A DNA stretch of 63,363 nucleotides, counting the filler, from Craspedostauros australis (Eukaryota), in assembly GCA_030167865.1 (NCBI GenBank). It is 12 parts of 12 records of this genome, joined end to end, with 100 filler letters (N's around TTAATTAATTAA, not from the genome) between each part and the next. Parts side by side here need not be neighbours in the genome. Positions count along the whole stretch, not along the records: positions 36,662 to 42,797 come from JALAGF010003477.1; 11 more parts are not named here. One strand, 5' to 3'. The notes under the pieces are model-generated. The model saw only the letters and a list, made by a program, of their open reading frames with translations, did not search any database and was not told the origin of the DNA. A program made the translations under genes and the position numbers. Below are positions 1 through 63,363 of the stretch, in pieces (within the stretch, counting starts at the first letter, position 1; each line of letters opens with the position of its first letter).

Positions 1-92
1 ACAACCACACAATACAACAACAGCATCACCAACAGCATCACTCACATCAAACCAAGGAAAGGAGAAGAGCAATAGATAAAGAGACAACAACG

Positions 93-2769
93 ATGAAGAC
101 AGACAGCACAGTCCAGTTCCCGTGGAAGCTCCACAAGATGCTGATGAACGCAGAGGAAGAGAACTACACATCGGTGGTCTCGTGGTTGCCAGAGGGCAAC
201 GCCTTTCAGGTCTTCGACAAGACCAGCTTTGTGGAGCAAGTCAGTGAGTTCACACGCGCACACACACACACAGACAGATAGATAGCTAGATAGATAGAGT
301 CCATGTATGGAAGTATGGAAGCATGGAAGCATGGGGATATGAGTTCGTTCGTTTGTTCGTCTGTCCATGCCGTCATCTGCCCGCCTTCATCACCTTACCT
401 TTCCGTTATGAAGATTCATGCACAAAGCCATCACCAACAGAGCCAAAAGAATGATTTGGAGAATCGCGTCTCCTTCGCTCTCGTCTTCATGCTAGCTCTA
501 ACCCCTTCTCTTCCTGTCACCTTCCATTACTCACTCTACTCCTCATAACATCGCTTGGCACAATGTCACAACGCCACAATGGCACAATGGCACAGTGCCC
601 AAGTTCTTCAACCAAACCAAGATCAAGAGCTTCCAGAGACAGCTCAACCTCTGGGGCTTCTCCACCATCCGCAAGGGAAGGGGCAAGGGCTCCATCTTCC
701 ATCCCTACTTCATCAGGGGACGCGTGGATCTCTGCAACCAGATGAAGCGCATCAAGATCAAGGGCCCCGCCTCGCCAGCGTCAGGCAGCCCCACGCTTTC
801 GTCCACCCCTGCCATGGCTGCCTTCTCCATGGATTCATCCCACCCCAGCATCGCTGCTGACGGCCGCCATCACCTGCGCTTGGCAGGCATAACCGGCGAA
901 CAGGCCATGTCGGCTGCTGTTGCTGCTGCGGCTGCCAGCATGGCCGCCACTGGCAAGCGATCCGCCATCGGCAGGCGCAGCAGCGGCAGCAGCAAGAGGT
1001 CGAGGACCAGCGTGTGCTCGACTGGCAACATCAGCAGCAGCGGCAACGGAGACGGTACCAACCTCGCCAACAACCAGGGGACTTCTCACTCTGCATCCAC
1101 CCTCATGAGCATCATGAACAACATGGGAGGTGTCGACATCAACGCCATTCGCAACATGCGGGCGATGGACGGCATGGCCGCCATCTCCATGGCTGCTGCT
1201 CTCTCGGCATCGGCACCAGCCGCGACTGCGCCAGCACCCCCAACAACAACTGCTGCTGCGTTGAGCTCTTCCAGCGCCAAGCCAATGGGCGTCGATGTGC
1301 CAGCCGCCTCCAACGGCCTGTCTGGACAAGCGCTGCAGTCTTTGTCGTCCCTGCAGGCCATCCTGTCAGCCGCGGCATCGCCGCCAGCTCCATCGCCTGC
1401 ACCCGCTCCTGCTACGTCGTCAAGCGGTGCCAACCCATCAACGCATGCGTCACGGGTTGCCCCAGTATCACCAAGTGTGGCCTCCGCATCTGTGAACGGA
1501 ACCCCGACGGAAGCAGCGAGACAAGCGCAAGCCCAGGCTCAAGCTCAGTTGCAAGCAGCAGCTCCGTCGACTGCCTCGGCGCTGTTGGCGCTCCTCGCTA
1601 GCGGCGGCGGTGGTAATGGGGGTACCACGACCGCTGCAACTGCCGCTCCAGCGGCGCAAGTCAAGGCTCCTCCAGCCGCAGCCCTGTCGACGGACAACGT
1701 GCAATCAGTGCTGGCTGCTCTCACCTCGCTGAGAGGACAAGCGCCGAGGGCCAGCGATGCCACAGCCGCCTCTGCTGCAATGGCCGAGACTGCTGCGCCC
1801 TCCGCCCGCAAGTCATCACCGCACGCAGTCGGCTCATCGGCATCCGTTGCGTCCGCCAACAAGCAACAACAATCACAGCAACCTCGGGCGGACCAGCATG
1901 CGTCGTCGGCAGAGACGGCATCCGTGTCCAATTCTGTGTCAGCTGCCACACAGCAATCGGCCAACGCCCTCCTCGGGAGTGCCATTCCGAATGCCGCCGC
2001 AGGCGGTGGAACAGCGGCCATCTTGGCTGCTCTGAACGGTGGCAGTTCTGTTAGCGCTGCCGATGCCCTGCTCCTTGGACAGCACGGTGCGTTGGGGCAG
2101 TCATTGCTTGGGTCCGCACAGCCAAACATCGCCGCGCTCCTGGCTGCGGGGGCGCTGCAGGCCAAACCCCAACCACTGCAGCTGCAACGCCTCCAGCAGC
2201 TACAGCAGTTGCAGCACAACCAGGAACTTGAGCAGCTCAAGCATCTCCAACAGCTTCAGCAACAACAGCAACAGCAACAGCAGCAGCAGCAACAACAACA
2301 GGCGCAACAAGAGAAAAGCCAGGATGGTCAACAATTCAACGCGCTCCAAGAACTCCAGCGTCTGAAGCAGATACAACAGCTGCAGCAACTCGAACAGGCG
2401 CAGCAGAACAGCCAGCAGATGCCTACCATCCAAGAACTGCATCAGTTGCAACAGCTGGCCCAGATGCAGCGACTCCAACAGTTGCAGCAACAGCAGCAGC
2501 AACAACAGCCATCTGCACAGCTCCGCGCTTTGTTGGGATCGCTGGAGAGCCAGAATCAGCCCGCCACTGCTCCTGCCAGTGCAGCCGGCGCTGGTCCGGA
2601 TCTCACATCCGCCCTCTCCTCACTGTCGTCGCTGGACACGGCCACCTTCCTTCGACTCCAGCAGCAGCAACAACAGCAGCAGAAAGTTGGAGTGCCACAG
2701 CCAGGATCGAACCTGCAGCAAGCGCTGTTGGAACAAGCAACGCTGCAGCGCTTGTTGATGGAGAGATGA
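93..2769 (+). CDS. Heat-shock transcription factor (HSF-type DNA-binding domain plus long Ala/Ser/Gln-rich tail); exons 93-243 and 596-2769, about 774 aa
   Basis: Donor GTGAGT at 244 and acceptor CAG ending at 595 join the frames into FPWKLHKML...VVSWLPEGNAFQV...[27 protein letters not shown]...FHPYFIRG, a canonical HSF DBD. The C-terminal region is polyQ-rich. Confidence 0.93.
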
Positions 2770-3462
2770 GGTGAGCGTGAGCGAAAAGCCGCGTCTACCA
2801 TACCTCTGTCGGCAACCTCTCATCTGCATAAGAGCTCTACCGCGACGCTAACAACCGTATCCCCCGTTGAAGTAGACGCAGCGGCATCAGAACGGTGGAG
2901 ATTTTCAGTGAGACCAGAGCAGAGCAGAGTAAGAATGTCTTAGCATTGCATAATACCATGTCGTCACACTCGGTCCACACTTGTGCCACCAACACCAACG
3001 AAGGCTGTCTGTGGCAGAATAACGTTTTGTCGCTAATCCAAAACGAAATGTGTTTTTGTGGCGCTTCGCTTTGCTCGTGTTGCTGCATAACCGCTTGACG
3101 TTATTTACAGACACATTCAAAATATCCAAACGTGCACACGATGTCAATACGGTCGTGTTGGTCAGATATCAAAATCGTGACTGAAATCAGTCTTGGGTGC
3201 GCGCCATCACCCAGATCCTCGGCGGCAACAAACCACCAGGCGCAGGGAGGAGATCCCGAAACACGGTTGCGCCATGGTGCAGCATGGACGGAGATCGTAG
3301 GTATAATACCTGTGTGACACAATCTCCTCATAGCATACTATACAACTGGGTACTATACAAGAGAAACCAAGCACTATCCGGAGCACCTGCAGTGGCTCGC
3401 AGTCCACGGGCACCTTAAGTATACTCGCACAATAGCAAGCGCCGTTTCCACGCTGTTGAGCG

Positions 3463-6400
3463 ATGCTGCGCGTGACGCCTGTGTACGGCAGCCGATGGCA
3501 AGAGAAGGGGGCCGCCAGCGTGGGAAACTGCACGCTGATCGAGTACGGTGATGTGCGCGTGCTGGTCAACGTGGGAGGTCTTCCCAGGCCAGCGTCCGAT
3601 GCCTCCGCCGCGCCTGGCTTTCCGTCGCATTACGATCTGCCGCCGCACGACTGCGTGGTGCTGACGGACTCCACGATGGAGAGCCTGGGGCATCTGCCGA
3701 CGTACCTGAAGACGGTGACGCAGCAGCGGCAGAGGGAGCGGCGCGAGAAGCAGAGGCTGCAGCAGCAGGAGGCGCAGAGAGGCGGCAACCGCAGGGATGG
3801 TGCGGAGGCGGCGCCGGTCGTGATTCCTCCCATCTTCGCCACGTTCCCCACCGTCAAGATGGGGCAGATGACGCTCTACGACTACCATGCCAACCTCTGT
3901 CTAGACGGAGCATCGCCGCCCTTCACGCTGGATGACATCGATCAGGCCTTCGCGGCCCTCACGACCATCAAGTACTCGCAGGCGATGGCCCTCCCATTCT
4001 CCGTCAAGACCGGCAGGAACACCAACGCCAACATCGGATCGAGGCAGGCCATGGGGCACTCCTCCGTCAAGCCAAGGCTCCATGTCACAGCCCACCGCGC
4101 AGGACACGTCGTTGGCGGAGCCTTCTACCTGCTGCAGCGCCTGCAGGACGACACCACGGTGGTGGTCACCTCGACCTACCACATCGCCAAGGAGATGCAC
4201 CTGGACTCCAGCACCCTGCTGCAGCACGGATCAACGCCCGATGTTCTCATCACGCGACCGGGCGGCCCCAGGCTGCCGCTCGTCGCTCCCCTCATCCACA
4301 GCAAGGCCATGAAGATCCCTCTCGTGTCGCAGTCGGAACGTCAGCTCGTGGAGCAGATACTCAGCGTCCTGCGCCGCGAAGGCAACGTGCTCATGCCGGT
4401 GGATGCGTCCGGTCGCGTGCTGGAGATCCTCCTGCTGCTGGATCAAACGTGGGAGAAGCAACGCCTCCAGAACACCTACAACCTCGTCTGGCTGGGACCC
4501 ATGGTGTCCAACACCTTGGACTTCTGCCGTTCGCAGCTCGAGTGGATGGCGCCGGCCCTCGGTCATCAGTTCGATCAGCACAGCCGCAGCGGCAGCAGCC
4601 ACCCCTTCGCCTTGAAGAACATCTCGCTGTGCACTTCCATCGATCAGCTCAACGCGCTCACCGCCAACAGCCAGAATGCGAACGGTGCTTCCAACCCCAT
4701 GTGCGTTCTGGCCTCGGGGCTTGGCCTGGATCACGGACCGTCCAGGGATCTGCTGCTGCAATGGGCCGACAACGACAACCACGCCATCATCTTCACAGAT
4801 TCCTCCTTCTGCACGAGCCGCGACAATGATCTGCATGCCGCCTGGACGCAAAAGCAGCGGGCTTCCGTCACCAATGTCGATGCCGATGTCGATGTCACCA
4901 TCGAGGATGCGCCGACGACCACCACCACCAACAACAACAACATCACAGATGACAGCAACGTGGAACTCACCAAGGTGGAGGCGACAACGCCGGCAGCTGC
5001 CGAGGCCGATCTGCAACGCACGCAGCAAACCAATCGACTGTCTACGGCGTGGCAGCTGCTGTCGCATTGGTGCGCCGCCAAGCTGGAACGCAGGGAGCTC
5101 GAAGATCGCATTCAGGTCGATGTCCTCGTGCCATCCCGTTCTCCCTTGGTGGGGGCAGCGCTGCAAGCATTCCTCGAGAGCGAGGATGTTGCCAAGCGCA
5201 AACGCAAGGCGGAGGAGGAGAAGCAGGCGCTGTTGCGAGAGGTGGAGCTGGCCAAGGGACGTCTGCGTCTCGGAGAGGACAGTCGCGATGGCGCCGGCAT
5301 CAAGGCGAATGGATCATCGTCCGCCCTGTCGTTGGCATCGTCCGGCAAATCTGGCGGTGGCAACATGAAGAACAAATTCAAGAGGAGGAAGAGCAGATTC
5401 GACTCCTCCCTCTTCCTCAAGTTCTCCAAACCGTTGCATCTCACATTCGAAGTGCGCGAGGAGGCCGTCGGTATCGGCCAATCCGACGAGACTTCCAAAT
5501 TCGGCATCGGCGGTTCCATCGGGGCTGGCGCAGACGCGGTCTTGGAAGATGATTACGGTATCACGGTGCAGGCGGAGCATTTCGTGGACATCGTCACGGG
5601 GGTGGATCCCAGCAAGTACTCCGGTGGCAGCGGCAGGATCACGGACGGGCGCAACGGATTCGGCTACGCTGCGGATGGCACGTCGGGTGGACTCAGCAGC
5701 GCGGCACGCAATGCGTCGTCGTCGTCGTCGTCGGTGGCAAAGAAGAGAAAGAAGAGAGGTGGCAACGACGCGAACGATGGAGATGGCGCGGATGATGGCA
5801 GCGGGGTGAACGAGCGCGGTTTGGAGGCTGCGGATCTGTCCGAGGGCAAGGGCATCATCCGAGGTCGCAACGGACGCCCGCCGGTCAAGATCACAACGTC
5901 CGCGCGCAAGCTGACGGTCTTCTGTGAGATCGCCTACATCCCATTGGAAGGCCGTGTCGACTCGCGTTCGGCGCGGCAATCTGTGCGAGCGTTGCAACCG
6001 CGAGAAGTTGTCGTTCTTGGTGGTCCCAACCAGTCGCACGGCGGAGTTACGATTGGCGACACCAAGTTTGAATTGATCGATGAGGTGACGAACCTTGCCA
6101 ACGCAGCGAGGACGTTTGCATCCGGCAGCAAGGTGGTGCACACGCCATCCGATGCCGACACGATCGAACTTCGCGTCGGGCACGCCGCGTACGGTGCCCG
6201 TTTGGTGGACACGCCGTACCGCACCGTGGAGGAAAAGCAGATGGAGGAAGAGCCGGCGCAGCCGGTGGAACTGCAGGAGGCCAAACTCGGGCCTTGCTCG
6301 GTCAGCTACCTGGACTACATCGCCACAGGACAGAGAGTCGCGCTAGATGGATCCATCGTCCTGGCACCGAACAAGAATGCAGGCCGATCCGATGGCAACG

Positions 6401-6633
6401 CGCTGTACCTCAGCGACGGAGAGATTCTGCTGACCGATCTGCGCAGCGAATTGATCGCGCAGGGGATGAAGGCGGAGTACAGCACGCATCCCGGATACTC
6501 GCAGCTGTTGGTAAACGAAGTGATCCTCGTGACGAAGGCATCAGACTCGGGTCGCATCAACGTGGAAGGGCCGCTGTGCGAGGATTTTTACGTGGTGAGG
6601 GGCATCGTGTGCAATCAGTACGTAGTGCTGTAG
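3463..6633 (+). CDS. CPSF2: Cleavage and polyadenylation specificity factor subunit 2 (CPSF100), inactive MBL/beta-CASP protein
   Basis: 1056-aa ORF with PIFATFPTVKMGQMTLYD, AGHVVGG, KEMHLD, LRREGNVLMPVDASGRVLE, SQLEWM, EGRVDSRS and C-terminal LTDLRSELIAQGMKAEY...VEGPLCEDFYVVR. It lacks the HxHxDH motif, as expected for CPSF100. Confidence 0.92.
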   Translation: MLRVTPVYGSRWQEKGAASVGNCTLIEYGDVRVLVNVGGLPRPASDASAAPGFPSHYDLPPHDCVVLTDSTMESLGHLPTYLKTVTQQRQRERREKQRLQQQEAQRGGNRRDGAEAAPVVIPPIFATFPTVKMGQMTLYDYHANLCLDGASPPFTLDDIDQAFAALTTIKYSQAMALPFSVKTGRNTNANIGSRQAMGHSSVKPRLHVTAHRAGHVVGGAFYLLQRLQDDTTVVVTSTYHIAKEMHLDSSTLLQHGSTPDVLITRPGGPRLPLVAPLIHSKAMKIPLVSQSERQLVEQILSVLRREGNVLMPVDASGRVLEILLLLDQTWEKQRLQNTYNLVWLGPMVSNTLDFCRSQLEWMAPALGHQFDQHSRSGSSHPFALKNISLCTSIDQLNALTANSQNANGASNPMCVLASGLGLDHGPSRDLLLQWADNDNHAIIFTDSSFCTSRDNDLHAAWTQKQRASVTNVDADVDVTIEDAPTTTTTNNNNITDDSNVELTKVEATTPAAAEADLQRTQQTNRLSTAWQLLSHWCAAKLERRELEDRIQVDVLVPSRSPLVGAALQAFLESEDVAKRKRKAEEEKQALLREVELAKGRLRLGEDSRDGAGIKANGSSSALSLASSGKSGGGNMKNKFKRRKSRFDSSLFLKFSKPLHLTFEVREEAVGIGQSDETSKFGIGGSIGAGADAVLEDDYGITVQAEHFVDIVTGVDPSKYSGGSGRITDGRNGFGYAADGTSGGLSSAARNASSSSSSVAKKRKKRGGNDANDGDGADDGSGVNERGLEAADLSEGKGIIRGRNGRPPVKITTSARKLTVFCEIAYIPLEGRVDSRSARQSVRALQPREVVVLGGPNQSHGGVTIGDTKFELIDEVTNLANAARTFASGSKVVHTPSDADTIELRVGHAAYGARLVDTPYRTVEEKQMEEEPAQPVELQEAKLGPCSVSYLDYIATGQRVALDGSIVLAPNKNAGRSDGNALYLSDGEILLTDLRSELIAQGMKAEYSTHPGYSQLLVNEVILVTKASDSGRINVEGPLCEDFYVVRGIVCNQYVVL

Positions 6634-7522
6634 ATACTTTCAAGAGAGAGCGAGGATACTGCGATGCGCATTCGCTGCGGTACGTACGACTATGGTGCGT
6701 CTTATCGCGCGGTCATTCCCACCAATCTGGGGAGACCCGCATGGACATGACCATAAAAGATCCATGAGGCGACTTGGTGGCGCAAGGAACTTGCAACCAG
6801 TGACGATTCGAGTGGATACCATCTGCTTTCTTCCTGTCATCCTGGCCAAATGTAGGAGTATCGTCAGCTGGAGAGTACCGATTACAGCGCTCTCTATCCG
6901 TAGAGAGAGAGAGAGAATGCATGTAAGACTTGTACCACTCTGTAGCATGTGCGCCTCTCGTTTCAATAGGGGTGCAATCGTTTCATTTTGACTGGACTGC
7001 GTCGAGAAGGGAGTACTCTCCTGTTCGGACAAGAACATTTGTGGAATACCATACTCTCTTCAGCCTTTTTGCATGGCATTGACAGGCCATGGTGCACGTA
7101 CGTGGGAAAGCGCGACACACGCAGAGTAGCGTGTTAATCGCAGAAAGATGAAACAGCGTGGCGCAATACGATGATAGTAATGCTAGTAGGTGGAGTATTT
7201 ACAGTTATGGCATGGTATTGTACTATGATATGGGATGCGGACGGTTGTTGTGCTTGTATGTGGATATACGTACATACGTGGTTGTGGTTGCCCACGGTGG
7301 TTGCTGTGTCCATGTTCCCACCCAAAACATGAGGGTAGTGGGGGTGATGCATGGTATTGCAGGTGGCGAATGGAGTATTCCACTCCATGTCTTGAAAAGC
7401 CCTGGCCGCGATCCCACGACATCGGTAGAGATCCTCAATTGCGCTTTGGGAGTTGCATTTCGGATGGAATCATGCACCACTCCCTTCAACGTGATTTTGC
7501 CTTCATTGTTAACAAGCGCAGA

Positions 7523-8713
7523 TCAGGCCGCTGCGGCGACTTTGACCACGCGGAAAGCGGCGTGCGACACGTTGTAGAGGAAGAGCGTGCAGATCTCGGT
7601 CGGTAAAAATTGTAGGGACGAAGTGAACTGTTGCGATCCCTGTTGTTGTTGCAACTGTTGAGGACAAGGGTTGGCTTGTTGGACATACCGGTCTTGTTGT
7701 TGTGGCTGCTGCTGTTGTTGTGTATTCGAGAGAGCAGGCGGCATAGGTTGGTCCATTGAGGGCTCTTCAACTCGTACGCTGCTTTGTCGTTGTCGTTGTT
7801 GTCCTGGTTGCTGCTGCTGCTGATGCTGATGATGATAGCGATGGTCTTCTGAAGACGATGTCGGCGCTGCCGTTGATGACAGCGGCATTGTTGCTGTGCT
7901 TTCCTCCATGTGTTCGTCAGCCATGTTGTCATCGCCCACGCCGGATGCGTCATTGGCGGTGGCGTGAGGAGAAGTGCCAGCATGAGCGGACGCTGGCAAC
8001 AGCTCCGAAACGTTGGCGAATCGATGCTGATACAGCAGAATCTGCAGGACGCGATTGTAGAAGTTCTGCGCGGCGGCGTAGTTGGTGAGAGATTCGCAGA
8101 CAGCCCCCATGTTGTTGCACGTGGCGAGGACGAAGACGCCGTGCTGGGCGAGACCGGCAGCCAGCGGAGATGAGTGCGACATTTCGCACGGCATGAGCTT
8201 GGAATAGAGCGTGTAGGCCATCTGGTAGAGCTTGAGGGCCCGGCCGAAGAGGAATGTTTGTCTGGAGCCTGGCGGCGTGCTCTCCTGACTGCACAGGTGG
8301 TGGGCGAGGGCGAGGTTGAAGACGACGGCAACGGGCAGCACAGCGTTGGTGGTGGCTTGGACCGATGCCTCCACATCGCGCTGGGCATGGTGTTGGACAT
8401 CGCTCGGCGCCGACACCTGAGCGATGACCTTCGTCACGGCGATCGGCCATCGGTAGATGAAGGACGTGTTGTCCGCCGTGCTCTTGAGCTCTTCGATTGC
8501 CGTGTCTGTCTGCGTTAGCCCCATCGTCATGATGTCGTCGACCGACAGCAGGGCGTTGGATGCGCACAGGTGGGAAGGCTGCGACTCTAGCGTGACGATG
8601 GCGGCCTTGCACTCCTCCAGAGCCTCGAGCAGCAGGATCACCGCCGTCCTGTAGTCTCCGGACGCAATCAGATTGCAGGCCGTGTCATTCTTTGTTGCTG
8701 TCAGTTGCAACAT
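7523..8713 (-). CDS. TPR-like helical protein of a diatom-type family (paralog A); likely start is the ATG at 8713, ORF extends to 8821
   Basis: Motifs NDTACNLIASGDYRTA, FIYRWPI, VVFNLALAHHL, ALKLYQMAY, NNMG and C-terminal AAAA-stop; strong C/G-ending codon bias. Confidence 0.8.
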   Translation of the reverse strand: MLQLTATKNDTACNLIASGDYRTAVILLLEALEECKAAIVTLESQPSHLCASNALLSVDDIMTMGLTQTDTAIEELKSTADNTSFIYRWPIAVTKVIAQVSAPSDVQHHAQRDVEASVQATTNAVLPVAVVFNLALAHHLCSQESTPPGSRQTFLFGRALKLYQMAYTLYSKLMPCEMSHSSPLAAGLAQHGVFVLATCNNMGAVCESLTNYAAAQNFYNRVLQILLYQHRFANVSELLPASAHAGTSPHATANDASGVGDDNMADEHMEESTATMPLSSTAAPTSSSEDHRYHHQHQQQQQPGQQRQRQSSVRVEEPSMDQPMPPALSNTQQQQQPQQQDRYVQQANPCPQQLQQQQGSQQFTSSLQFLPTEICTLFLYNVSHAAFRVVKVAAAA

Positions 8714-11700
8714 CTTTGGAATCGGACTGCTCAGCACTCGTGCGGCAATGGTGCAGCAGAGCTGGTGTTGCTCAGTTCGCTGTCTTCGGAGGCTTGGCTG
8801 AGCAGAAAGAGTCCAGCTCAAGACTCTTCAACTCAACTCAACTCAACTGAAGTCAGCCTCTATCGAGCACGAAGGTCTTCGATGAGGAGAGCACCCGTAA
8901 GAATGCGACAATGTCGTCCTTATCCGTAGCTCGTGCCACTCTTGTTGTGGTCCACACGTTGGCTTGTCTCGGTCGACAAAGGAGCTGAAGCCTGGTCCTG
9001 AGTTCTGCCTATGTCGTCGTCGTCGTCGTCGTTGTTGCTGTTGCCACTGTTGCTGTTGGGGTTGTCGCCTTTGTGGCTTGTGCTGGTCGGGACCACTGGG
9101 AGCAGTGCAGGGTATGTCGTCTCTCTTCGTTGTGAAGTTGTTGCAATGACAATGCCGTCTGTTTGTGGTATTGTTCGATTTGGCAAAGAGCGCAACGCTG
9201 CCGCATGAGTACGATCTAGCTCGTCCTCTGCCGATAAGTACCTGCGATGATGGTGCGGTACACGTAGGAGCACGTAGGCTGCAGGAGGTACAAGGCGCCA
9301 GTGGAAGTACCTGAGAATGGGCGAGTGAAAGTGTCGTCACGATACTTGTGCTCTCGTGAGAGAATGGAGGACGGATAGATCGTACTAGTGCGAGCCGCGG
9401 AAGAGCGTAAACGCTCTTGTGTTTGAAGCCCAACGCTCACACGTTGCCAGTTTGGGACGATCTCACAAATCTCGCCAACCTCGTTTTTCTGTTGCCCTTG
9501 GTGCCTTGGTGCTTTGATGATCTGTGCGCAGATCGTGACGATGTGTCCTCGTATGTTGTGTGACAGGTAGGGATCTGTGGAGCTGAGCAGGATGTGTCGA
9601 ATGTTTCGTCTGCAATGGTATGCACGTAGAAGCAGTACGAGTGTTGGTGGAGGTGACAGGGTGAGGAGGAGAAGGAGGTGGAGTTGAATAGGTATCGTGT
9701 GTATCTCTGGTTGGGATACTGTTGTGCCACACGACCATGTAATATTACCGCCTTGCGGCCAACAGACAAGTGTCAAAGATTGAGAGGTGGCGGAGCAAGG
9801 AAAAGGCAACGCAGAGCAGTCCACGTCAACACAGAAATGGTTCCAAATCATCCCCGCCGTCACGAAATCTGCGAGTACCGTGAAGTACACGTGCCTTCGG
9901 ACTACAACGATGGCGAAAGTATGGACAAATCACGACATATCGAGGAGGTACGCATTTCCCGCTACGCTGCATCTTTGTGCAACATCACCAGTTTGTCGTG
10001 ATACAACAGACGTGGGTGCACCTGTCGCGCTTTCGTGAAGGATTGCGGACCGACACGTCATTCCTCGTGAAATATGGTTGAAACGAACATTCACACTCGC
10101 CCTTTTTGTCTGCTGTTAGAATATGCATTGAACACACTTATGATATCTGTCCCTGGTCAACAATATCCCATGTGAAGGTTAAACGCTGTTTTCGTCCGGA
10201 AAGTGGAAATGGGAACCTTTTGCGTGATCTTTTGCTGGTGAGGCGTCGCAACGGGGAACGAAGGAGACCACGTCAGCACACAATGACGGTGCGGCTTTTC
10301 TCCTTCTCTTGGATTGTGGTTGTACGTACCACCGCAAAGAAGAGAGCAGATTTTCTTGTTTTGCAAGGCGCGAGCGGGATCCTCGTGCAGAAACGCGCCC
10401 CTCCTTTGCCAATCGTTGCTGATCTGAAGGCTTGTGTGGCCGAGGTCTGTTCCATTCGTATGCGACGGCCCCGCGCCGCACGTGAATCGCATCGGTACTG
10501 CATCACATCGTGCACCTGCGAATCGGAAAGTCCATCCCGTCCCTGGTCCTCCTCCCTTCCCTTGGATAGATCGTCCTCTCCGAGTCCATCCCTGAGGACG
10601 GGGTATGAAACAGTGCCTGGTGTGTATTTCTGTGGAGACTTTCGCTTTTCTTTGATACTGTATCCACCACGTCATCAGTCGCAACCTTCAATCCAATGCC
10701 GGATCCAAAACAGAAAGAGGAAGATGAGGCACACACGAGCTCGACCAGACCAGGGTGCTCTCGAACACAGTAGATTAGAGCAGAGTACTCTCGAGCAGAG
10801 TCATCTTTCACACTCCGTCGCAGAGTATTTTAAGCACATGGCGTGTTCTTTCTTCTTCTTCTTCGTGCTGTTTCCAGTCGACGGCTCTTTGGGAGAGGTG
10901 ACGCTCCTGTATCTCGTATCGTCGGCGCTAACAACTGGGAGACCGTGGGATTGCCAGGATACGGCATCTGTCGCCCGGTGTTGGAGATAGTGCACCGTAC
11001 AGTTCCATCCGAGCAGATTTCCCATGGTAATTCATACTTACGCTTCTGATTTTGTGGAGACAGCGGCAATGCAGATAGTAATGTCCATAGCTCGTATAGT
11101 ACGATTGAGTATTTGGCGTTATGCGAGAACCAGGGCGAATTGGAGGTGGTGCGCGTGTCGGCGAACGCGCATGGAGCTGTTAAGGTAACTTCGCTCACTC
11201 CGCCATGCGAGCAAGAGCGGCCGATGGCGCCGAGATGAGTTGACGAAGGGAGGAGAACTTCGCTGGATTTACAACAGGTTGTTATTCGTAACTTGCGACA
11301 AGGACAGCAAACTCTTTCGTCCAACAGTTCCCCGTCGCACTTATTGGTCACCCAGTTTCGTAAACTCGTGCGTTGGATTGTTCCTCAGTCGTCGGAGGTG
11401 TCCCAATTCCGGCTTCATCTCCATCCTCGTCCTCGCAAGAACCAGCCAGGGGTGTGGTACGACAACCAAAGCGCAGAGGGTGATTGTTTCCACTCGACTC
11501 GACCATTCGACGGTGCGACTTGCCAGTTCACTGATCAAAACCTCCAATTGTTCCCTTCCCGCATGTCAAAGCGATAAGAGACGTTTCGTCGACCTTGTGA
11601 GGATTCGGCCGCTCATCTTTTCGTGGATGTGGTCGGCGCAAGGTCACCTGTCCCCTCTGAGTTTGATATGGTACGACGATGCAGACGCACAGTAGTTGTG

Positions 11701-12141
11701 CTTACTATTCTCCAAGCCAGGCAGCCATTCCTGCTATAATTATGCATTTTCTGCCAGTTGCACGATCAGCACACTGCATGCAATGCTGCTTGTGATCTGT
11801 TTGACTACCGACACAGCAGAGAGTGTGGTATCATGCTCTCTCTGTCCGCAGAGCCAATGCCGGACGAATGAATGAATGAATGACCATGGCGAGAGTACAG
11901 TACCACAAGGGGAGGTATTCCACCAGAGCAGAACTAACAAGTCGTGAATGTAGTCGGTGATGAAGTCAGAAACAAGGTATTATACTTCGTTGTTCTACTC
12001 CCTGGATGAGTGGTATTCTCTATTGACTGTGGAACTCAACCAAAACTAGAGTGACAAGATTGACACGGAGCACGGAACGGCACAGTCAGCGTGCTATGAA
12101 TGTACCTGCAGTGTTGTGGGTAAACTGGCAGCGGAGCGTCC

Positions 12142-13440
12142 TCATGCCGCAGGCGCACTCTGACGCCTCAGCCCCATGGTCGGGAAGGCCGTCTCCATGA
12201 ACAGGGACAAAATTGCAGAGATGCAACCTTCCTCTTGGCCAGCGTCGGCAATATCGGTACCAAGGCTGGTTGCATTGGATTGATGAGCGTGTGCCCCAAC
12301 CGACGAGGGATGTTCAAGATCCATCGCCGTGGGTGCCGATTCGCTGCCACCGCTGCGGGGCGTTCGCATTGCATCCGAGCTGCCTCGAATCGGCGACGAG
12401 GCACGCAGGATCTGGCTGCGGCCATTGCGTCGAATGTCGTCCAAAACGACCATGAGCATCGCGACGAGCTGATCCAACAGGTTACGAGAAGCGGACTCGT
12501 TCCTGAGAGACTTGTGAGCAAGTCCGAGATTGTTCATCAGCACCATCGTGAACAGGAGGCACCGCGCAGGCGTTCCGTCATCCATCGCCGTCTCGTCGAG
12601 CACATTCTGGCGGTTGTGGCAAGATTGCGCGTACTCCTCCTCGGTGCGGTCGCTTTCCACCAGCTCGTAGGTCAAGTCATACAGCCGGATGGCACGTTCC
12701 ATGTGGCTGAGGCGCCCTTCTCTGCTGTTGGGATCTCGCACGATGTGCGTGTCGCAAGAGGGTGTCTTGGGCAATGGACTTTGTGACTGGGAGTGGTGAG
12801 CAAGGCCGTCTGTTGACGAAAGCGCCATCAGGTGGTAGGTGAGGGCGAGATTGAACATGATGACTGTTGGGATGGAATTGTTCAAGTCTTGCGCATCGAT
12901 TGTACCGGTGGTCGGCGATGGTGGCAGCTGGATTGGGGTGCTGTAGACGTTGTACATCTGCGCCGTAGCGTTTGGACTGTGCAGAACATGCGAGGATGAG
13001 CAATGCCCCTGCTTGGTGCCGAGGTGGTGATTTGCAACGTAACTTGAGTGAATTCCCATGTCATTGTTATTCCTTTGCTGCTGATATGGATATGATGTGA
13101 CCATGGGTGAGATTCCATCTTCGCCGCTCCGTTCAGAGGCGTTGCCATTGTGGCAGCAGTGTCGAGTTATGAGCGCATCGATATCCATGAAGTCTGTCAC
13201 CCAACTGCGATCTTGTCTCACGTTTTCGTGGCCGTTGCCGGACCACCTTGCCGGTGCCAAGCCAGTGTCCTGGTCGACAATCTTCTTGTATCGCCGCAAC
13301 GCGTTGGAGAACACCCCCAATGCCTGTCTGTAATCGCCAAGGTAAATGAAGAGACAGCCTTGGTTGGAGAGACCGATAAGTTCGGATATCTCTTGGGCTT
13401 GCGTTTGCGTTTCGCTTTGCGGCTGATTTACCCGTATCAT
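12142..13440 (-). CDS. TPR-like helical protein, same family (paralog B), 432 aa
   Basis: Motifs SNQGCLFIYLGDYRQA, VYSTPI, IMFNLALTYHL, AIRLYDLTY, NNLG and C-terminal APAA-stop, colinear with paralog A. Confidence 0.8.
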   Translation of the reverse strand: MIRVNQPQSETQTQAQEISELIGLSNQGCLFIYLGDYRQALGVFSNALRRYKKIVDQDTGLAPARWSGNGHENVRQDRSWVTDFMDIDALITRHCCHNGNASERSGEDGISPMVTSYPYQQQRNNNDMGIHSSYVANHHLGTKQGHCSSSHVLHSPNATAQMYNVYSTPIQLPPSPTTGTIDAQDLNNSIPTVIMFNLALTYHLMALSSTDGLAHHSQSQSPLPKTPSCDTHIVRDPNSREGRLSHMERAIRLYDLTYELVESDRTEEEYAQSCHNRQNVLDETAMDDGTPARCLLFTMVLMNNLGLAHKSLRNESASRNLLDQLVAMLMVVLDDIRRNGRSQILRASSPIRGSSDAMRTPRSGGSESAPTAMDLEHPSSVGAHAHQSNATSLGTDIADAGQEEGCISAILSLFMETAFPTMGLRRQSAPAA

Positions 13441-16400
13441 GGTTACTCCTTGTTGGTGATGAGTGATTGGTTGTTGAGTGATTCCTGCTGAGTGATTGAT
13501 TGAATTAATGAGTGCGCGAAGCTTTTTATGAGATTGATGGTGAGGCGATGGTAAGCACGAGAGCTTCCTCCCTTGAGTGATGTGGATGTTTATGTCGATA
13601 GTATCAGCGTGCTCGTATGCTCATGGGTACAAGTATTGTAGTATGCTCGTGGATAGTGATGGGAGCACCATGTGATGAAGGCGAGAACAAGGACACTATC
13701 TGCGACAGACCGAGAGCGCAACCAGGTCGGGATGGATGCAATATTCTGTCGATGCAAGTCTCCTCGCTCGCTGAGAGGCATTTCTGCCATTGCCGATAGT
13801 GATTGATCAATGATTGGTTCGCCACAGCGCTGGATCGTCGACCCTCGCATCCTCCTCCCTTGGACTTTCCGTGGTGATCATTCGACCAGCAGGCAGCCGG
13901 CGTGCTTCTCGTCATGTTCTTGCCTCTGGTCTTGGTTTGCAATAGCCGTGCATCACACAGCGCGCTTGCACGAGCACCAGCCGCAAAGAAGGAGAGTAAT
14001 TCTTCGCCACGTCGCGTTTGCGCTTTGGCTTGCAGTTGGGCTTGCGTTTTTGTTGCACCGCTTTGTCCAGGCTCGATCTTGACAACTCTCGGGGCCATAC
14101 AGTATGATCATTCCGCACCTGTCGTGGTTTGACACATCTCTTGTTCGTCGATCGTCTCGTGCTGAACCCATCATCATGATCGTGGGGTAGCGTGTCCAAC
14201 GAAACAGCAGAGATACTCGTTGTGGCCTTGCGATGGCGGTTTTGGCGCTGCCAGAGCTTTCTCATCCTTGTGTTGCGTTCGCGGCTCCATCTGTCGCTTG
14301 TGCTTACGAACGACTCTACGATGGTACGAGTTTGCCTTGTTTCGGTCGCTCACAGTTACCCAAGGGGATTCGTGATTCTTGGCCGTCCTTTTTGTTCTGC
14401 GAATCCTCGGATACCGGCATTCTTGTCCAACAACAGCAATCTGCGTTCGCGCTTGGGTGCGATCTGTGGATGCAATCGACTGTGTGAGACAGTGGAAGTG
14501 AATGATAATCTGTTCTTATCTGCCCTCGCAGCACGAGCAGAGAGCACATCCCCAGCCACAATTCCTCCCTGCTCTTGTTCCCTCTGGAGATTAGCGCGAG
14601 GATCTTGAGACTCGTCAGCCCTCGCCAGAGAATCGCAAAGCTCGTGGATCAATCAATGGCCAACGCCGTACTTTTGCTGTGCGGACATTCACGATGACTC
14701 TCGACTCCGAACTTGGTCCACATCCGCGCGACATCTGGATAGATCACGATCTGCGCCAATACTGGGACACAGGCTTTGCCCTTCTTTGCTGCATCCTTCA
14801 ACCTCGAGACATCGCCACAGACATTACGTGTAGGCTCCGAGAAAGGAAGAATGCACTCTGCGGTGTATCAGTGTGAGCTGTAGCCGCTTGTAGATTGGGA
14901 ACTCTGCTCCATCGGACGCCAACAGGGGTGGCACGGTTACCAGTCGCCTGGTCTTTTTGCGACTTCACCGAGGGGGAAGCAACGTCATCTTCTCCTCGCT
15001 CAGCGCATCGCTGGTGATGTCAGCTGCCGCCATCTTCATTGTTACCAGTGGTGGAGGGAAGACTGGGGCAAGAATTTGTCAAGCAGTGGCGCAGTCCTGA
15101 ATCCAAGTACCGTGCGAACATCACATTAAATCACATCACGCTATCTCGGTGTCGGCAATTGGTGTGTGGGATGCGGGCGCGGATGTCGCATCGTGCTGTT
15201 GGCGTCTGCCTTGCTTCTTGTTTCCGAGTACCCATGTGTGTACGTGCGATGGTGTTATAGCTCGTACCATATCCTCTTGCAAGTGGTAGAATACCGCTAC
15301 CCCACTCCTCACGTTTCAGTTGCTCCAAGTGCCCGGTTTGTACGCATTCTCGTAGCCGGAGATGGATCAGACCATGAATGTCAACCACAAGCGCAGGATC
15401 ATCGAATCATGCAGTTCTCGTGTGGCAGAACGCAAGCACAAGATGTTCAAGATCATATTACAGTATCAGTCGGCCACGAGCATGTGCTGGAGTGATCCGG
15501 CACGTCCGCAAGCATGTGCGATGGTGCACAATTGCAACACGTCTGATGTGATGGCGCCGCACCAGTACGCTTATGTGTGACACCAACTCATTTCCGAAGA
15601 CGGGCTTTGAACGTTTGACTCGACAGCGCACCGTCTCCGAGAGTGGAAACTTCAGAAAGAGGGAGAGACCATGGTCTCCTTGGACGCCTTCGTGGGCGCC
15701 TCCTTGATACGAGCACGCATCGAGCAGTTCATTCACCCCTTGCAGCAGAACGACCAGGCACCGCTCATTCCCGCAACTTGCGCTCGCGCTCTGCATCCTT
15801 CTTCAGCACACCAAATACTTGTAGCATGGCGTTGCATTGCATCATGGTATCTACTACCTGTTGGGCTTGGGGTGGCCATCGTGCAGACTCCTTTCGAGTA
15901 TGTTGCTCGTACTTGCAGCTCTTGCTTGTACCACACTCTCCTGTGGCATCTGGGGCATCACCAACTTGCCATCGCCATCATCATCATCACCAACACCACC
16001 ATCACCAACAACAACGACAAGTGTTCTGTTGTTTGCTGTGTTGGATGGATCGTCGATGTTCCCCTAAAAAATGAACACAATGCAAAACTTTTGTAAGGCC
16101 GTTTGAGTCACGCTCAGACATCGAATACGTGACTGATACAGGCTTTTCAAAAAGAACGAAAAATACTCCGTGACTTCGTGTCGACTTAGTCGTTCGGAGT
16201 AACTGATTGTGGTCTTGAATAGTGATGGAGTGTCATCAAACAGGCCCAACTACTCTTCTTGACCACATCAGCATCACGCCAAGTCATTTTGGCAGAAAAT
16301 GGACAAGTCACAACACCTGCTTTGATCCATTCAGGCATCAGTGATATCCACGTTTGGAAAGTACGCGGTCGCGAAAACGAAACCAAAACATCACCGTGGT

Positions 16401-16661
16401 CACAGCTCGTCACGTCACCGAATTGATTGATGCGTACGTCGAACTGCAGAGTTGCGACATTTGACGCCCAAACGCTCACGGAATCAACCACCAACACAGA
16501 TGATGACACAGAGGCCTTTGCAAATGTCCCACATCCATCAACTCCACCCCATCACAATTGAAAACGAGACGCAAGAATTGCATCACCTCACATCACTTCA
16601 CATCCTACGAAGACCGCAACCACAGGAAGCAAAGAAGGACTTTGAAGATTAGTGAAGCACC

Positions 16662-18686
16662 ATGACACTCACGGTATGCGGTACGTCGCACAGTGCTCTC
16701 AAGTGGAATAATGTGTGGTAGAGTGATACTACTATACTCTCCACCATGGAGAGAGAATACTCCGCATCGCTCACATTGATGAGTTGCGTTGTAATGAGGC
16801 AATGATGCAGCATGATGCTTGTTCGCACGCCGTTGCCACCTCCAGATTTCGCATGCATCATGCCACCATGTCATGTAGTGTGCGCAGTGGCATCTCCCCT
16901 CCCACAGGATCATTCATGTATTATAGAATACCATCGAACTCACACTCCGGATGGAACCAACCTCTTCACACCACGCTCTACGGACCATACGCGCACAATC
17001 TTTTGGCCGATACTACGCCATACAATGCCATACAATGCCATACAATACCATAACGTACAATGAACAGTCGGAGCCAGCGGATCGGGGAAGACGACCTTCC
17101 TCAACGATGTGCACAAATCGCACAAGTGCATCTATATTCGGCAGTACCATTCCCTGCGTCCGTATATCGTCGTTAACCGGATTCCGAACTTTGATCCAGT
17201 GCAGCTGCCGTACTGGGACACCTATGTGAGGGAGGAAAAGACGGAGAGCATCCAGGTGGGTGGCACCATGGCCGGCGAGTTCACCGCGGGGCTGAGCGGC
17301 GGGCAGCGAAAGCTCCTGCTCTTCGAACTCATCCATCAGCGCACGGCCAGCCAGAAGGACCTCCTCATCGTCCTCGATGAACCCTTCGCCGGCGTCACTG
17401 ATGACTTCGTCCCCTTCATCACGGAGCGTCTCAACAGCCTGCGCCAGAACAACAACATCCTCCTCGTCACCAACGATCACGTCAACGTGCTCACGGCCAT
17501 GGCGGACAACACCATCACCGTGAGCGCCATCGACCGCACCAAGGTCAAGGTCAACCAGCGTGAGGCCGTCGACAGGGAGGTCGCATTGGCCGCCATGTCC
17601 CTCGGAAAGGACTACCACTTCGAATCGGCATCCAGCTCGGACTGGAGCTTCTTCTGGGACGTCGAGGTCGCCTCCAACAAGCAGCTGCTCGGCGTCTTCG
17701 TTTCCACCTTCATCTTCTTCGGTCTCTTCGTCGCGACCTACTGGAACAGCATCCCCGGCAACGAAAGTCTCCTCCTGGTCGGCGGTGGAATGCTCACGTT
17801 CTTCGCTGCGCAACCCTACCTCCTCACTTGCCCCGCTTGGCGCGTCACGGTCACGGAAGAAGCCGAGGCGCTGATGCATTCCTCCAAGCGCAACAACAAG
17901 CTCTGGAAGGCGTTGCTCTTCATCTTCTTCGCCAACATCATCAATATCGTCTACTTCGGATGCATCCAGCTCGTCATCGACACCATGAGAGATTTCCGCT
18001 TCTTCGTCGCCATCACCTTCGACGTCGCCGCCTTGACCTTCCCCTACCTCCTCGTCGGTGTCTACTCCGATCTCTCTTTCGAGAACGTGCAGATCATTGG
18101 CAGCCTGCCGTTCCTCCTCATGGTCTTCTTCTCCACGACCCTGAGTCCAGGCGCCGGCATCCCGGGCCTCAAGGCCCTGCGATACCTGTTCGCTCGATTC
18201 TACTTCTGGTGCATGGTGCCCGTCGTGAAGGACGACATGGAGGGATGCCCCAAGTCAGATACCACGATCCTGATCTGCCTCATTTTCGCGTCCCTGCTCG
18301 GCGTGTTCCTCTTCGTCTTCTACATGGGCATCGGAGCGCTGCAGAAGAAGCTGGCCGACAAGGGCGCCGTCGCGCGACGCAAGACCATCCAGACGACATC
18401 GGTGTTCCTGGAGTTGCAGGACGAGCTGTACGGATCCAACACCAAGGATCGATTGGCCAAGGCGACGGTCGGGTTGGATCCAAGCGAGATGCTGTCGACG
18501 GCGGATGGCCCGGATTCGACCGTCATCAAGGATGCCACCAGCCCCACGCGCAAGATTTCACAGGATGACAGCGACAACTCCACCGGGGAGCAGAATGGTA
18601 TCGTCCGAAACGTTTCGGCACTGTCCGGCGCCAGCGATGGTGTCGATGACGATGACGACGATGACGAGGGCGAGTTTTGCGCATGA
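16662..18686 (+). CDS. ABC half-transporter (NBD then TMD, ABCG-like topology) with a very compact NBD; exons 16662-16680 and 17068-18686
   Basis: Donor GTACGT at 16681 and acceptor CAG ending at 17067 give MTLTVCVGASGSGKTT (Walker A). Signature LSGGQ, Walker B LIVLDEP and LLVTNDH follow, then about six hydrophobic helices. Confidence 0.88.
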
Positions 18687-19192
18687 GCGTCGGCGTCAAC
18701 GTAGCTTGTTGGGCGTTGCATCTTCCATGTCAAGAAAGCACAGGCGAGATGGAACATTATGGATATGAATGTAAATTGTGCTAATATAATCATAGAAATG
18801 GAGTCAATGATTTTGGAAAGGGCAAGACATGAAATCGTACTGTATTACATTGTTTGCGATCGCGAAGTTGTGGTGAAGCGTTTTCTCTGTTGAGGTGTTG
18901 ACGGATCCATCTCTAGCCCCATTCCTGTAGCCTTCTTTTTGATTTGGCTGAAGTGGTGGGACAGAATTGGATCAACGAAAGAACACACGATGTGACAAAC
19001 CACACACCAGCGCTCATTACTTCTCACCATACAAGATCGCTTCTGCTACATCTCCATCAGCCAAGACATCCACCAACAGCACAAGAGAGAGAGAGAGAGA
19101 GAGAGACGGCTGATCATTTTGACGGCCACCGACGCAGGACTACAGAGCAGAGGCACCAAGCACTCACAGCAAGCACCAACGTACAGTCAACG

Positions 19193-19390
19193 ATGACTGC
19201 CGCACGATCCGCCGCATCCAAGCTGATCCAACGCAGGGCGTTGCAGGGATCCTTCTCGTCCGTCTTCTACTTGAAGAATGCCGGCTGGGGCAAGGCCGCA
19301 AAGGAATCCGAACAGATCTTCGTCGTCACCATCGTCTTTCCCATGGCCGTGCTGGGGGCGGGCGGGGCCTGGCACATGCTCAAGGCTTGA
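19193..19390 (+). CDS. Candidate 65-aa single-pass membrane micro-protein, possibly mitochondrial
   Basis: MTAARSAASKLIQRRALQG is basic, hydroxylated and free of acidic residues; a hydrophobic segment IFVVTIVFPMAVLGAGGAW follows. Codons are C/G-ending and the leader is CA-rich. Confidence 0.55.
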   Translation: MTAARSAASKLIQRRALQGSFSSVFYLKNAGWGKAAKESEQIFVVTIVFPMAVLGAGGAWHMLKA

Positions 19391-21016
19391 AGGCCTGCGC
19401 GCGAGCGGTCGCATCCGTTGCCTGCAGATGCATCCGATACAGAGTTCTCCGAAAGAATGTGAAAGGCTATCATGATGAATGAATGACGAAGGCACTTGGA
19501 GAGATCGAAGACATGCAGTTCTTCTTTTATCATTGGAGGCAACGGTGTCATCATCATCAGAGATGCAAAATCGCAAGGATCCAATTGAATGCATCAGGAT
19601 TCGATGAGAAGAGCACTCCTACTTGTATTCAACGGCCACGAATAGTCCAACCGTTTCACCTTGACTTGGTCTGCACTTGTCTTCGTGTGGCGATTCTAGG
19701 GGCGATTGCTGCCGTCAGCATCGTCGTCGTCATTGTACTAGCAACATGCGACTACCCGCAATCTATGGGAGTATTTGCGCACTCCCGTCATTCTCAGATG
19801 GGCGAAGATGCTGGTGGTCCACCGAGCGCAGGAATGGACCAGTACGCACCGATCGAGCATCATCATTTGCGCCCACATCAGGCCATGGCTCCCTGCTTCT
19901 CTTCTTTTCACTTTGGAATGCTGGCGCCATCGTAGTATCCCTCACACCATCGCCGTGAACATATAGTCCAGCGCCAGAATGGCTCCTACCTCCTTCGTCG
20001 CGCACTTCGCGTCGCGACTGATGGGCTCGCATGCTTCGTCTTCCATGTCCTCGCGAATGCGCACTGTCGCTGTTGTTATTGCTCTCTCAACCGGCGTTAG
20101 TGTGCACAACTTTCTGCTATCTTGCGATGGGAAATGGAATGAGTCGGTCACTCGGTTCTTGCAAAAGTACGGCGTCTGGACGGCGGTTGTTTGGCTCCTT
20201 GTCATTTGCTTCGTCATGGTGGCTCTTGGAGTGATTTGGAGTGCCCCTGTCCATGTACGTTGAATGCTATCGGGTCCTTCAAGGCCGATGAAGGAATAAG
20301 TGGAGCTGCAACCATTCCGTCGTTATTTTCGTTGTCCCCACCACTGGCTCATCAGAAACACAGAAGTATCGCTTGTGTAGCGATGGAGAACATGGCAATG
20401 GCGTCGACGGTTCCTTACTGTTTTGTATGTAGTGGTTGCAGATTCCGCTTGTGCTGCCGTTGGATATGGGCATGGGCATGGAACCCGCCTTCCTGCCGCC
20501 GCATGCAATTGATCCTTCGTGGAACTCACCGAAGCTTGGGACATGGATCAGTCCAAACTTCCTCGTCATTGCAGATTGTTGTACTGTATTACGTGCATCT
20601 GGTCGATACGATTGCTACTTCCTTTGCTACTTTTTGCGAGTGTGCTCCCTTTCCTACAATTGCGGTTGTGATTGCGATGACGGCTGTCGCTGTCTTTGGA
20701 CGAAGATCATATAATAGATCACATCATATAATACGTGCTGTTTGGAGAGGTCATCCAATGGAGCAGCAAAGGCGCGAGGAGCAAGGCAATCAGAAATCTG
20801 TTGCTCGGTATCTCAGCAAAAGTGCATGGGGATGGCAATGCTCCCGTGCCACATAACGTCCATGATCCTCAACATGGCATCAACGATCAACGATCGACGA
20901 TCGACTGCAAATATCTGTTGCCTTTGCTCTGGTATCTCCAAAGGAAGTTCTCGCTCGCCTCCCTCTCGCAGAGTAGATCTTCCCGTCAATACAATTTCCC
21001 CCATCTCCAACAACCC

Positions 21017-21098
21017 TCACGAACTAGCCACCAACCATTGCTAACCATTGCCAACCCTCACGAACCAGCCACCAACCGTTGCCAACCATTGCCAACCT
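21017..21098 (+). repeat. About 41-bp tandem duplication built from CCAACCATTG-like subunits
   Basis: tcacgaac(t/c)agccaccaacc(a/g)ttgc(t/c)aaccattgccaacc occurs twice. Confidence 0.8.
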
Positions 21099-21726
21099 CC
21101 AGGATCTGCCTTCTCTCAACCGCCGGTGAGCATCAGCACCTGTTAGCACTGCCTGTGGCGAACATGATGGAAACGGATTTGGCTGACGGAGACGAGTGAT
21201 TCGTTTGCGTCATGTGACACGATCGTGGAACAAACAGCAATCACAACGGAGCTGTCAAATCGACGATGACTTGTCAGCCAACGAGATGGTCATCCGTTTT
21301 GTGGCGATGGGTACTTGTGGAATCGGTCGGATGACAGACGATGACAAAACAAGTTGAAACGGGATTGGCTAACGGATATACGAACATCCATTGACGAACA
21401 CAAACGTGGCGAATGTTGTTTCCAAACAAACGGACAAAGTTCGCGCCAGAAATCGCCAATCGCACAAGAATGACTGCGTGAAGGAAAGATGAGCGATGTG
21501 AAATGACGTGATGCCACGTGATGTGATGTGAACATTGTTGCACTAGTAGATACGACTTCGTGACAGCGAGATGAAGAGATGCGTTTGCAAATACCTATTA
21601 TAATATATACACCATCAAGTTTCAGCCGCTTGGACATGAAGCCCTTGCACCACCATTCCATCAAAGCATCGTTCCACAGCTTTGACGACACAACCATTCA
21701 GCTATTCAACGGTCCAACCATCCATC

Positions 21727-21780
21727 AAGACAACAACTGAAGACAACAACTGAAGACAACAATTGAAGACAACAATTGAA
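21727..21780 (+). repeat. 13-bp tandem repeat (AAGACAACAA[C/T]TG) x4 upstream of the PDZ gene
   Basis: Directly visible in the sequence. Confidence 0.8.
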
Positions 21781-21830
21781 AAAGTGAAGAGCAGGTGTTG
21801 AGTTGTTGGCAAAGAGCCGATGAGACGTTG

Positions 21831-24544
21831 ATGAAGATGGTGATTGTCAATCCGTACGCCAAGAAGCATCGGCAGGGCATCGCGTGCTCATCATCCGCTG
21901 GTTTCAAGGCACGCAATGCATCCAAAGCAGGTGTTGTATCGAAGGCTTCGATGCGCAAGCCCTTGTCATCACCACCAGCAACAGCAACAGCAACAACATC
22001 ATCCATCAGCCGCTCGCATCCTCCCAGTGTCACACCTCCGCATACAATTGCAAGCACAAGCACAAGCACAAACACATTTACACAGGAGAAGACTGCGAGT
22101 TCCACGAACAACAGCAGCCTATCCGCGAAGGCCAGCAGCAAGGCCAACACCAAGACCAGCAGCAACCAACCATCTGCCAGAAAGCGTCTCATGATGGTCG
22201 AACAAGCGCGCCGATCTTCCGTTCTGGCAAACAAGAAGGGGTCGCAGACGAAGGTCTCCCTGAAGCGTTCATTGAAGCAACAGATCGCAGAGCTCAAGCG
22301 ACAGCAGCAGATGAAGAAGCTCGAAAAAGAGAGGCAGAAACAGCAGCTGATTCAACGAAAGGCTCAGCAGAAGGTTGCTCAGGAGCAGTTGAAGCAACGG
22401 CAACTTGTGAAGCAGAAGCGACAGCTCGAGCTGCAGCAAGCGCGCATGCAGCATGAACGCGACCAGCTTGAGAAACGGAAGTTGCAGGAGCAGCGCAAGC
22501 AGCAAAAGGAGAATGAACGGATAGAGAAGGATCGTCAGCGTTTGGCCAAGCTGCAACAGAAGGAGCGGCAGCAACGGTTGTCGCAACCATCATCACATTC
22601 TCAACAGTCATCACAATCATATTCACGGCATGGACAGGCAGTTCAACTTACAAAAGCTGGTATCAGCTGTATTCAATTGAATGAGGCGAATCCAACTGCT
22701 CTAAGACACGCTGCTTCGATCAACGGCGCTGCAATGCAAACGCAACTATTGCAGCCACAACACCAGGCGCAAACAGCACCCACAACAGCAACAACAGCAA
22801 CAACAGCAACAACAGCAACAACAACAACAACGCGGGTCGACAGCGCCGGGATACAAATCAATCGATCATCGGCGCATCCATCCACAGCACCAATGTCGCC
22901 TGCAGAAGTATCAGCCAACGACGGCACTTCCTTCCACCTGGTGCAAGCGTTGTCGCCGATGCAGTCACAGTCACCGATGTCGTTGTCACCGCTTCCGTCT
23001 TCCATCTCGCCTATCACGAAGTCCATCTTCGACGAGGTCAAACATCAAGGGTACGCCAACAACACCAACAACAACTGGACCCTGCTTCCCAACACATCTG
23101 AAAATGCGCTCATTCCCATCGCTGGAAGCGGCAACCAACATGCAATCGACGCGATGACGTCGGCGGCTACTTACCAGCAACAGCAGCAGCAGGGACAGCA
23201 GCAGATGAATGCACATCCCACCACGCTGGCTGCACGGATCTCAAATTTCTCTTTCATGCAACTCAACCAGCATCCCCAGAATCAGTACAACCAGCCATGG
23301 AGCAACATTCAGCCTTTCCACAATCCAATTGGACAGTCATTCAATCCGCAAGCGATAGGCATGATACATCCCACGAACCAGCCACTGTACTCTTTCCAAC
23401 ACAGTCGGCAAACCGCATATGATTGCACTGACCATGCTCCAATCCAGCAGACTCAATTCGCTTCGCATCTTGGCCAGAATCCCTCAGCTGGTGCAGTCCA
23501 CCAACAGGCAACAGCACCACCACACCCAATTGTCCAGGCCGGAACGATGAACTTCCAACATCAACAAACCCCGATGTCCCAGCCATTCATCCCTCACATC
23601 AATCATCACAAGGTTGCACCACTTCAACATACCCAGCTTCAGCACGTTCCGGTCTCCAACAATGCGAACCACGTACATGTACCGATTGTGCCACATGCTT
23701 CTCCCCTTCCAATTGCGGCGCAGATTCCAACACAGCGCAAACCGAAGCCACGGCCAAGTATCTCTGCATCTGACAAGTTCCGATCTGTCCTCTGCACCAA
23801 TCCGCACCTGCCTCCATCACCGTTCGCCACAATGCATCAGCTGCTGCCGTTCACGATCAAGATCGTCAAACCGGCATCGGGAAATGAGGGGTTCGGTGTC
23901 AACATCAAGCATGAGCAGCAATCGGCGCTCGTCGATCCCTCGTGGTTGGATGAGCAGGTGGGCATGAATGTTCAATCATCAACGCTCGTGACAGCACCAG
24001 CGGTGGCACCAACGTCAGTCTCCGCTGCGACACCGAAGCGCAACATTCGTCGCCGGCGGGTCTTCTTCGGCGTAATGATGGTGGTCCACACCGGCACACA
24101 AAACACCCGACATCCTGCAACCGTCCACAAAGACGCACTTCTTCAACCGAATGACATCATCCTGTCCGTCGATGGTCAAAACGTCGCCGGAAGAAGGTTC
24201 GCCGATGCCATCGGTTTGTTCAAGCATTGCAAGGCTGCTGAAGGAAGTCAGGTGATCGAGGCGACGTTGACGATCGCACGTCAAGTGCGGCCAAGACCAG
24301 TCACGACGGCACGGTCAACACCGAAACCGACCGCAGCATCATTATCCTCGTCAACGCCATCGTCCAACCTCGCACCCGCCAAGACGGTCCCGTCCGTGCC
24401 ACAAGCCACGCAGCAAACCACACTCATTCCCTCTGCGCTGCAACCGGTTGCTGCAATCAAAGCACCCACGAAGGTGTATCAGACTGGTGACTTTTCAGCA
24501 CTGGAACGGGCGCTGGTGGCAACGTGCATGATGCAAGCACTGTC
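21831..24544 (+). CDS. Large low-complexity protein: N-terminal NPYAKK motif, K/Q/E coiled coil, Q/H/P-rich region and a PDZ-like domain; 3' end truncated by the contig end
   Basis: Frame is open for more than 900 codons. PDZ-like motifs are IKIVKP...EGFGVNI and LLQPNDIILSVDGQNVAGRRFADAIGLFK...TLTIAR. Confidence 0.75.
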
Positions 24545-24644
24545 NNNNNNNNNNNNNNNNNNNNNNNNNNNNNNNNNNNNNNNNNNNNTTAATTAATTAA
24601 NNNNNNNNNNNNNNNNNNNNNNNNNNNNNNNNNNNNNNNNNNNN
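24545..24644. other. Artificial contig linker (N44-TTAATTAATTAA-N44); recurs at 28087, 31561, 36562, 42798, 45039, 47280, 50595, 54456, 58068 and 60855
   Basis: Identical 100-bp spacer with stop codons in all six frames. Confidence 0.99.
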
Positions 24645-26753
24645 AGCTGCTGGAGGCGTTGCAGCTGCAGTGGTTGGGGTTTGGCCTGCAGCGCCCCCGC
24701 AGCCAGGAGCGCGGCGATGTTTGGCTGTGCGGACCCAAGCAATGACTGCCCCAACGCACCGTGCTGTCCAAGGAGCAGGGCATCGGCAGCGCTAACAGAA
24801 CTGCCACCGTTCAGAGCAGCCAAGATGGCCGCTGTTCCACCGCCTGCGGCGGCATTCGGAATGGCACTCCCGAGGAGGGCGTTGGCCGATTGCTGTGTGG
24901 CAGCTGACACAGAATTGGACACGGATGCCGTCTCTGCCGACGACGCATGCTGGTCCGCCCGAGGTTGCTGTGATTGTTGTTGCTTGTTGGCGGACGCAAC
25001 GGATGCCGATGAGCCGACTGCGTGCGGTGATGACTTGCGGGCGGAGGGCGCAGCAGTCTCGGCCATTGCAGCAGAGGCGGCTGTGGCATCGCTGGCCCTC
25101 GGCGCTTGTCCTCTCAGCGAGGTGAGAGCAGCCAGCACTGATTGCACGTTGTCCGTCGACAGGGCTGCGGCTGGAGGAGCCTTGACTTGCGCCGCTGGAG
25201 CGGCAGTTGCAGCGGTCGTGGTACCCCCATTACCACCGCCGCCGCTAGCGAGGAGCGCCAACAGCGCCGAGGCAGTCGACGGAGCTGCTGCTTGCAACTG
25301 AGCTTGAGCCTGGGCTTGCGCTTGTCTCGCTGCTTCCGTCGGGGTTCCGTTCACAGATGCGGAGGCCACACTTGGTGATACTGGGGCAACCCGTGACGCA
25401 TGCGTTGATGGGTTGGCACCGCTTGACGACGTAGCAGGAGCGGGTGCAGGCGATGGAGCTGGCGGCGATGCCGCGGCTGACAGGATGGCCTGCAGGGACG
25501 ACAAAGACTGCAGCGCTTGTCCAGACAGGCCGTTGGAGGCGGCTGGCACATCGACGCCCATTGGCTTGGCGCTGGAAGAGCTCAACGCAGCAGCAGTTGT
25601 TGTTGGGGGTGCTGGCGCAGTCGCGGCTGGTGCCGATGCCGAGAGAGCAGCAGCCATGGAGATGGCGGCCATGCCGTCCATCGCCCGCATGTTGCGAATG
25701 GCGTTGATGTCGACACCTCCCATGTTGTTCATGATGCTCATGAGGGTGGATGCAGAGTGAGAAGTCCCCTGGTTGTTGGCGAGGTTGGTACCGTCTCCGT
25801 TGCCGCTGCTGCTGATGTTGCCAGTCGAGCACACGCTGGTCCTCGACCTCTTGCTGCTGCCGCTGCTGCGCCTGCCGATGGCGGATCGCTTGCCAGTGGC
25901 GGCCATGCTGGCAGCCGCAGCAGCAACAGCAGCCGACATGGCCTGTTCGCCGGTTATGCCTGCCAAGCGCAGGTGATGGCGGCCGTCAGCAGCGATGCTG
26001 GGGTGGGATGAATCCATGGAGAAGGCAGCCATGGCAGGGGTGGACGAAAGCGTGGGGCTGCCTGACGCTGGCGAGGCGGGGCCCTTGATCTTGATGCGCT
26101 TCATCTGGTTGCAGAGATCCACGCGTCCCCTGATGAAGTAGGGATGGAAGATGGAGCCCTTGCCCCTTCCCTTGCGGATGGTGGAGAAGCCCCAGAGGTT
26201 GAGCTGTCTCTGGAAGCTCTTGATCTTGGTTTGGTTGAAGAACTTGGGCACTGTGCCATTGTGCCATTGTGGCGTTGTGACATTGTGCCAAGCGATGTTA
26301 TGAGGAGTAGAGTGAGTAATGGAAGGTGACAGGAAGAGAAGGGGTTAGAGCTAGCATGAAGACGAGAGCGAAGGAGACGCGATTCTCCAAATCATTCTTT
26401 TGGCTCTGTTGGTGATGGCTTTGTGCATGAATCTTCATAACGGAAAGGTAAGGTGATGAAGGCGGGCAGATGACGGCATGGACAGACGAACAAACGAACG
26501 AACTCATATCCCCATGCTTCCATGCTTCCATACTTCCATACATGGACTCTATCTATCTAGCTATCTATCTGTCTGTGTGTGTGTGTGCGCGTGTGAACTC
26601 ACTGACTTGCTCCACAAAGCTGGTCTTGTCGAAGACCTGAAAGGCGTTGCCCTCTGGCAACCACGAGACCACCGATGTGTAGTTCTCTTCCTCTGCGTTC
26701 ATCAGCATCTTGTGGAGCTTCCACGGGAACTGGACTGTGCTGTCTGTCTTCAT
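24645..26753 (-). CDS. HSF gene, redundant/allelic copy 2, 3'-truncated; exons 26753-26603 and 26250-24645
   Basis: Reverse complement of window positions 93-2201; the ORF translations are identical. Confidence 0.9.
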
Positions 26754-28186
26754 CGTTGTTGTCTCTTTATCTATTGCTCTTCTCCTTTCCTTGGTTTGAT
26801 GTGAGTGATGCTGTTGGTGATGCTGTTGTTGTATTGTGTGGTTGTGGTTGATGATGATGATGATGATGATGGCGAGAATGACGATTCCGATGGTGATGGA
26901 GAAGGGGCGGACAACCACCAACAAAATAACGTGGAAGACAACACGCAAAACCGAAATCTAGTGAACGCACACACGTAAATCAACGCGAAAGGGGAGGAGA
27001 AGCTGGTTTGGTGATGGGCGATTGTGATGTCCTTTGCGTACAGCACGGTACTTGACCTACGTGGCCTTCCTTCGTTGTTTTTTCGATCCAAACGAAAGAA
27101 GAACCCCCATGCTTCGCGACAACCACAAACCACCGCTTGGTCCGTCCTTTGACAGCGCAGCGCTGTACCAACTTCGACAGCGACAACAACAACAGAAACG
27201 ATGGGCATACGCTACAGCACAACAGTAATGCACCATACCGTAAGTGCGCACACACGAGTGCGACAGAAGCGCACAAAAACACCACCACCACAAGGGCGAA
27301 ACGAAGGAACAACACGAACAGCCCAGATCAGGCCAGATCGGAGCACCGTTCCATCACTCTCCATGTACAGTACTGTATTCTACTGCGTTCTACGAGCAGT
27401 TCTGCATGAGAATGCGCGACGATGCTGCTGCGAACCAACCCGCGTTAACGCTCCATAAGCGCGCACAAAACCGATCACAACGTCAACCCGCTCTCGCACT
27501 TGGTTGTCTCCACGCAGTTCGGCGGTTGGAAAGAGAAGGGGGGAAGGAGGGTTCATCGTGCTTGTTCTGTGGGATTGAGGTGTTCGTCTTTCGGTAAACC
27601 CTGTTTCCGCACCAGAGCATCGGTATTCGTGAAGTGCAACCACGGAGGGTTCGCAGGCACAGTTCCTTGTCTTGTTCCTATTCCTGTTTTCCTGTCAACT
27701 CCAGTCGAATGTAGCGCAGCGCAATACAGTGCAGCGAAATGCAGTGTAATAGTGAAGTGTAACAGACTATCCGTGGAGTGTGTACTGGACTGTACGTACC
27801 ATTTAGTACTGCTCGCACATATCGCACACATCGAATGTTCGTTTACCGGTGCCTCCTTGTGTCCTTGTGCGCGTTTCGTGCGTGTCGTTCCATCGTGGGG
27901 AGACTATTCGCGTGCCAAGGGCGAGGTACTGAAACACAGGACGTGCTGAGACGTGGCGTGCTCCACATCAGGGGCTGTTCTTTGGATAACTTCGGCTGTG
28001 TTTGATTGGCGTGCCGACTGAAGGGTTCGCAACCCTGTTCAAGCATCAGTTCGCGTTGTCATTCGTTTCTGTTTCCGCTTAAAGGANNNNNNNNNNNNNN
28101 NNNNNNNNNNNNNNNNNNNNNNNNNNNNNNTTAATTAATTAANNNNNNNNNNNNNNNNNNNNNNNNNNNNNNNNNNNNNNNNNNNN

Positions 28187-30295
28187 AGCTGCTGGAGGCG
28201 TTGCAGCTGCAGTGGTTGGGGTTTGGCCTGCAGCGCCCCCGCAGCCAGGAGCGCGGCGATGTTTGGCTGTGCGGACCCAAGCAATGACTGCCCCAACGCA
28301 CCGTGCTGTCCAAGGAGCAGGGCATCGGCAGCGCTAACAGAACTGCCACCGTTCAGAGCAGCCAAGATGGCCGCTGTTCCACCGCCTGCGGCGGCATTCG
28401 GAATGGCACTCCCGAGGAGGGCGTTGGCCGATTGCTGTGTGGCAGCTGACACAGAATTGGACACGGATGCCGTCTCTGCCGACGACGCATGCTGGTCCGC
28501 CCGAGGTTGCTGTGATTGTTGTTGCTTGTTGGCGGACGCAACGGATGCCGATGAGCCGACTGCGTGCGGTGATGACTTGCGGGCGGAGGGCGCAGCAGTC
28601 TCGGCCATTGCAGCAGAGGCGGCTGTGGCATCGCTGGCCCTCGGCGCTTGTCCTCTCAGCGAGGTGAGAGCAGCCAGCACTGATTGCACGTTGTCCGTCG
28701 ACAGGGCTGCGGCTGGAGGAGCCTTGACTTGCGCCGCTGGAGCGGCAGTTGCAGCGGTCGTGGTACCCCCATTACCACCGCCGCCGCTAGCGAGGAGCGC
28801 CAACAGCGCCGAGGCAGTCGACGGAGCTGCTGCTTGCAACTGAGCTTGAGCCTGGGCTTGCGCTTGTCTCGCTGCTTCCGTCGGGGTTCCGTTCACAGAT
28901 GCGGAGGCCACACTTGGTGATACTGGGGCAACCCGTGACGCATGCGTTGATGGGTTGGCACCGCTTGACGACGTAGCAGGAGCGGGTGCAGGCGATGGAG
29001 CTGGCGGCGATGCCGCGGCTGACAGGATGGCCTGCAGGGACGACAAAGACTGCAGCGCTTGTCCAGACAGGCCGTTGGAGGCGGCTGGCACATCGACGCC
29101 CATTGGCTTGGCGCTGGAAGAGCTCAACGCAGCAGCAGTTGTTGTTGGGGGTGCTGGCGCAGTCGCGGCTGGTGCCGATGCCGAGAGAGCAGCAGCCATG
29201 GAGATGGCGGCCATGCCGTCCATCGCCCGCATGTTGCGAATGGCGTTGATGTCGACACCTCCCATGTTGTTCATGATGCTCATGAGGGTGGATGCAGAGT
29301 GAGAAGTCCCCTGGTTGTTGGCGAGGTTGGTACCGTCTCCGTTGCCGCTGCTGCTGATGTTGCCAGTCGAGCACACGCTGGTCCTCGACCTCTTGCTGCT
29401 GCCGCTGCTGCGCCTGCCGATGGCGGATCGCTTGCCAGTGGCGGCCATGCTGGCAGCCGCAGCAGCAACAGCAGCCGACATGGCCTGTTCGCCGGTTATG
29501 CCTGCCAAGCGCAGGTGATGGCGGCCGTCAGCAGCGATGCTGGGGTGGGATGAATCCATGGAGAAGGCAGCCATGGCAGGGGTGGACGAAAGCGTGGGGC
29601 TGCCTGACGCTGGCGAGGCGGGGCCCTTGATCTTGATGCGCTTCATCTGGTTGCAGAGATCCACGCGTCCCCTGATGAAGTAGGGATGGAAGATGGAGCC
29701 CTTGCCCCTTCCCTTGCGGATGGTGGAGAAGCCCCAGAGGTTGAGCTGTCTCTGGAAGCTCTTGATCTTGGTTTGGTTGAAGAACTTGGGCACTGTGCCA
29801 TTGTGCCATTGTGGCGTTGTGACATTGTGCCAAGCGATGTTATGAGGAGTAGAGTGAGTAATGGAAGGTGACAGGAAGAGAAGGGGTTAGAGCTAGCATG
29901 AAGACGAGAGCGAAGGAGACGCGATTCTCCAAATCATTCTTTTGGCTCTGTTGGTGATGGCTTTGTGCATGAATCTTCATAACGGAAAGGTAAGGTGATG
30001 AAGGCGGGCAGATGACGGCATGGACAGACGAACAAACGAACGAACTCATATCCCCATGCTTCCATGCTTCCATACTTCCATACATGGACTCTATCTATCT
30101 AGCTATCTATCTGTCTGTGTGTGTGTGTGCGCGTGTGAACTCACTGACTTGCTCCACAAAGCTGGTCTTGTCGAAGACCTGAAAGGCGTTGCCCTCTGGC
30201 AACCACGAGACCACCGATGTGTAGTTCTCTTCCTCTGCGTTCATCAGCATCTTGTGGAGCTTCCACGGGAACTGGACTGTGCTGTCTGTCTTCAT
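28187..30295 (-). CDS. HSF gene, redundant/allelic copy 3, 3'-truncated; exons 30295-30145 and 29792-28187
   Basis: Same end points as copy 2; the differences seen are only upstream of the ATG. Confidence 0.9.
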
Positions 30296-31660
30296 CGTTG
30301 TTGTCTCTTTATCTATTGCTCTTCTCCTTTCCTTGGTTTGATGTGAGTGATGCTGTTGGTGATGCTGTTGTTGTATTGTGTGGTTGTTGTTGTTGATGAC
30401 GATGATGATGGCGAGAATGAGGATTCCGACAACGATGGAGAAGGGGCGGACAACCACCAACAAAATAACGTGGAGAACAACACGCAAAACCGAAATCTAG
30501 TGAACGCACACACGTAAATCAACGCGAAAGGGGAGGAGAAGCTGGTTTGGTGATGGGCGGTTGTGATGTCCTTTGTGTACAGCACGGTACTTGGCCTACG
30601 TGGCCTTCCTTCGTTGTTTTTTCGATCCAAACGAAAGAAGAACCCACATGCTTCGCGACAACCACAAAACACCATGGCATACGTTACAGCGCGACAGTAC
30701 TGCACCATACCGTAAGTGCGCACATACGAGTGCGACAGAAGCGCACAAAAACACCACCACCACCACAAGGCGAAACGAAGGAACAACACGAACAGCCCAG
30801 ATCAGGCCAGATCGGAGCACCGTTCCATCACTCTCCATGTACAGTACTGTATTCTACTGCGTTCTACGAGCAGTTCTGCATGAGAATGCGCGACGATGCT
30901 GCTGCGAACCAACCCGCGTTAACGCTCCATAAGCGCGCACAAAACCGATCACAACGTCAACCCGCTCTCGCACTTGGTTGTCTCCACGCAGTTCGGCGGT
31001 TGGAAAGAGAAGGGGGGAAGGAGGGTTCATCGTGCTTGTTCTGTGGGATTGAGGTGTTCGTCTTTCGGTAAACCCTGTTTCCGCACCAGAGCATCGGTAT
31101 TCGTGAAGTGCAACCACGGAGGGTTCGCAGGCACAGTTCCTTGTCTTGTTCCTATTCCTGTTTTCCTGTCAACTCCAGTCGAATGTAGCGCAGCGCAATA
31201 CAGTGCAGCGAAATGCAGTGTAATAGTGAAGTGTAACAGACTATCCGTGGAGTGTGTACTGGACTGTACGTACCATTTAGTACTGCTCGCACATATCGCA
31301 CACATCGAATGTTCGTTTACCGGTGCCTCCTTGTGTCCTTGTGCGCGTTTCGTGCGTGTCGTTCCATCGTGGGGAGACTATTCGCGTGCCAAGGGCGAGG
31401 TACTGAAACACAGGACGTGCTGAGACGTGGCGTGCTCCACATCAGGGGCTGTTCTTTGGATAACTTCGGCTGTGTTTGATTGGCGTGCCGACTGAAGGGT
31501 TCGCAACCCTGTTCAAGCATCAGTTCGCGTTGTCATTCGTTTCTGTTTCCGCTTAAAGGANNNNNNNNNNNNNNNNNNNNNNNNNNNNNNNNNNNNNNNN
31601 NNNNTTAATTAATTAANNNNNNNNNNNNNNNNNNNNNNNNNNNNNNNNNNNNNNNNNNNN

Positions 31661-34600
31661 GTCTCGTCCTGCGTACAAAATTGGCACTTTGGTGAGTCCT
31701 TCTGACCCATCTGGTGCAGCTTCTTGTTCACCCCGACGAAGCCTGACGACCACTTCGATATGAACCGCGTCATCTCTTTGTTCTTCCTCGACGACCGCGC
31801 CTTTTTGTATGTATGCCAGTCCACTTGGGTCAGCTGAGCTTCGTCCCATTGGAACTTCGACGACCAATAGGTCGCAGCTGTCGCCGATTACAGAAGTTCG
31901 TGCAGTTCTCTAGCGTCGACGTGCGAATAATCCGCATTGCGTAGGCGCAAGCACCATCTATCCGTGTCAGTTTCCCAGCGCTTCACCAGCCTTCGATCCG
32001 CTGTATCGGTCCAGAACAGTTTGGCCTGTTCATCGGCCACAACGTTGAGCTGCTCCAGTGTCGTCAGCTTCTTCCCGGTGTCGTCTTGGTGGCCTTTCAT
32101 CCACTCCCACTTCAGGGTCGCTTGGATTTCATGGCGTAGTGAACGGATCTCGGTAAGAATGTCCCAGTCCCGTTGCCCAGGGCGAAGCCCGTCTTCTTGG
32201 GCCTGCAGCATGGCTTGCTTGCCGTCCAGAGCTATAGTGATTTCACACGTCGAGTCCAGGTCTTGCATCAAGACGATCACTGAAAGTGACGCCCATATGC
32301 CAGCCAGCTCGCTTCTGTAGGCGCTTTGGACCTCGGCGGGCCCCGGCACGAACGTCTGGCATTGCAGTCGAGCGCGCGATTCCGCATCGAAGAATATGGA
32401 GGCAGACGTGCCCCTGGAATCCTTGAAGGAACCGTCGCTCACAACGAGCAGACGTCCTTCGCGCGCCGCTTGCACTGCGTCTCGCCATCGCAACTCTCCA
32501 TGGAGATTCTCGATGGGTTCGTATGGCTCTGGTGGCTCCTCGGCCGCCTGCGTCAATCCTAAGTGCCCGTCCCATGTCAACCCAGTGTCCGTAATGATCA
32601 CTGACACCCTCTTGGCGCCCTCTGGGAGCCCTGGTACCGTACCACGGCTGACGTAGGGCTGTCTGCGCGTCCATCGTCGTCGCTGTGGCAGATACCTTCG
32701 AATAGGCTGGGATGCCGTGTCCAGGATAATATTGCTGTAAGGGAACTTCCACCATCTCCAGGTCCCGTCGTCCCTATACCACCTGCCCAGCGGTTCGTGC
32801 AGAAGCAGCCCGTGGAAGCACATAGACTTGCACCAGCGCTGCCATTCTTTCCACCAACCACTTGGAAGCCGGTTGGGCTGCTTTGCCCAGTGTCTGGTGG
32901 CGTTCGAACTCAGGGTGCCGTCGTGGGCGCCTGCCAGAATCCTGGTGCCGTCAGCGGACACCACATCCGACATTCGCAACACTCCAAGCTTCTGTCGGAC
33001 CATGTTCAGGTGGAGCAGTTGTACGCCTTTGATGCGTTGTTGCAACCAGATGTCCATGAGGAATCGATCGCCCACTCGTTGGACTTCCGGAGTGCGCGTC
33101 GTCTCATGAATCGCAATGCGCGTGTCTTGTAGCTGCTTCCATAACCCTGTCACCCAGCAGCTGGTGGCACAGTGGCCTACGCTGTCAAACGGATACTGAA
33201 ACAGGGACTTCCCGAGCCCTAACTCCTCCTTGAGGGCCAGGATGGAACACTTGATCATCTCACCGGTTTGAGTTCCTCGATGCACTTCATCGAATGCCAG
33301 CTGCATTTGCGAAACCAACTGCGCGTTGACAGGGTTGATGATTCCCAATCCTCCGAGCGACGCCGGGCTGTAGACCAGGTCTCGAGGGAAAGTCCTTGAC
33401 ACACCCATTTTTGGCAGCGCTGCCAGGAGCGCCGGCGCCATGACCCATCTCCACTGTTGTTGGGAGAGCTGGGTCATTGGTAATGAATACTCGACCGTCT
33501 TCATAAAGCGTAGAGAAAGCGCCGACCGTGCGTCTTCCGGAGAAATTTGCGCTGTCCGCATACGTCCACCGAAGTCTTCAGCCTTCGCACGCAGCCTTTG
33601 CATCTGTTGCTCTTGATCACCGTCGAAGTCGATGAATACCCCCAGTGTGAACAACGGTTGCTCCATCGTTCTGAAGGGTATCGCTGCCTGCTCTCCGTTG
33701 CCGTCCTCGATCCGAATATCGATCGGCGTGTCCACGTTGTCCCAAGACCACTCGCCGCCGACAAATGCCGGCTGGATGGCCCACCAGGCCGACTTGGCCG
33801 GAACCAGTGCTCCGCCCGTGACTCTCAGTAGGCGACTCCAGTCCTGCACCATGCGTTTGAAGCTTTCCGTGTCTGACCCTTCGTTGTCGACCGTCTCCAG
33901 CCGGACCAAGTCTGTGTCATCCACAAACGCTGATCCCAGCATTGTGATCGCCTCGCCGTCGGGCGTGGGGAGGATGGATGCGTGCCCCAGGGCTTCCATG
34001 GCGTTGAACATCACCGAGCTGATGACTGCCCATATCGCCGGGCCTGCACCGTTGCCTTGACCTATGCCGTGCATGTCGCAGTCCGGTCCTCGACTGTAGG
34101 TTCGCACCGACACCCCGTACGCTGTACTGATGTGATGCTCAGCGTCGCGCAGCGTCTTGAACATGCTCCGAGTGGCTGCTCCGTTCGCGCCTGCCGCCAT
34201 CATGGCGGTAGCTGCGAAGTTCGGAACGATCCTGTCATAGCATGATTTGGCGTCGTTCGAACAGAACGCAATGGCCACCTTCCGCTGGAATCCCAAGTCG
34301 ATACTCATCCTTTTGTTCAGGGCGGCGCTTATCGCCGATCTGCACTTCCTGCTCCCAAATTGAAATCCTGACAACCATCCTGCTGCCTCGGCTGTTTTCA
34401 TCATCTGCTTACCCAGCCTTTTGTTGTTCAAGTTAAACTGGGCATCCATGAGCTGGATCGTCCGCATTTTCTCGATGTTAAACACCTGCGCTTTCTTCAG
34501 AATTTCAACGTCCGTGATACGTTGCCACGGTTTCGGAGAGTGGCCTGTTTGGTAAGGAATGTCTCGTAGCATCGCATCTGCTTGTGCCAGACTCTCTACC

Positions 34601-36561
34601 ATCATCGAGGCCTTGTAGTGGCCAAAGTGTGGAGTGCTCGGCTCCGAGTTGGTGAGCTCGGTTTGCTTCTTCCATGCCTTCTGGTGTTCTTCAGTTGACA
34701 ATTCTGTCACGTCCTGGGCGATGGGTTGTAGCGATTCAAGGAGGATCCTTATCATCGGATCCAGCTCCTTGGGTGAGGTGCCTTCCGCGTTGATAAGCTG
34801 GGACTCCAACTCGGGTCTCCAGATTCGGTCCATGATTTTCTTGTCTCTGCCCGTCATGCACGGGGTACGGTTGGCTTGTGAGAAGCGTTGCTTGTTCTCA
34901 CGGATGCATGCGGTCACGATGTCGTGCTGCTCCGTGCACTCGTGCACTTCTCCCGTGTTGTCGGTGAACAGCACCTTCGTTGTCATTGATTTGTCTTGAC
35001 CGAAGATGGCTCGTAGGCGACCTGCTTGCTCGCGCTGCCGTTCCCGGTTCATGAGCATCTGCAGCGCCGCCTCGTATTCCTGATCGTGGGCGTCGTGACG
35101 CTGTCGTGCTATCTCCACCAAGTGATCTTTCCGAGCTCGTTGGTGTTCCTTCCTCTGCTCGTAGTATGAGGCGTAGGCCTCGGTCCTGCTTTGCTTCACT
35201 TGATCCAGCGACTGTCCTGCCGACAGCCCTACCAGTTTCCTGGTGCGCAGTCGTAAGGACGAGCTGACTTTCACTCCGGATAAATGTTTCACTTCCAGGG
35301 ACCAGTGCTTGATCACGTTCCTCGCGTGCTGCAGCTCTGGTGACCACGCCACGGCTCCCATCTTCAGCTTGCGACACTTCTTTTCTGCGTATCGTCGAAT
35401 CTCGTAGGTCTGGTTCATCAGCTTGTCGTATTTGGTTCGTTGGAGATTAGTCATACTCCACCCCTGCGCTTTCGCTTCCAGCCACACGCTTCTCACTCTG
35501 TCCAGTATATTGTGCTTGCCGTATTCTTCTAGCAGCATATCGTTGTACTTCTGGGTCACTCGTGGATCGCTGAGGACCAGGCACCTTGGCTGTGGCTTCC
35601 TGATGGGCTGGATGCCTGACCCGAGCACCTGTGCGAAGTCGATGTCCACCCAGACCGCTCTGTGGTCCGACGGTATCGCCATCCCAAAACCCAGATAGCC
35701 TGCCTTTTTTAGGAGTACTCCTTCGGACGCGAAGATCACATTGATGGGGACATTGTTGTTGTTTCGTTGCTGCGTTGCCTGCTGGGCAAGCTCCCCAATC
35801 CTGTTTCGTACCGCATTCTTCATTCCCACGGCCTCCAACTGGTGTAGAGTTCGGCTGTCCATGGTGCTGTCGTTGAGGTCCACGCCCAGGATGATGGATT
35901 CGCCTGCGGCCTTCCAGGTCCTTATTTCGTTTGCGATATCCTTGATCCATGCTTCGTGTGGGTCTTCGTCTCTACTGGCCGATGTCAGCGCTCGCACCTG
36001 TTGGGACCAAACTGTGTTCGTCCCTTCCGTCGATCGGCAAGGCCTGTATGCGGCAATGACCCGTAGCCTTTTGTCTCTTTTTCCTTCGGTGAGCGTCCAG
36101 CACCATCTTCCCATCCCACTCTCGTCAATCCCGCTCTTGAATGTGCGTGCGGCGATTTGGGCTGTCACTACCACTCCTGCACCCCCATACATCCTGGGAT
36201 CTCGTCGGTCGTCGTGTGTGTTGTATGCGAAGACATGTTTTGATCTTGGCAGCTGGCGCCGGGTTCGTTCCGACCATTGGTCCTGGGGTCGGACGTGATC
36301 CCACCGTAGGTTCGTTTCTGCCAGGCACAGAATGTCGAGATCGCTCGTCTTTATGAATTCGAAGATCTCTTCATTCTTCTGCTGGTAGGCGTGAATGGGA
36401 ATTTGAGCTGCGTTCTGGAACACAATGCGAATCGTCGCTGTTGTTTTGCTTTCCATCGCATCTCCGCAAGCATCGTTTAGCCTACTCGCGTTCGGTGGGT
36501 TGTCTTGGTCCGCCATCGTCTCCGTTCGCTACTCTGTGGAAGCTGTGGTATGGCTGTGTAG
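31661..36561 (-). mobile_element. Non-LTR retrotransposon ORF2 (APE endonuclease, RT, RNase H, Cys knuckle), resembling diatom Ambal-type elements; both ends cut by contig ends
   Basis: APE: IVFQN, LCLAETN, VIAAYRP, LGVDLND, SDHRAVW. RT: NDAKSCYDRI, GIGQGNGAGP, AFVDDTDL. RNase H: VSDGSF, AYRSELAG, ALDG, KGHQD, NVVADEQAK. Clade assignment is by domain architecture only. Confidence 0.93.
31888..36516 (-). CDS. Retrotransposon ORF2 polyprotein, 1542 aa up to a premature TAA; the frame continues to the contig end at 31661
   Basis: After the TAA at 31888-31890 the same frame reads SATAATYWSSKFQW...VDW...FISKWSSG...KCQFCTQDE. Confidence 0.88.
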   Translation of the reverse strand: MADQDNPPNASRLNDACGDAMESKTTATIRIVFQNAAQIPIHAYQQKNEEIFEFIKTSDLDILCLAETNLRWDHVRPQDQWSERTRRQLPRSKHVFAYNTHDDRRDPRMYGGAGVVVTAQIAARTFKSGIDESGMGRWCWTLTEGKRDKRLRVIAAYRPCRSTEGTNTVWSQQVRALTSASRDEDPHEAWIKDIANEIRTWKAAGESIILGVDLNDSTMDSRTLHQLEAVGMKNAVRNRIGELAQQATQQRNNNNVPINVIFASEGVLLKKAGYLGFGMAIPSDHRAVWVDIDFAQVLGSGIQPIRKPQPRCLVLSDPRVTQKYNDMLLEEYGKHNILDRVRSVWLEAKAQGWSMTNLQRTKYDKLMNQTYEIRRYAEKKCRKLKMGAVAWSPELQHARNVIKHWSLEVKHLSGVKVSSSLRLRTRKLVGLSAGQSLDQVKQSRTEAYASYYEQRKEHQRARKDHLVEIARQRHDAHDQEYEAALQMLMNRERQREQAGRLRAIFGQDKSMTTKVLFTDNTGEVHECTEQHDIVTACIRENKQRFSQANRTPCMTGRDKKIMDRIWRPELESQLINAEGTSPKELDPMIRILLESLQPIAQDVTELSTEEHQKAWKKQTELTNSEPSTPHFGHYKASMMVESLAQADAMLRDIPYQTGHSPKPWQRITDVEILKKAQVFNIEKMRTIQLMDAQFNLNNKRLGKQMMKTAEAAGWLSGFQFGSRKCRSAISAALNKRMSIDLGFQRKVAIAFCSNDAKSCYDRIVPNFAATAMMAAGANGAATRSMFKTLRDAEHHISTAYGVSVRTYSRGPDCDMHGIGQGNGAGPAIWAVISSVMFNAMEALGHASILPTPDGEAITMLGSAFVDDTDLVRLETVDNEGSDTESFKRMVQDWSRLLRVTGGALVPAKSAWWAIQPAFVGGEWSWDNVDTPIDIRIEDGNGEQAAIPFRTMEQPLFTLGVFIDFDGDQEQQMQRLRAKAEDFGGRMRTAQISPEDARSALSLRFMKTVEYSLPMTQLSQQQWRWVMAPALLAALPKMGVSRTFPRDLVYSPASLGGLGIINPVNAQLVSQMQLAFDEVHRGTQTGEMIKCSILALKEELGLGKSLFQYPFDSVGHCATSCWVTGLWKQLQDTRIAIHETTRTPEVQRVGDRFLMDIWLQQRIKGVQLLHLNMVRQKLGVLRMSDVVSADGTRILAGAHDGTLSSNATRHWAKQPNRLPSGWWKEWQRWCKSMCFHGLLLHEPLGRWYRDDGTWRWWKFPYSNIILDTASQPIRRYLPQRRRWTRRQPYVSRGTVPGLPEGAKRVSVIITDTGLTWDGHLGLTQAAEEPPEPYEPIENLHGELRWRDAVQAAREGRLLVVSDGSFKDSRGTSASIFFDAESRARLQCQTFVPGPAEVQSAYRSELAGIWASLSVIVLMQDLDSTCEITIALDGKQAMLQAQEDGLRPGQRDWDILTEIRSLRHEIQATLKWEWMKGHQDDTGKKLTTLEQLNVVADEQAKLFWTDTADRRLVKRWETDTDRWCLRLRNADYSHVDARELHELL

Positions 36562-37590
36562 NNNNNNNNNNNNNNNNNNNNNNNNNNNNNNNNNNNNNNN
36601 NNNNNTTAATTAATTAANNNNNNNNNNNNNNNNNNNNNNNNNNNNNNNNNNNNNNNNNNNNCATACGAGAGTGGAGAAAGGTGAGAGACAAGAGAAAAGA
36701 GAAACGGGGGACCTGGACTTCTGTGCGTCTCTGTGTTCATGTGTCTGTGTGTCCTTGTTTCTGTCTTTCTGTGCTCCCATCTTTCTTCTCCCGTTCCGTG
36801 CGGATCTCAATCTTTGCGGTGTTCCTGTGATACCGGCTCAGCTGTCGCTCATCAATGACATCATCAATGACATCATCGCCGGAACTAACTCCGCCATCAC
36901 TCGTCGCATCGGCTCCACTCTGCAGCCATCGCCACTCCGCGGATCATCAACATCCAACCCCCCAAGATCACACAGGCATCCGCAAACGACTTGGGAGTGA
37001 TGTGATAGAAGTATCATCACGAATGGCCAACATGTCATGACTTTCACAAGTGACACACGCTCTCCCAACAAGCGATGAGTGCCTGGCGACCACATTTTCT
37101 TTGCATCCGACAGCCATCACCAAACAACCAACTCAGACAGCTCAAACCTTTCCGACAATGTACACATCAGCAGAACCGTATTGGTCTTGATTGTGCGGGA
37201 GATCATGCATTGGGTCTTCGCCATCAGGCTCCTTGCGCTTGCACGTACACCTGTGCCTGTGCTTGCATCTATGCCTGCAACTTGCGCTTGTGCTTGCGAT
37301 TTGCCGACCACACACCGCCGCAGTCACAGCCACGGTTGCGGTCACAAACGCAACCACAAGCGCAACCAAGCAGTCTTACAAGATCACGATCATAGCGGAC
37401 GCGCATGATTGGCACAGGTCTTGCACATGTGTAAGTATGCGTGAATGTGCGTACGTTTGTTTGGATTTTTATGTATCTATTCCGTTTTATGTACTGGTGC
37501 TGTATTGTGTATTGTTGAAGGTGGAGGAAACAGACCGAGAAACGCTTCCTTCATGGATGCCGATGACCGACGATGCTACCCGGAATGCGC

Positions 37591-38319
37591 TCAGTCCATC
37601 TTGAAGTCAACCACGTGACAGGCAGCCTCCTCGGCATCTCCCAGACAGTCCGGGTAGCTGGTCACGAGTTCCTTGTACGCCTTGGTGCAGGTCTCCGCCA
37701 TCCTCTGGGTGTAGTCGGCGATGTGGGCCACTGGGGCTGCGCTTTCGTCGTTCTCCTTATCTTCATCCTCGTCCTGCAATCTGCGGCGGGTTCCTGGGTA
37801 GTTGACGCAATAGTTGCAATCGGAGTAATAGACGCAGCAGGTGAACTGCATGACCGCGTCGGTGGTGTGGCACATCTGCGGCACCCATGGCTCGCAGATC
37901 TGCAGACGGCGGCGGTTTCTGTGCTCCTGTGGAGCAACCTCATCGATGGCGGCACCACCGCGCAGGTTGGATGCGTGATGATTGTGCACAGCGGCGCGGA
38001 CGTCACTGGCGTGGTCTGCTGCTTCGTCGAGGTTGCGGCGATCTCCTGGATGGCTGCTTCCCATGTATTGTGGACCACCTGCGAGGATGGTGTCATCGAA
38101 GAGATGGTCGGAACCTTCGCCGGCGCAGGTCTTGATCATCGACTTGATGAGGCCGCGGATGGCTTCCATGCGGTACACAGTGCACTTCTCGTTGGGGAGG
38201 CTTGATGGTGGGCAAGTGACGATGAGTTCGTTGGCGGCAGACACCATGGTGGTGGTTGCTGTCATGTTGAGAATGAATGCAGCGGCGAGGGCGAATCGGG
38301 ACATGGTGAGGAAAGTCAT
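37591..38319 (-). CDS. Secreted 242-aa precursor: signal peptide, RxL-type processing motifs and an internal six-Cys peptide
   Basis: Signal-like MTFLTMSRFALAAAFILNMTATTTMVSA; motifs RRNL, NLRG and RRRLQ twice; 12 Cys arranged 3+6+3; strong codon bias and CAA-rich 5' leader. Confidence 0.85.
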   Translation of the reverse strand: MTFLTMSRFALAAAFILNMTATTTMVSAANELIVTCPPSSLPNEKCTVYRMEAIRGLIKSMIKTCAGEGSDHLFDDTILAGGPQYMGSSHPGDRRNLDEAADHASDVRAAVHNHHASNLRGGAAIDEVAPQEHRNRRRLQICEPWVPQMCHTTDAVMQFTCCVYYSDCNYCVNYPGTRRRLQDEDEDKENDESAAPVAHIADYTQRMAETCTKAYKELVTSYPDCLGDAEEAACHVVDFKMD

Positions 38320-38548
38320 GTTTGCTTACTTTGCTTGTTTGTGTTTGGGTGGTGAGTTGTTGTTGTTGTGTGCTTGTGGTTTGTTGTTGCTCGGCGTTTG
38401 CGAATTATGAGAATAAGGAAGTGATCGAAGTCGATTCAACACATGCTGATCTAACGCTGAGTTGAATGTGATGATGGTGCTGCGCATTAAACAACACACT
38501 ATCCGATGTGATTCTGTACTATGGCTCGTACGAGTACGACTCGGCATG

Positions 38549-38580
38549 GGTTGGTACGTGGGTTGGTACGTGGGTTGGTA
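38549..38580 (+). repeat. 12-bp tandem repeat (GGGTTGGTACGT) x~3
   Basis: Directly visible; lies upstream of the secreted precursor gene. Confidence 0.75.
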
Positions 38581-39000
38581 TGTGAGTTGCAGTGAGTCGA
38601 CATGAGATGGCACCAACGCGAATCCACCTACCTCCTTTACTCCGATACAACCGCCGGCCGAATCCAAACCAAGATGGACGCTGTCCGCGACACTCAACCA
38701 AGAACACAAAGTGAGCATGCAGCGGTGGAGCCACAAGAGAGTGCAGGAGAGGTAGTCGAAGTACCGATGGATGGAGTACCTGAACATCCCCTCCGTCCAA
38801 GATGATACCACACCATACTAATACAACAGTGTAGAGTGGAGTATTTGACTCCTACTTGACTCGCACATGACCAAGACCAAGACCTCACTTTCATCATGTC
38901 TTTTCCTGCTTCGTTCTCGTTTGTGGCCTTGGTCCATCGGCGCCTCGGCAGGTGCGGACGGGTGGCGCCTGCGCGTCCCTTGTCGCTCGCCCCTCCGCTG

Positions 39001-39039
39001 CCATTCACTACCATTCACTACCATTCACTACCATTCACT
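39001..39039 (+). repeat. 10-bp tandem repeat (CCATTCACTA) x4
   Basis: Directly visible. Confidence 0.85.
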
Positions 39040-40340
39040 GCGAACACACGCAGGTAGGCATGGTACACACGTCCTCCACGAGTATCCGCTGCGATCGTGT
39101 CAGGATACTCCTTGATGGCTTGGCCTGCGGAATCGGCATGCGATGAGTGGAGTCAAACGGTGACTTCGTGATCTTGTTTCGCCCCCATCAACATCTATAC
39201 CTTCTTGTTCCTTCGCTGCTCTGCAAGTGTTCTTGTGTCGATGTGTTCTTCCCCAGAAAACAGGAGACGCCAGCACCCCAGCATCCGATTTGTGAGCGAC
39301 TCACAGTCTTGGAGAAGTATGTCTCCCTGTGACGAAGCCAAGAGCAAAATAGCAGCTGTCATCAATAGTCTTTGTACTCCATCAGCCACCACGCATCCGC
39401 TACACACGTATTCGTAGCGACATGGTCCTGTGTCCGAAAACGGCGCCGAATGCGACGCCATCATCTTCGGGAGTGTTACGGACGGTCACTAGTACTCACT
39501 CCTGACGCAGGGTTCTCGTCTCAATAAATCCCATCCGATTGTTGAATGGGGAAGTGTCTTGCATTGGGTTGGAGTGACACAAACTCTTCTATTCGAACAT
39601 CCAGCGCGAGCACAGCAACACTGTTGCCACGCATTGAGTGATGATCGTGTGAATACACTCACGAACAGTTGAGGCGCCAACAGAACTGAATAAAGCGAAG
39701 AAAACTAGTTGCGCCACCCTATCGCGATGCTCTGCCATCACACCACGCACTTTCTCTTACCCACACGCGCGTCGTTTCAGATTATCCATCATGTTCTTCG
39801 CACAGCCGGCCAATCATTGATCGGCAGGTCGATTGCGCTCTTCTCTCGCTCGTTTCTCTGTGGCGCTTCTTCGGTGGAGCTTCGCGGTGGTGTTGTTACT
39901 GATAGACGGCGCTGAAGGGCCGTGGGGTGTCCAACCAGTTCAACCGATCTACGAACGCAGCTGGACGAGCCTATAACACACGAGCAAGCGCAACATTCTC
40001 CAGCCTTGGTGAAATGGATCGGGCTTCACCATGTGACTTCATCATCGGTCTGGGTCTGGCTGAAGCGACAACGAACACGACCGTCGCATCCGATCTGATG
40101 TCCCACACAGCATGGAGGTGCTACGCAAAAGAACGACGATCAGATTCGCCCAGCCGTGTCTACGGTCTTGGATGTGAGATGCCCTCACGATCTTCCGACA
40201 GCCTTCCATCGCGCCAAGAATGAATTGTGTCACCAACTGTACCGCGGATACCCCACATCATGGATGTCGCAAGACCGAGCATGATGGACCATTGTGGAGC
40301 CGCGCTGTTACGAATGCAGAGGTGATTGAGCGCGGAGTGA

Positions 40341-40379
40341 AGCGTGGGGTCGAGCGTGGGGTCGAGCGTGGGGTCGAGC
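40341..40379 (+). repeat. 12-bp tandem repeat (AGCGTGGGGTCG) x3
   Basis: Directly visible. Confidence 0.8.
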
Positions 40380-42327
40380 AGAATAGAGCAGAGCAGAGTA
40401 CCACACGGTATCGCCTCGTATTGTACTACTTCGTGTATACTCGTAATTTGTACTCGCAGGCGGAGAGTGATTTGAGCTTGCGCCTCTTTCATCCAAACAA
40501 CATCGTGTCTGCATGGTCTTGGATATGCAGCTGCCGGAAAGCTCTGCGCTACATAGTGTCGTGGTCTTCCTTCGAGGCAGTAGCCCCTCCAAGAGCTCGC
40601 CTCACTTTACAGTCTTCCACTTTGCTTCACTCCACGAGTATGAACGAGTATGCACATGGAGTACTCTACTCTACTCTACTCTACCCTATTCCGTTCCATT
40701 CTACTCTACGCTAATCAAATCCAATCTTGCTCCCACAATCGCTCATCCAGACGTTCCTGGAGAGACGCCATCCCAGCCGGCCGTGCCATGATGGAAGCGA
40801 CGACTCTGAGAATCCTGAAAATCCCTCTCAGATGCGCGCTGCCTCGGAACCTGGATTTCGTCTGCTCTATGCCATCCTGTTGATTGAGCTGTTGTTCTTG
40901 TTTGCCTATGCTGGGTTTGTTGGCAGAGGTGGCGTCGTCGCATGTGAGATTTCGGCGCTCCGCGACGTTTCAAGAAGGGCTGAAATGCTGCGTTCGTGAT
41001 ACTCGTGTCCGTGCTCTAGTACTCGTTGCGAGCCCACCCAACATCACACGAAAGGAACGGCTAAGTATCATCACTTTTCGGACCCTGCAATTGCCCCTTC
41101 CTCTCTCTCTGCGGTCGATTCGAGCCCGGTGCCGCGATCGGCTTCGTACTCGATGTGTGCCACCGTGACGTCAAGGCCCTCCACATCGGATCAGTGCGAC
41201 GGAGCGTGAGGACTCGCACGAGCAAATGAAAGCAAGAGCAGGACAAATGGGAGGAATGGAGGGTGAAGTGTAGCAACATACGGGCACAATTTAGCAGTTG
41301 ATGATGAAGCTCGGCAATTTGTGAGGCTGCGTTGTGTCATCAGGTGGCTCGGGTGTTCTTTCGTGCAAAACGAGCGTGCGCGGTTTTCCAAAATGATCCA
41401 GTCGTGCATATTGATTGAGTTGCAAATAACGGTCAAATAACGACAAGTTCTAGAATGAAGCGTGTTCGTGAATTGGTTCTGTCCGATAAATATATGTCCG
41501 AAAATACTTCGGTGCAACATAGTAGTTGAAGTTCACTTAAGAACAGACTATTTTCCATATTAGTGTGTTTCATAACATTTCCTGAAATTCACTTTTGGCG
41601 CAAAATCTTCCGACCCCAACAACAGCAATAATCCTCCTTTCTCTTCTTCCCCCTTTTCATTCATGGACCATCACTGACTCAACAACACAATTGCCTTGAT
41701 CCAAGTCATCCTGGGAACTATATGCTCCCAGGATCCTTGTATTGCAACTTGTCTTGATTCCCTTGTCAGCTATAGCACCTGCTTTCACTACATGGCCATA
41801 GCAAGGAGATCAAACCTGATTCAACACAATCAGGGAATCCAACTGAAAATTCCAATCTCCAACCTGCTGTGTCTTCACTTGCAACCTCAACAAGATTTCA
41901 AGCTCTTGTACTTCAATGCTGGAAGACTACTGCAGATGGAGAGATCAAAGAGAACAAGGAGTATTGTCCGTCCTCAACACTGAACCACTGAGGGTCAGTG
42001 AGGAGCCACACCAACTGTCTGAACACTGTTTCTTCATCCCAACAACAACATCTGATCAAATCATAATCACACATCCATCTAATTGAAATAGCACACTTCA
42101 AGATCAGTACAACCAGCACTACTTGATTCATCATTAATAATACTACTTCCCAGGCCCTCACCCCTTGCGAACTGCATCAAATGGTTTCTTCAAAACTGGC
42201 AGTCAGCTAGGCCTTCCTTTCTAGATTGTGTCACAACAGTACACAAAATCCAACTCAACGATACACATGCATCCAAGTTGCTGTTGCTAAGACGGTTTCT
42301 GGTGTACAGTATTCTGGGGTAGAACTA

Positions 42328-42449
42328 TGTTAGAACAAAAATCAAAGAGGGGATTCCGCACTGAAACATAGAGTGGTCAGATTGTTGTTGTTAGAACGAA
42401 ATCGAAGATGGGATTCCGCACCGAAACGTAGAGTGATCAGATCGTTGTT
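42328..42449 (+). repeat. About 61-bp tandem duplication starting TGTTAGAAC (possible LTR terminus); first copy CpG-decayed
   Basis: Copies start at 42328 and 42389 and differ mainly by CpG to TpG/CpA changes. Confidence 0.7.
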
Positions 42450-42897
42450 GGGGTGAGGATGAGTGTTTGTATTAGAGTGTTATTCGTATGGTAGTATGGA
42501 TGCAGTCGAGCTCACAAGATTGTTATCTTGGAACTGTGAGCATGAGAGAGACATGACAGGTCTCATGCAAATTGCAAGTGAAATTAACACGGAGACAACA
42601 CGNNNNNNNNNNNNNNNNNNNNNNNNNNNNNNNNNNNNNNNNNNNNNNNNNNNNNNNNNNNNNNNNNNNNNNNNNNNNNNNNNNNTCTTCTCACGATGTT
42701 GCTAGTAGTACGATCACACGATTGATCGTATTCACTTGAGAAGGTCAGGACAAGATTCGCACGTGTCACACCCAAGATCCAAGTCTGTCCTGATTGGNNN
42801 NNNNNNNNNNNNNNNNNNNNNNNNNNNNNNNNNNNNNNNNNTTAATTAATTAANNNNNNNNNNNNNNNNNNNNNNNNNNNNNNNNNNNNNNNNNNNN

Positions 42898-45038
42898 GCG
42901 CAGATCCTTTTCCAGGATTTTGTTCTTGCCGGCCGGAAGTAGAGCAGCTCTCCGGTGAACGGCTACTACCCGTTGCTCGCCCATGCGGGATGCAAACAGG
43001 CACGCACACCAGCGTTGCATCTCCGCTACAAACTGCCTCAACCCAAGTGCAGTTCACAGAGCCGGATCGTTTCATGACGTCAACGACGGTCCCGCTCCGT
43101 GCAAATGCACTTGCAGGGTCTCGCGACAGCGAATGGCGCCAACGAATTCACGGTCAGTGTGATCTAGGTGCCAACGTTTGCGCGACTCCACATGCGCGTC
43201 TCCTCAGTGACTATACCGCGTTTACTACTCCTTCCAGCCTTGAGGCAGCGGACTCGTCTTCGCCTGCTATGGAGTGCCCGGGAGAAGGGTACATGCGGAT
43301 ATCATGTGGTGGCGGCGCGCATCTTTCGGTGCACACTCTTCTGTGCCCACGACTGGCTGACACGCTTGTGTCGCCACAATCCATCATCAAGCAATGTGAC
43401 AACCCGTACACCAGCTTTGGCATCGAATCCACCCAGCACAGTGCTCACATCGTCTTCAAGTCACCAGATAACAATCTTCGAGTGCCGCTGTACATTCGCA
43501 ACGGTCTATACTTCTTCGGAGGCGTTCGTCCGCGTGCCATGACCTTGAGACAGGCCTCGCCTATGCTCCTGTCGGAACTTTGGCATCTACGACTTGGACA
43601 TGTGGGCATGGCGCAGCTGCAGAAGCTTTCTAAGTGCTCCACTGGTATTCCGGCATCTGTTACACGGCACATTCACCCACTTCGACACTGTGACACGTGC
43701 AGCAAGGCAGGATATCAACATGCCACACGAGGCCCCAATGACACGGCTACAGCCAACGTCGCTGGCGCTAGGTTTCACGTCGACTTTGGGTTCATGAGGG
43801 CCACTGACGATGCGTACGGCCAGCGCAAGAAGTCCCAAAGCGCTCAACGGGTCATCCACTCCGTCGATGGGTTTTGCGCGTACCTTCTTGTGGTCGATGC
43901 GTGTACATGCTATGTGTGGGTGTTTCTTACCAAGGACAAATCCCCACCCATCATGGCTGTACGACAGACCCTGACTATTTTTGGGCGCCGCGAGGGCTAT
44001 CGTGCGGTTCGTGTCGACTTGGGCGGTGAGCTGGCCAGGTCCAGTCAGTTTGGTACCATGGTCCAGGAATGTGGATACAACGTTGAACCTACTGGAGCAG
44101 ATTGCGCATGGATGAATGGGAAAGTGGAACGGCTGAACAAGACCTTTGGCACCATGGTGAGGGCGCTACTTTACTCGTCCGGGCTCACACCTGACTTCTG
44201 GTCCAAGGCGTTGACTCATGCAGTGTACCTCAAGAATCGACTTCATCATTCTACACTTGGAAGAACGCCGTATGAGGCTCAACATGGTGTCGCGCCAGAC
44301 CTCAGTCATCTCCGTGTGTTTGGTGCACGAGTCACTGTGAAGAAGCCTGGCAAGGCTGCCGCAAAGCTCGACGTTCATACATACGATGGCATCTTCGTTG
44401 GGCACACAGCTACGGCGTCAGTGCATGAGTACTACGATATCAACTCTGGAAGATTCAAGCGGGCTGGCAACATTGTCTTTGATGAGGCACACTACATGTC
44501 TTCCAACAGACCTCCAGGGCCAGCGTTGCTGTACGATCTGGGACTCCCCACACCTGCTGTGGAACCAACGCCAAGCAAGATCATTACCAAGCCTGTGTAC
44601 CCCACCATCGTCACAAGGCATGCCAAGATTCCGGCGACGGCGTGTGCGATACCGCTTCCGTTGGGAGACATCCTCGATCATTCGCATGTCCATGCCTCTG
44701 CTGCAAGGTGCACAGAAACTGGACAAGTCGATATCGTGCATGTTGACACGACCGATGAACCGTTTGGGTATCCATTCAGCCAAAGTGTGGACGTGCGTGG
44801 TACGGACGGCCTCCTTGGGTTCGAGTTTCGGTATGATGAGCAACGGCATCGGCTTCAGCTTCAACAGTGCAAGTCAGGTCAACCGGCTGCACGTATCACG
44901 CGATGGCGGTCCAGGCTGCGCAAGGCGCACCTCATTTCAATTCAAGGTCAACAGGTGCATACAGCCATGGACGCGCGGCAAGCCATACAGGCCTTGCGTG
45001 AACAACGTGTTACCACTGCAGAGTTTGTGTTCGCATTC
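42898..45038 (+). mobile_element. Ty1/copia (CoDi-type) LTR retrotransposon pol fragment: protease, GAG-pre-integrase, integrase, SH3-like and PDZ-like domains; variant A
   Basis: Frame is open across the contig. Motifs: DLGAN (protease), LWHLRLGH...CDTC (HHCC), FHVDFG, RVDLGGE, NGKVERLN (DDE), HLRVFG and GIFVGH. Protease directly followed by integrase is the copia domain order. Confidence 0.93.
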
Positions 45039-45138
45039 NNNNNNNNNNNNNNNNNNNNNNNNNNNNNNNNNNNNNNNNNNNNTTAATTAATTAANNNNNN
45101 NNNNNNNNNNNNNNNNNNNNNNNNNNNNNNNNNNNNNN

Positions 45139-47279
45139 GCGCAGATCCTTTTCCAGGATTTTGTTCTTGCCGGCCGGAAGTAGAGCAGCTCTCCGGTGAA
45201 CGGCTACTACCCGTTGCTCGCCCATGCGGGATGCAAACAGGCACGCACACCAGCGTTGCATCTCCGCTACAAACTGCCTCAACCCAAGTGCAGTTCACAG
45301 AGCCGGATCGTTTCATGACGTCAACGACGGTCCCGCTCCGTGCAAATGCACTTGCAGGGTCTCGCGACAGCGAATGGCGCCAACGAATTCACGGTCAGTG
45401 TGATCTAGGTGCCAACGTTTGCGCGACTCCACATGCGCGTCTCCTCAGTGACTATACCGCGTTTACTACTCCTTCCAGCCTTGAGGCAGCGGACTCGTCT
45501 TCGCCTGCTATGGAGTGCCCGGGAGAAGGGTACATGCGGATATCATGTGGTGGCGGCGCGCATCTTTTGGTGCACACTCTTCTGTGCCCACGACTGGCTG
45601 ACACGCTTGTGTCGCCACAGTCTATCATCCGACAACGTGACAACCCATACAACAGCTTCGGCATTGAATCCACCCGACACAATGCTCACATCGTCTTCAA
45701 GTCTCCAGATAACAATCTTCGAGTGCCGCTGTACATTCGCAACGGTCTGTACTTCTTCGGAGGCGTTCGTCCGCGTGCCATGACCTTGAGACAGGCCTCG
45801 CCTACGCTCCTGTCGGAACTTTGGCATCTACGACTTGGACATGTGGGCATGGCGCAGCTGCAGAAGCTTTCCAAGTGCTCCACCGGTATTCCGGCATCTG
45901 TTACACGGCACATTCACCCACTTCGACACTGTGACACGTGCAGCAAGGCAGGATATCAACATGCCACACGAGGCCCCAATGACACGGCTACAGCCAACGT
46001 CGCTGGCGCTAGGTTTCACGTCGACTTTGGGTTCATGAGGGCCACTGACGATGCGTACGGCCAGCGCAAGAAGTCCCAAAGCGCTCAACGGGTCATCCAC
46101 TCCGTCGATGGGTTTTGCGCGTACCTTCTTGTGGTCGATGCGTGTACATGCTATGTGTGGGTGTTTCTTACCAAGGACAAATCCCCACCCATCATGGCTG
46201 TACGACAGACCCTGACTATTTTTGGGCGCCGCGAGGGCTATCGTGCGGTTCGTGTCGACTTGGGCGGTGAGCTGGCCAGGTCCAGTCAGTTTGGTACCAT
46301 GGTCCAGGAATGTGGATACAACGTTGAACCTACTGGAGCAGATTGCGCATGGATGAATGGGAAAGTGGAACGGCTGAACAAGACCTTTGGCACCATGGTG
46401 AGGGCGCTACTTTACTCGTCCGGGCTCACACCTGACTTCTGGTCCAAGGCGTTGACTCATGCAGTGTACCTCAAGAATCGACTTCATCATTCTACACTTG
46501 GAAGAACGCCGTATGAGGCTCAACATGGTGTCGCGCCAGACCTCAGTCATCTCCGTGTGTTTGGTGCACGAGTCACTGTGAAGAAGCCTGGCAAGGCTGC
46601 CGCAAAGCTCGACGTTCATACATACGATGGCATCTTCGTTGGGCACACAGCTACGGCGTCAGTGCATGAGTACTACGATATCAACTCTGGAAGATTCAAG
46701 CGGGCTGGCAACATTGTCTTTGATGAGGCACACTACATGTCTTCCAACAGACCTCCAGGGCCAGCGTTGCTGTACGATCTGGGACTCCCCACACCTGCTG
46801 TGGAACCAACGCCAAGCAAGATCATTACCAAGCCTGTGTACCCCACCATCGTCACAAGGCATGCCAAGATTCCGGCGACGGCGTGTGCGATACCGCTTCC
46901 GTTGGGAGACATCCTCGATCATTCGCATGTCCATGCCTCTGCTGCAAGGTGCACAGAAACTGGACAAGTCGATATCGTGCATGTTGACACGACCGATGAA
47001 CCGTTTGGGTATCCATTCAGCCAAAGTGTGGACGTGCGTGGTACGGACGGCCTCCTTGGGTTCGAGTTTCGGTATGATGAGCAACGGCATCGGCTTCAGC
47101 TTCAACAGTGCAAGTCAGGTCAACCGGCTGCACGTATCACGCGATGGCGGTCCAGGCTGCGCAAGGCGCACCTCATTTCAATTCAAGGTCAACAGGTGCA
47201 TACAGCCATGGACGCGCGGCAAGCCATACAGGCCTTGCGTGAACAACGTGTTACCACTGCAGAGTTTGTGTTCGCATTC
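45139..47279 (+). mobile_element. Same copia pol fragment, variant B
   Basis: Identical end points and length to variant A; differences are clustered in one patch of about 320 bp. Confidence 0.93.
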
Positions 47280-47400
47280 NNNNNNNNNNNNNNNNNNNNN
47301 NNNNNNNNNNNNNNNNNNNNNNNTTAATTAATTAANNNNNNNNNNNNNNNNNNNNNNNNNNNNNNNNNNNNNNNNNNNNAAGAAAGGTCAGCAAGTCACC

Positions 47401-49673
47401 ATGAAGTGCAATCAATTTGAGATCAAGATTGCCGTGATGGGCTACGTCAGGTAAGTCCGCATGTTGTCACGCTGGCAAGCTGACATCAAGTCGAATCGGT
47501 TGTATCGGTTGTATCCCGTCGATGTCCGTCCCTTTGCACGTCCTTGTCCATTATCTTCAACAAATTGTTGGTCCACTCGTTGATGAGAGTTGGTGCAGAA
47601 CATTCCAGAAATGATCTCACCCACACCAAAACTGATCTTCTTTGCCGTACTCCACATCTATCTGCTTCCCGTCCGACTCTTCACCAAACGGCACCATTCA
47701 GTGTGGGCAAGTCCACTGTTCTCAATGCTTTGCTGGGAAAGAAGTTCAGCGAAGTGTCAATGAAACGGACCACCGCTTGTGTCAACCATTTCAAGATCGT
47801 CCATCCGCAATCAGAGCCATCTGCAGCTGCATCTTCGACCAGCAAAGCCAAAGGCGCAAAGTCCAAGGATGTGGCCACCAGCGCGAGCTCGGATGTGTGG
47901 TATGACGCCAACGATGAAATAGCTGCGAAGAGCATCACGTCGGCTGCAGAAACTCATGAGACCATCAAGAAGGACAACCAGGAGCTGCGTGCGAGCAACG
48001 TCGTCCAAGAAAAGTCCTTCGTTATCCAGGCAGACCACACCATCGTTTCCATGAGAAGCGACTGCAATCTAGTGATCACGGATATCCCTGGAATCAACGA
48101 GGCCGGCACCGACAGCGTCTACAAGAATTGGGTGTCCCAGTCCTGGAAGACGTTCGACTGCGTCATCGTTGTGATGGATGCACTGCAAGGTGTCAACACG
48201 GAGGAACAGGTCGAGATTCTCAATTTCGCGAAGAAGAACAACGCAGAATCCAAAGACATCCCCGTCATCGTCGTTGGAAACAAGGTGGATGACCCGGACG
48301 ACGAAGAAGAGCAGGAGCTTGTCACTGAGGTTCGAGAGGCCGTGGAAAAGATCTTCGGTTCGGGATGTGGCGCGGATGCACTGACGAAATTCAGTGCGGA
48401 GGTCAAGAAGGGCCGTCACTGCACTATCGACAGCAAAGGGGGGTCATTCTCCGCCTTTGTTCCGATCTCCGCAATGCGAGCATTCCTCTATCGCACTGCT
48501 GCTGGCCTTTCCCTCGAAGAGTTCAAGAAGCTTGACATGAACTTGATCGGAAAGATTGGTGAGGACGAAGTGGGTCGTTTCAAGTGGAAGAAGATGAGTG
48601 CAGAAAAGAAGATCAAGGTCGTGCACGCGGCAATCCAAACCAAAGAGGACTATGAGGAGCGAATGGAAGCAACGAACTTCGACGCACTCTTGGCTGTCTT
48701 GGAGTACGCGCTTGGCGGTGACGCGGTCCAAGCCTCTTTGATCGAGAAGCAGATCCAGATTGAACTTGCGGGGCTGTCGCAACTTCGTCTTGAGCAAGGA
48801 GAATTGTCCAAACATCTCCACCGAGCCCACAAGAAATGCGTTGCGGTCGGCTTGCCAAATGATCTTGTCAAGGATGCCTTCAAATCCTTCCACAAGCACG
48901 ACGCAATGAACGCACTGAGGCATTTTCGTCTTCAGGCAAGGCAAGAGACCCTTGGGAACTGCTTGGGTCGTCTCTATGAGTTCGGAACACTCTGTAGAGA
49001 CCTTGGCTGGGCCGAAGAGAAGGAATGGGTTGCAGCTCAGATGCGGCACTTGCTGAAAAAGCAGTTCGTGGTCGTCATCGACGAAAGCAGCGCATGGGAT
49101 GTGGAAGAGTGGTACAGGAGCTGCCGCACGCCCAGCAATGACGCATGGAAGTCCACGGAAAGGTCATGGAAGACCTTATCACCAAGAAGTTGGATGGCCA
49201 TCTTCGAATCATTGCTCCTAATGATGAACGAGATGTCCGTCATTGCACACTTTGGGCGAGAGAAGATCATCTTGCATGAAATGAATGCCCGTATGCAGAG
49301 GCTCTGCGATGGTGCATGCTTGATGTACGAGAATTCCAGCATGAAGTGCACTTCAATGCGCAACGTGCCAACGTACTCGCACTACCGAGGGTGCAACATA
49401 TCTGAATCACAATCTTGCCTGAAACGAAACGAGCCGGAGCCGACGTGTTGCAAGAGTTGCAAACGCTCAAAGAAGGCGGCTGAATACAATCAATTGATCG
49501 CTGACATTGCCGATTCCATGAAGGGTACCTACAAGAACGGGAATTTCGTTCCGTTGGACGAGGCCACGTATTCCAAGTTTGTCACGTTGGATGTTCCCGA
49601 TGAGCCGCTCGATCCGAATCACTTCGGTCACGCCTTGTGGAACTACATCAACTACCAGACCGGAATATTGTAA
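47401..49673 (+). CDS. Dynamin-superfamily (Dynamin_N-like) large GTPase; exons 47401-47450 and 47702-49673, about 673 aa
   Basis: Donor GTAAGT at 47451 and acceptor CAG ending at 47701 rebuild IAVMGYVSVGKSTVLNALLG (G1). G2 is KRTT, G3 is DIPG and G4 is NKVD. The C-terminal region is helical with a Cys cluster. Confidence 0.88.
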
Positions 49674-50007
49674 ACTGTTCTACTCTATACTTCAGTCTGT
49701 TATGCTTGTACGCAAGGCATTATGACGATGTTGATTTATCATCCGTCTGTGCGCACAGCAGTCAGAATGCTGTCTACCTACAAATACACGTACGATAGTC
49801 TCACATGTTGCAACAAGCGTTGTCGCTTCACGAGATCAATATGTTTTTCATTCGAATGGTAGTCTTGCTTTCTTCCGACGGTCGCCAATGCTGGAGGATG
49901 CTGTGGGATGCAGATGAAGCAGCTAGCCGGGGCAAACCATGAAGCTGGTTCAAGGAGCAACCGCGTGCGCGTCTTTGATCTTCCTTCTCCAAGATCGCGG
50001 TTCACAA

Positions 50008-50594
50008 TCACTGTGTGGAGACTGCCTTGGCGATGTATGATACCTTGGGGTACAACTCTTCCAGGTAGGCGTTGCNCTTCNTCTGGATCAGCGCCTCGAT
50101 GGCTTGACCAATGGGGGAGAAGCCCTGTCTAGCAAGGATGGCGTTGCCTTGATCACGCGTGTTGATCAAGATCTCGCCCGTGTGCGTGTTGGGACCTGCC
50201 GTCGCAAAGACCGCGGTTCCGTGTGCGTTAGCGACCTTGGCCGGATCATCGGGAAGGCTGGCCGATCGCCACTTGGTTTGCACGTTGGGATCGCCGTTGA
50301 TACCGAACTGAGCGATGAAACCACGCAGGATACCTACGGAGGATTCGACATTCGTCAGCGAAACCTGGATCCGTTAGATCGGTGAATCGCTGCACGCTGC
50401 GTGGTGCCCAATCGGGTCACATTTGGATCTTGACGCTCTCCGTCTTGCCGACCCCGCCATCCAGGTTGACAATTTGGACCTCGATGTTGCGGCCGCCCTC
50501 GATGCCGTCATCCACCGCCAGAGTGGGTGACGCCAACGTGGTGGCAGCGGCGGCTCCGAACGCAACACGGCTGACTCCACGGAAGAATTCGCGA
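50008..50594 (-). pseudogene. Cyclophilin-type peptidyl-prolyl isomerase pseudogene, probably from a plastid-lumen protein
   Basis: Reads VKIQM*PDWAPRSVQRF, then a frameshift near 50330 into GFIAQFGINGDP...VFATAGPNT...ILINT...QGFSPIG...NAYLEELYPKVSYI. TGA at 50417-50419; the usual GMDVVD...GP segment appears deleted. Confidence 0.8.
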
Positions 50595-51792
50595 NNNNNN
50601 NNNNNNNNNNNNNNNNNNNNNNNNNNNNNNNNNNNNNNTTAATTAATTAANNNNNNNNNNNNNNNNNNNNNNNNNNNNNNNNNNNNNNNNNNNNCAGTAC
50701 TGAATGAACGGAGTGTCGAATGCGGAGTACGCATCGAACACGGAGTATCGTGTAGCGCGAGCACACGATGTTGAGAGAGAGAGAGAATACGAAGAGTGGC
50801 AAGAGAGCATCTCGCGTACGGACTCATAGTCGGAGACCAAATCTACAAAACAGATTGAAGCACCAAGAGCATCGGGCAAGAGAATGGACACCGAGAGGAT
50901 TGGAGTCTCAACGTAATGAAATAGCAAGCAGAACGACTATGAACAACACTGTCTTCCACGATTGTAGGCTTCCAATCATGGAACTTGCCAACACATCACA
51001 TCACTGGTAATTGCAACCATGTTTGTCATGTCCGCATTGCTGTTCTTGGATGGTCTTGGGTTGGTTGCTCTGATTCATATTCCGTTGCTCTTTCTGATTG
51101 TTTCTATCTTTTGGGTGACTCCCAAGTGTCCTTGTCCATCAGAGCGCACAGAGCACGCCCAATGTGGTGTATGCTGTTCTCCTGGAGAGGGTTCAGTTGC
51201 ACCCATACTCCTGATCGTGTTCAGGTTCATCCCCAGTGGTGGGATTCCTGATTCACACTTGTGTTTTCATGTCTATTTGGAACAGGCCACATTGCTCAAC
51301 ATGACTGGTTGTCTTGCAAAGTGGGACATGCTACAAGGCAGCCCAAGTGTGATCTACACAAGTTGACTTGTTGAGCCTGAATGATATCATTGAAAGGTGT
51401 GGTAAAGTTTGATATAATGACACATCTGCATCATTGATTCCTGACATGCGTGGTCCCGTCATCACACATCGAAGCCGTTGTATTGTGTTGGACAAGCGAT
51501 GATGTTTTTGGCGAAAATCCTGATTCCGCCGCGACTGAAGAAGATGGCGCCAAACAAAACAGAACGAAAAGATCGTGAAATCGACGAATCCACAAATCCA
51601 AACAAAGAGCGAACACAACAAACGAGAGCAACCAAGAAAGCACGCATGTGTTGTGGTTTGCACACACAGCGACCACAATAGATGCACCAGCACAACCGAC
51701 TGACTTCACTCCACCATCGCAAGAGTGCATCGATCTATCATTCCATTGACCGATCCATCCTTCGATCCAACCCCACTGCACATCTGACAATC

Positions 51793-53541
51793 ATGGACCC
51801 TCACGATGGGTGGGAAGGTACGCACAACGAGAGAGATGGCGATCATGGTGTCATTATCGCACGATCGCGTGTATCTTTGGCGCCAAAACAGCAACTGCCT
51901 GATTGCACGAGCAGAAGTGCGAGCATCCCCATGGCGTCGCATGCCTGGCAAGATGAGAGCGTGCGCTCCCATTGCAACGCGGTCAGCCAGTCGCAATCGC
52001 TTGCCGACGTGGCTGAGCACGGTGGCGGGCTCCAGGGACACGAGTATGCACACTCTGGCGGTGCACGGCTGCGTTCGTTCCAAGTCTCTGCGTTGCATCC
52101 GCAGTCGCGAGGCTTCTCCTCCTTCGTCGTTCCACAGCGGTCGGCGACGGCAGCTGGCTTCGAAACCTGGCATCCTGAGCAGCCGCAAGACCGCAGCCAG
52201 CACCATGGAGACCGCGAAGATGATGATTTCGAGTGCAGTTCCGCGATGCCGCATGGAAGCCATCATGCATCGACGCCGGGATTGTTGACGCGGTCGCAGG
52301 TGGCTTCATGCTGCGCAAGCTCTACAACGCACTGCAACCATGACGACCTCATTCTCCGAGTTTCGCCGCAGGAAGTGATCCGTCGCATTGAGCAGCAGAT
52401 CTTGCAGCCAGTGTTACAGGATTGGTTGGATCATGACCGCTGTCCCGTCGTCGCCAACAGGCACTTTGCGCATGTCACGCAATGCCGCAGTCTCACTTCC
52501 ATTCTTCTCGTGGCGACCTACTGTCATGAGCTATTGCAACAGAATCGTGATATTGCCGACTCTCATCGTCCAACCACGCTCAATGCACAGGCAACAGCAG
52601 CAGCAACAGCAGCAACAACAACAACAACATTGACGTCACAACCAACTGCACGATCTAAGACGACCACCACACGAGAACTGTACTATCACTACATCACGCA
52701 CTTCCGCAATCAGCAGGAGTGCGACACCGCCATTTGGGAATTGGCATCGCACCTGCAGGTCCCCCGATACGCGCTGGGTTTGCACGCGTCGCCCAAAGGC
52801 TGGATGTGCGGTTGCTTCGATCTCTACGACGCCGAGACGCACCGCCTCGTCATTGACGGACGCTCCTTCCACACGGCGCACGGCGTGCCCATCACGACGG
52901 ACATCATCGATGCAAGCGCGCGGTCGATCCTCACGTCGCGCGACGCCCAATTCCTTTTGGTGGTGGAAAAGGAGGGCATCTACACGAGGTTGTGCCAGGA
53001 CGGTTTCTTCCGCGACATGCCCTGCATCTTGATCACGGGCAAAGGATTTCCGGATTTGGCGACGCGTCAACTCGTGCAGATCCTGCATTGCAAGCTCAAG
53101 CTGCCCGTCTACGGGCTCTGTGATTGCAATCCCTTCGGCGTGTCGTTGTTGCAGTCGTACCAGTACTCATCCGGCATGTCGTCGTCCATGACGGCGCGTC
53201 AAGGCTCGCGCAATTCCAAGCACCACGCGGCTGTGACGGCCAATCTCCGGATGGAATGGATCGGGCTGCTGCCCTCGTCCATACCGCAGTTGGAACTGCC
53301 GCGCCATGTGCACCAGCCCATGACGAAGCTGGATCAGCGGCGGCTGCAAACCATCCGGCAGCAACGACGCGGCAACAGCGAAGTATTGAGATGTGGACCC
53401 GTCTCCTTCGAGGCAGAATTGGACGCCATGACGACCAAGGTGGAGCTCGAGGCCTTGCATTGGAAGGGGATGGACTTTTTGGCACGATGGGTCGGGCAGC
53501 AGATCCGTTCGCGGCAAACGATGCGGGGAGAGCAGTGCTAG
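51793..53541 (+). CDS. SPO11: Meiotic recombination transesterase SPO11 (Spo11-2 type, TopoVI-A family); ORF open from 51682
   Basis: TTRELYY (catalytic Tyr), LGLHASPKG, LVVEKEG, ILITGKGFPDLATR, LCDCNPFG (DxN Toprim variant typical of Spo11-2) and KVELEAL. Confidence 0.93.
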   Translation: MDPHDGWEGTHNERDGDHGVIIARSRVSLAPKQQLPDCTSRSASIPMASHAWQDESVRSHCNAVSQSQSLADVAEHGGGLQGHEYAHSGGARLRSFQVSALHPQSRGFSSFVVPQRSATAAGFETWHPEQPQDRSQHHGDREDDDFECSSAMPHGSHHASTPGLLTRSQVASCCASSTTHCNHDDLILRVSPQEVIRRIEQQILQPVLQDWLDHDRCPVVANRHFAHVTQCRSLTSILLVATYCHELLQQNRDIADSHRPTTLNAQATAAATAATTTTTLTSQPTARSKTTTTRELYYHYITHFRNQQECDTAIWELASHLQVPRYALGLHASPKGWMCGCFDLYDAETHRLVIDGRSFHTAHGVPITTDIIDASARSILTSRDAQFLLVVEKEGIYTRLCQDGFFRDMPCILITGKGFPDLATRQLVQILHCKLKLPVYGLCDCNPFGVSLLQSYQYSSGMSSSMTARQGSRNSKHHAAVTANLRMEWIGLLPSSIPQLELPRHVHQPMTKLDQRRLQTIRQQRRGNSEVLRCGPVSFEAELDAMTTKVELEALHWKGMDFLARWVGQQIRSRQTMRGEQC

Positions 53542-54555
53542 CGTGGTCGTGCGCAGTCAATGGTCGATTGTTTTCGTTCGACGGTGCGGAAGGCCGTCAG
53601 CGACATCAGCAACGTCGGCAGCTATGGAGGTATAGAGAACAGGCATCATTGAGATTTGCGGCTCACAATCTCGCTGCTGTGCCACTGTTCGACATAAAAC
53701 AGTGCGGTGTTTGGTCAATGCACATTCTGCGAGTACATGCTGTGATTGTTTCATGGACGCACAATACTTTCAGCCACCGCAACTGCCGATACTTGGGGCT
53801 CTTGCTTCCGATGATCTTCTTCTCTGGATGTTGTTGACCATGCTGTGTTGATCCACCGCATGTTGGGTTGCTCGTGTTCTGTGCGAGCCTCACCATCACT
53901 TGCGCGAAAGGTGGTGACGCACTCCTTCTCTCTTGAGGGTGAAGGGCTCTGTTTCGGATCTTGCGAGTGCGTTGGATCGTGACAGGTCTTGTGACCACAT
54001 CTTCTCTCTCTCTAGCTCTCGGAAGAGAAATGGAATCTGGATGGAGGAGGAGGTTTGGTTGCAGCTGTTCAACTCGTTGTCGTGTTGGTCGGAGTTGTCG
54101 TTGCTCCGCAGATTTTGTGGGAGGTTCGTGCGTTGGGTTGTGCTCTGCCAGCTCGCGATCAATCGTGCAAGTTCCCGGACGGACACGAGAACAACACGAA
54201 GGCACCACCATTTTTGTGCAAACCAGTCCAATGCGACGTCACATGCGACACGAACCAACCAAATTGTGAGGTGCATTTCACAACACAAAAACAAGGCCGT
54301 TGAATCGAAATCATGTTCTTGTCTCCACTGCGCACCTCCACCTCTTTCTGAGGTCACAAAGTCACACGCCCATCCGCAGCGCAAGACGCGATGCCCCACA
54401 CAGCGTCACATCGATTATCTTCGTACTCGTATGTAAATCACCACCGACAGCATCANNNNNNNNNNNNNNNNNNNNNNNNNNNNNNNNNNNNNNNNNNNNT
54501 TAATTAATTAANNNNNNNNNNNNNNNNNNNNNNNNNNNNNNNNNNNNNNNNNNNN

Positions 54556-55389
54556 GTGATCGTGAATTGACGGATTGATGGCTGTCGTATCGGAGACATC
54601 ACGGTATTTTGCCCAAGTAAGATCATCATGATTCTCCAGCGCAAAGTATCGATGGCATTCACACGATCGTGTATCATAAGTATTGTACAATGTTGCTCTG
54701 CGGAGTGTGGTAGGTATGGTGCTCTGTTGATGGCCACGGTGGAGCAAGGAACAAGGAACAGACGTGTGGGATTGGAGTGGGAGGACCCATTCTCCGTTGT
54801 GAATGATGAATCGGCATCTCTGGCACGGTATGCCATACTCGTATCGAGAGTGAAGACTATCTCTCTGAAGTGGCCTCTCCCTACTTGCTCGTAGTCGTAC
54901 TACTATGCAGCGAGTTGCCTCCGTTGTTGTGTGCTGTGTGTTGTGCAGATCGCAGATGAGGATCATGGCGACACATCGCAACAGAGTGATCGTGTGGATG
55001 TTGTTTGTTGGAGTGATTCAGATCAACGGATCCAGCCGTTAAAGACGTTTGCAGAACAAGTTCAAATGTGCCACCTTCCGAAATCGTTGCGACGCACTCT
55101 TTGCGTGTTGCATCCCCTGTCCAGAGACATTCAGTTCTGCATAGTAGATCATATTATATAATATTCTATGACAGTACATCTATCAGATATCTGCGACCGT
55201 GAGTCGGCCACGATGGTTGCTGTTGGGGGCCCATGCATGGAGGAGTAAGGATCTGGCCCATCTTCAGTACTCCACAAAGACGACATCTTCAACTGCGAGG
55301 AAGCCTATGACAGAACCACCGAGTTGTCCATGCTCCTGCTTCGGAATGAACAGAGAACAGAGAAAAGAACAAAGTTCCAAACTCCACTC
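54556..55389 (+). repeat. 834-bp direct repeat, copy 1 (contig start)
   Basis: Matches 57234-58067 at an offset of 2678 bp; the ORF translations are identical. Confidence 0.95.
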
Positions 55390-55563
55390 TTTGCTGCGTA
55401 AGTGCCTCAAGGTGCTCAAGCTTATCAGTGCTGATCAATGCCAGCGTGTTGTGGAGTGCGTCGTGGAGCGTGACGTGGAGTGGGTGTTCCTATTTTATCA
55501 CCCACCTCATCCCAATCTCCTCCTTGCCACATCCAATCAATTGGCTTCACTGTTGCCGTTCTG

Positions 55564-56829
55564 CTATTTGGTCTCCAACGATCGGATCTTCTCCAACAGA
55601 GAGGACCGGTCCATGTCCTCTTCCAACATCACATCATCTCTTTTCTCCAACCATTCATACAGCTCGTCGATCCGCATTCGGTCAAATTTGTCTCCAGTTG
55701 TCTTCGTCAAGTCCTCACAACTTGCATACTGATGAATCTCCCTCATCAGCTCAACTGACTCAATCAGTTGACCGGCCTCACGTTGCCGTAACACTTTGTC
55801 CATATTCTTCCCCACCACCCTGATGCACTCTTCTTTCATCACATAGCAGCTGTGTGCATCTGCAAACAACAGAAGGTCGACGCATGAAGTCAGGTGGAGA
55901 TGCTTTGCTGTCAACTTCGTCTCCAGCAAGATCTTGAGCTTCCAACAACCGAAGCGGTTGGCAACGATAAGCAGATCTTGCAATTGACGTCGGGTCATGT
56001 CATCTGCAAGGAAGGATGTATCATCAGCATAGATGAAACGAAGCACAAATCGGAAATGGTCGGGGTCGATCGTTGGAAACGAGATTGACTTTCCGTCACC
56101 ATCTTCCTCCTCGACAGTTGTAGCTTCATCAATGATTGATTTCATGGCTGGTGCACCCAACAACAGCTGCCTGGTGTTCGCTTTGATGCGTTGTTGCTGA
56201 TCATCGGAGCCAACAACGAAGGTGATGTCAGTGTGAGCCTCAGTTCGAAGCATCTTGAGCCGTTCTTTGTTGAAACTTAGGGATGAAGTCCAGCGCTTNC
56301 AGATATGCTCCAGCTGATCGAACTTGATGTGGATAGATAGAATGTCATCATCGAGTCCACGGTCGAGCACCTGTTTCATGGTCGTAAATTCGTCCCATCC
56401 CCAATTGGTATCTTTGCCCAAACAACATGTATATTCTCTTGTGGTCTTGGTGATACCCAACTTGGGAATCGAGGCTGTGTACTTCACAGAGTACTCTTCA
56501 TCCAACAACCATGACGCTTCGTCGAGATAAAGATACATCCCAACAAGATATCTTTGAGGTGAGTAGCAGCATCCCACCCGCTGCGCATCATTTTTTGAGA
56601 ACTTTAGCATGAACTTCCATCGAGCACCGCCGCACCCAAAGACAGGAGAGTACTTCTCCGTGAGTTGTTGGCACTTGACCTTAGAGAACTGATGAAACTT
56701 CACGACAATCAGGTGTTTCTCATGGTCATCATCACAATCGTCGTCGTTGTTGCCGTCGTTCTCATTCTTTCCCCGCTTGTTGATGTGTACGACCTTCACG
56801 GTCTCGTTGTTGTTGAGTGGTTGAGACAT
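55564..56829 (-). CDS. MATH-BTB(-BACK) protein, SPOP-like Cullin3 adaptor with a C-terminal SAP-like motif, 421 aa
   Basis: MATH: SPVFGCGGARWKF, VGMYL, NWGWDEF. BTB: TDITFVVG, IDPDHFRFVLRFIY, LLIVANRFG. Then LLLFADAHSCYVMKEECI and MRIDELYEWLEKR...DRSSLLEKIR. Confidence 0.9.
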   Translation of the reverse strand: MSQPLNNNETVKVVHINKRGKNENDGNNDDDCDDDHEKHLIVVKFHQFSKVKCQQLTEKYSPVFGCGGARWKFMLKFSKNDAQRVGCCYSPQRYLVGMYLYLDEASWLLDEEYSVKYTASIPKLGITKTTREYTCCLGKDTNWGWDEFTTMKQVLDRGLDDDILSIHIKFDQLEHIXKRWTSSLSFNKERLKMLRTEAHTDITFVVGSDDQQQRIKANTRQLLLGAPAMKSIIDEATTVEEEDGDGKSISFPTIDPDHFRFVLRFIYADDTSFLADDMTRRQLQDLLIVANRFGCWKLKILLETKLTAKHLHLTSCVDLLLFADAHSCYVMKEECIRVVGKNMDKVLRQREAGQLIESVELMREIHQYASCEDLTKTTGDKFDRMRIDELYEWLEKRDDVMLEEDMDRSSLLEKIRSLETK

Positions 56830-57233
56830 CGTCGAAGATGATGTGGTTCTGCAACCAGAATGAGAGCAAGTGAGGGGTGGAGGAAGAGACGGATGCTTGG
56901 AAGGGGGACAGATTGAGGGTGCATGAACGGTTTATGAGCAAATTGTGGAATCTGATACCATGGACAGCATCAATTTCACGCTACATCTTCATTGCAGCTC
57001 AACTTTCCGCTCAACTTTCCCGCATTGATGAGAGGTCATCATGTAGAGTACGACAACCCACGATACTGAGGCGCTGCGCTGAGCGTGGAATCATGCCGTA
57101 GTCCATGGTAGTCACTGCACGAGTGCTCAGACCATCTGGATCTGTATCTTCATCTGCATCTTGCTGCGCAATACTCTGTGACCACACGATCACACGATCA
57201 CACGATCATTCGATCACATGATCACGCGAAGAT

Positions 57234-58067
57234 GTGATCGTGAATTGACGGATTGATGGCTGTCGTATCGGAGACATCACGGTATTTTGCCCAAGTAAGA
57301 TCATCATGATTCTCCAGCGCAAAGTATCGATGGCATTCACACGATCGTGTATCATAAGTATTGTACAATGTTGCTCTGCGGAGTGTGGTAGGTATGGTGC
57401 TCTGTTGATGGCCACGGTGGAGCAAGGAACAAGGAACAGACGTGTGGGATTGGAGTGGGAGGACCCATTCTCCGTTGTGAATGATGAATCGGCATCTCTG
57501 GCACGGTATGCCATACTCGTATCGAGAGTGAAGACTATCTCTCTGAAGTGGCCTCTCCCTACTTGCTCGTAGTCGTACTACTATGCAGCGAGTTGCCTCC
57601 GTTGTTGTGTGCTGTGTGTTGTGCAGATCGCAGATGAGGATCATGGCGACACATCGCAACAGAGTGATCGTGTGGATGTTGTTTGTTGGAGTGATTCAGA
57701 TCAACGGATCCAGCCGTTAAAGACGTTTGCAGAACAAGTTCAAATGTGCCACCTTCCGAAATCGTTGCGACGCACTCTTTGCGTGTTGCATCCCCTGTCC
57801 AGAGACATTCAGTTCTGCATAGTAGATCATATTATATAATATTCTATGACAGTACATCTATCAGATATCTGCGACCGTGAGTCGGCCACGATGGTTGCTG
57901 TTGGGGGCCCATGCATGGAGGAGTAAGGATCTGGCCCATCTTCAGTACTCCACAAAGACGACATCTTCAACTGCGAGGAAGCCTATGACAGAACCACCGA
58001 GTTGTCCATGCTCCTGCTTCGGAATGAACAGAGAACAGAGAAAAGAACAAAGTTCCAAACTCCACTC
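57234..58067 (+). repeat. 834-bp direct repeat, copy 2 (contig end)
   Basis: See copy 1. Confidence 0.95.
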
Positions 58068-58439
58068 NNNNNNNNNNNNNNNNNNNNNNNNNNNNNNNNN
58101 NNNNNNNNNNNTTAATTAATTAANNNNNNNNNNNNNNNNNNNNNNNNNNNNNNNNNNNNNNNNNNNNGTGCAGGGTCAAGGATGATGTTCGCATTGATCG
58201 TTGCCAAAAGTTTGTGCAGTAGTGGCAGGAGCAGAGAGCTCCTGTCCAAAGAGCGGAGCAGACGGAGCCACGTCTCCGTTGCAAGCCTTCATCAGTCGTA
58301 CCACTCGTCACCAATCGTGTTGCGGCTGTGGCTGCACCTGCACTGACATGGGTGATGCTACTCTTTCTCTCTCTCTCTCTCTCTTGCTTCTACATCATCA
58401 TCTTCACGCCCTGTATACTTGTAGGTCATATGCATCTTT

Positions 58440-59470
58440 GCACTCTTAACAAAGTGTGTTGGAAATCCAGAGTTATAGTAGTAGTAATCTAATCTGTTAT
58501 TCGATCATACTGTTTCAGAACTGTGAGCTCAATCTCATCATCTCTTTCAATTTCACATCAGGCATGCTCTGTAGTACCATCATGAGATACCGTTGTATTC
58601 ATAGCTGCTCTCCCTAGTGATCATCATGCCTTGCTTCATACATCTTCATGTGCATCTCATCATGTCCTTGTCATGACATCTCATTGTGCATATCTGCACA
58701 CTTGCTATTGTCTACATTCATGCAGTACGTTTCCGCAGTCATGCATCCATCTTGTCACAAGTTTTGCCTTGATCCTGTGACATCTTGATTGCACCTGCTT
58801 TACAATTGGTGTCATCTTGATTGCTTTTCTGAATCATTCTGATTGTCCAATCATACAAATGATCTTGTCCATCTGAGACATGTGTTACATCCTCCAGATG
58901 TAGGTTTCTGTTTCTCAGATTAGATGCAACTCCTACCCATTGCCCTGCAATCCTTCTCCTATGACACCATCAACTGAGTTGTCACATTGTCTGTCTAACG
59001 TTGAGACATCCTGTCTTGTGTCATCATGGTTTTCTTGTTAGAGGGGGGCAGGCTGATTTTTTTGGTAAGACTGAGATCAGTCCTGTTTGTGTTGGGTCAA
59101 GGGTGTGATCATATTGGAAATCTGGAGTGGTGGTGATAGTATAAAGCTAATCATTTGTTAGAATCTACTTCTCTGAACTGTGAGCTCTTCATTGCTCTCA
59201 GCTTCCAAAGTTTGATCTCCTCCTGAGATCTCCATGGGTCCATCTACTAGTCAAGCATACATCCATCTTGCATTCATCTCAAATTCATCATGCACATGCA
59301 TGCACTACCAAGTTGCCCATGCCCATGCACTCATCACGTTGTCTTGCCTCAAATAGTTGTGTTAGCATAGGCATCGCTGAATCACAGGTGTGACCTGACT
59401 CATTCCATTCGATCGGATCACAGTCTTCATGTTTCACAAGAACAGCTTGGACAATTGCTCCTGCAACTAC
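58440..59470. mobile_element. CpG-depleted transposon relic with two diverged LTR-like starts (58457 and 59112)
   Basis: Few CpG, many TG/CA and no ORF of 60 aa or more. T(G/A)TTGGAAATC(C/T)RGAG...GAACTGTGAGCTC occurs twice. Confidence 0.45.
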
Positions 59471-62312
59471 TCATCCTAAGACAATCTCCGATCCTCTCCG
59501 ATCATTCACCAGTTCGTCGTCAGGGACTCGTTCACAAGACATCTCACACTTCGTGACACCGGCCTGTCTCAAATACTCTTTTCTTGTTTGTTGCGACATG
59601 GGGGCCGTAGTCGCATGTATTGTGATGCTGGTCACGAATCCAACATCGCCGTTCCCTGTGGCATTCGCGTGTGACTCCCATTCCTGCATCGAGGTCATGA
59701 ATGTCACGATCTGGTTCGCATTCGGCACATGGCGTTCTTCACATCAAAACACGTGCAGCTCACAATTTTGGTGTGACAAAGATCCAAGGGAGAGGTGGGG
59801 GAATGTAGCGTTTTATGATGCTTGACTCCTCACATGTGGGAGTCGCGGTATTTTGGTGTTTCATAACACACGATTCCTGACATGATCACCAAGAGTCGAT
59901 TCAGTTCAGTCGTGGTTGATACTATTGGGGGGTGCGGCAACCATGTGTACCTTGACAAAGTTGTACTCTCGATTCCCAACAGGCCCATTACATTCATCAC
60001 AACCTCGACCACACACAGCAAACTATTAGACTTCTACAAAATGAGGCCGGATAGAGTACTCTCCAGTGGACAGCTACTGAGTCGAGTAGATCATGTAGTA
60101 TACCCAAAGAGCTCTAACTGGTTGCACCCTCACACGATTTTCACCGTTACAGTCGCTCCCATTCTCTTGCGTCTTCTTTGGCTTTGGCTTTGCTTTGGTT
60201 AGTGCCCACCACAAAGTATTTCCATGACGGAGCCGGCACAGGACCATGAAGTCAATGGAACATCTTCGTTTGTGCTCCTGCCTTACCTATTTTCGCCCAA
60301 ACTCTTTCTTTCGCCATCTCTGTGCAGCAAGCAAGCAGCCGTTTCTGCCCTCTCTCACCTTCATGGGACTCGACTGAAGCCAAACTCGAACGACGTTTTG
60401 ATTCTCATGGTCGCACAAATCAGACCTCCTTGGCAGGGCTCCACCACCACAGTCTCCATTCATGACAGACGAACACCCGACAGATCTCGTGGGCAATCGT
60501 TCTTGCATGACGATGGTGGTGTGTTGATAAACATGATGCCGCCACCACCACAGCATCCACCAGTGACCGTGTCCATCGAACTCAACGGCAAGCAATACGG
60601 CATTACACAAGGTGGTGGGACGGGCAGGTGTGGAGGCAAAGAAGAAGGCAATCATCGTCTGCTCCAGAAACGAGCAGAAGCTTCGATTGCTTGCCCCGAT
60701 CTGTCGTCATCTACGGTTGTTGCTTTTGGGGTCATGCTGCGGCGCTTGGATACTCTGCCCCATGCTGAGGTTCCACCGCCATCGATACCTTGCCCTCCCA
60801 CAATCGCCATGGACTGCAGCTTGTATTCTCTTCGTATCCCCACTCACCTTGTGCNNNNNNNNNNNNNNNNNNNNNNNNNNNNNNNNNNNNNNNNNNNNTT
60901 AATTAATTAANNNNNNNNNNNNNNNNNNNNNNNNNNNNNNNNNNNNNNNNNNNNGGACTTTGGAACAAGCTGACTTTCATCATCCGATTCGGACAACATC
61001 ATTCACGTGAGCCAATGCTCATCAGATTGTGTGTCCTTATCGTCATGGTCATCCTGTACAATATTTGCCATCGCACTCACCATCAATTGCACTTGCTGGA
61101 TAAAGTTGCGCTGGGCAAGATCATTGAGCATGATTTGCATCATGCTCAATGATCGAAGCAGCAGCAGTTGTCGCATGGGTTGGATCCTCCTCCTCTTCAT
61201 CCTCCTCGTCACGATCATCACCAGCATCATCATCGCTTGTGCTGCGAAGCCGACGGTTTGGCTTCTGAAAAGCGGAGGTGGGCATGTGGGGGAGGGTATG
61301 CGTCGGTAATTTCGACGGGATCTACTCCTAATCCTCACGATCGATGAGTGGTTCCTGTGTAGTTGGAAGTTGATGGTCGTGGCGGAGGTTGATGACTCCT
61401 GCGGTTGTTCTTGTCGTAGCCGCTGGTGTGAAGGCTTGCGTGGTTGGCAGCAGGAGGTGTTGCCAACGAGCCTGCATCCTCCATCGAAGCCGTAGGCGGA
61501 GTCCGCAGGTGATGCCTTGCCCGGAGTAGACGTCGGGTGTCATGTGTGGCGATCCATGATGGCTGCGGCTGCTGCTGCTGCTGATCGTCTTGGAGGTGTC
61601 GTCGCCCTCGTTGATTGGATGGGCCATGGCGGTTTGGGCATAGTGCAATGGGCGCGAGACGAAGTGTTTGATGGAGAAGGTGCCTCTACGGAGATCGACC
61701 CTGGCCTCATCATCGGGTGGATCGATGTTCGCGATGCTACTCGCACGTTGGTTGTGTTGGTTGTGCGAGGAAATGGTTTTCTCGCTCGTGGTAATTTGTG
61801 GTTGTTGGTCGGCATCCGCCAAATTCCAACCAAGTGTTACCAACGCGACAAGATCCACAACCAGAACAAACCACTGAATTTGGCGGGCCTCGCCCTCGAA
61901 CGAATCAATCGCCAAAGGAGGGGAAGGGAAAACGGCGTTTTTTTGTAAAAGCGACTCAGAAAGAATAGAAAGTGGGTCCATTGTTGCTATTTTCCAAATT
62001 TTCCTGCTGTTCGTTGGAATCAGTCATTTCACAGGTTTCGCTGTTGCTTTCCTCGTGTATTTGTGACTTGCTTTGGGTTTGGGACAACAAGTCCATTGGT
62101 CATCGCGACTTCGTCCGCAACTCGAAGGCACACATTGCCACGACCCTCCCTGTACCGACTAATGGCACACCAACCTACCATGGTGACATTGCAACCTGCT
62201 TCTCTCCTCCTCCCCATGCATGCTATGCACAGTTCTTGTTATGTTGTTGTTGTTGTACCATATAGACTATAGTCTATAACTGTGAGCTGGAGGCGCTGTT
62301 GTACCGCCTCGT

Positions 62313-63363
62313 TTATTCCACAGGAGACCTGCATTGGGCACAGATACTGTAAGCAGGTCTTGTCTTGCCGTGTGATTGCATGCAATTGTGTATGCCAGCA
62401 TATGCATAGTGCACGCACAGGCGGAACACGTGGTGGCACTGGCCGCTCCCACAGTGGATCAGGTGAAGCGTGCTGGACGTGTGGTTGAGTGTCAGGATGT
62501 TGGATGCAGATGGTGCACAGCGCATCCATGCCAGCTACTCTGGAGGAACCATGGTCTCAACATTCGGCATGCCATGTGTCATGGCTAGAAGCCGTATTGC
62601 TCTGCTTGGATCGGTTTCCAGTAGGTTCTGGGCAAGCTGATGGAGGTGGGGAGGTATGGGCATTTGCGGTAGCTCTAATATGGCTTCACAACGATTCCTT
62701 GCACTTGGACAACATGCCATGCTTGGCTTCTTCCCAGAGCTTGTGATTTCGGCCGGACCCTTGTTGTAGTGCCATGTGTTGGAGCTCGTAAGTTGCTTTG
62801 GTTTGCCAGTTCATGTCCTTGTGGTGGTGCAATCTTCACGGAGATATGGGACTGTGCTTTCTGTACTCTATTGACCGTGCACCCCATATCATCCCGTCCA
62901 GGCCGTCTCCGTGCTGGGCGTCCATGATGGTGGTGGTTGTCATGTGCCTGATTCCTTTTGGCGGAGTGCTGCTTTTACGTTTCAGGATGTGGAGAGCTTG
63001 GACGAGCAGGCCAGCTCTCCAAGCATGAACCTTGGGGAGCACGATGATGTCCCAGACTAGTTCAATGCAGGAGTCCCAAAATTATCTGCCTGCATGCACT
63101 GTTGTTGTTCTTATGCTACACAAGCAACTCCTTGTTGCTCTGTCATGTGTTCACAAACAACACAATCATGATTGTGTTCAAAGTGTTTTATGCTCCTATT
63201 GCTCCTCTTGCTTCTCTTTGTTTTCTTTGTTCTTTCCTCTACCTTCAGAGACCTGGATTGCTCCTCCAGTCCAATTTGGTTCAGCCTGGGTTACTTCCTT
63301 GGTTGGCACAGCCAACTGAAGTTTTTTCAGCAGTCTTTGCGACGAATAGATTGAAAAGTGGTT
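62313..63363 (-). pseudogene. Decayed ORF ending in a RING-finger-like Cys/His cluster
   Basis: One frame from 63363 reads through several TGA/TAG/TAA stops to MDALCTIC; a frameshift then gives CGSGQCHHVF...ICAQCRSPVE-stop. Confidence 0.5.

Follow-up and report, generated by a model that had tools for sequence, protein, structure and literature searches.

Locus and coding sequence

The window analyzed here, by which we mean the whole stretch of DNA of 63,363 nucleotides from Craspedostauros australis (GCA_030167865.1), carries on its minus strand, at positions 37591-38319, a coding sequence of 242 amino acids plus a stop codon for which an intron is unnecessary. It has two full-length relatives, and an identical predicted protein is found in a public collection; it is an intact, real gene, and belongs to an apparently undescribed small family. 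The GC3 value of the reading frame is 0.73, as compared to 0.64-0.85 for three genes of the window that were identified through Pfam. A 210-residue open reading frame (ORF) that overlaps it on the plus strand has a GC3 of 0.61 and was rejected as a shadow frame, the relatives aligning to the minus-strand frame.

The gene is located on a 5.9-kb piece (36662-42602) on which no other convincing ORF was found. The window itself is a concatenation of separate pieces, and at each of its 11 joints the fixed 12-mer TTAATTAATTAA stands between two runs of 44 N (one 12-mer is at 24589-24600, with ten further copies elsewhere). Since the pieces were joined artificially, gene order across the joints, and with it the neighboring retroelements and genes, is without biological meaning.

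The other pieces hold features of various kinds. A Gln/Ala-rich ORF region with no Pfam match is present in three copies of 99-100% identity (1-2201, 24645-27134 and 28187-30673), which are probably redundant or allelic assembly pieces. An uninterrupted ORF of 1,542 residues (31888-36516, minus strand), in which an endonuclease domain is followed by reverse-transcriptase/RNase H-like motifs recognized by eye (no Pfam RT match), is probably an intact non-LTR retrotransposon, and a copia-type LTR retrotransposon (GAG-pre-integrase and SH3) is represented by two stretches of 99% identity (42898-45038 and 45139-47279, plus strand), each truncated at the end of a piece. The plus strand also carries a CPSF100-like gene (3463-6633), a dynamin-family GTPase-domain gene (47583-49673), a Spo11/topoisomerase VI A homologue with a long N-terminal extension (51682-53541), and an ORF that by eye is ABC-transporter-like, with no good Pfam match (17268-18686). 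Two minus-strand ORFs of similar layout on one piece (7523-8713 and 12142-13440) have weak TPR matches and are probably paralogues of a TPR-like family. Lastly, an exact direct repeat of 834 bases (54556-55389 and 57234-58067) flanks, within one piece, an ORF that was recognized by eye as MATH/BTB-like (55564-56829); these may be terminal repeats, or the assembly may have created them.

The N-terminus of the 242-residue protein is a short basic stretch followed by a hydrophobic one, with hydropathy values of 1.1-1.8 over residues 1-36, and both relatives have similar N-termini, hydrophobic in all three proteins when hydropathy and alignment are judged by eye. Residues 1-28 (38236-38319, minus strand) are a probable ER signal peptide, whose cleavage site was placed by eye. 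In plastid-targeted proteins, Phe occupies position +1 after the signal peptide; plastid targeting was set aside because Phe is absent at the presumed +1. Inspection of the translation revealed neither an ER-retention tail nor a hydrophobic C-terminus.

A family of three proteins

A phmmer search against 1.84 billion representatives (E<=0.001) retrieved two proteins, namely the query itself and P0002 (225 residues), which is 40% identical to the Craspedostauros protein (E 6e-32). The cluster of P0002 contains an N-terminally longer copy whose source name is Stauroneis constricta (MMETSP1352), a raphid pennate diatom. This named cluster mate, P0003, differs from P0002 only by 98 additional residues at the N-terminus, ahead of the signal-peptide-like stretch; the gene call was probably too long. 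With a two-row profile, P0004 (231 residues, E 3e-61), also named Stauroneis constricta, was recovered as well, and a three-row profile, searched over lengths of 123-424 residues with the best 8,000 candidates scored, gave nothing beyond that result. In these searches the family is composed of three proteins at 35-40% identity, two of them Stauroneis constricta paralogues that come from a transcriptome collection, an origin which suggests that the family is expressed in culture.

A word-indexed protein search with the single sequence recovered only the query, Pfam had no family at E<=10 for any of the three proteins, and scans for the locus in metagenome contigs, viral contigs and prokaryote genomes yielded no relative. 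The ESM Atlas offered no usable match for the Craspedostauros protein or P0004, from which neither novelty nor absence follows. A profile search of PDB sequences returned four weak matches that were taken as chance, the best (E 0.037) being to a helix of a sulfhydryl oxidase. Blank searches do not prove rarity, and more distant diatom relatives could fall below the thresholds. A published description of the family was not found in the full-text diatom literature, as followed through titles and the openings of abstracts in a body of text that covers few subscription papers.

Modular organization and RxL sites

The protein carries 12 Cys in a 3+6+3 arrangement (residues 36, 46 and 65; 142, 150, 161, 162, 168 and 171; 211, 225 and 234), and all 12 align in the three proteins. 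The first three lie in what we call the N-half of a scaffold (38041-38235, residues 29-93), modeled as a strand, a helix and one or more further strands, and the last three in its C-half (37594-37722, residues 200-242), modeled as a helix that is amphipathic in all three proteins, a short helix and a strand; the spacings of 9 and 18 residues in the N-half, and of 13 and 8 in the C-half, are kept throughout the family. The six central Cys form a core of 38 residues (37789-37902, residues 140-177; 40 and 41 residues in the relatives) with the pattern C-x7-C-x10-CC-x5/6-C-x2-C. All of these elements, and those that connect them, are read on the minus strand.

Three RxL sites delimit the modules. 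Site 1 (38029-38040) follows the N-half and reads RRNL, with RRAL and RRTL as counterparts in the relatives. Site 2 (37903-37914), RRRL here and xRRL in both relatives, stands directly before the core, and site 3 (37777-37788), RRRL here and RRNL or RRML in the relatives, directly after it. Sites 1 and 2 are separated by a linker of variable length (37915-38028, residues 98-135) in which an LRG motif is found in all three proteins (NLRG at 37957-37968), and site 3 is connected to the C-half by an acidic linker (37723-37776, residues 182-199), also of variable length, within which P0004 has a fourth RxL site, just before the C-half. The distances between Cys blocks are 76, 68 and 54 residues on one side of the core and 39, 32 and 47 on the other. 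The order of modules set out in the original prediction, with two three-Cys domains around RRNL, NLRG, an RRRL-bracketed core and an acidic spacer, is thereby confirmed, on the minus strand. The secreted precursor that was deduced from it, with RxL sites around a six-Cys module, is likewise supported by the probable signal peptide, as judged by eye, and by the RxL brackets, which were looked for in the homologues and are present in both.

These sites exceed by far what composition predicts. In shuffled sequences, RR(x)L is expected approximately 0.06-0.09 times per protein for the three proteins. The Craspedostauros protein has three sites as compared to a shuffle mean of 0.09, and at least three were reached in only one of 20,000 shuffles, a test that is biased by the gene having been picked for its motif. 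The relatives, which are free of that bias, also have three each, a count that was matched by 0 and 1 of 20,000 shuffles, respectively. As background, the window contains six RR(x)L sites in 9,936 residues, counted over 15 ORFs of at least 300 residues, some of which are duplicated or shadow frames.

In the relatives, the P4 residue of the site before the core is Met or Val; the shared pattern is therefore Arg-x-Leu, not Arg-x-x-Leu. By analogy, the Arg-x-Leu pattern may be closer to apicomplexan aspartyl-protease sites than to those of site-1 protease. The Toxoplasma aspartyl protease ASP5 is described as cleaving after the Leu of RRL (PMC4764566). In diatoms, processing of this family is so far predicted from sequence, and the relevant passages of PMC5525289 present the RxL protease as not yet identified; these points would leave room for a secreted protein that is never cut, its RxL motifs being conserved for another reason such as sorting. 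We regard this as very improbable, the least probable of the explanations weighed here, as the sites lie exactly at the module borders in all three proteins, as they do in precursors that are known to be cut.

Sequencing-run contigs over the locus

It is a guess that run X1 represents RNA. Its contigs extend over 37364-37805 and 37983-38870, leaving most of the core uncovered, a gap to which no weight attaches; in the acidic linker they differ from the gene at two single bases, one change being silent and the other replacing Lys by Glu, and they contain almost nothing of 39300-42490. For runs X2 and X3, a simple repeat was the sole match. The upstream X1 contig extends approximately 550 bases beyond the start codon (38320-38870), past eight minus-strand ATGs. 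This same interval contains a 153-residue ORF with no Pfam match that ends seven bases before the start. Coverage of 38320-38870 points either to a long leader or to DNA being contained in X1. Because the contig passes the eight upstream ATGs, its transcriptome-like coverage was not counted as expression.

The six-Cys core

The core Cys residues of the Craspedostauros protein are separated by 7, 10, 0, 5 and 2 residues, and only the fourth loop varies in the family (5-6 residues). In addition to the six Cys at near-fixed spacing, five non-Cys residues are invariant in the three proteins. None of the cores contains a Lys or Arg, and hence none has an internal RxL site; net charges range from -1.6 to -3.2, and each core has 6-7 aromatic residues. 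The first residue is Gln in Craspedostauros and Ser or Asp in the relatives, so that an N-terminal Gln able to cyclize, as had been suggested for the peptide, does not hold as a family trait.

In the original prediction the core was likened to a knottin, and a defensin or toxin was among the proposed products. An excised knottin-type peptide acting against microbes or grazers would fit the secretion and the size, the presence of paralogues in one species, and the six Cys in the order C-C-C(C)-C-C, which is seen in all three cores. The consensus of the inhibitor cystine knot (ICK) is CX3-7 CX3-8 CX0-7 CX1-4 CX4-13 C (PMC4942781), and three of the five loops fall outside it in all three proteins, namely loops 2 (10 residues against 3-8), 4 (5-6 against 1-4) and 5 (2 against 4-13). 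These loop lengths indicate that the core should not be filed as a knottin despite its Cys order. With the core alone as the query, no Pfam match at E<=0.1 and no PDB-sequence match at E<=10 was obtained, short queries being insensitive in such searches.

Composition and variation speak against such a peptide as well. Cationic defensin-like peptides owe a net positive charge to Lys and Arg, and toxin families typically have hypervariable paralogues. Here the core is net negative with no basic residue at all, and the two Stauroneis paralogues share 20 of 32 non-Cys core columns, as compared to 50 of 100 in the scaffold (p=0.23). A knottin-type toxin or defensin thus has a poor fit in loops, charge and paralogue divergence, and we consider it very unlikely. 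Of the expectation that homologues would show conserved flanks and RxL sites around a variable Cys core, the first part stands, since flanks and sites are kept, and the second does not, in that the core is not hypervariable between paralogues.

Between lineages the picture may be different. When the Craspedostauros protein is compared to one relative, non-Cys identity is 5/32 in the core versus 42/100 in the scaffold (p=0.006); for the other relative, the values are 8/32 versus 37/100 (p=0.28). At columns where the paralogues agree, Craspedostauros matches 5 of 20 in the core and 29 of 50 in the scaffold (Fisher p=0.017), and columns that are invariant in all three number 5/32 and 29/100, respectively (p=0.17). 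These five core-versus-scaffold tests are mutually dependent and draw on three sequences, two of which are from one species. Taken on alignment columns, they hint that the core is kept within a species yet drifts between lineages, faster than the scaffold does. Such drift would be unlike that of hypervariable toxin paralogues and compatible with a ligand; the agreement of 5/20 versus 29/50 is what one would expect if a conserved carrier bore a lineage-specific ligand.

The same figures can be turned around. If the two-chain scaffold were the functional product, for example in the cell wall, silica or mucilage, and the core a folding aid or by-product, better conservation of the scaffold between lineages (37-42% versus 16-25% non-Cys identity) would be expected, and the RXL proteins described in the papers cited here are silica-associated, with some of them, such as Sin1 and SiMat7-like proteins, Cys-rich. 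This explanation is nonetheless unlikely. A core with six Cys at near-fixed spacing, five invariant non-Cys positions and such agreement between paralogues is conserved far beyond what the length variation of the linkers would suggest for a spacer, and the Ser/Lys-rich stretch and transmembrane helix of silaffins, Sin1 and SAPs are absent.

A probable split scaffold

A split ferredoxin-like domain had been proposed from the alignment, ahead of any fold search. A single-sequence AlphaFold model was unusable (pTM 0.27), and AlphaFold2 with the mature protein and the three-row alignment reached a pTM of 0.46 with a mean pLDDT of 42.8, a rise that reflects the added alignment and the removed signal peptide together. 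The flanks are the best-predicted parts (pLDDT 51-61 and 62-72), while the core and linkers are mostly below 40. In the model, the N-half is a strand-helix-strand unit, the C-half a helix-helix-strand unit, and the core a hairpin region of low confidence; the scaffold has only three strands and two long helices, and disulfide pairs are not readable. A prediction of the N-half and C-half as a complex, in which the alignment was not used, scored 0.02 and was given no weight in either direction.

Foldseek found no match to the model at E<=0.001. A wide structural search of 48,161 chains yielded 11 with Z>=5, of which not one reached Z 8, the best being 3pjx (Z 5.9, rmsd 3.2, 102 residues aligned), a score within the range that the search tool terms a common arrangement. 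Most of the 50 matches listed belong to what we take to be ferredoxin-like groups (GGDEF, class III cyclases, MTH1187/YkoF, ACT, M20 dimerisation, AcrB and Patched), and a further structural look added only MTH1187 (Z 5.1). In 48 of these 50 matches, the aligned range begins at or before model residue 4 and ends at or after residue 212. Residues 401-508 of Gpr126 are among them (Z 4.4, rmsd 4.8, 98 aligned), a segment whose length and position suggest that it is the SEA domain of PMC6954182. With structural scores in this middling range, the claim is limited to both flanks lying in one alpha/beta domain of the model. The model suggests that the two three-Cys flanks form a single split ferredoxin/SEA-like alpha/beta domain into which the core is inserted as a loop.

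With three Cys in each half and six in the core, pairing between the flanks is the simplest arrangement and agrees with the model; judging from the Cys count, the halves are probably stapled to each other. In this type of fold the first and last strands are antiparallel neighbors and the two helices are antiparallel, an arrangement that allows nested pairs, and its geometry suggests 36-234, 46-225 and 65-211. The earlier proposal that the 3+3 flanking Cys pair as a carrier or folding scaffold thus receives weak support.

Proposed processing and role

As the core lies between conserved RxL motifs, it is probably cut out. In favor of excision, the 12 Cys and the three RxL positions are kept in all three proteins at 35-40% identity while linker lengths change. 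There is also precedent: mature silaffin-1 peptides are described as lacking the RRIL/RRNL ends, and RXL closes the repeats of frustulins, cingulins and silacidins (PMC4557024). In the portion of PMC5647440 that deals with it, RXL processing is treated as a hypothesis and as found only in biosilica-associated proteins.

We propose an RXL-processed secretory precursor from which the core is excised and its stapled scaffold left behind, a reading to which we give about an even chance. Its hydropathy profile suggests that the signal peptide would bring the precursor into the ER, where the N-half and C-half, distant in sequence, may fold into one split ferredoxin/SEA-like domain and be stapled by disulfides. 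The six-Cys core, in a long loop of this scaffold, would form three disulfides of its own while being held by the scaffold during folding. From the diatom precedents, an RxL endoprotease would then act at each of the three conserved sites, on the C-terminal side of Leu; the RRxL left at the end of the peptide may subsequently be removed, as it is in silaffin-1. Such cuts would free an acidic, aromatic peptide of 38-42 residues with three disulfides and leave a two-chain scaffold held by disulfides. Insulin is likewise a two-chain product, after loss of the C-peptide.

Cleavage could also occur with no release of the core. In that case the linkers would be removed and the core would stay on the scaffold, non-covalently or through mixed disulfides, in a three-chain extracellular or cell-wall protein. 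Cleaved SEA domains are described as remaining associated (PMC6954182), the aromatic-rich core (6-7 of 38-41 residues) could pack on the scaffold, and with the fourth RxL site of P0004 nothing of the acidic linker would remain, as expected if the cuts serve to remove linkers. On the other hand, the number of invariant Cys is even in the core and odd in each flank, making flank-to-flank bonds the simplest solution; both linkers around the core differ considerably in length among the proteins; and in one of the two comparisons, divergence is faster for the core than for the scaffold. We view retention of the core as doubtful, although it deserves more weight than the other alternatives discussed above.

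If the core is excised and released, the likeliest single role of the freed peptide would be that of an extracellular ligand in cell-cell signaling or recognition, and the scaffold would help it to fold or carry it. We advance this tentatively, on the basis of the acidic-aromatic composition of the core and its lineage-specific drift. Many pheromone precursors carry repeated copies of their peptide, whereas the core occurs only once in this gene, a difference that counts against a ligand role.

The family could nevertheless be informative in several respects. RXL processing has so far been described for silica proteins, and these precursors could show whether the same protease also makes signaling peptides; a defined peptide of predictable mass between conserved RxL sites offers a clean three-site substrate with which to find that protease. 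For the Craspedostauros core, the calculated monoisotopic mass in reduced form is 4411.76 for the 38-mer and 4993.15 for the 42-mer that retains RRRL; three disulfides would lower these values by 6.05, and pyroglutamate by 17.03. The nesting of a peptide within a split, stapled domain and the six-Cys spacing outside the ICK range could each represent a new structure. Diatom sex pheromones include a disulfide peptide, for which the relevant portions of two reviews name no precursor gene (PMC12352721, PMC12843257). If the protein is only nicked, it would represent a modest new extracellular family.

Comparison with known systems

The closest comparison is to the RXL-processed diatom precursors, which include Sil1p (silaffin-1), silacidins, cingulins, frustulins, Sin1, SiMat7-like proteins and SAPs (PMC4557024, PMC5525289, PMC5501833, PMC5647440). 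Like the present protein, for which the signal peptide is a probable one, they have a signal peptide, acidic spacers and module borders marked by RRxL/RxL motifs, and Cys-rich members occur among them, of which Sin1 is described with 18 Cys and SiMat7-like proteins with 8. The Craspedostauros protein differs in having no repeats, no Ser/Lys-rich silica-binding stretch and no transmembrane helix; Ser/Lys-rich or Ser/Asp/Glu-rich repeats of the silaffin type are absent from its translation and from the relatives. It also presents one peptide nested in a split domain, whereas known precursors are strings of units or carry an N-terminal propeptide, and the family searches recovered no sequence relative among them.

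SEA domains (MUC1, Notch NRR, GPR126; PMC6954182) resemble the model in a probable ferredoxin-like fold, in secretion, and in a loop that would here be cut by a basic-site protease with the halves staying together. The structural match is weak (Z 4.4 for Gpr126, and 5.9 for the best of any entry), the loop to be cut appears here to follow the second or third strand and to carry an entire six-Cys module, and the halves hold 3+3 invariant Cys. None of the three proteins had a Pfam SEA match at E<=10 and the alignment has no GSVVV-type motif; a large insertion could hide a profile match.

Among diatom signaling proteins, MRP1 of Pseudo-nitzschia multistriata is described as specific to mating type plus, as carrying a signal peptide and as subject to positive selection (PMC6261938; PMC11749564). 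Its predicted structure, a small sheet with helices, is reported to be similar to SEA and S6 folds, and sexual signaling has been proposed (bioRxiv 10.64898/2026.03.25.714164); the homologues named in that literature are confined to Pseudo-nitzschia, Fragilariopsis and one Nitzschia. Both are small diatom proteins with no known domain; to the signal peptide and SEA-like predicted fold of MRP1 correspond, in the present protein, a probable signal peptide and a low-confidence model that may be SEA-like. No link in sequence was found, profile and library searches having returned only the two Stauroneis proteins, and MRP1 was compared by description only. On the predicted folds, the MRP1 link would be topological only; it is the most interesting lead. 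In Cylindrotheca, taxon-specific secreted proteins are induced by pheromone (bioRxiv 10.1101/2024.04.15.589526), and a likeness of these to the present family is not apparent from their description. SIP+, described as the only peptide pheromone of diatoms whose structure has been solved, is a modified heptapeptide with one disulfide (PMC12843257), as opposed to the six-Cys core described here.

A broader reading is that an exchangeable disulfide-rich peptide, placed between RxL sites on a stapled, split SEA-like scaffold, constitutes a diatom peptide-signal system. What an RxL protease would free is a ligand specific to the lineage, which could serve in mating or recognition; the gene would then belong, as one of its branches, to a larger superfamily with MRP1 as a possible further member. 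We consider this rather unlikely as a whole, and nothing in the sequence analysis ties the gene to mating.

Peptides of the ICK class, such as framework VI/VII conotoxins and spider knottins, share with the core the six-Cys order C-C-CC-C-C, a similar length and release after basic residues, and differ in that their peptide is C-terminal, in loops 2, 4 and 5, and in the hypervariability of paralogues. The likeness to other precursors is one of logic only: plant RALF is a disulfide peptide released at an RRXL site, and PawS1/SFTI-1 combines, in one precursor, a buried peptide and an albumin of two disulfide-linked chains. These systems and proinsulin have no sequence or Pfam similarity to the family, and other Cys patterns and folds. 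What is new here is probably a variant of the RXL-processed diatom precursor, in which the peptide is nested in a probable split domain.
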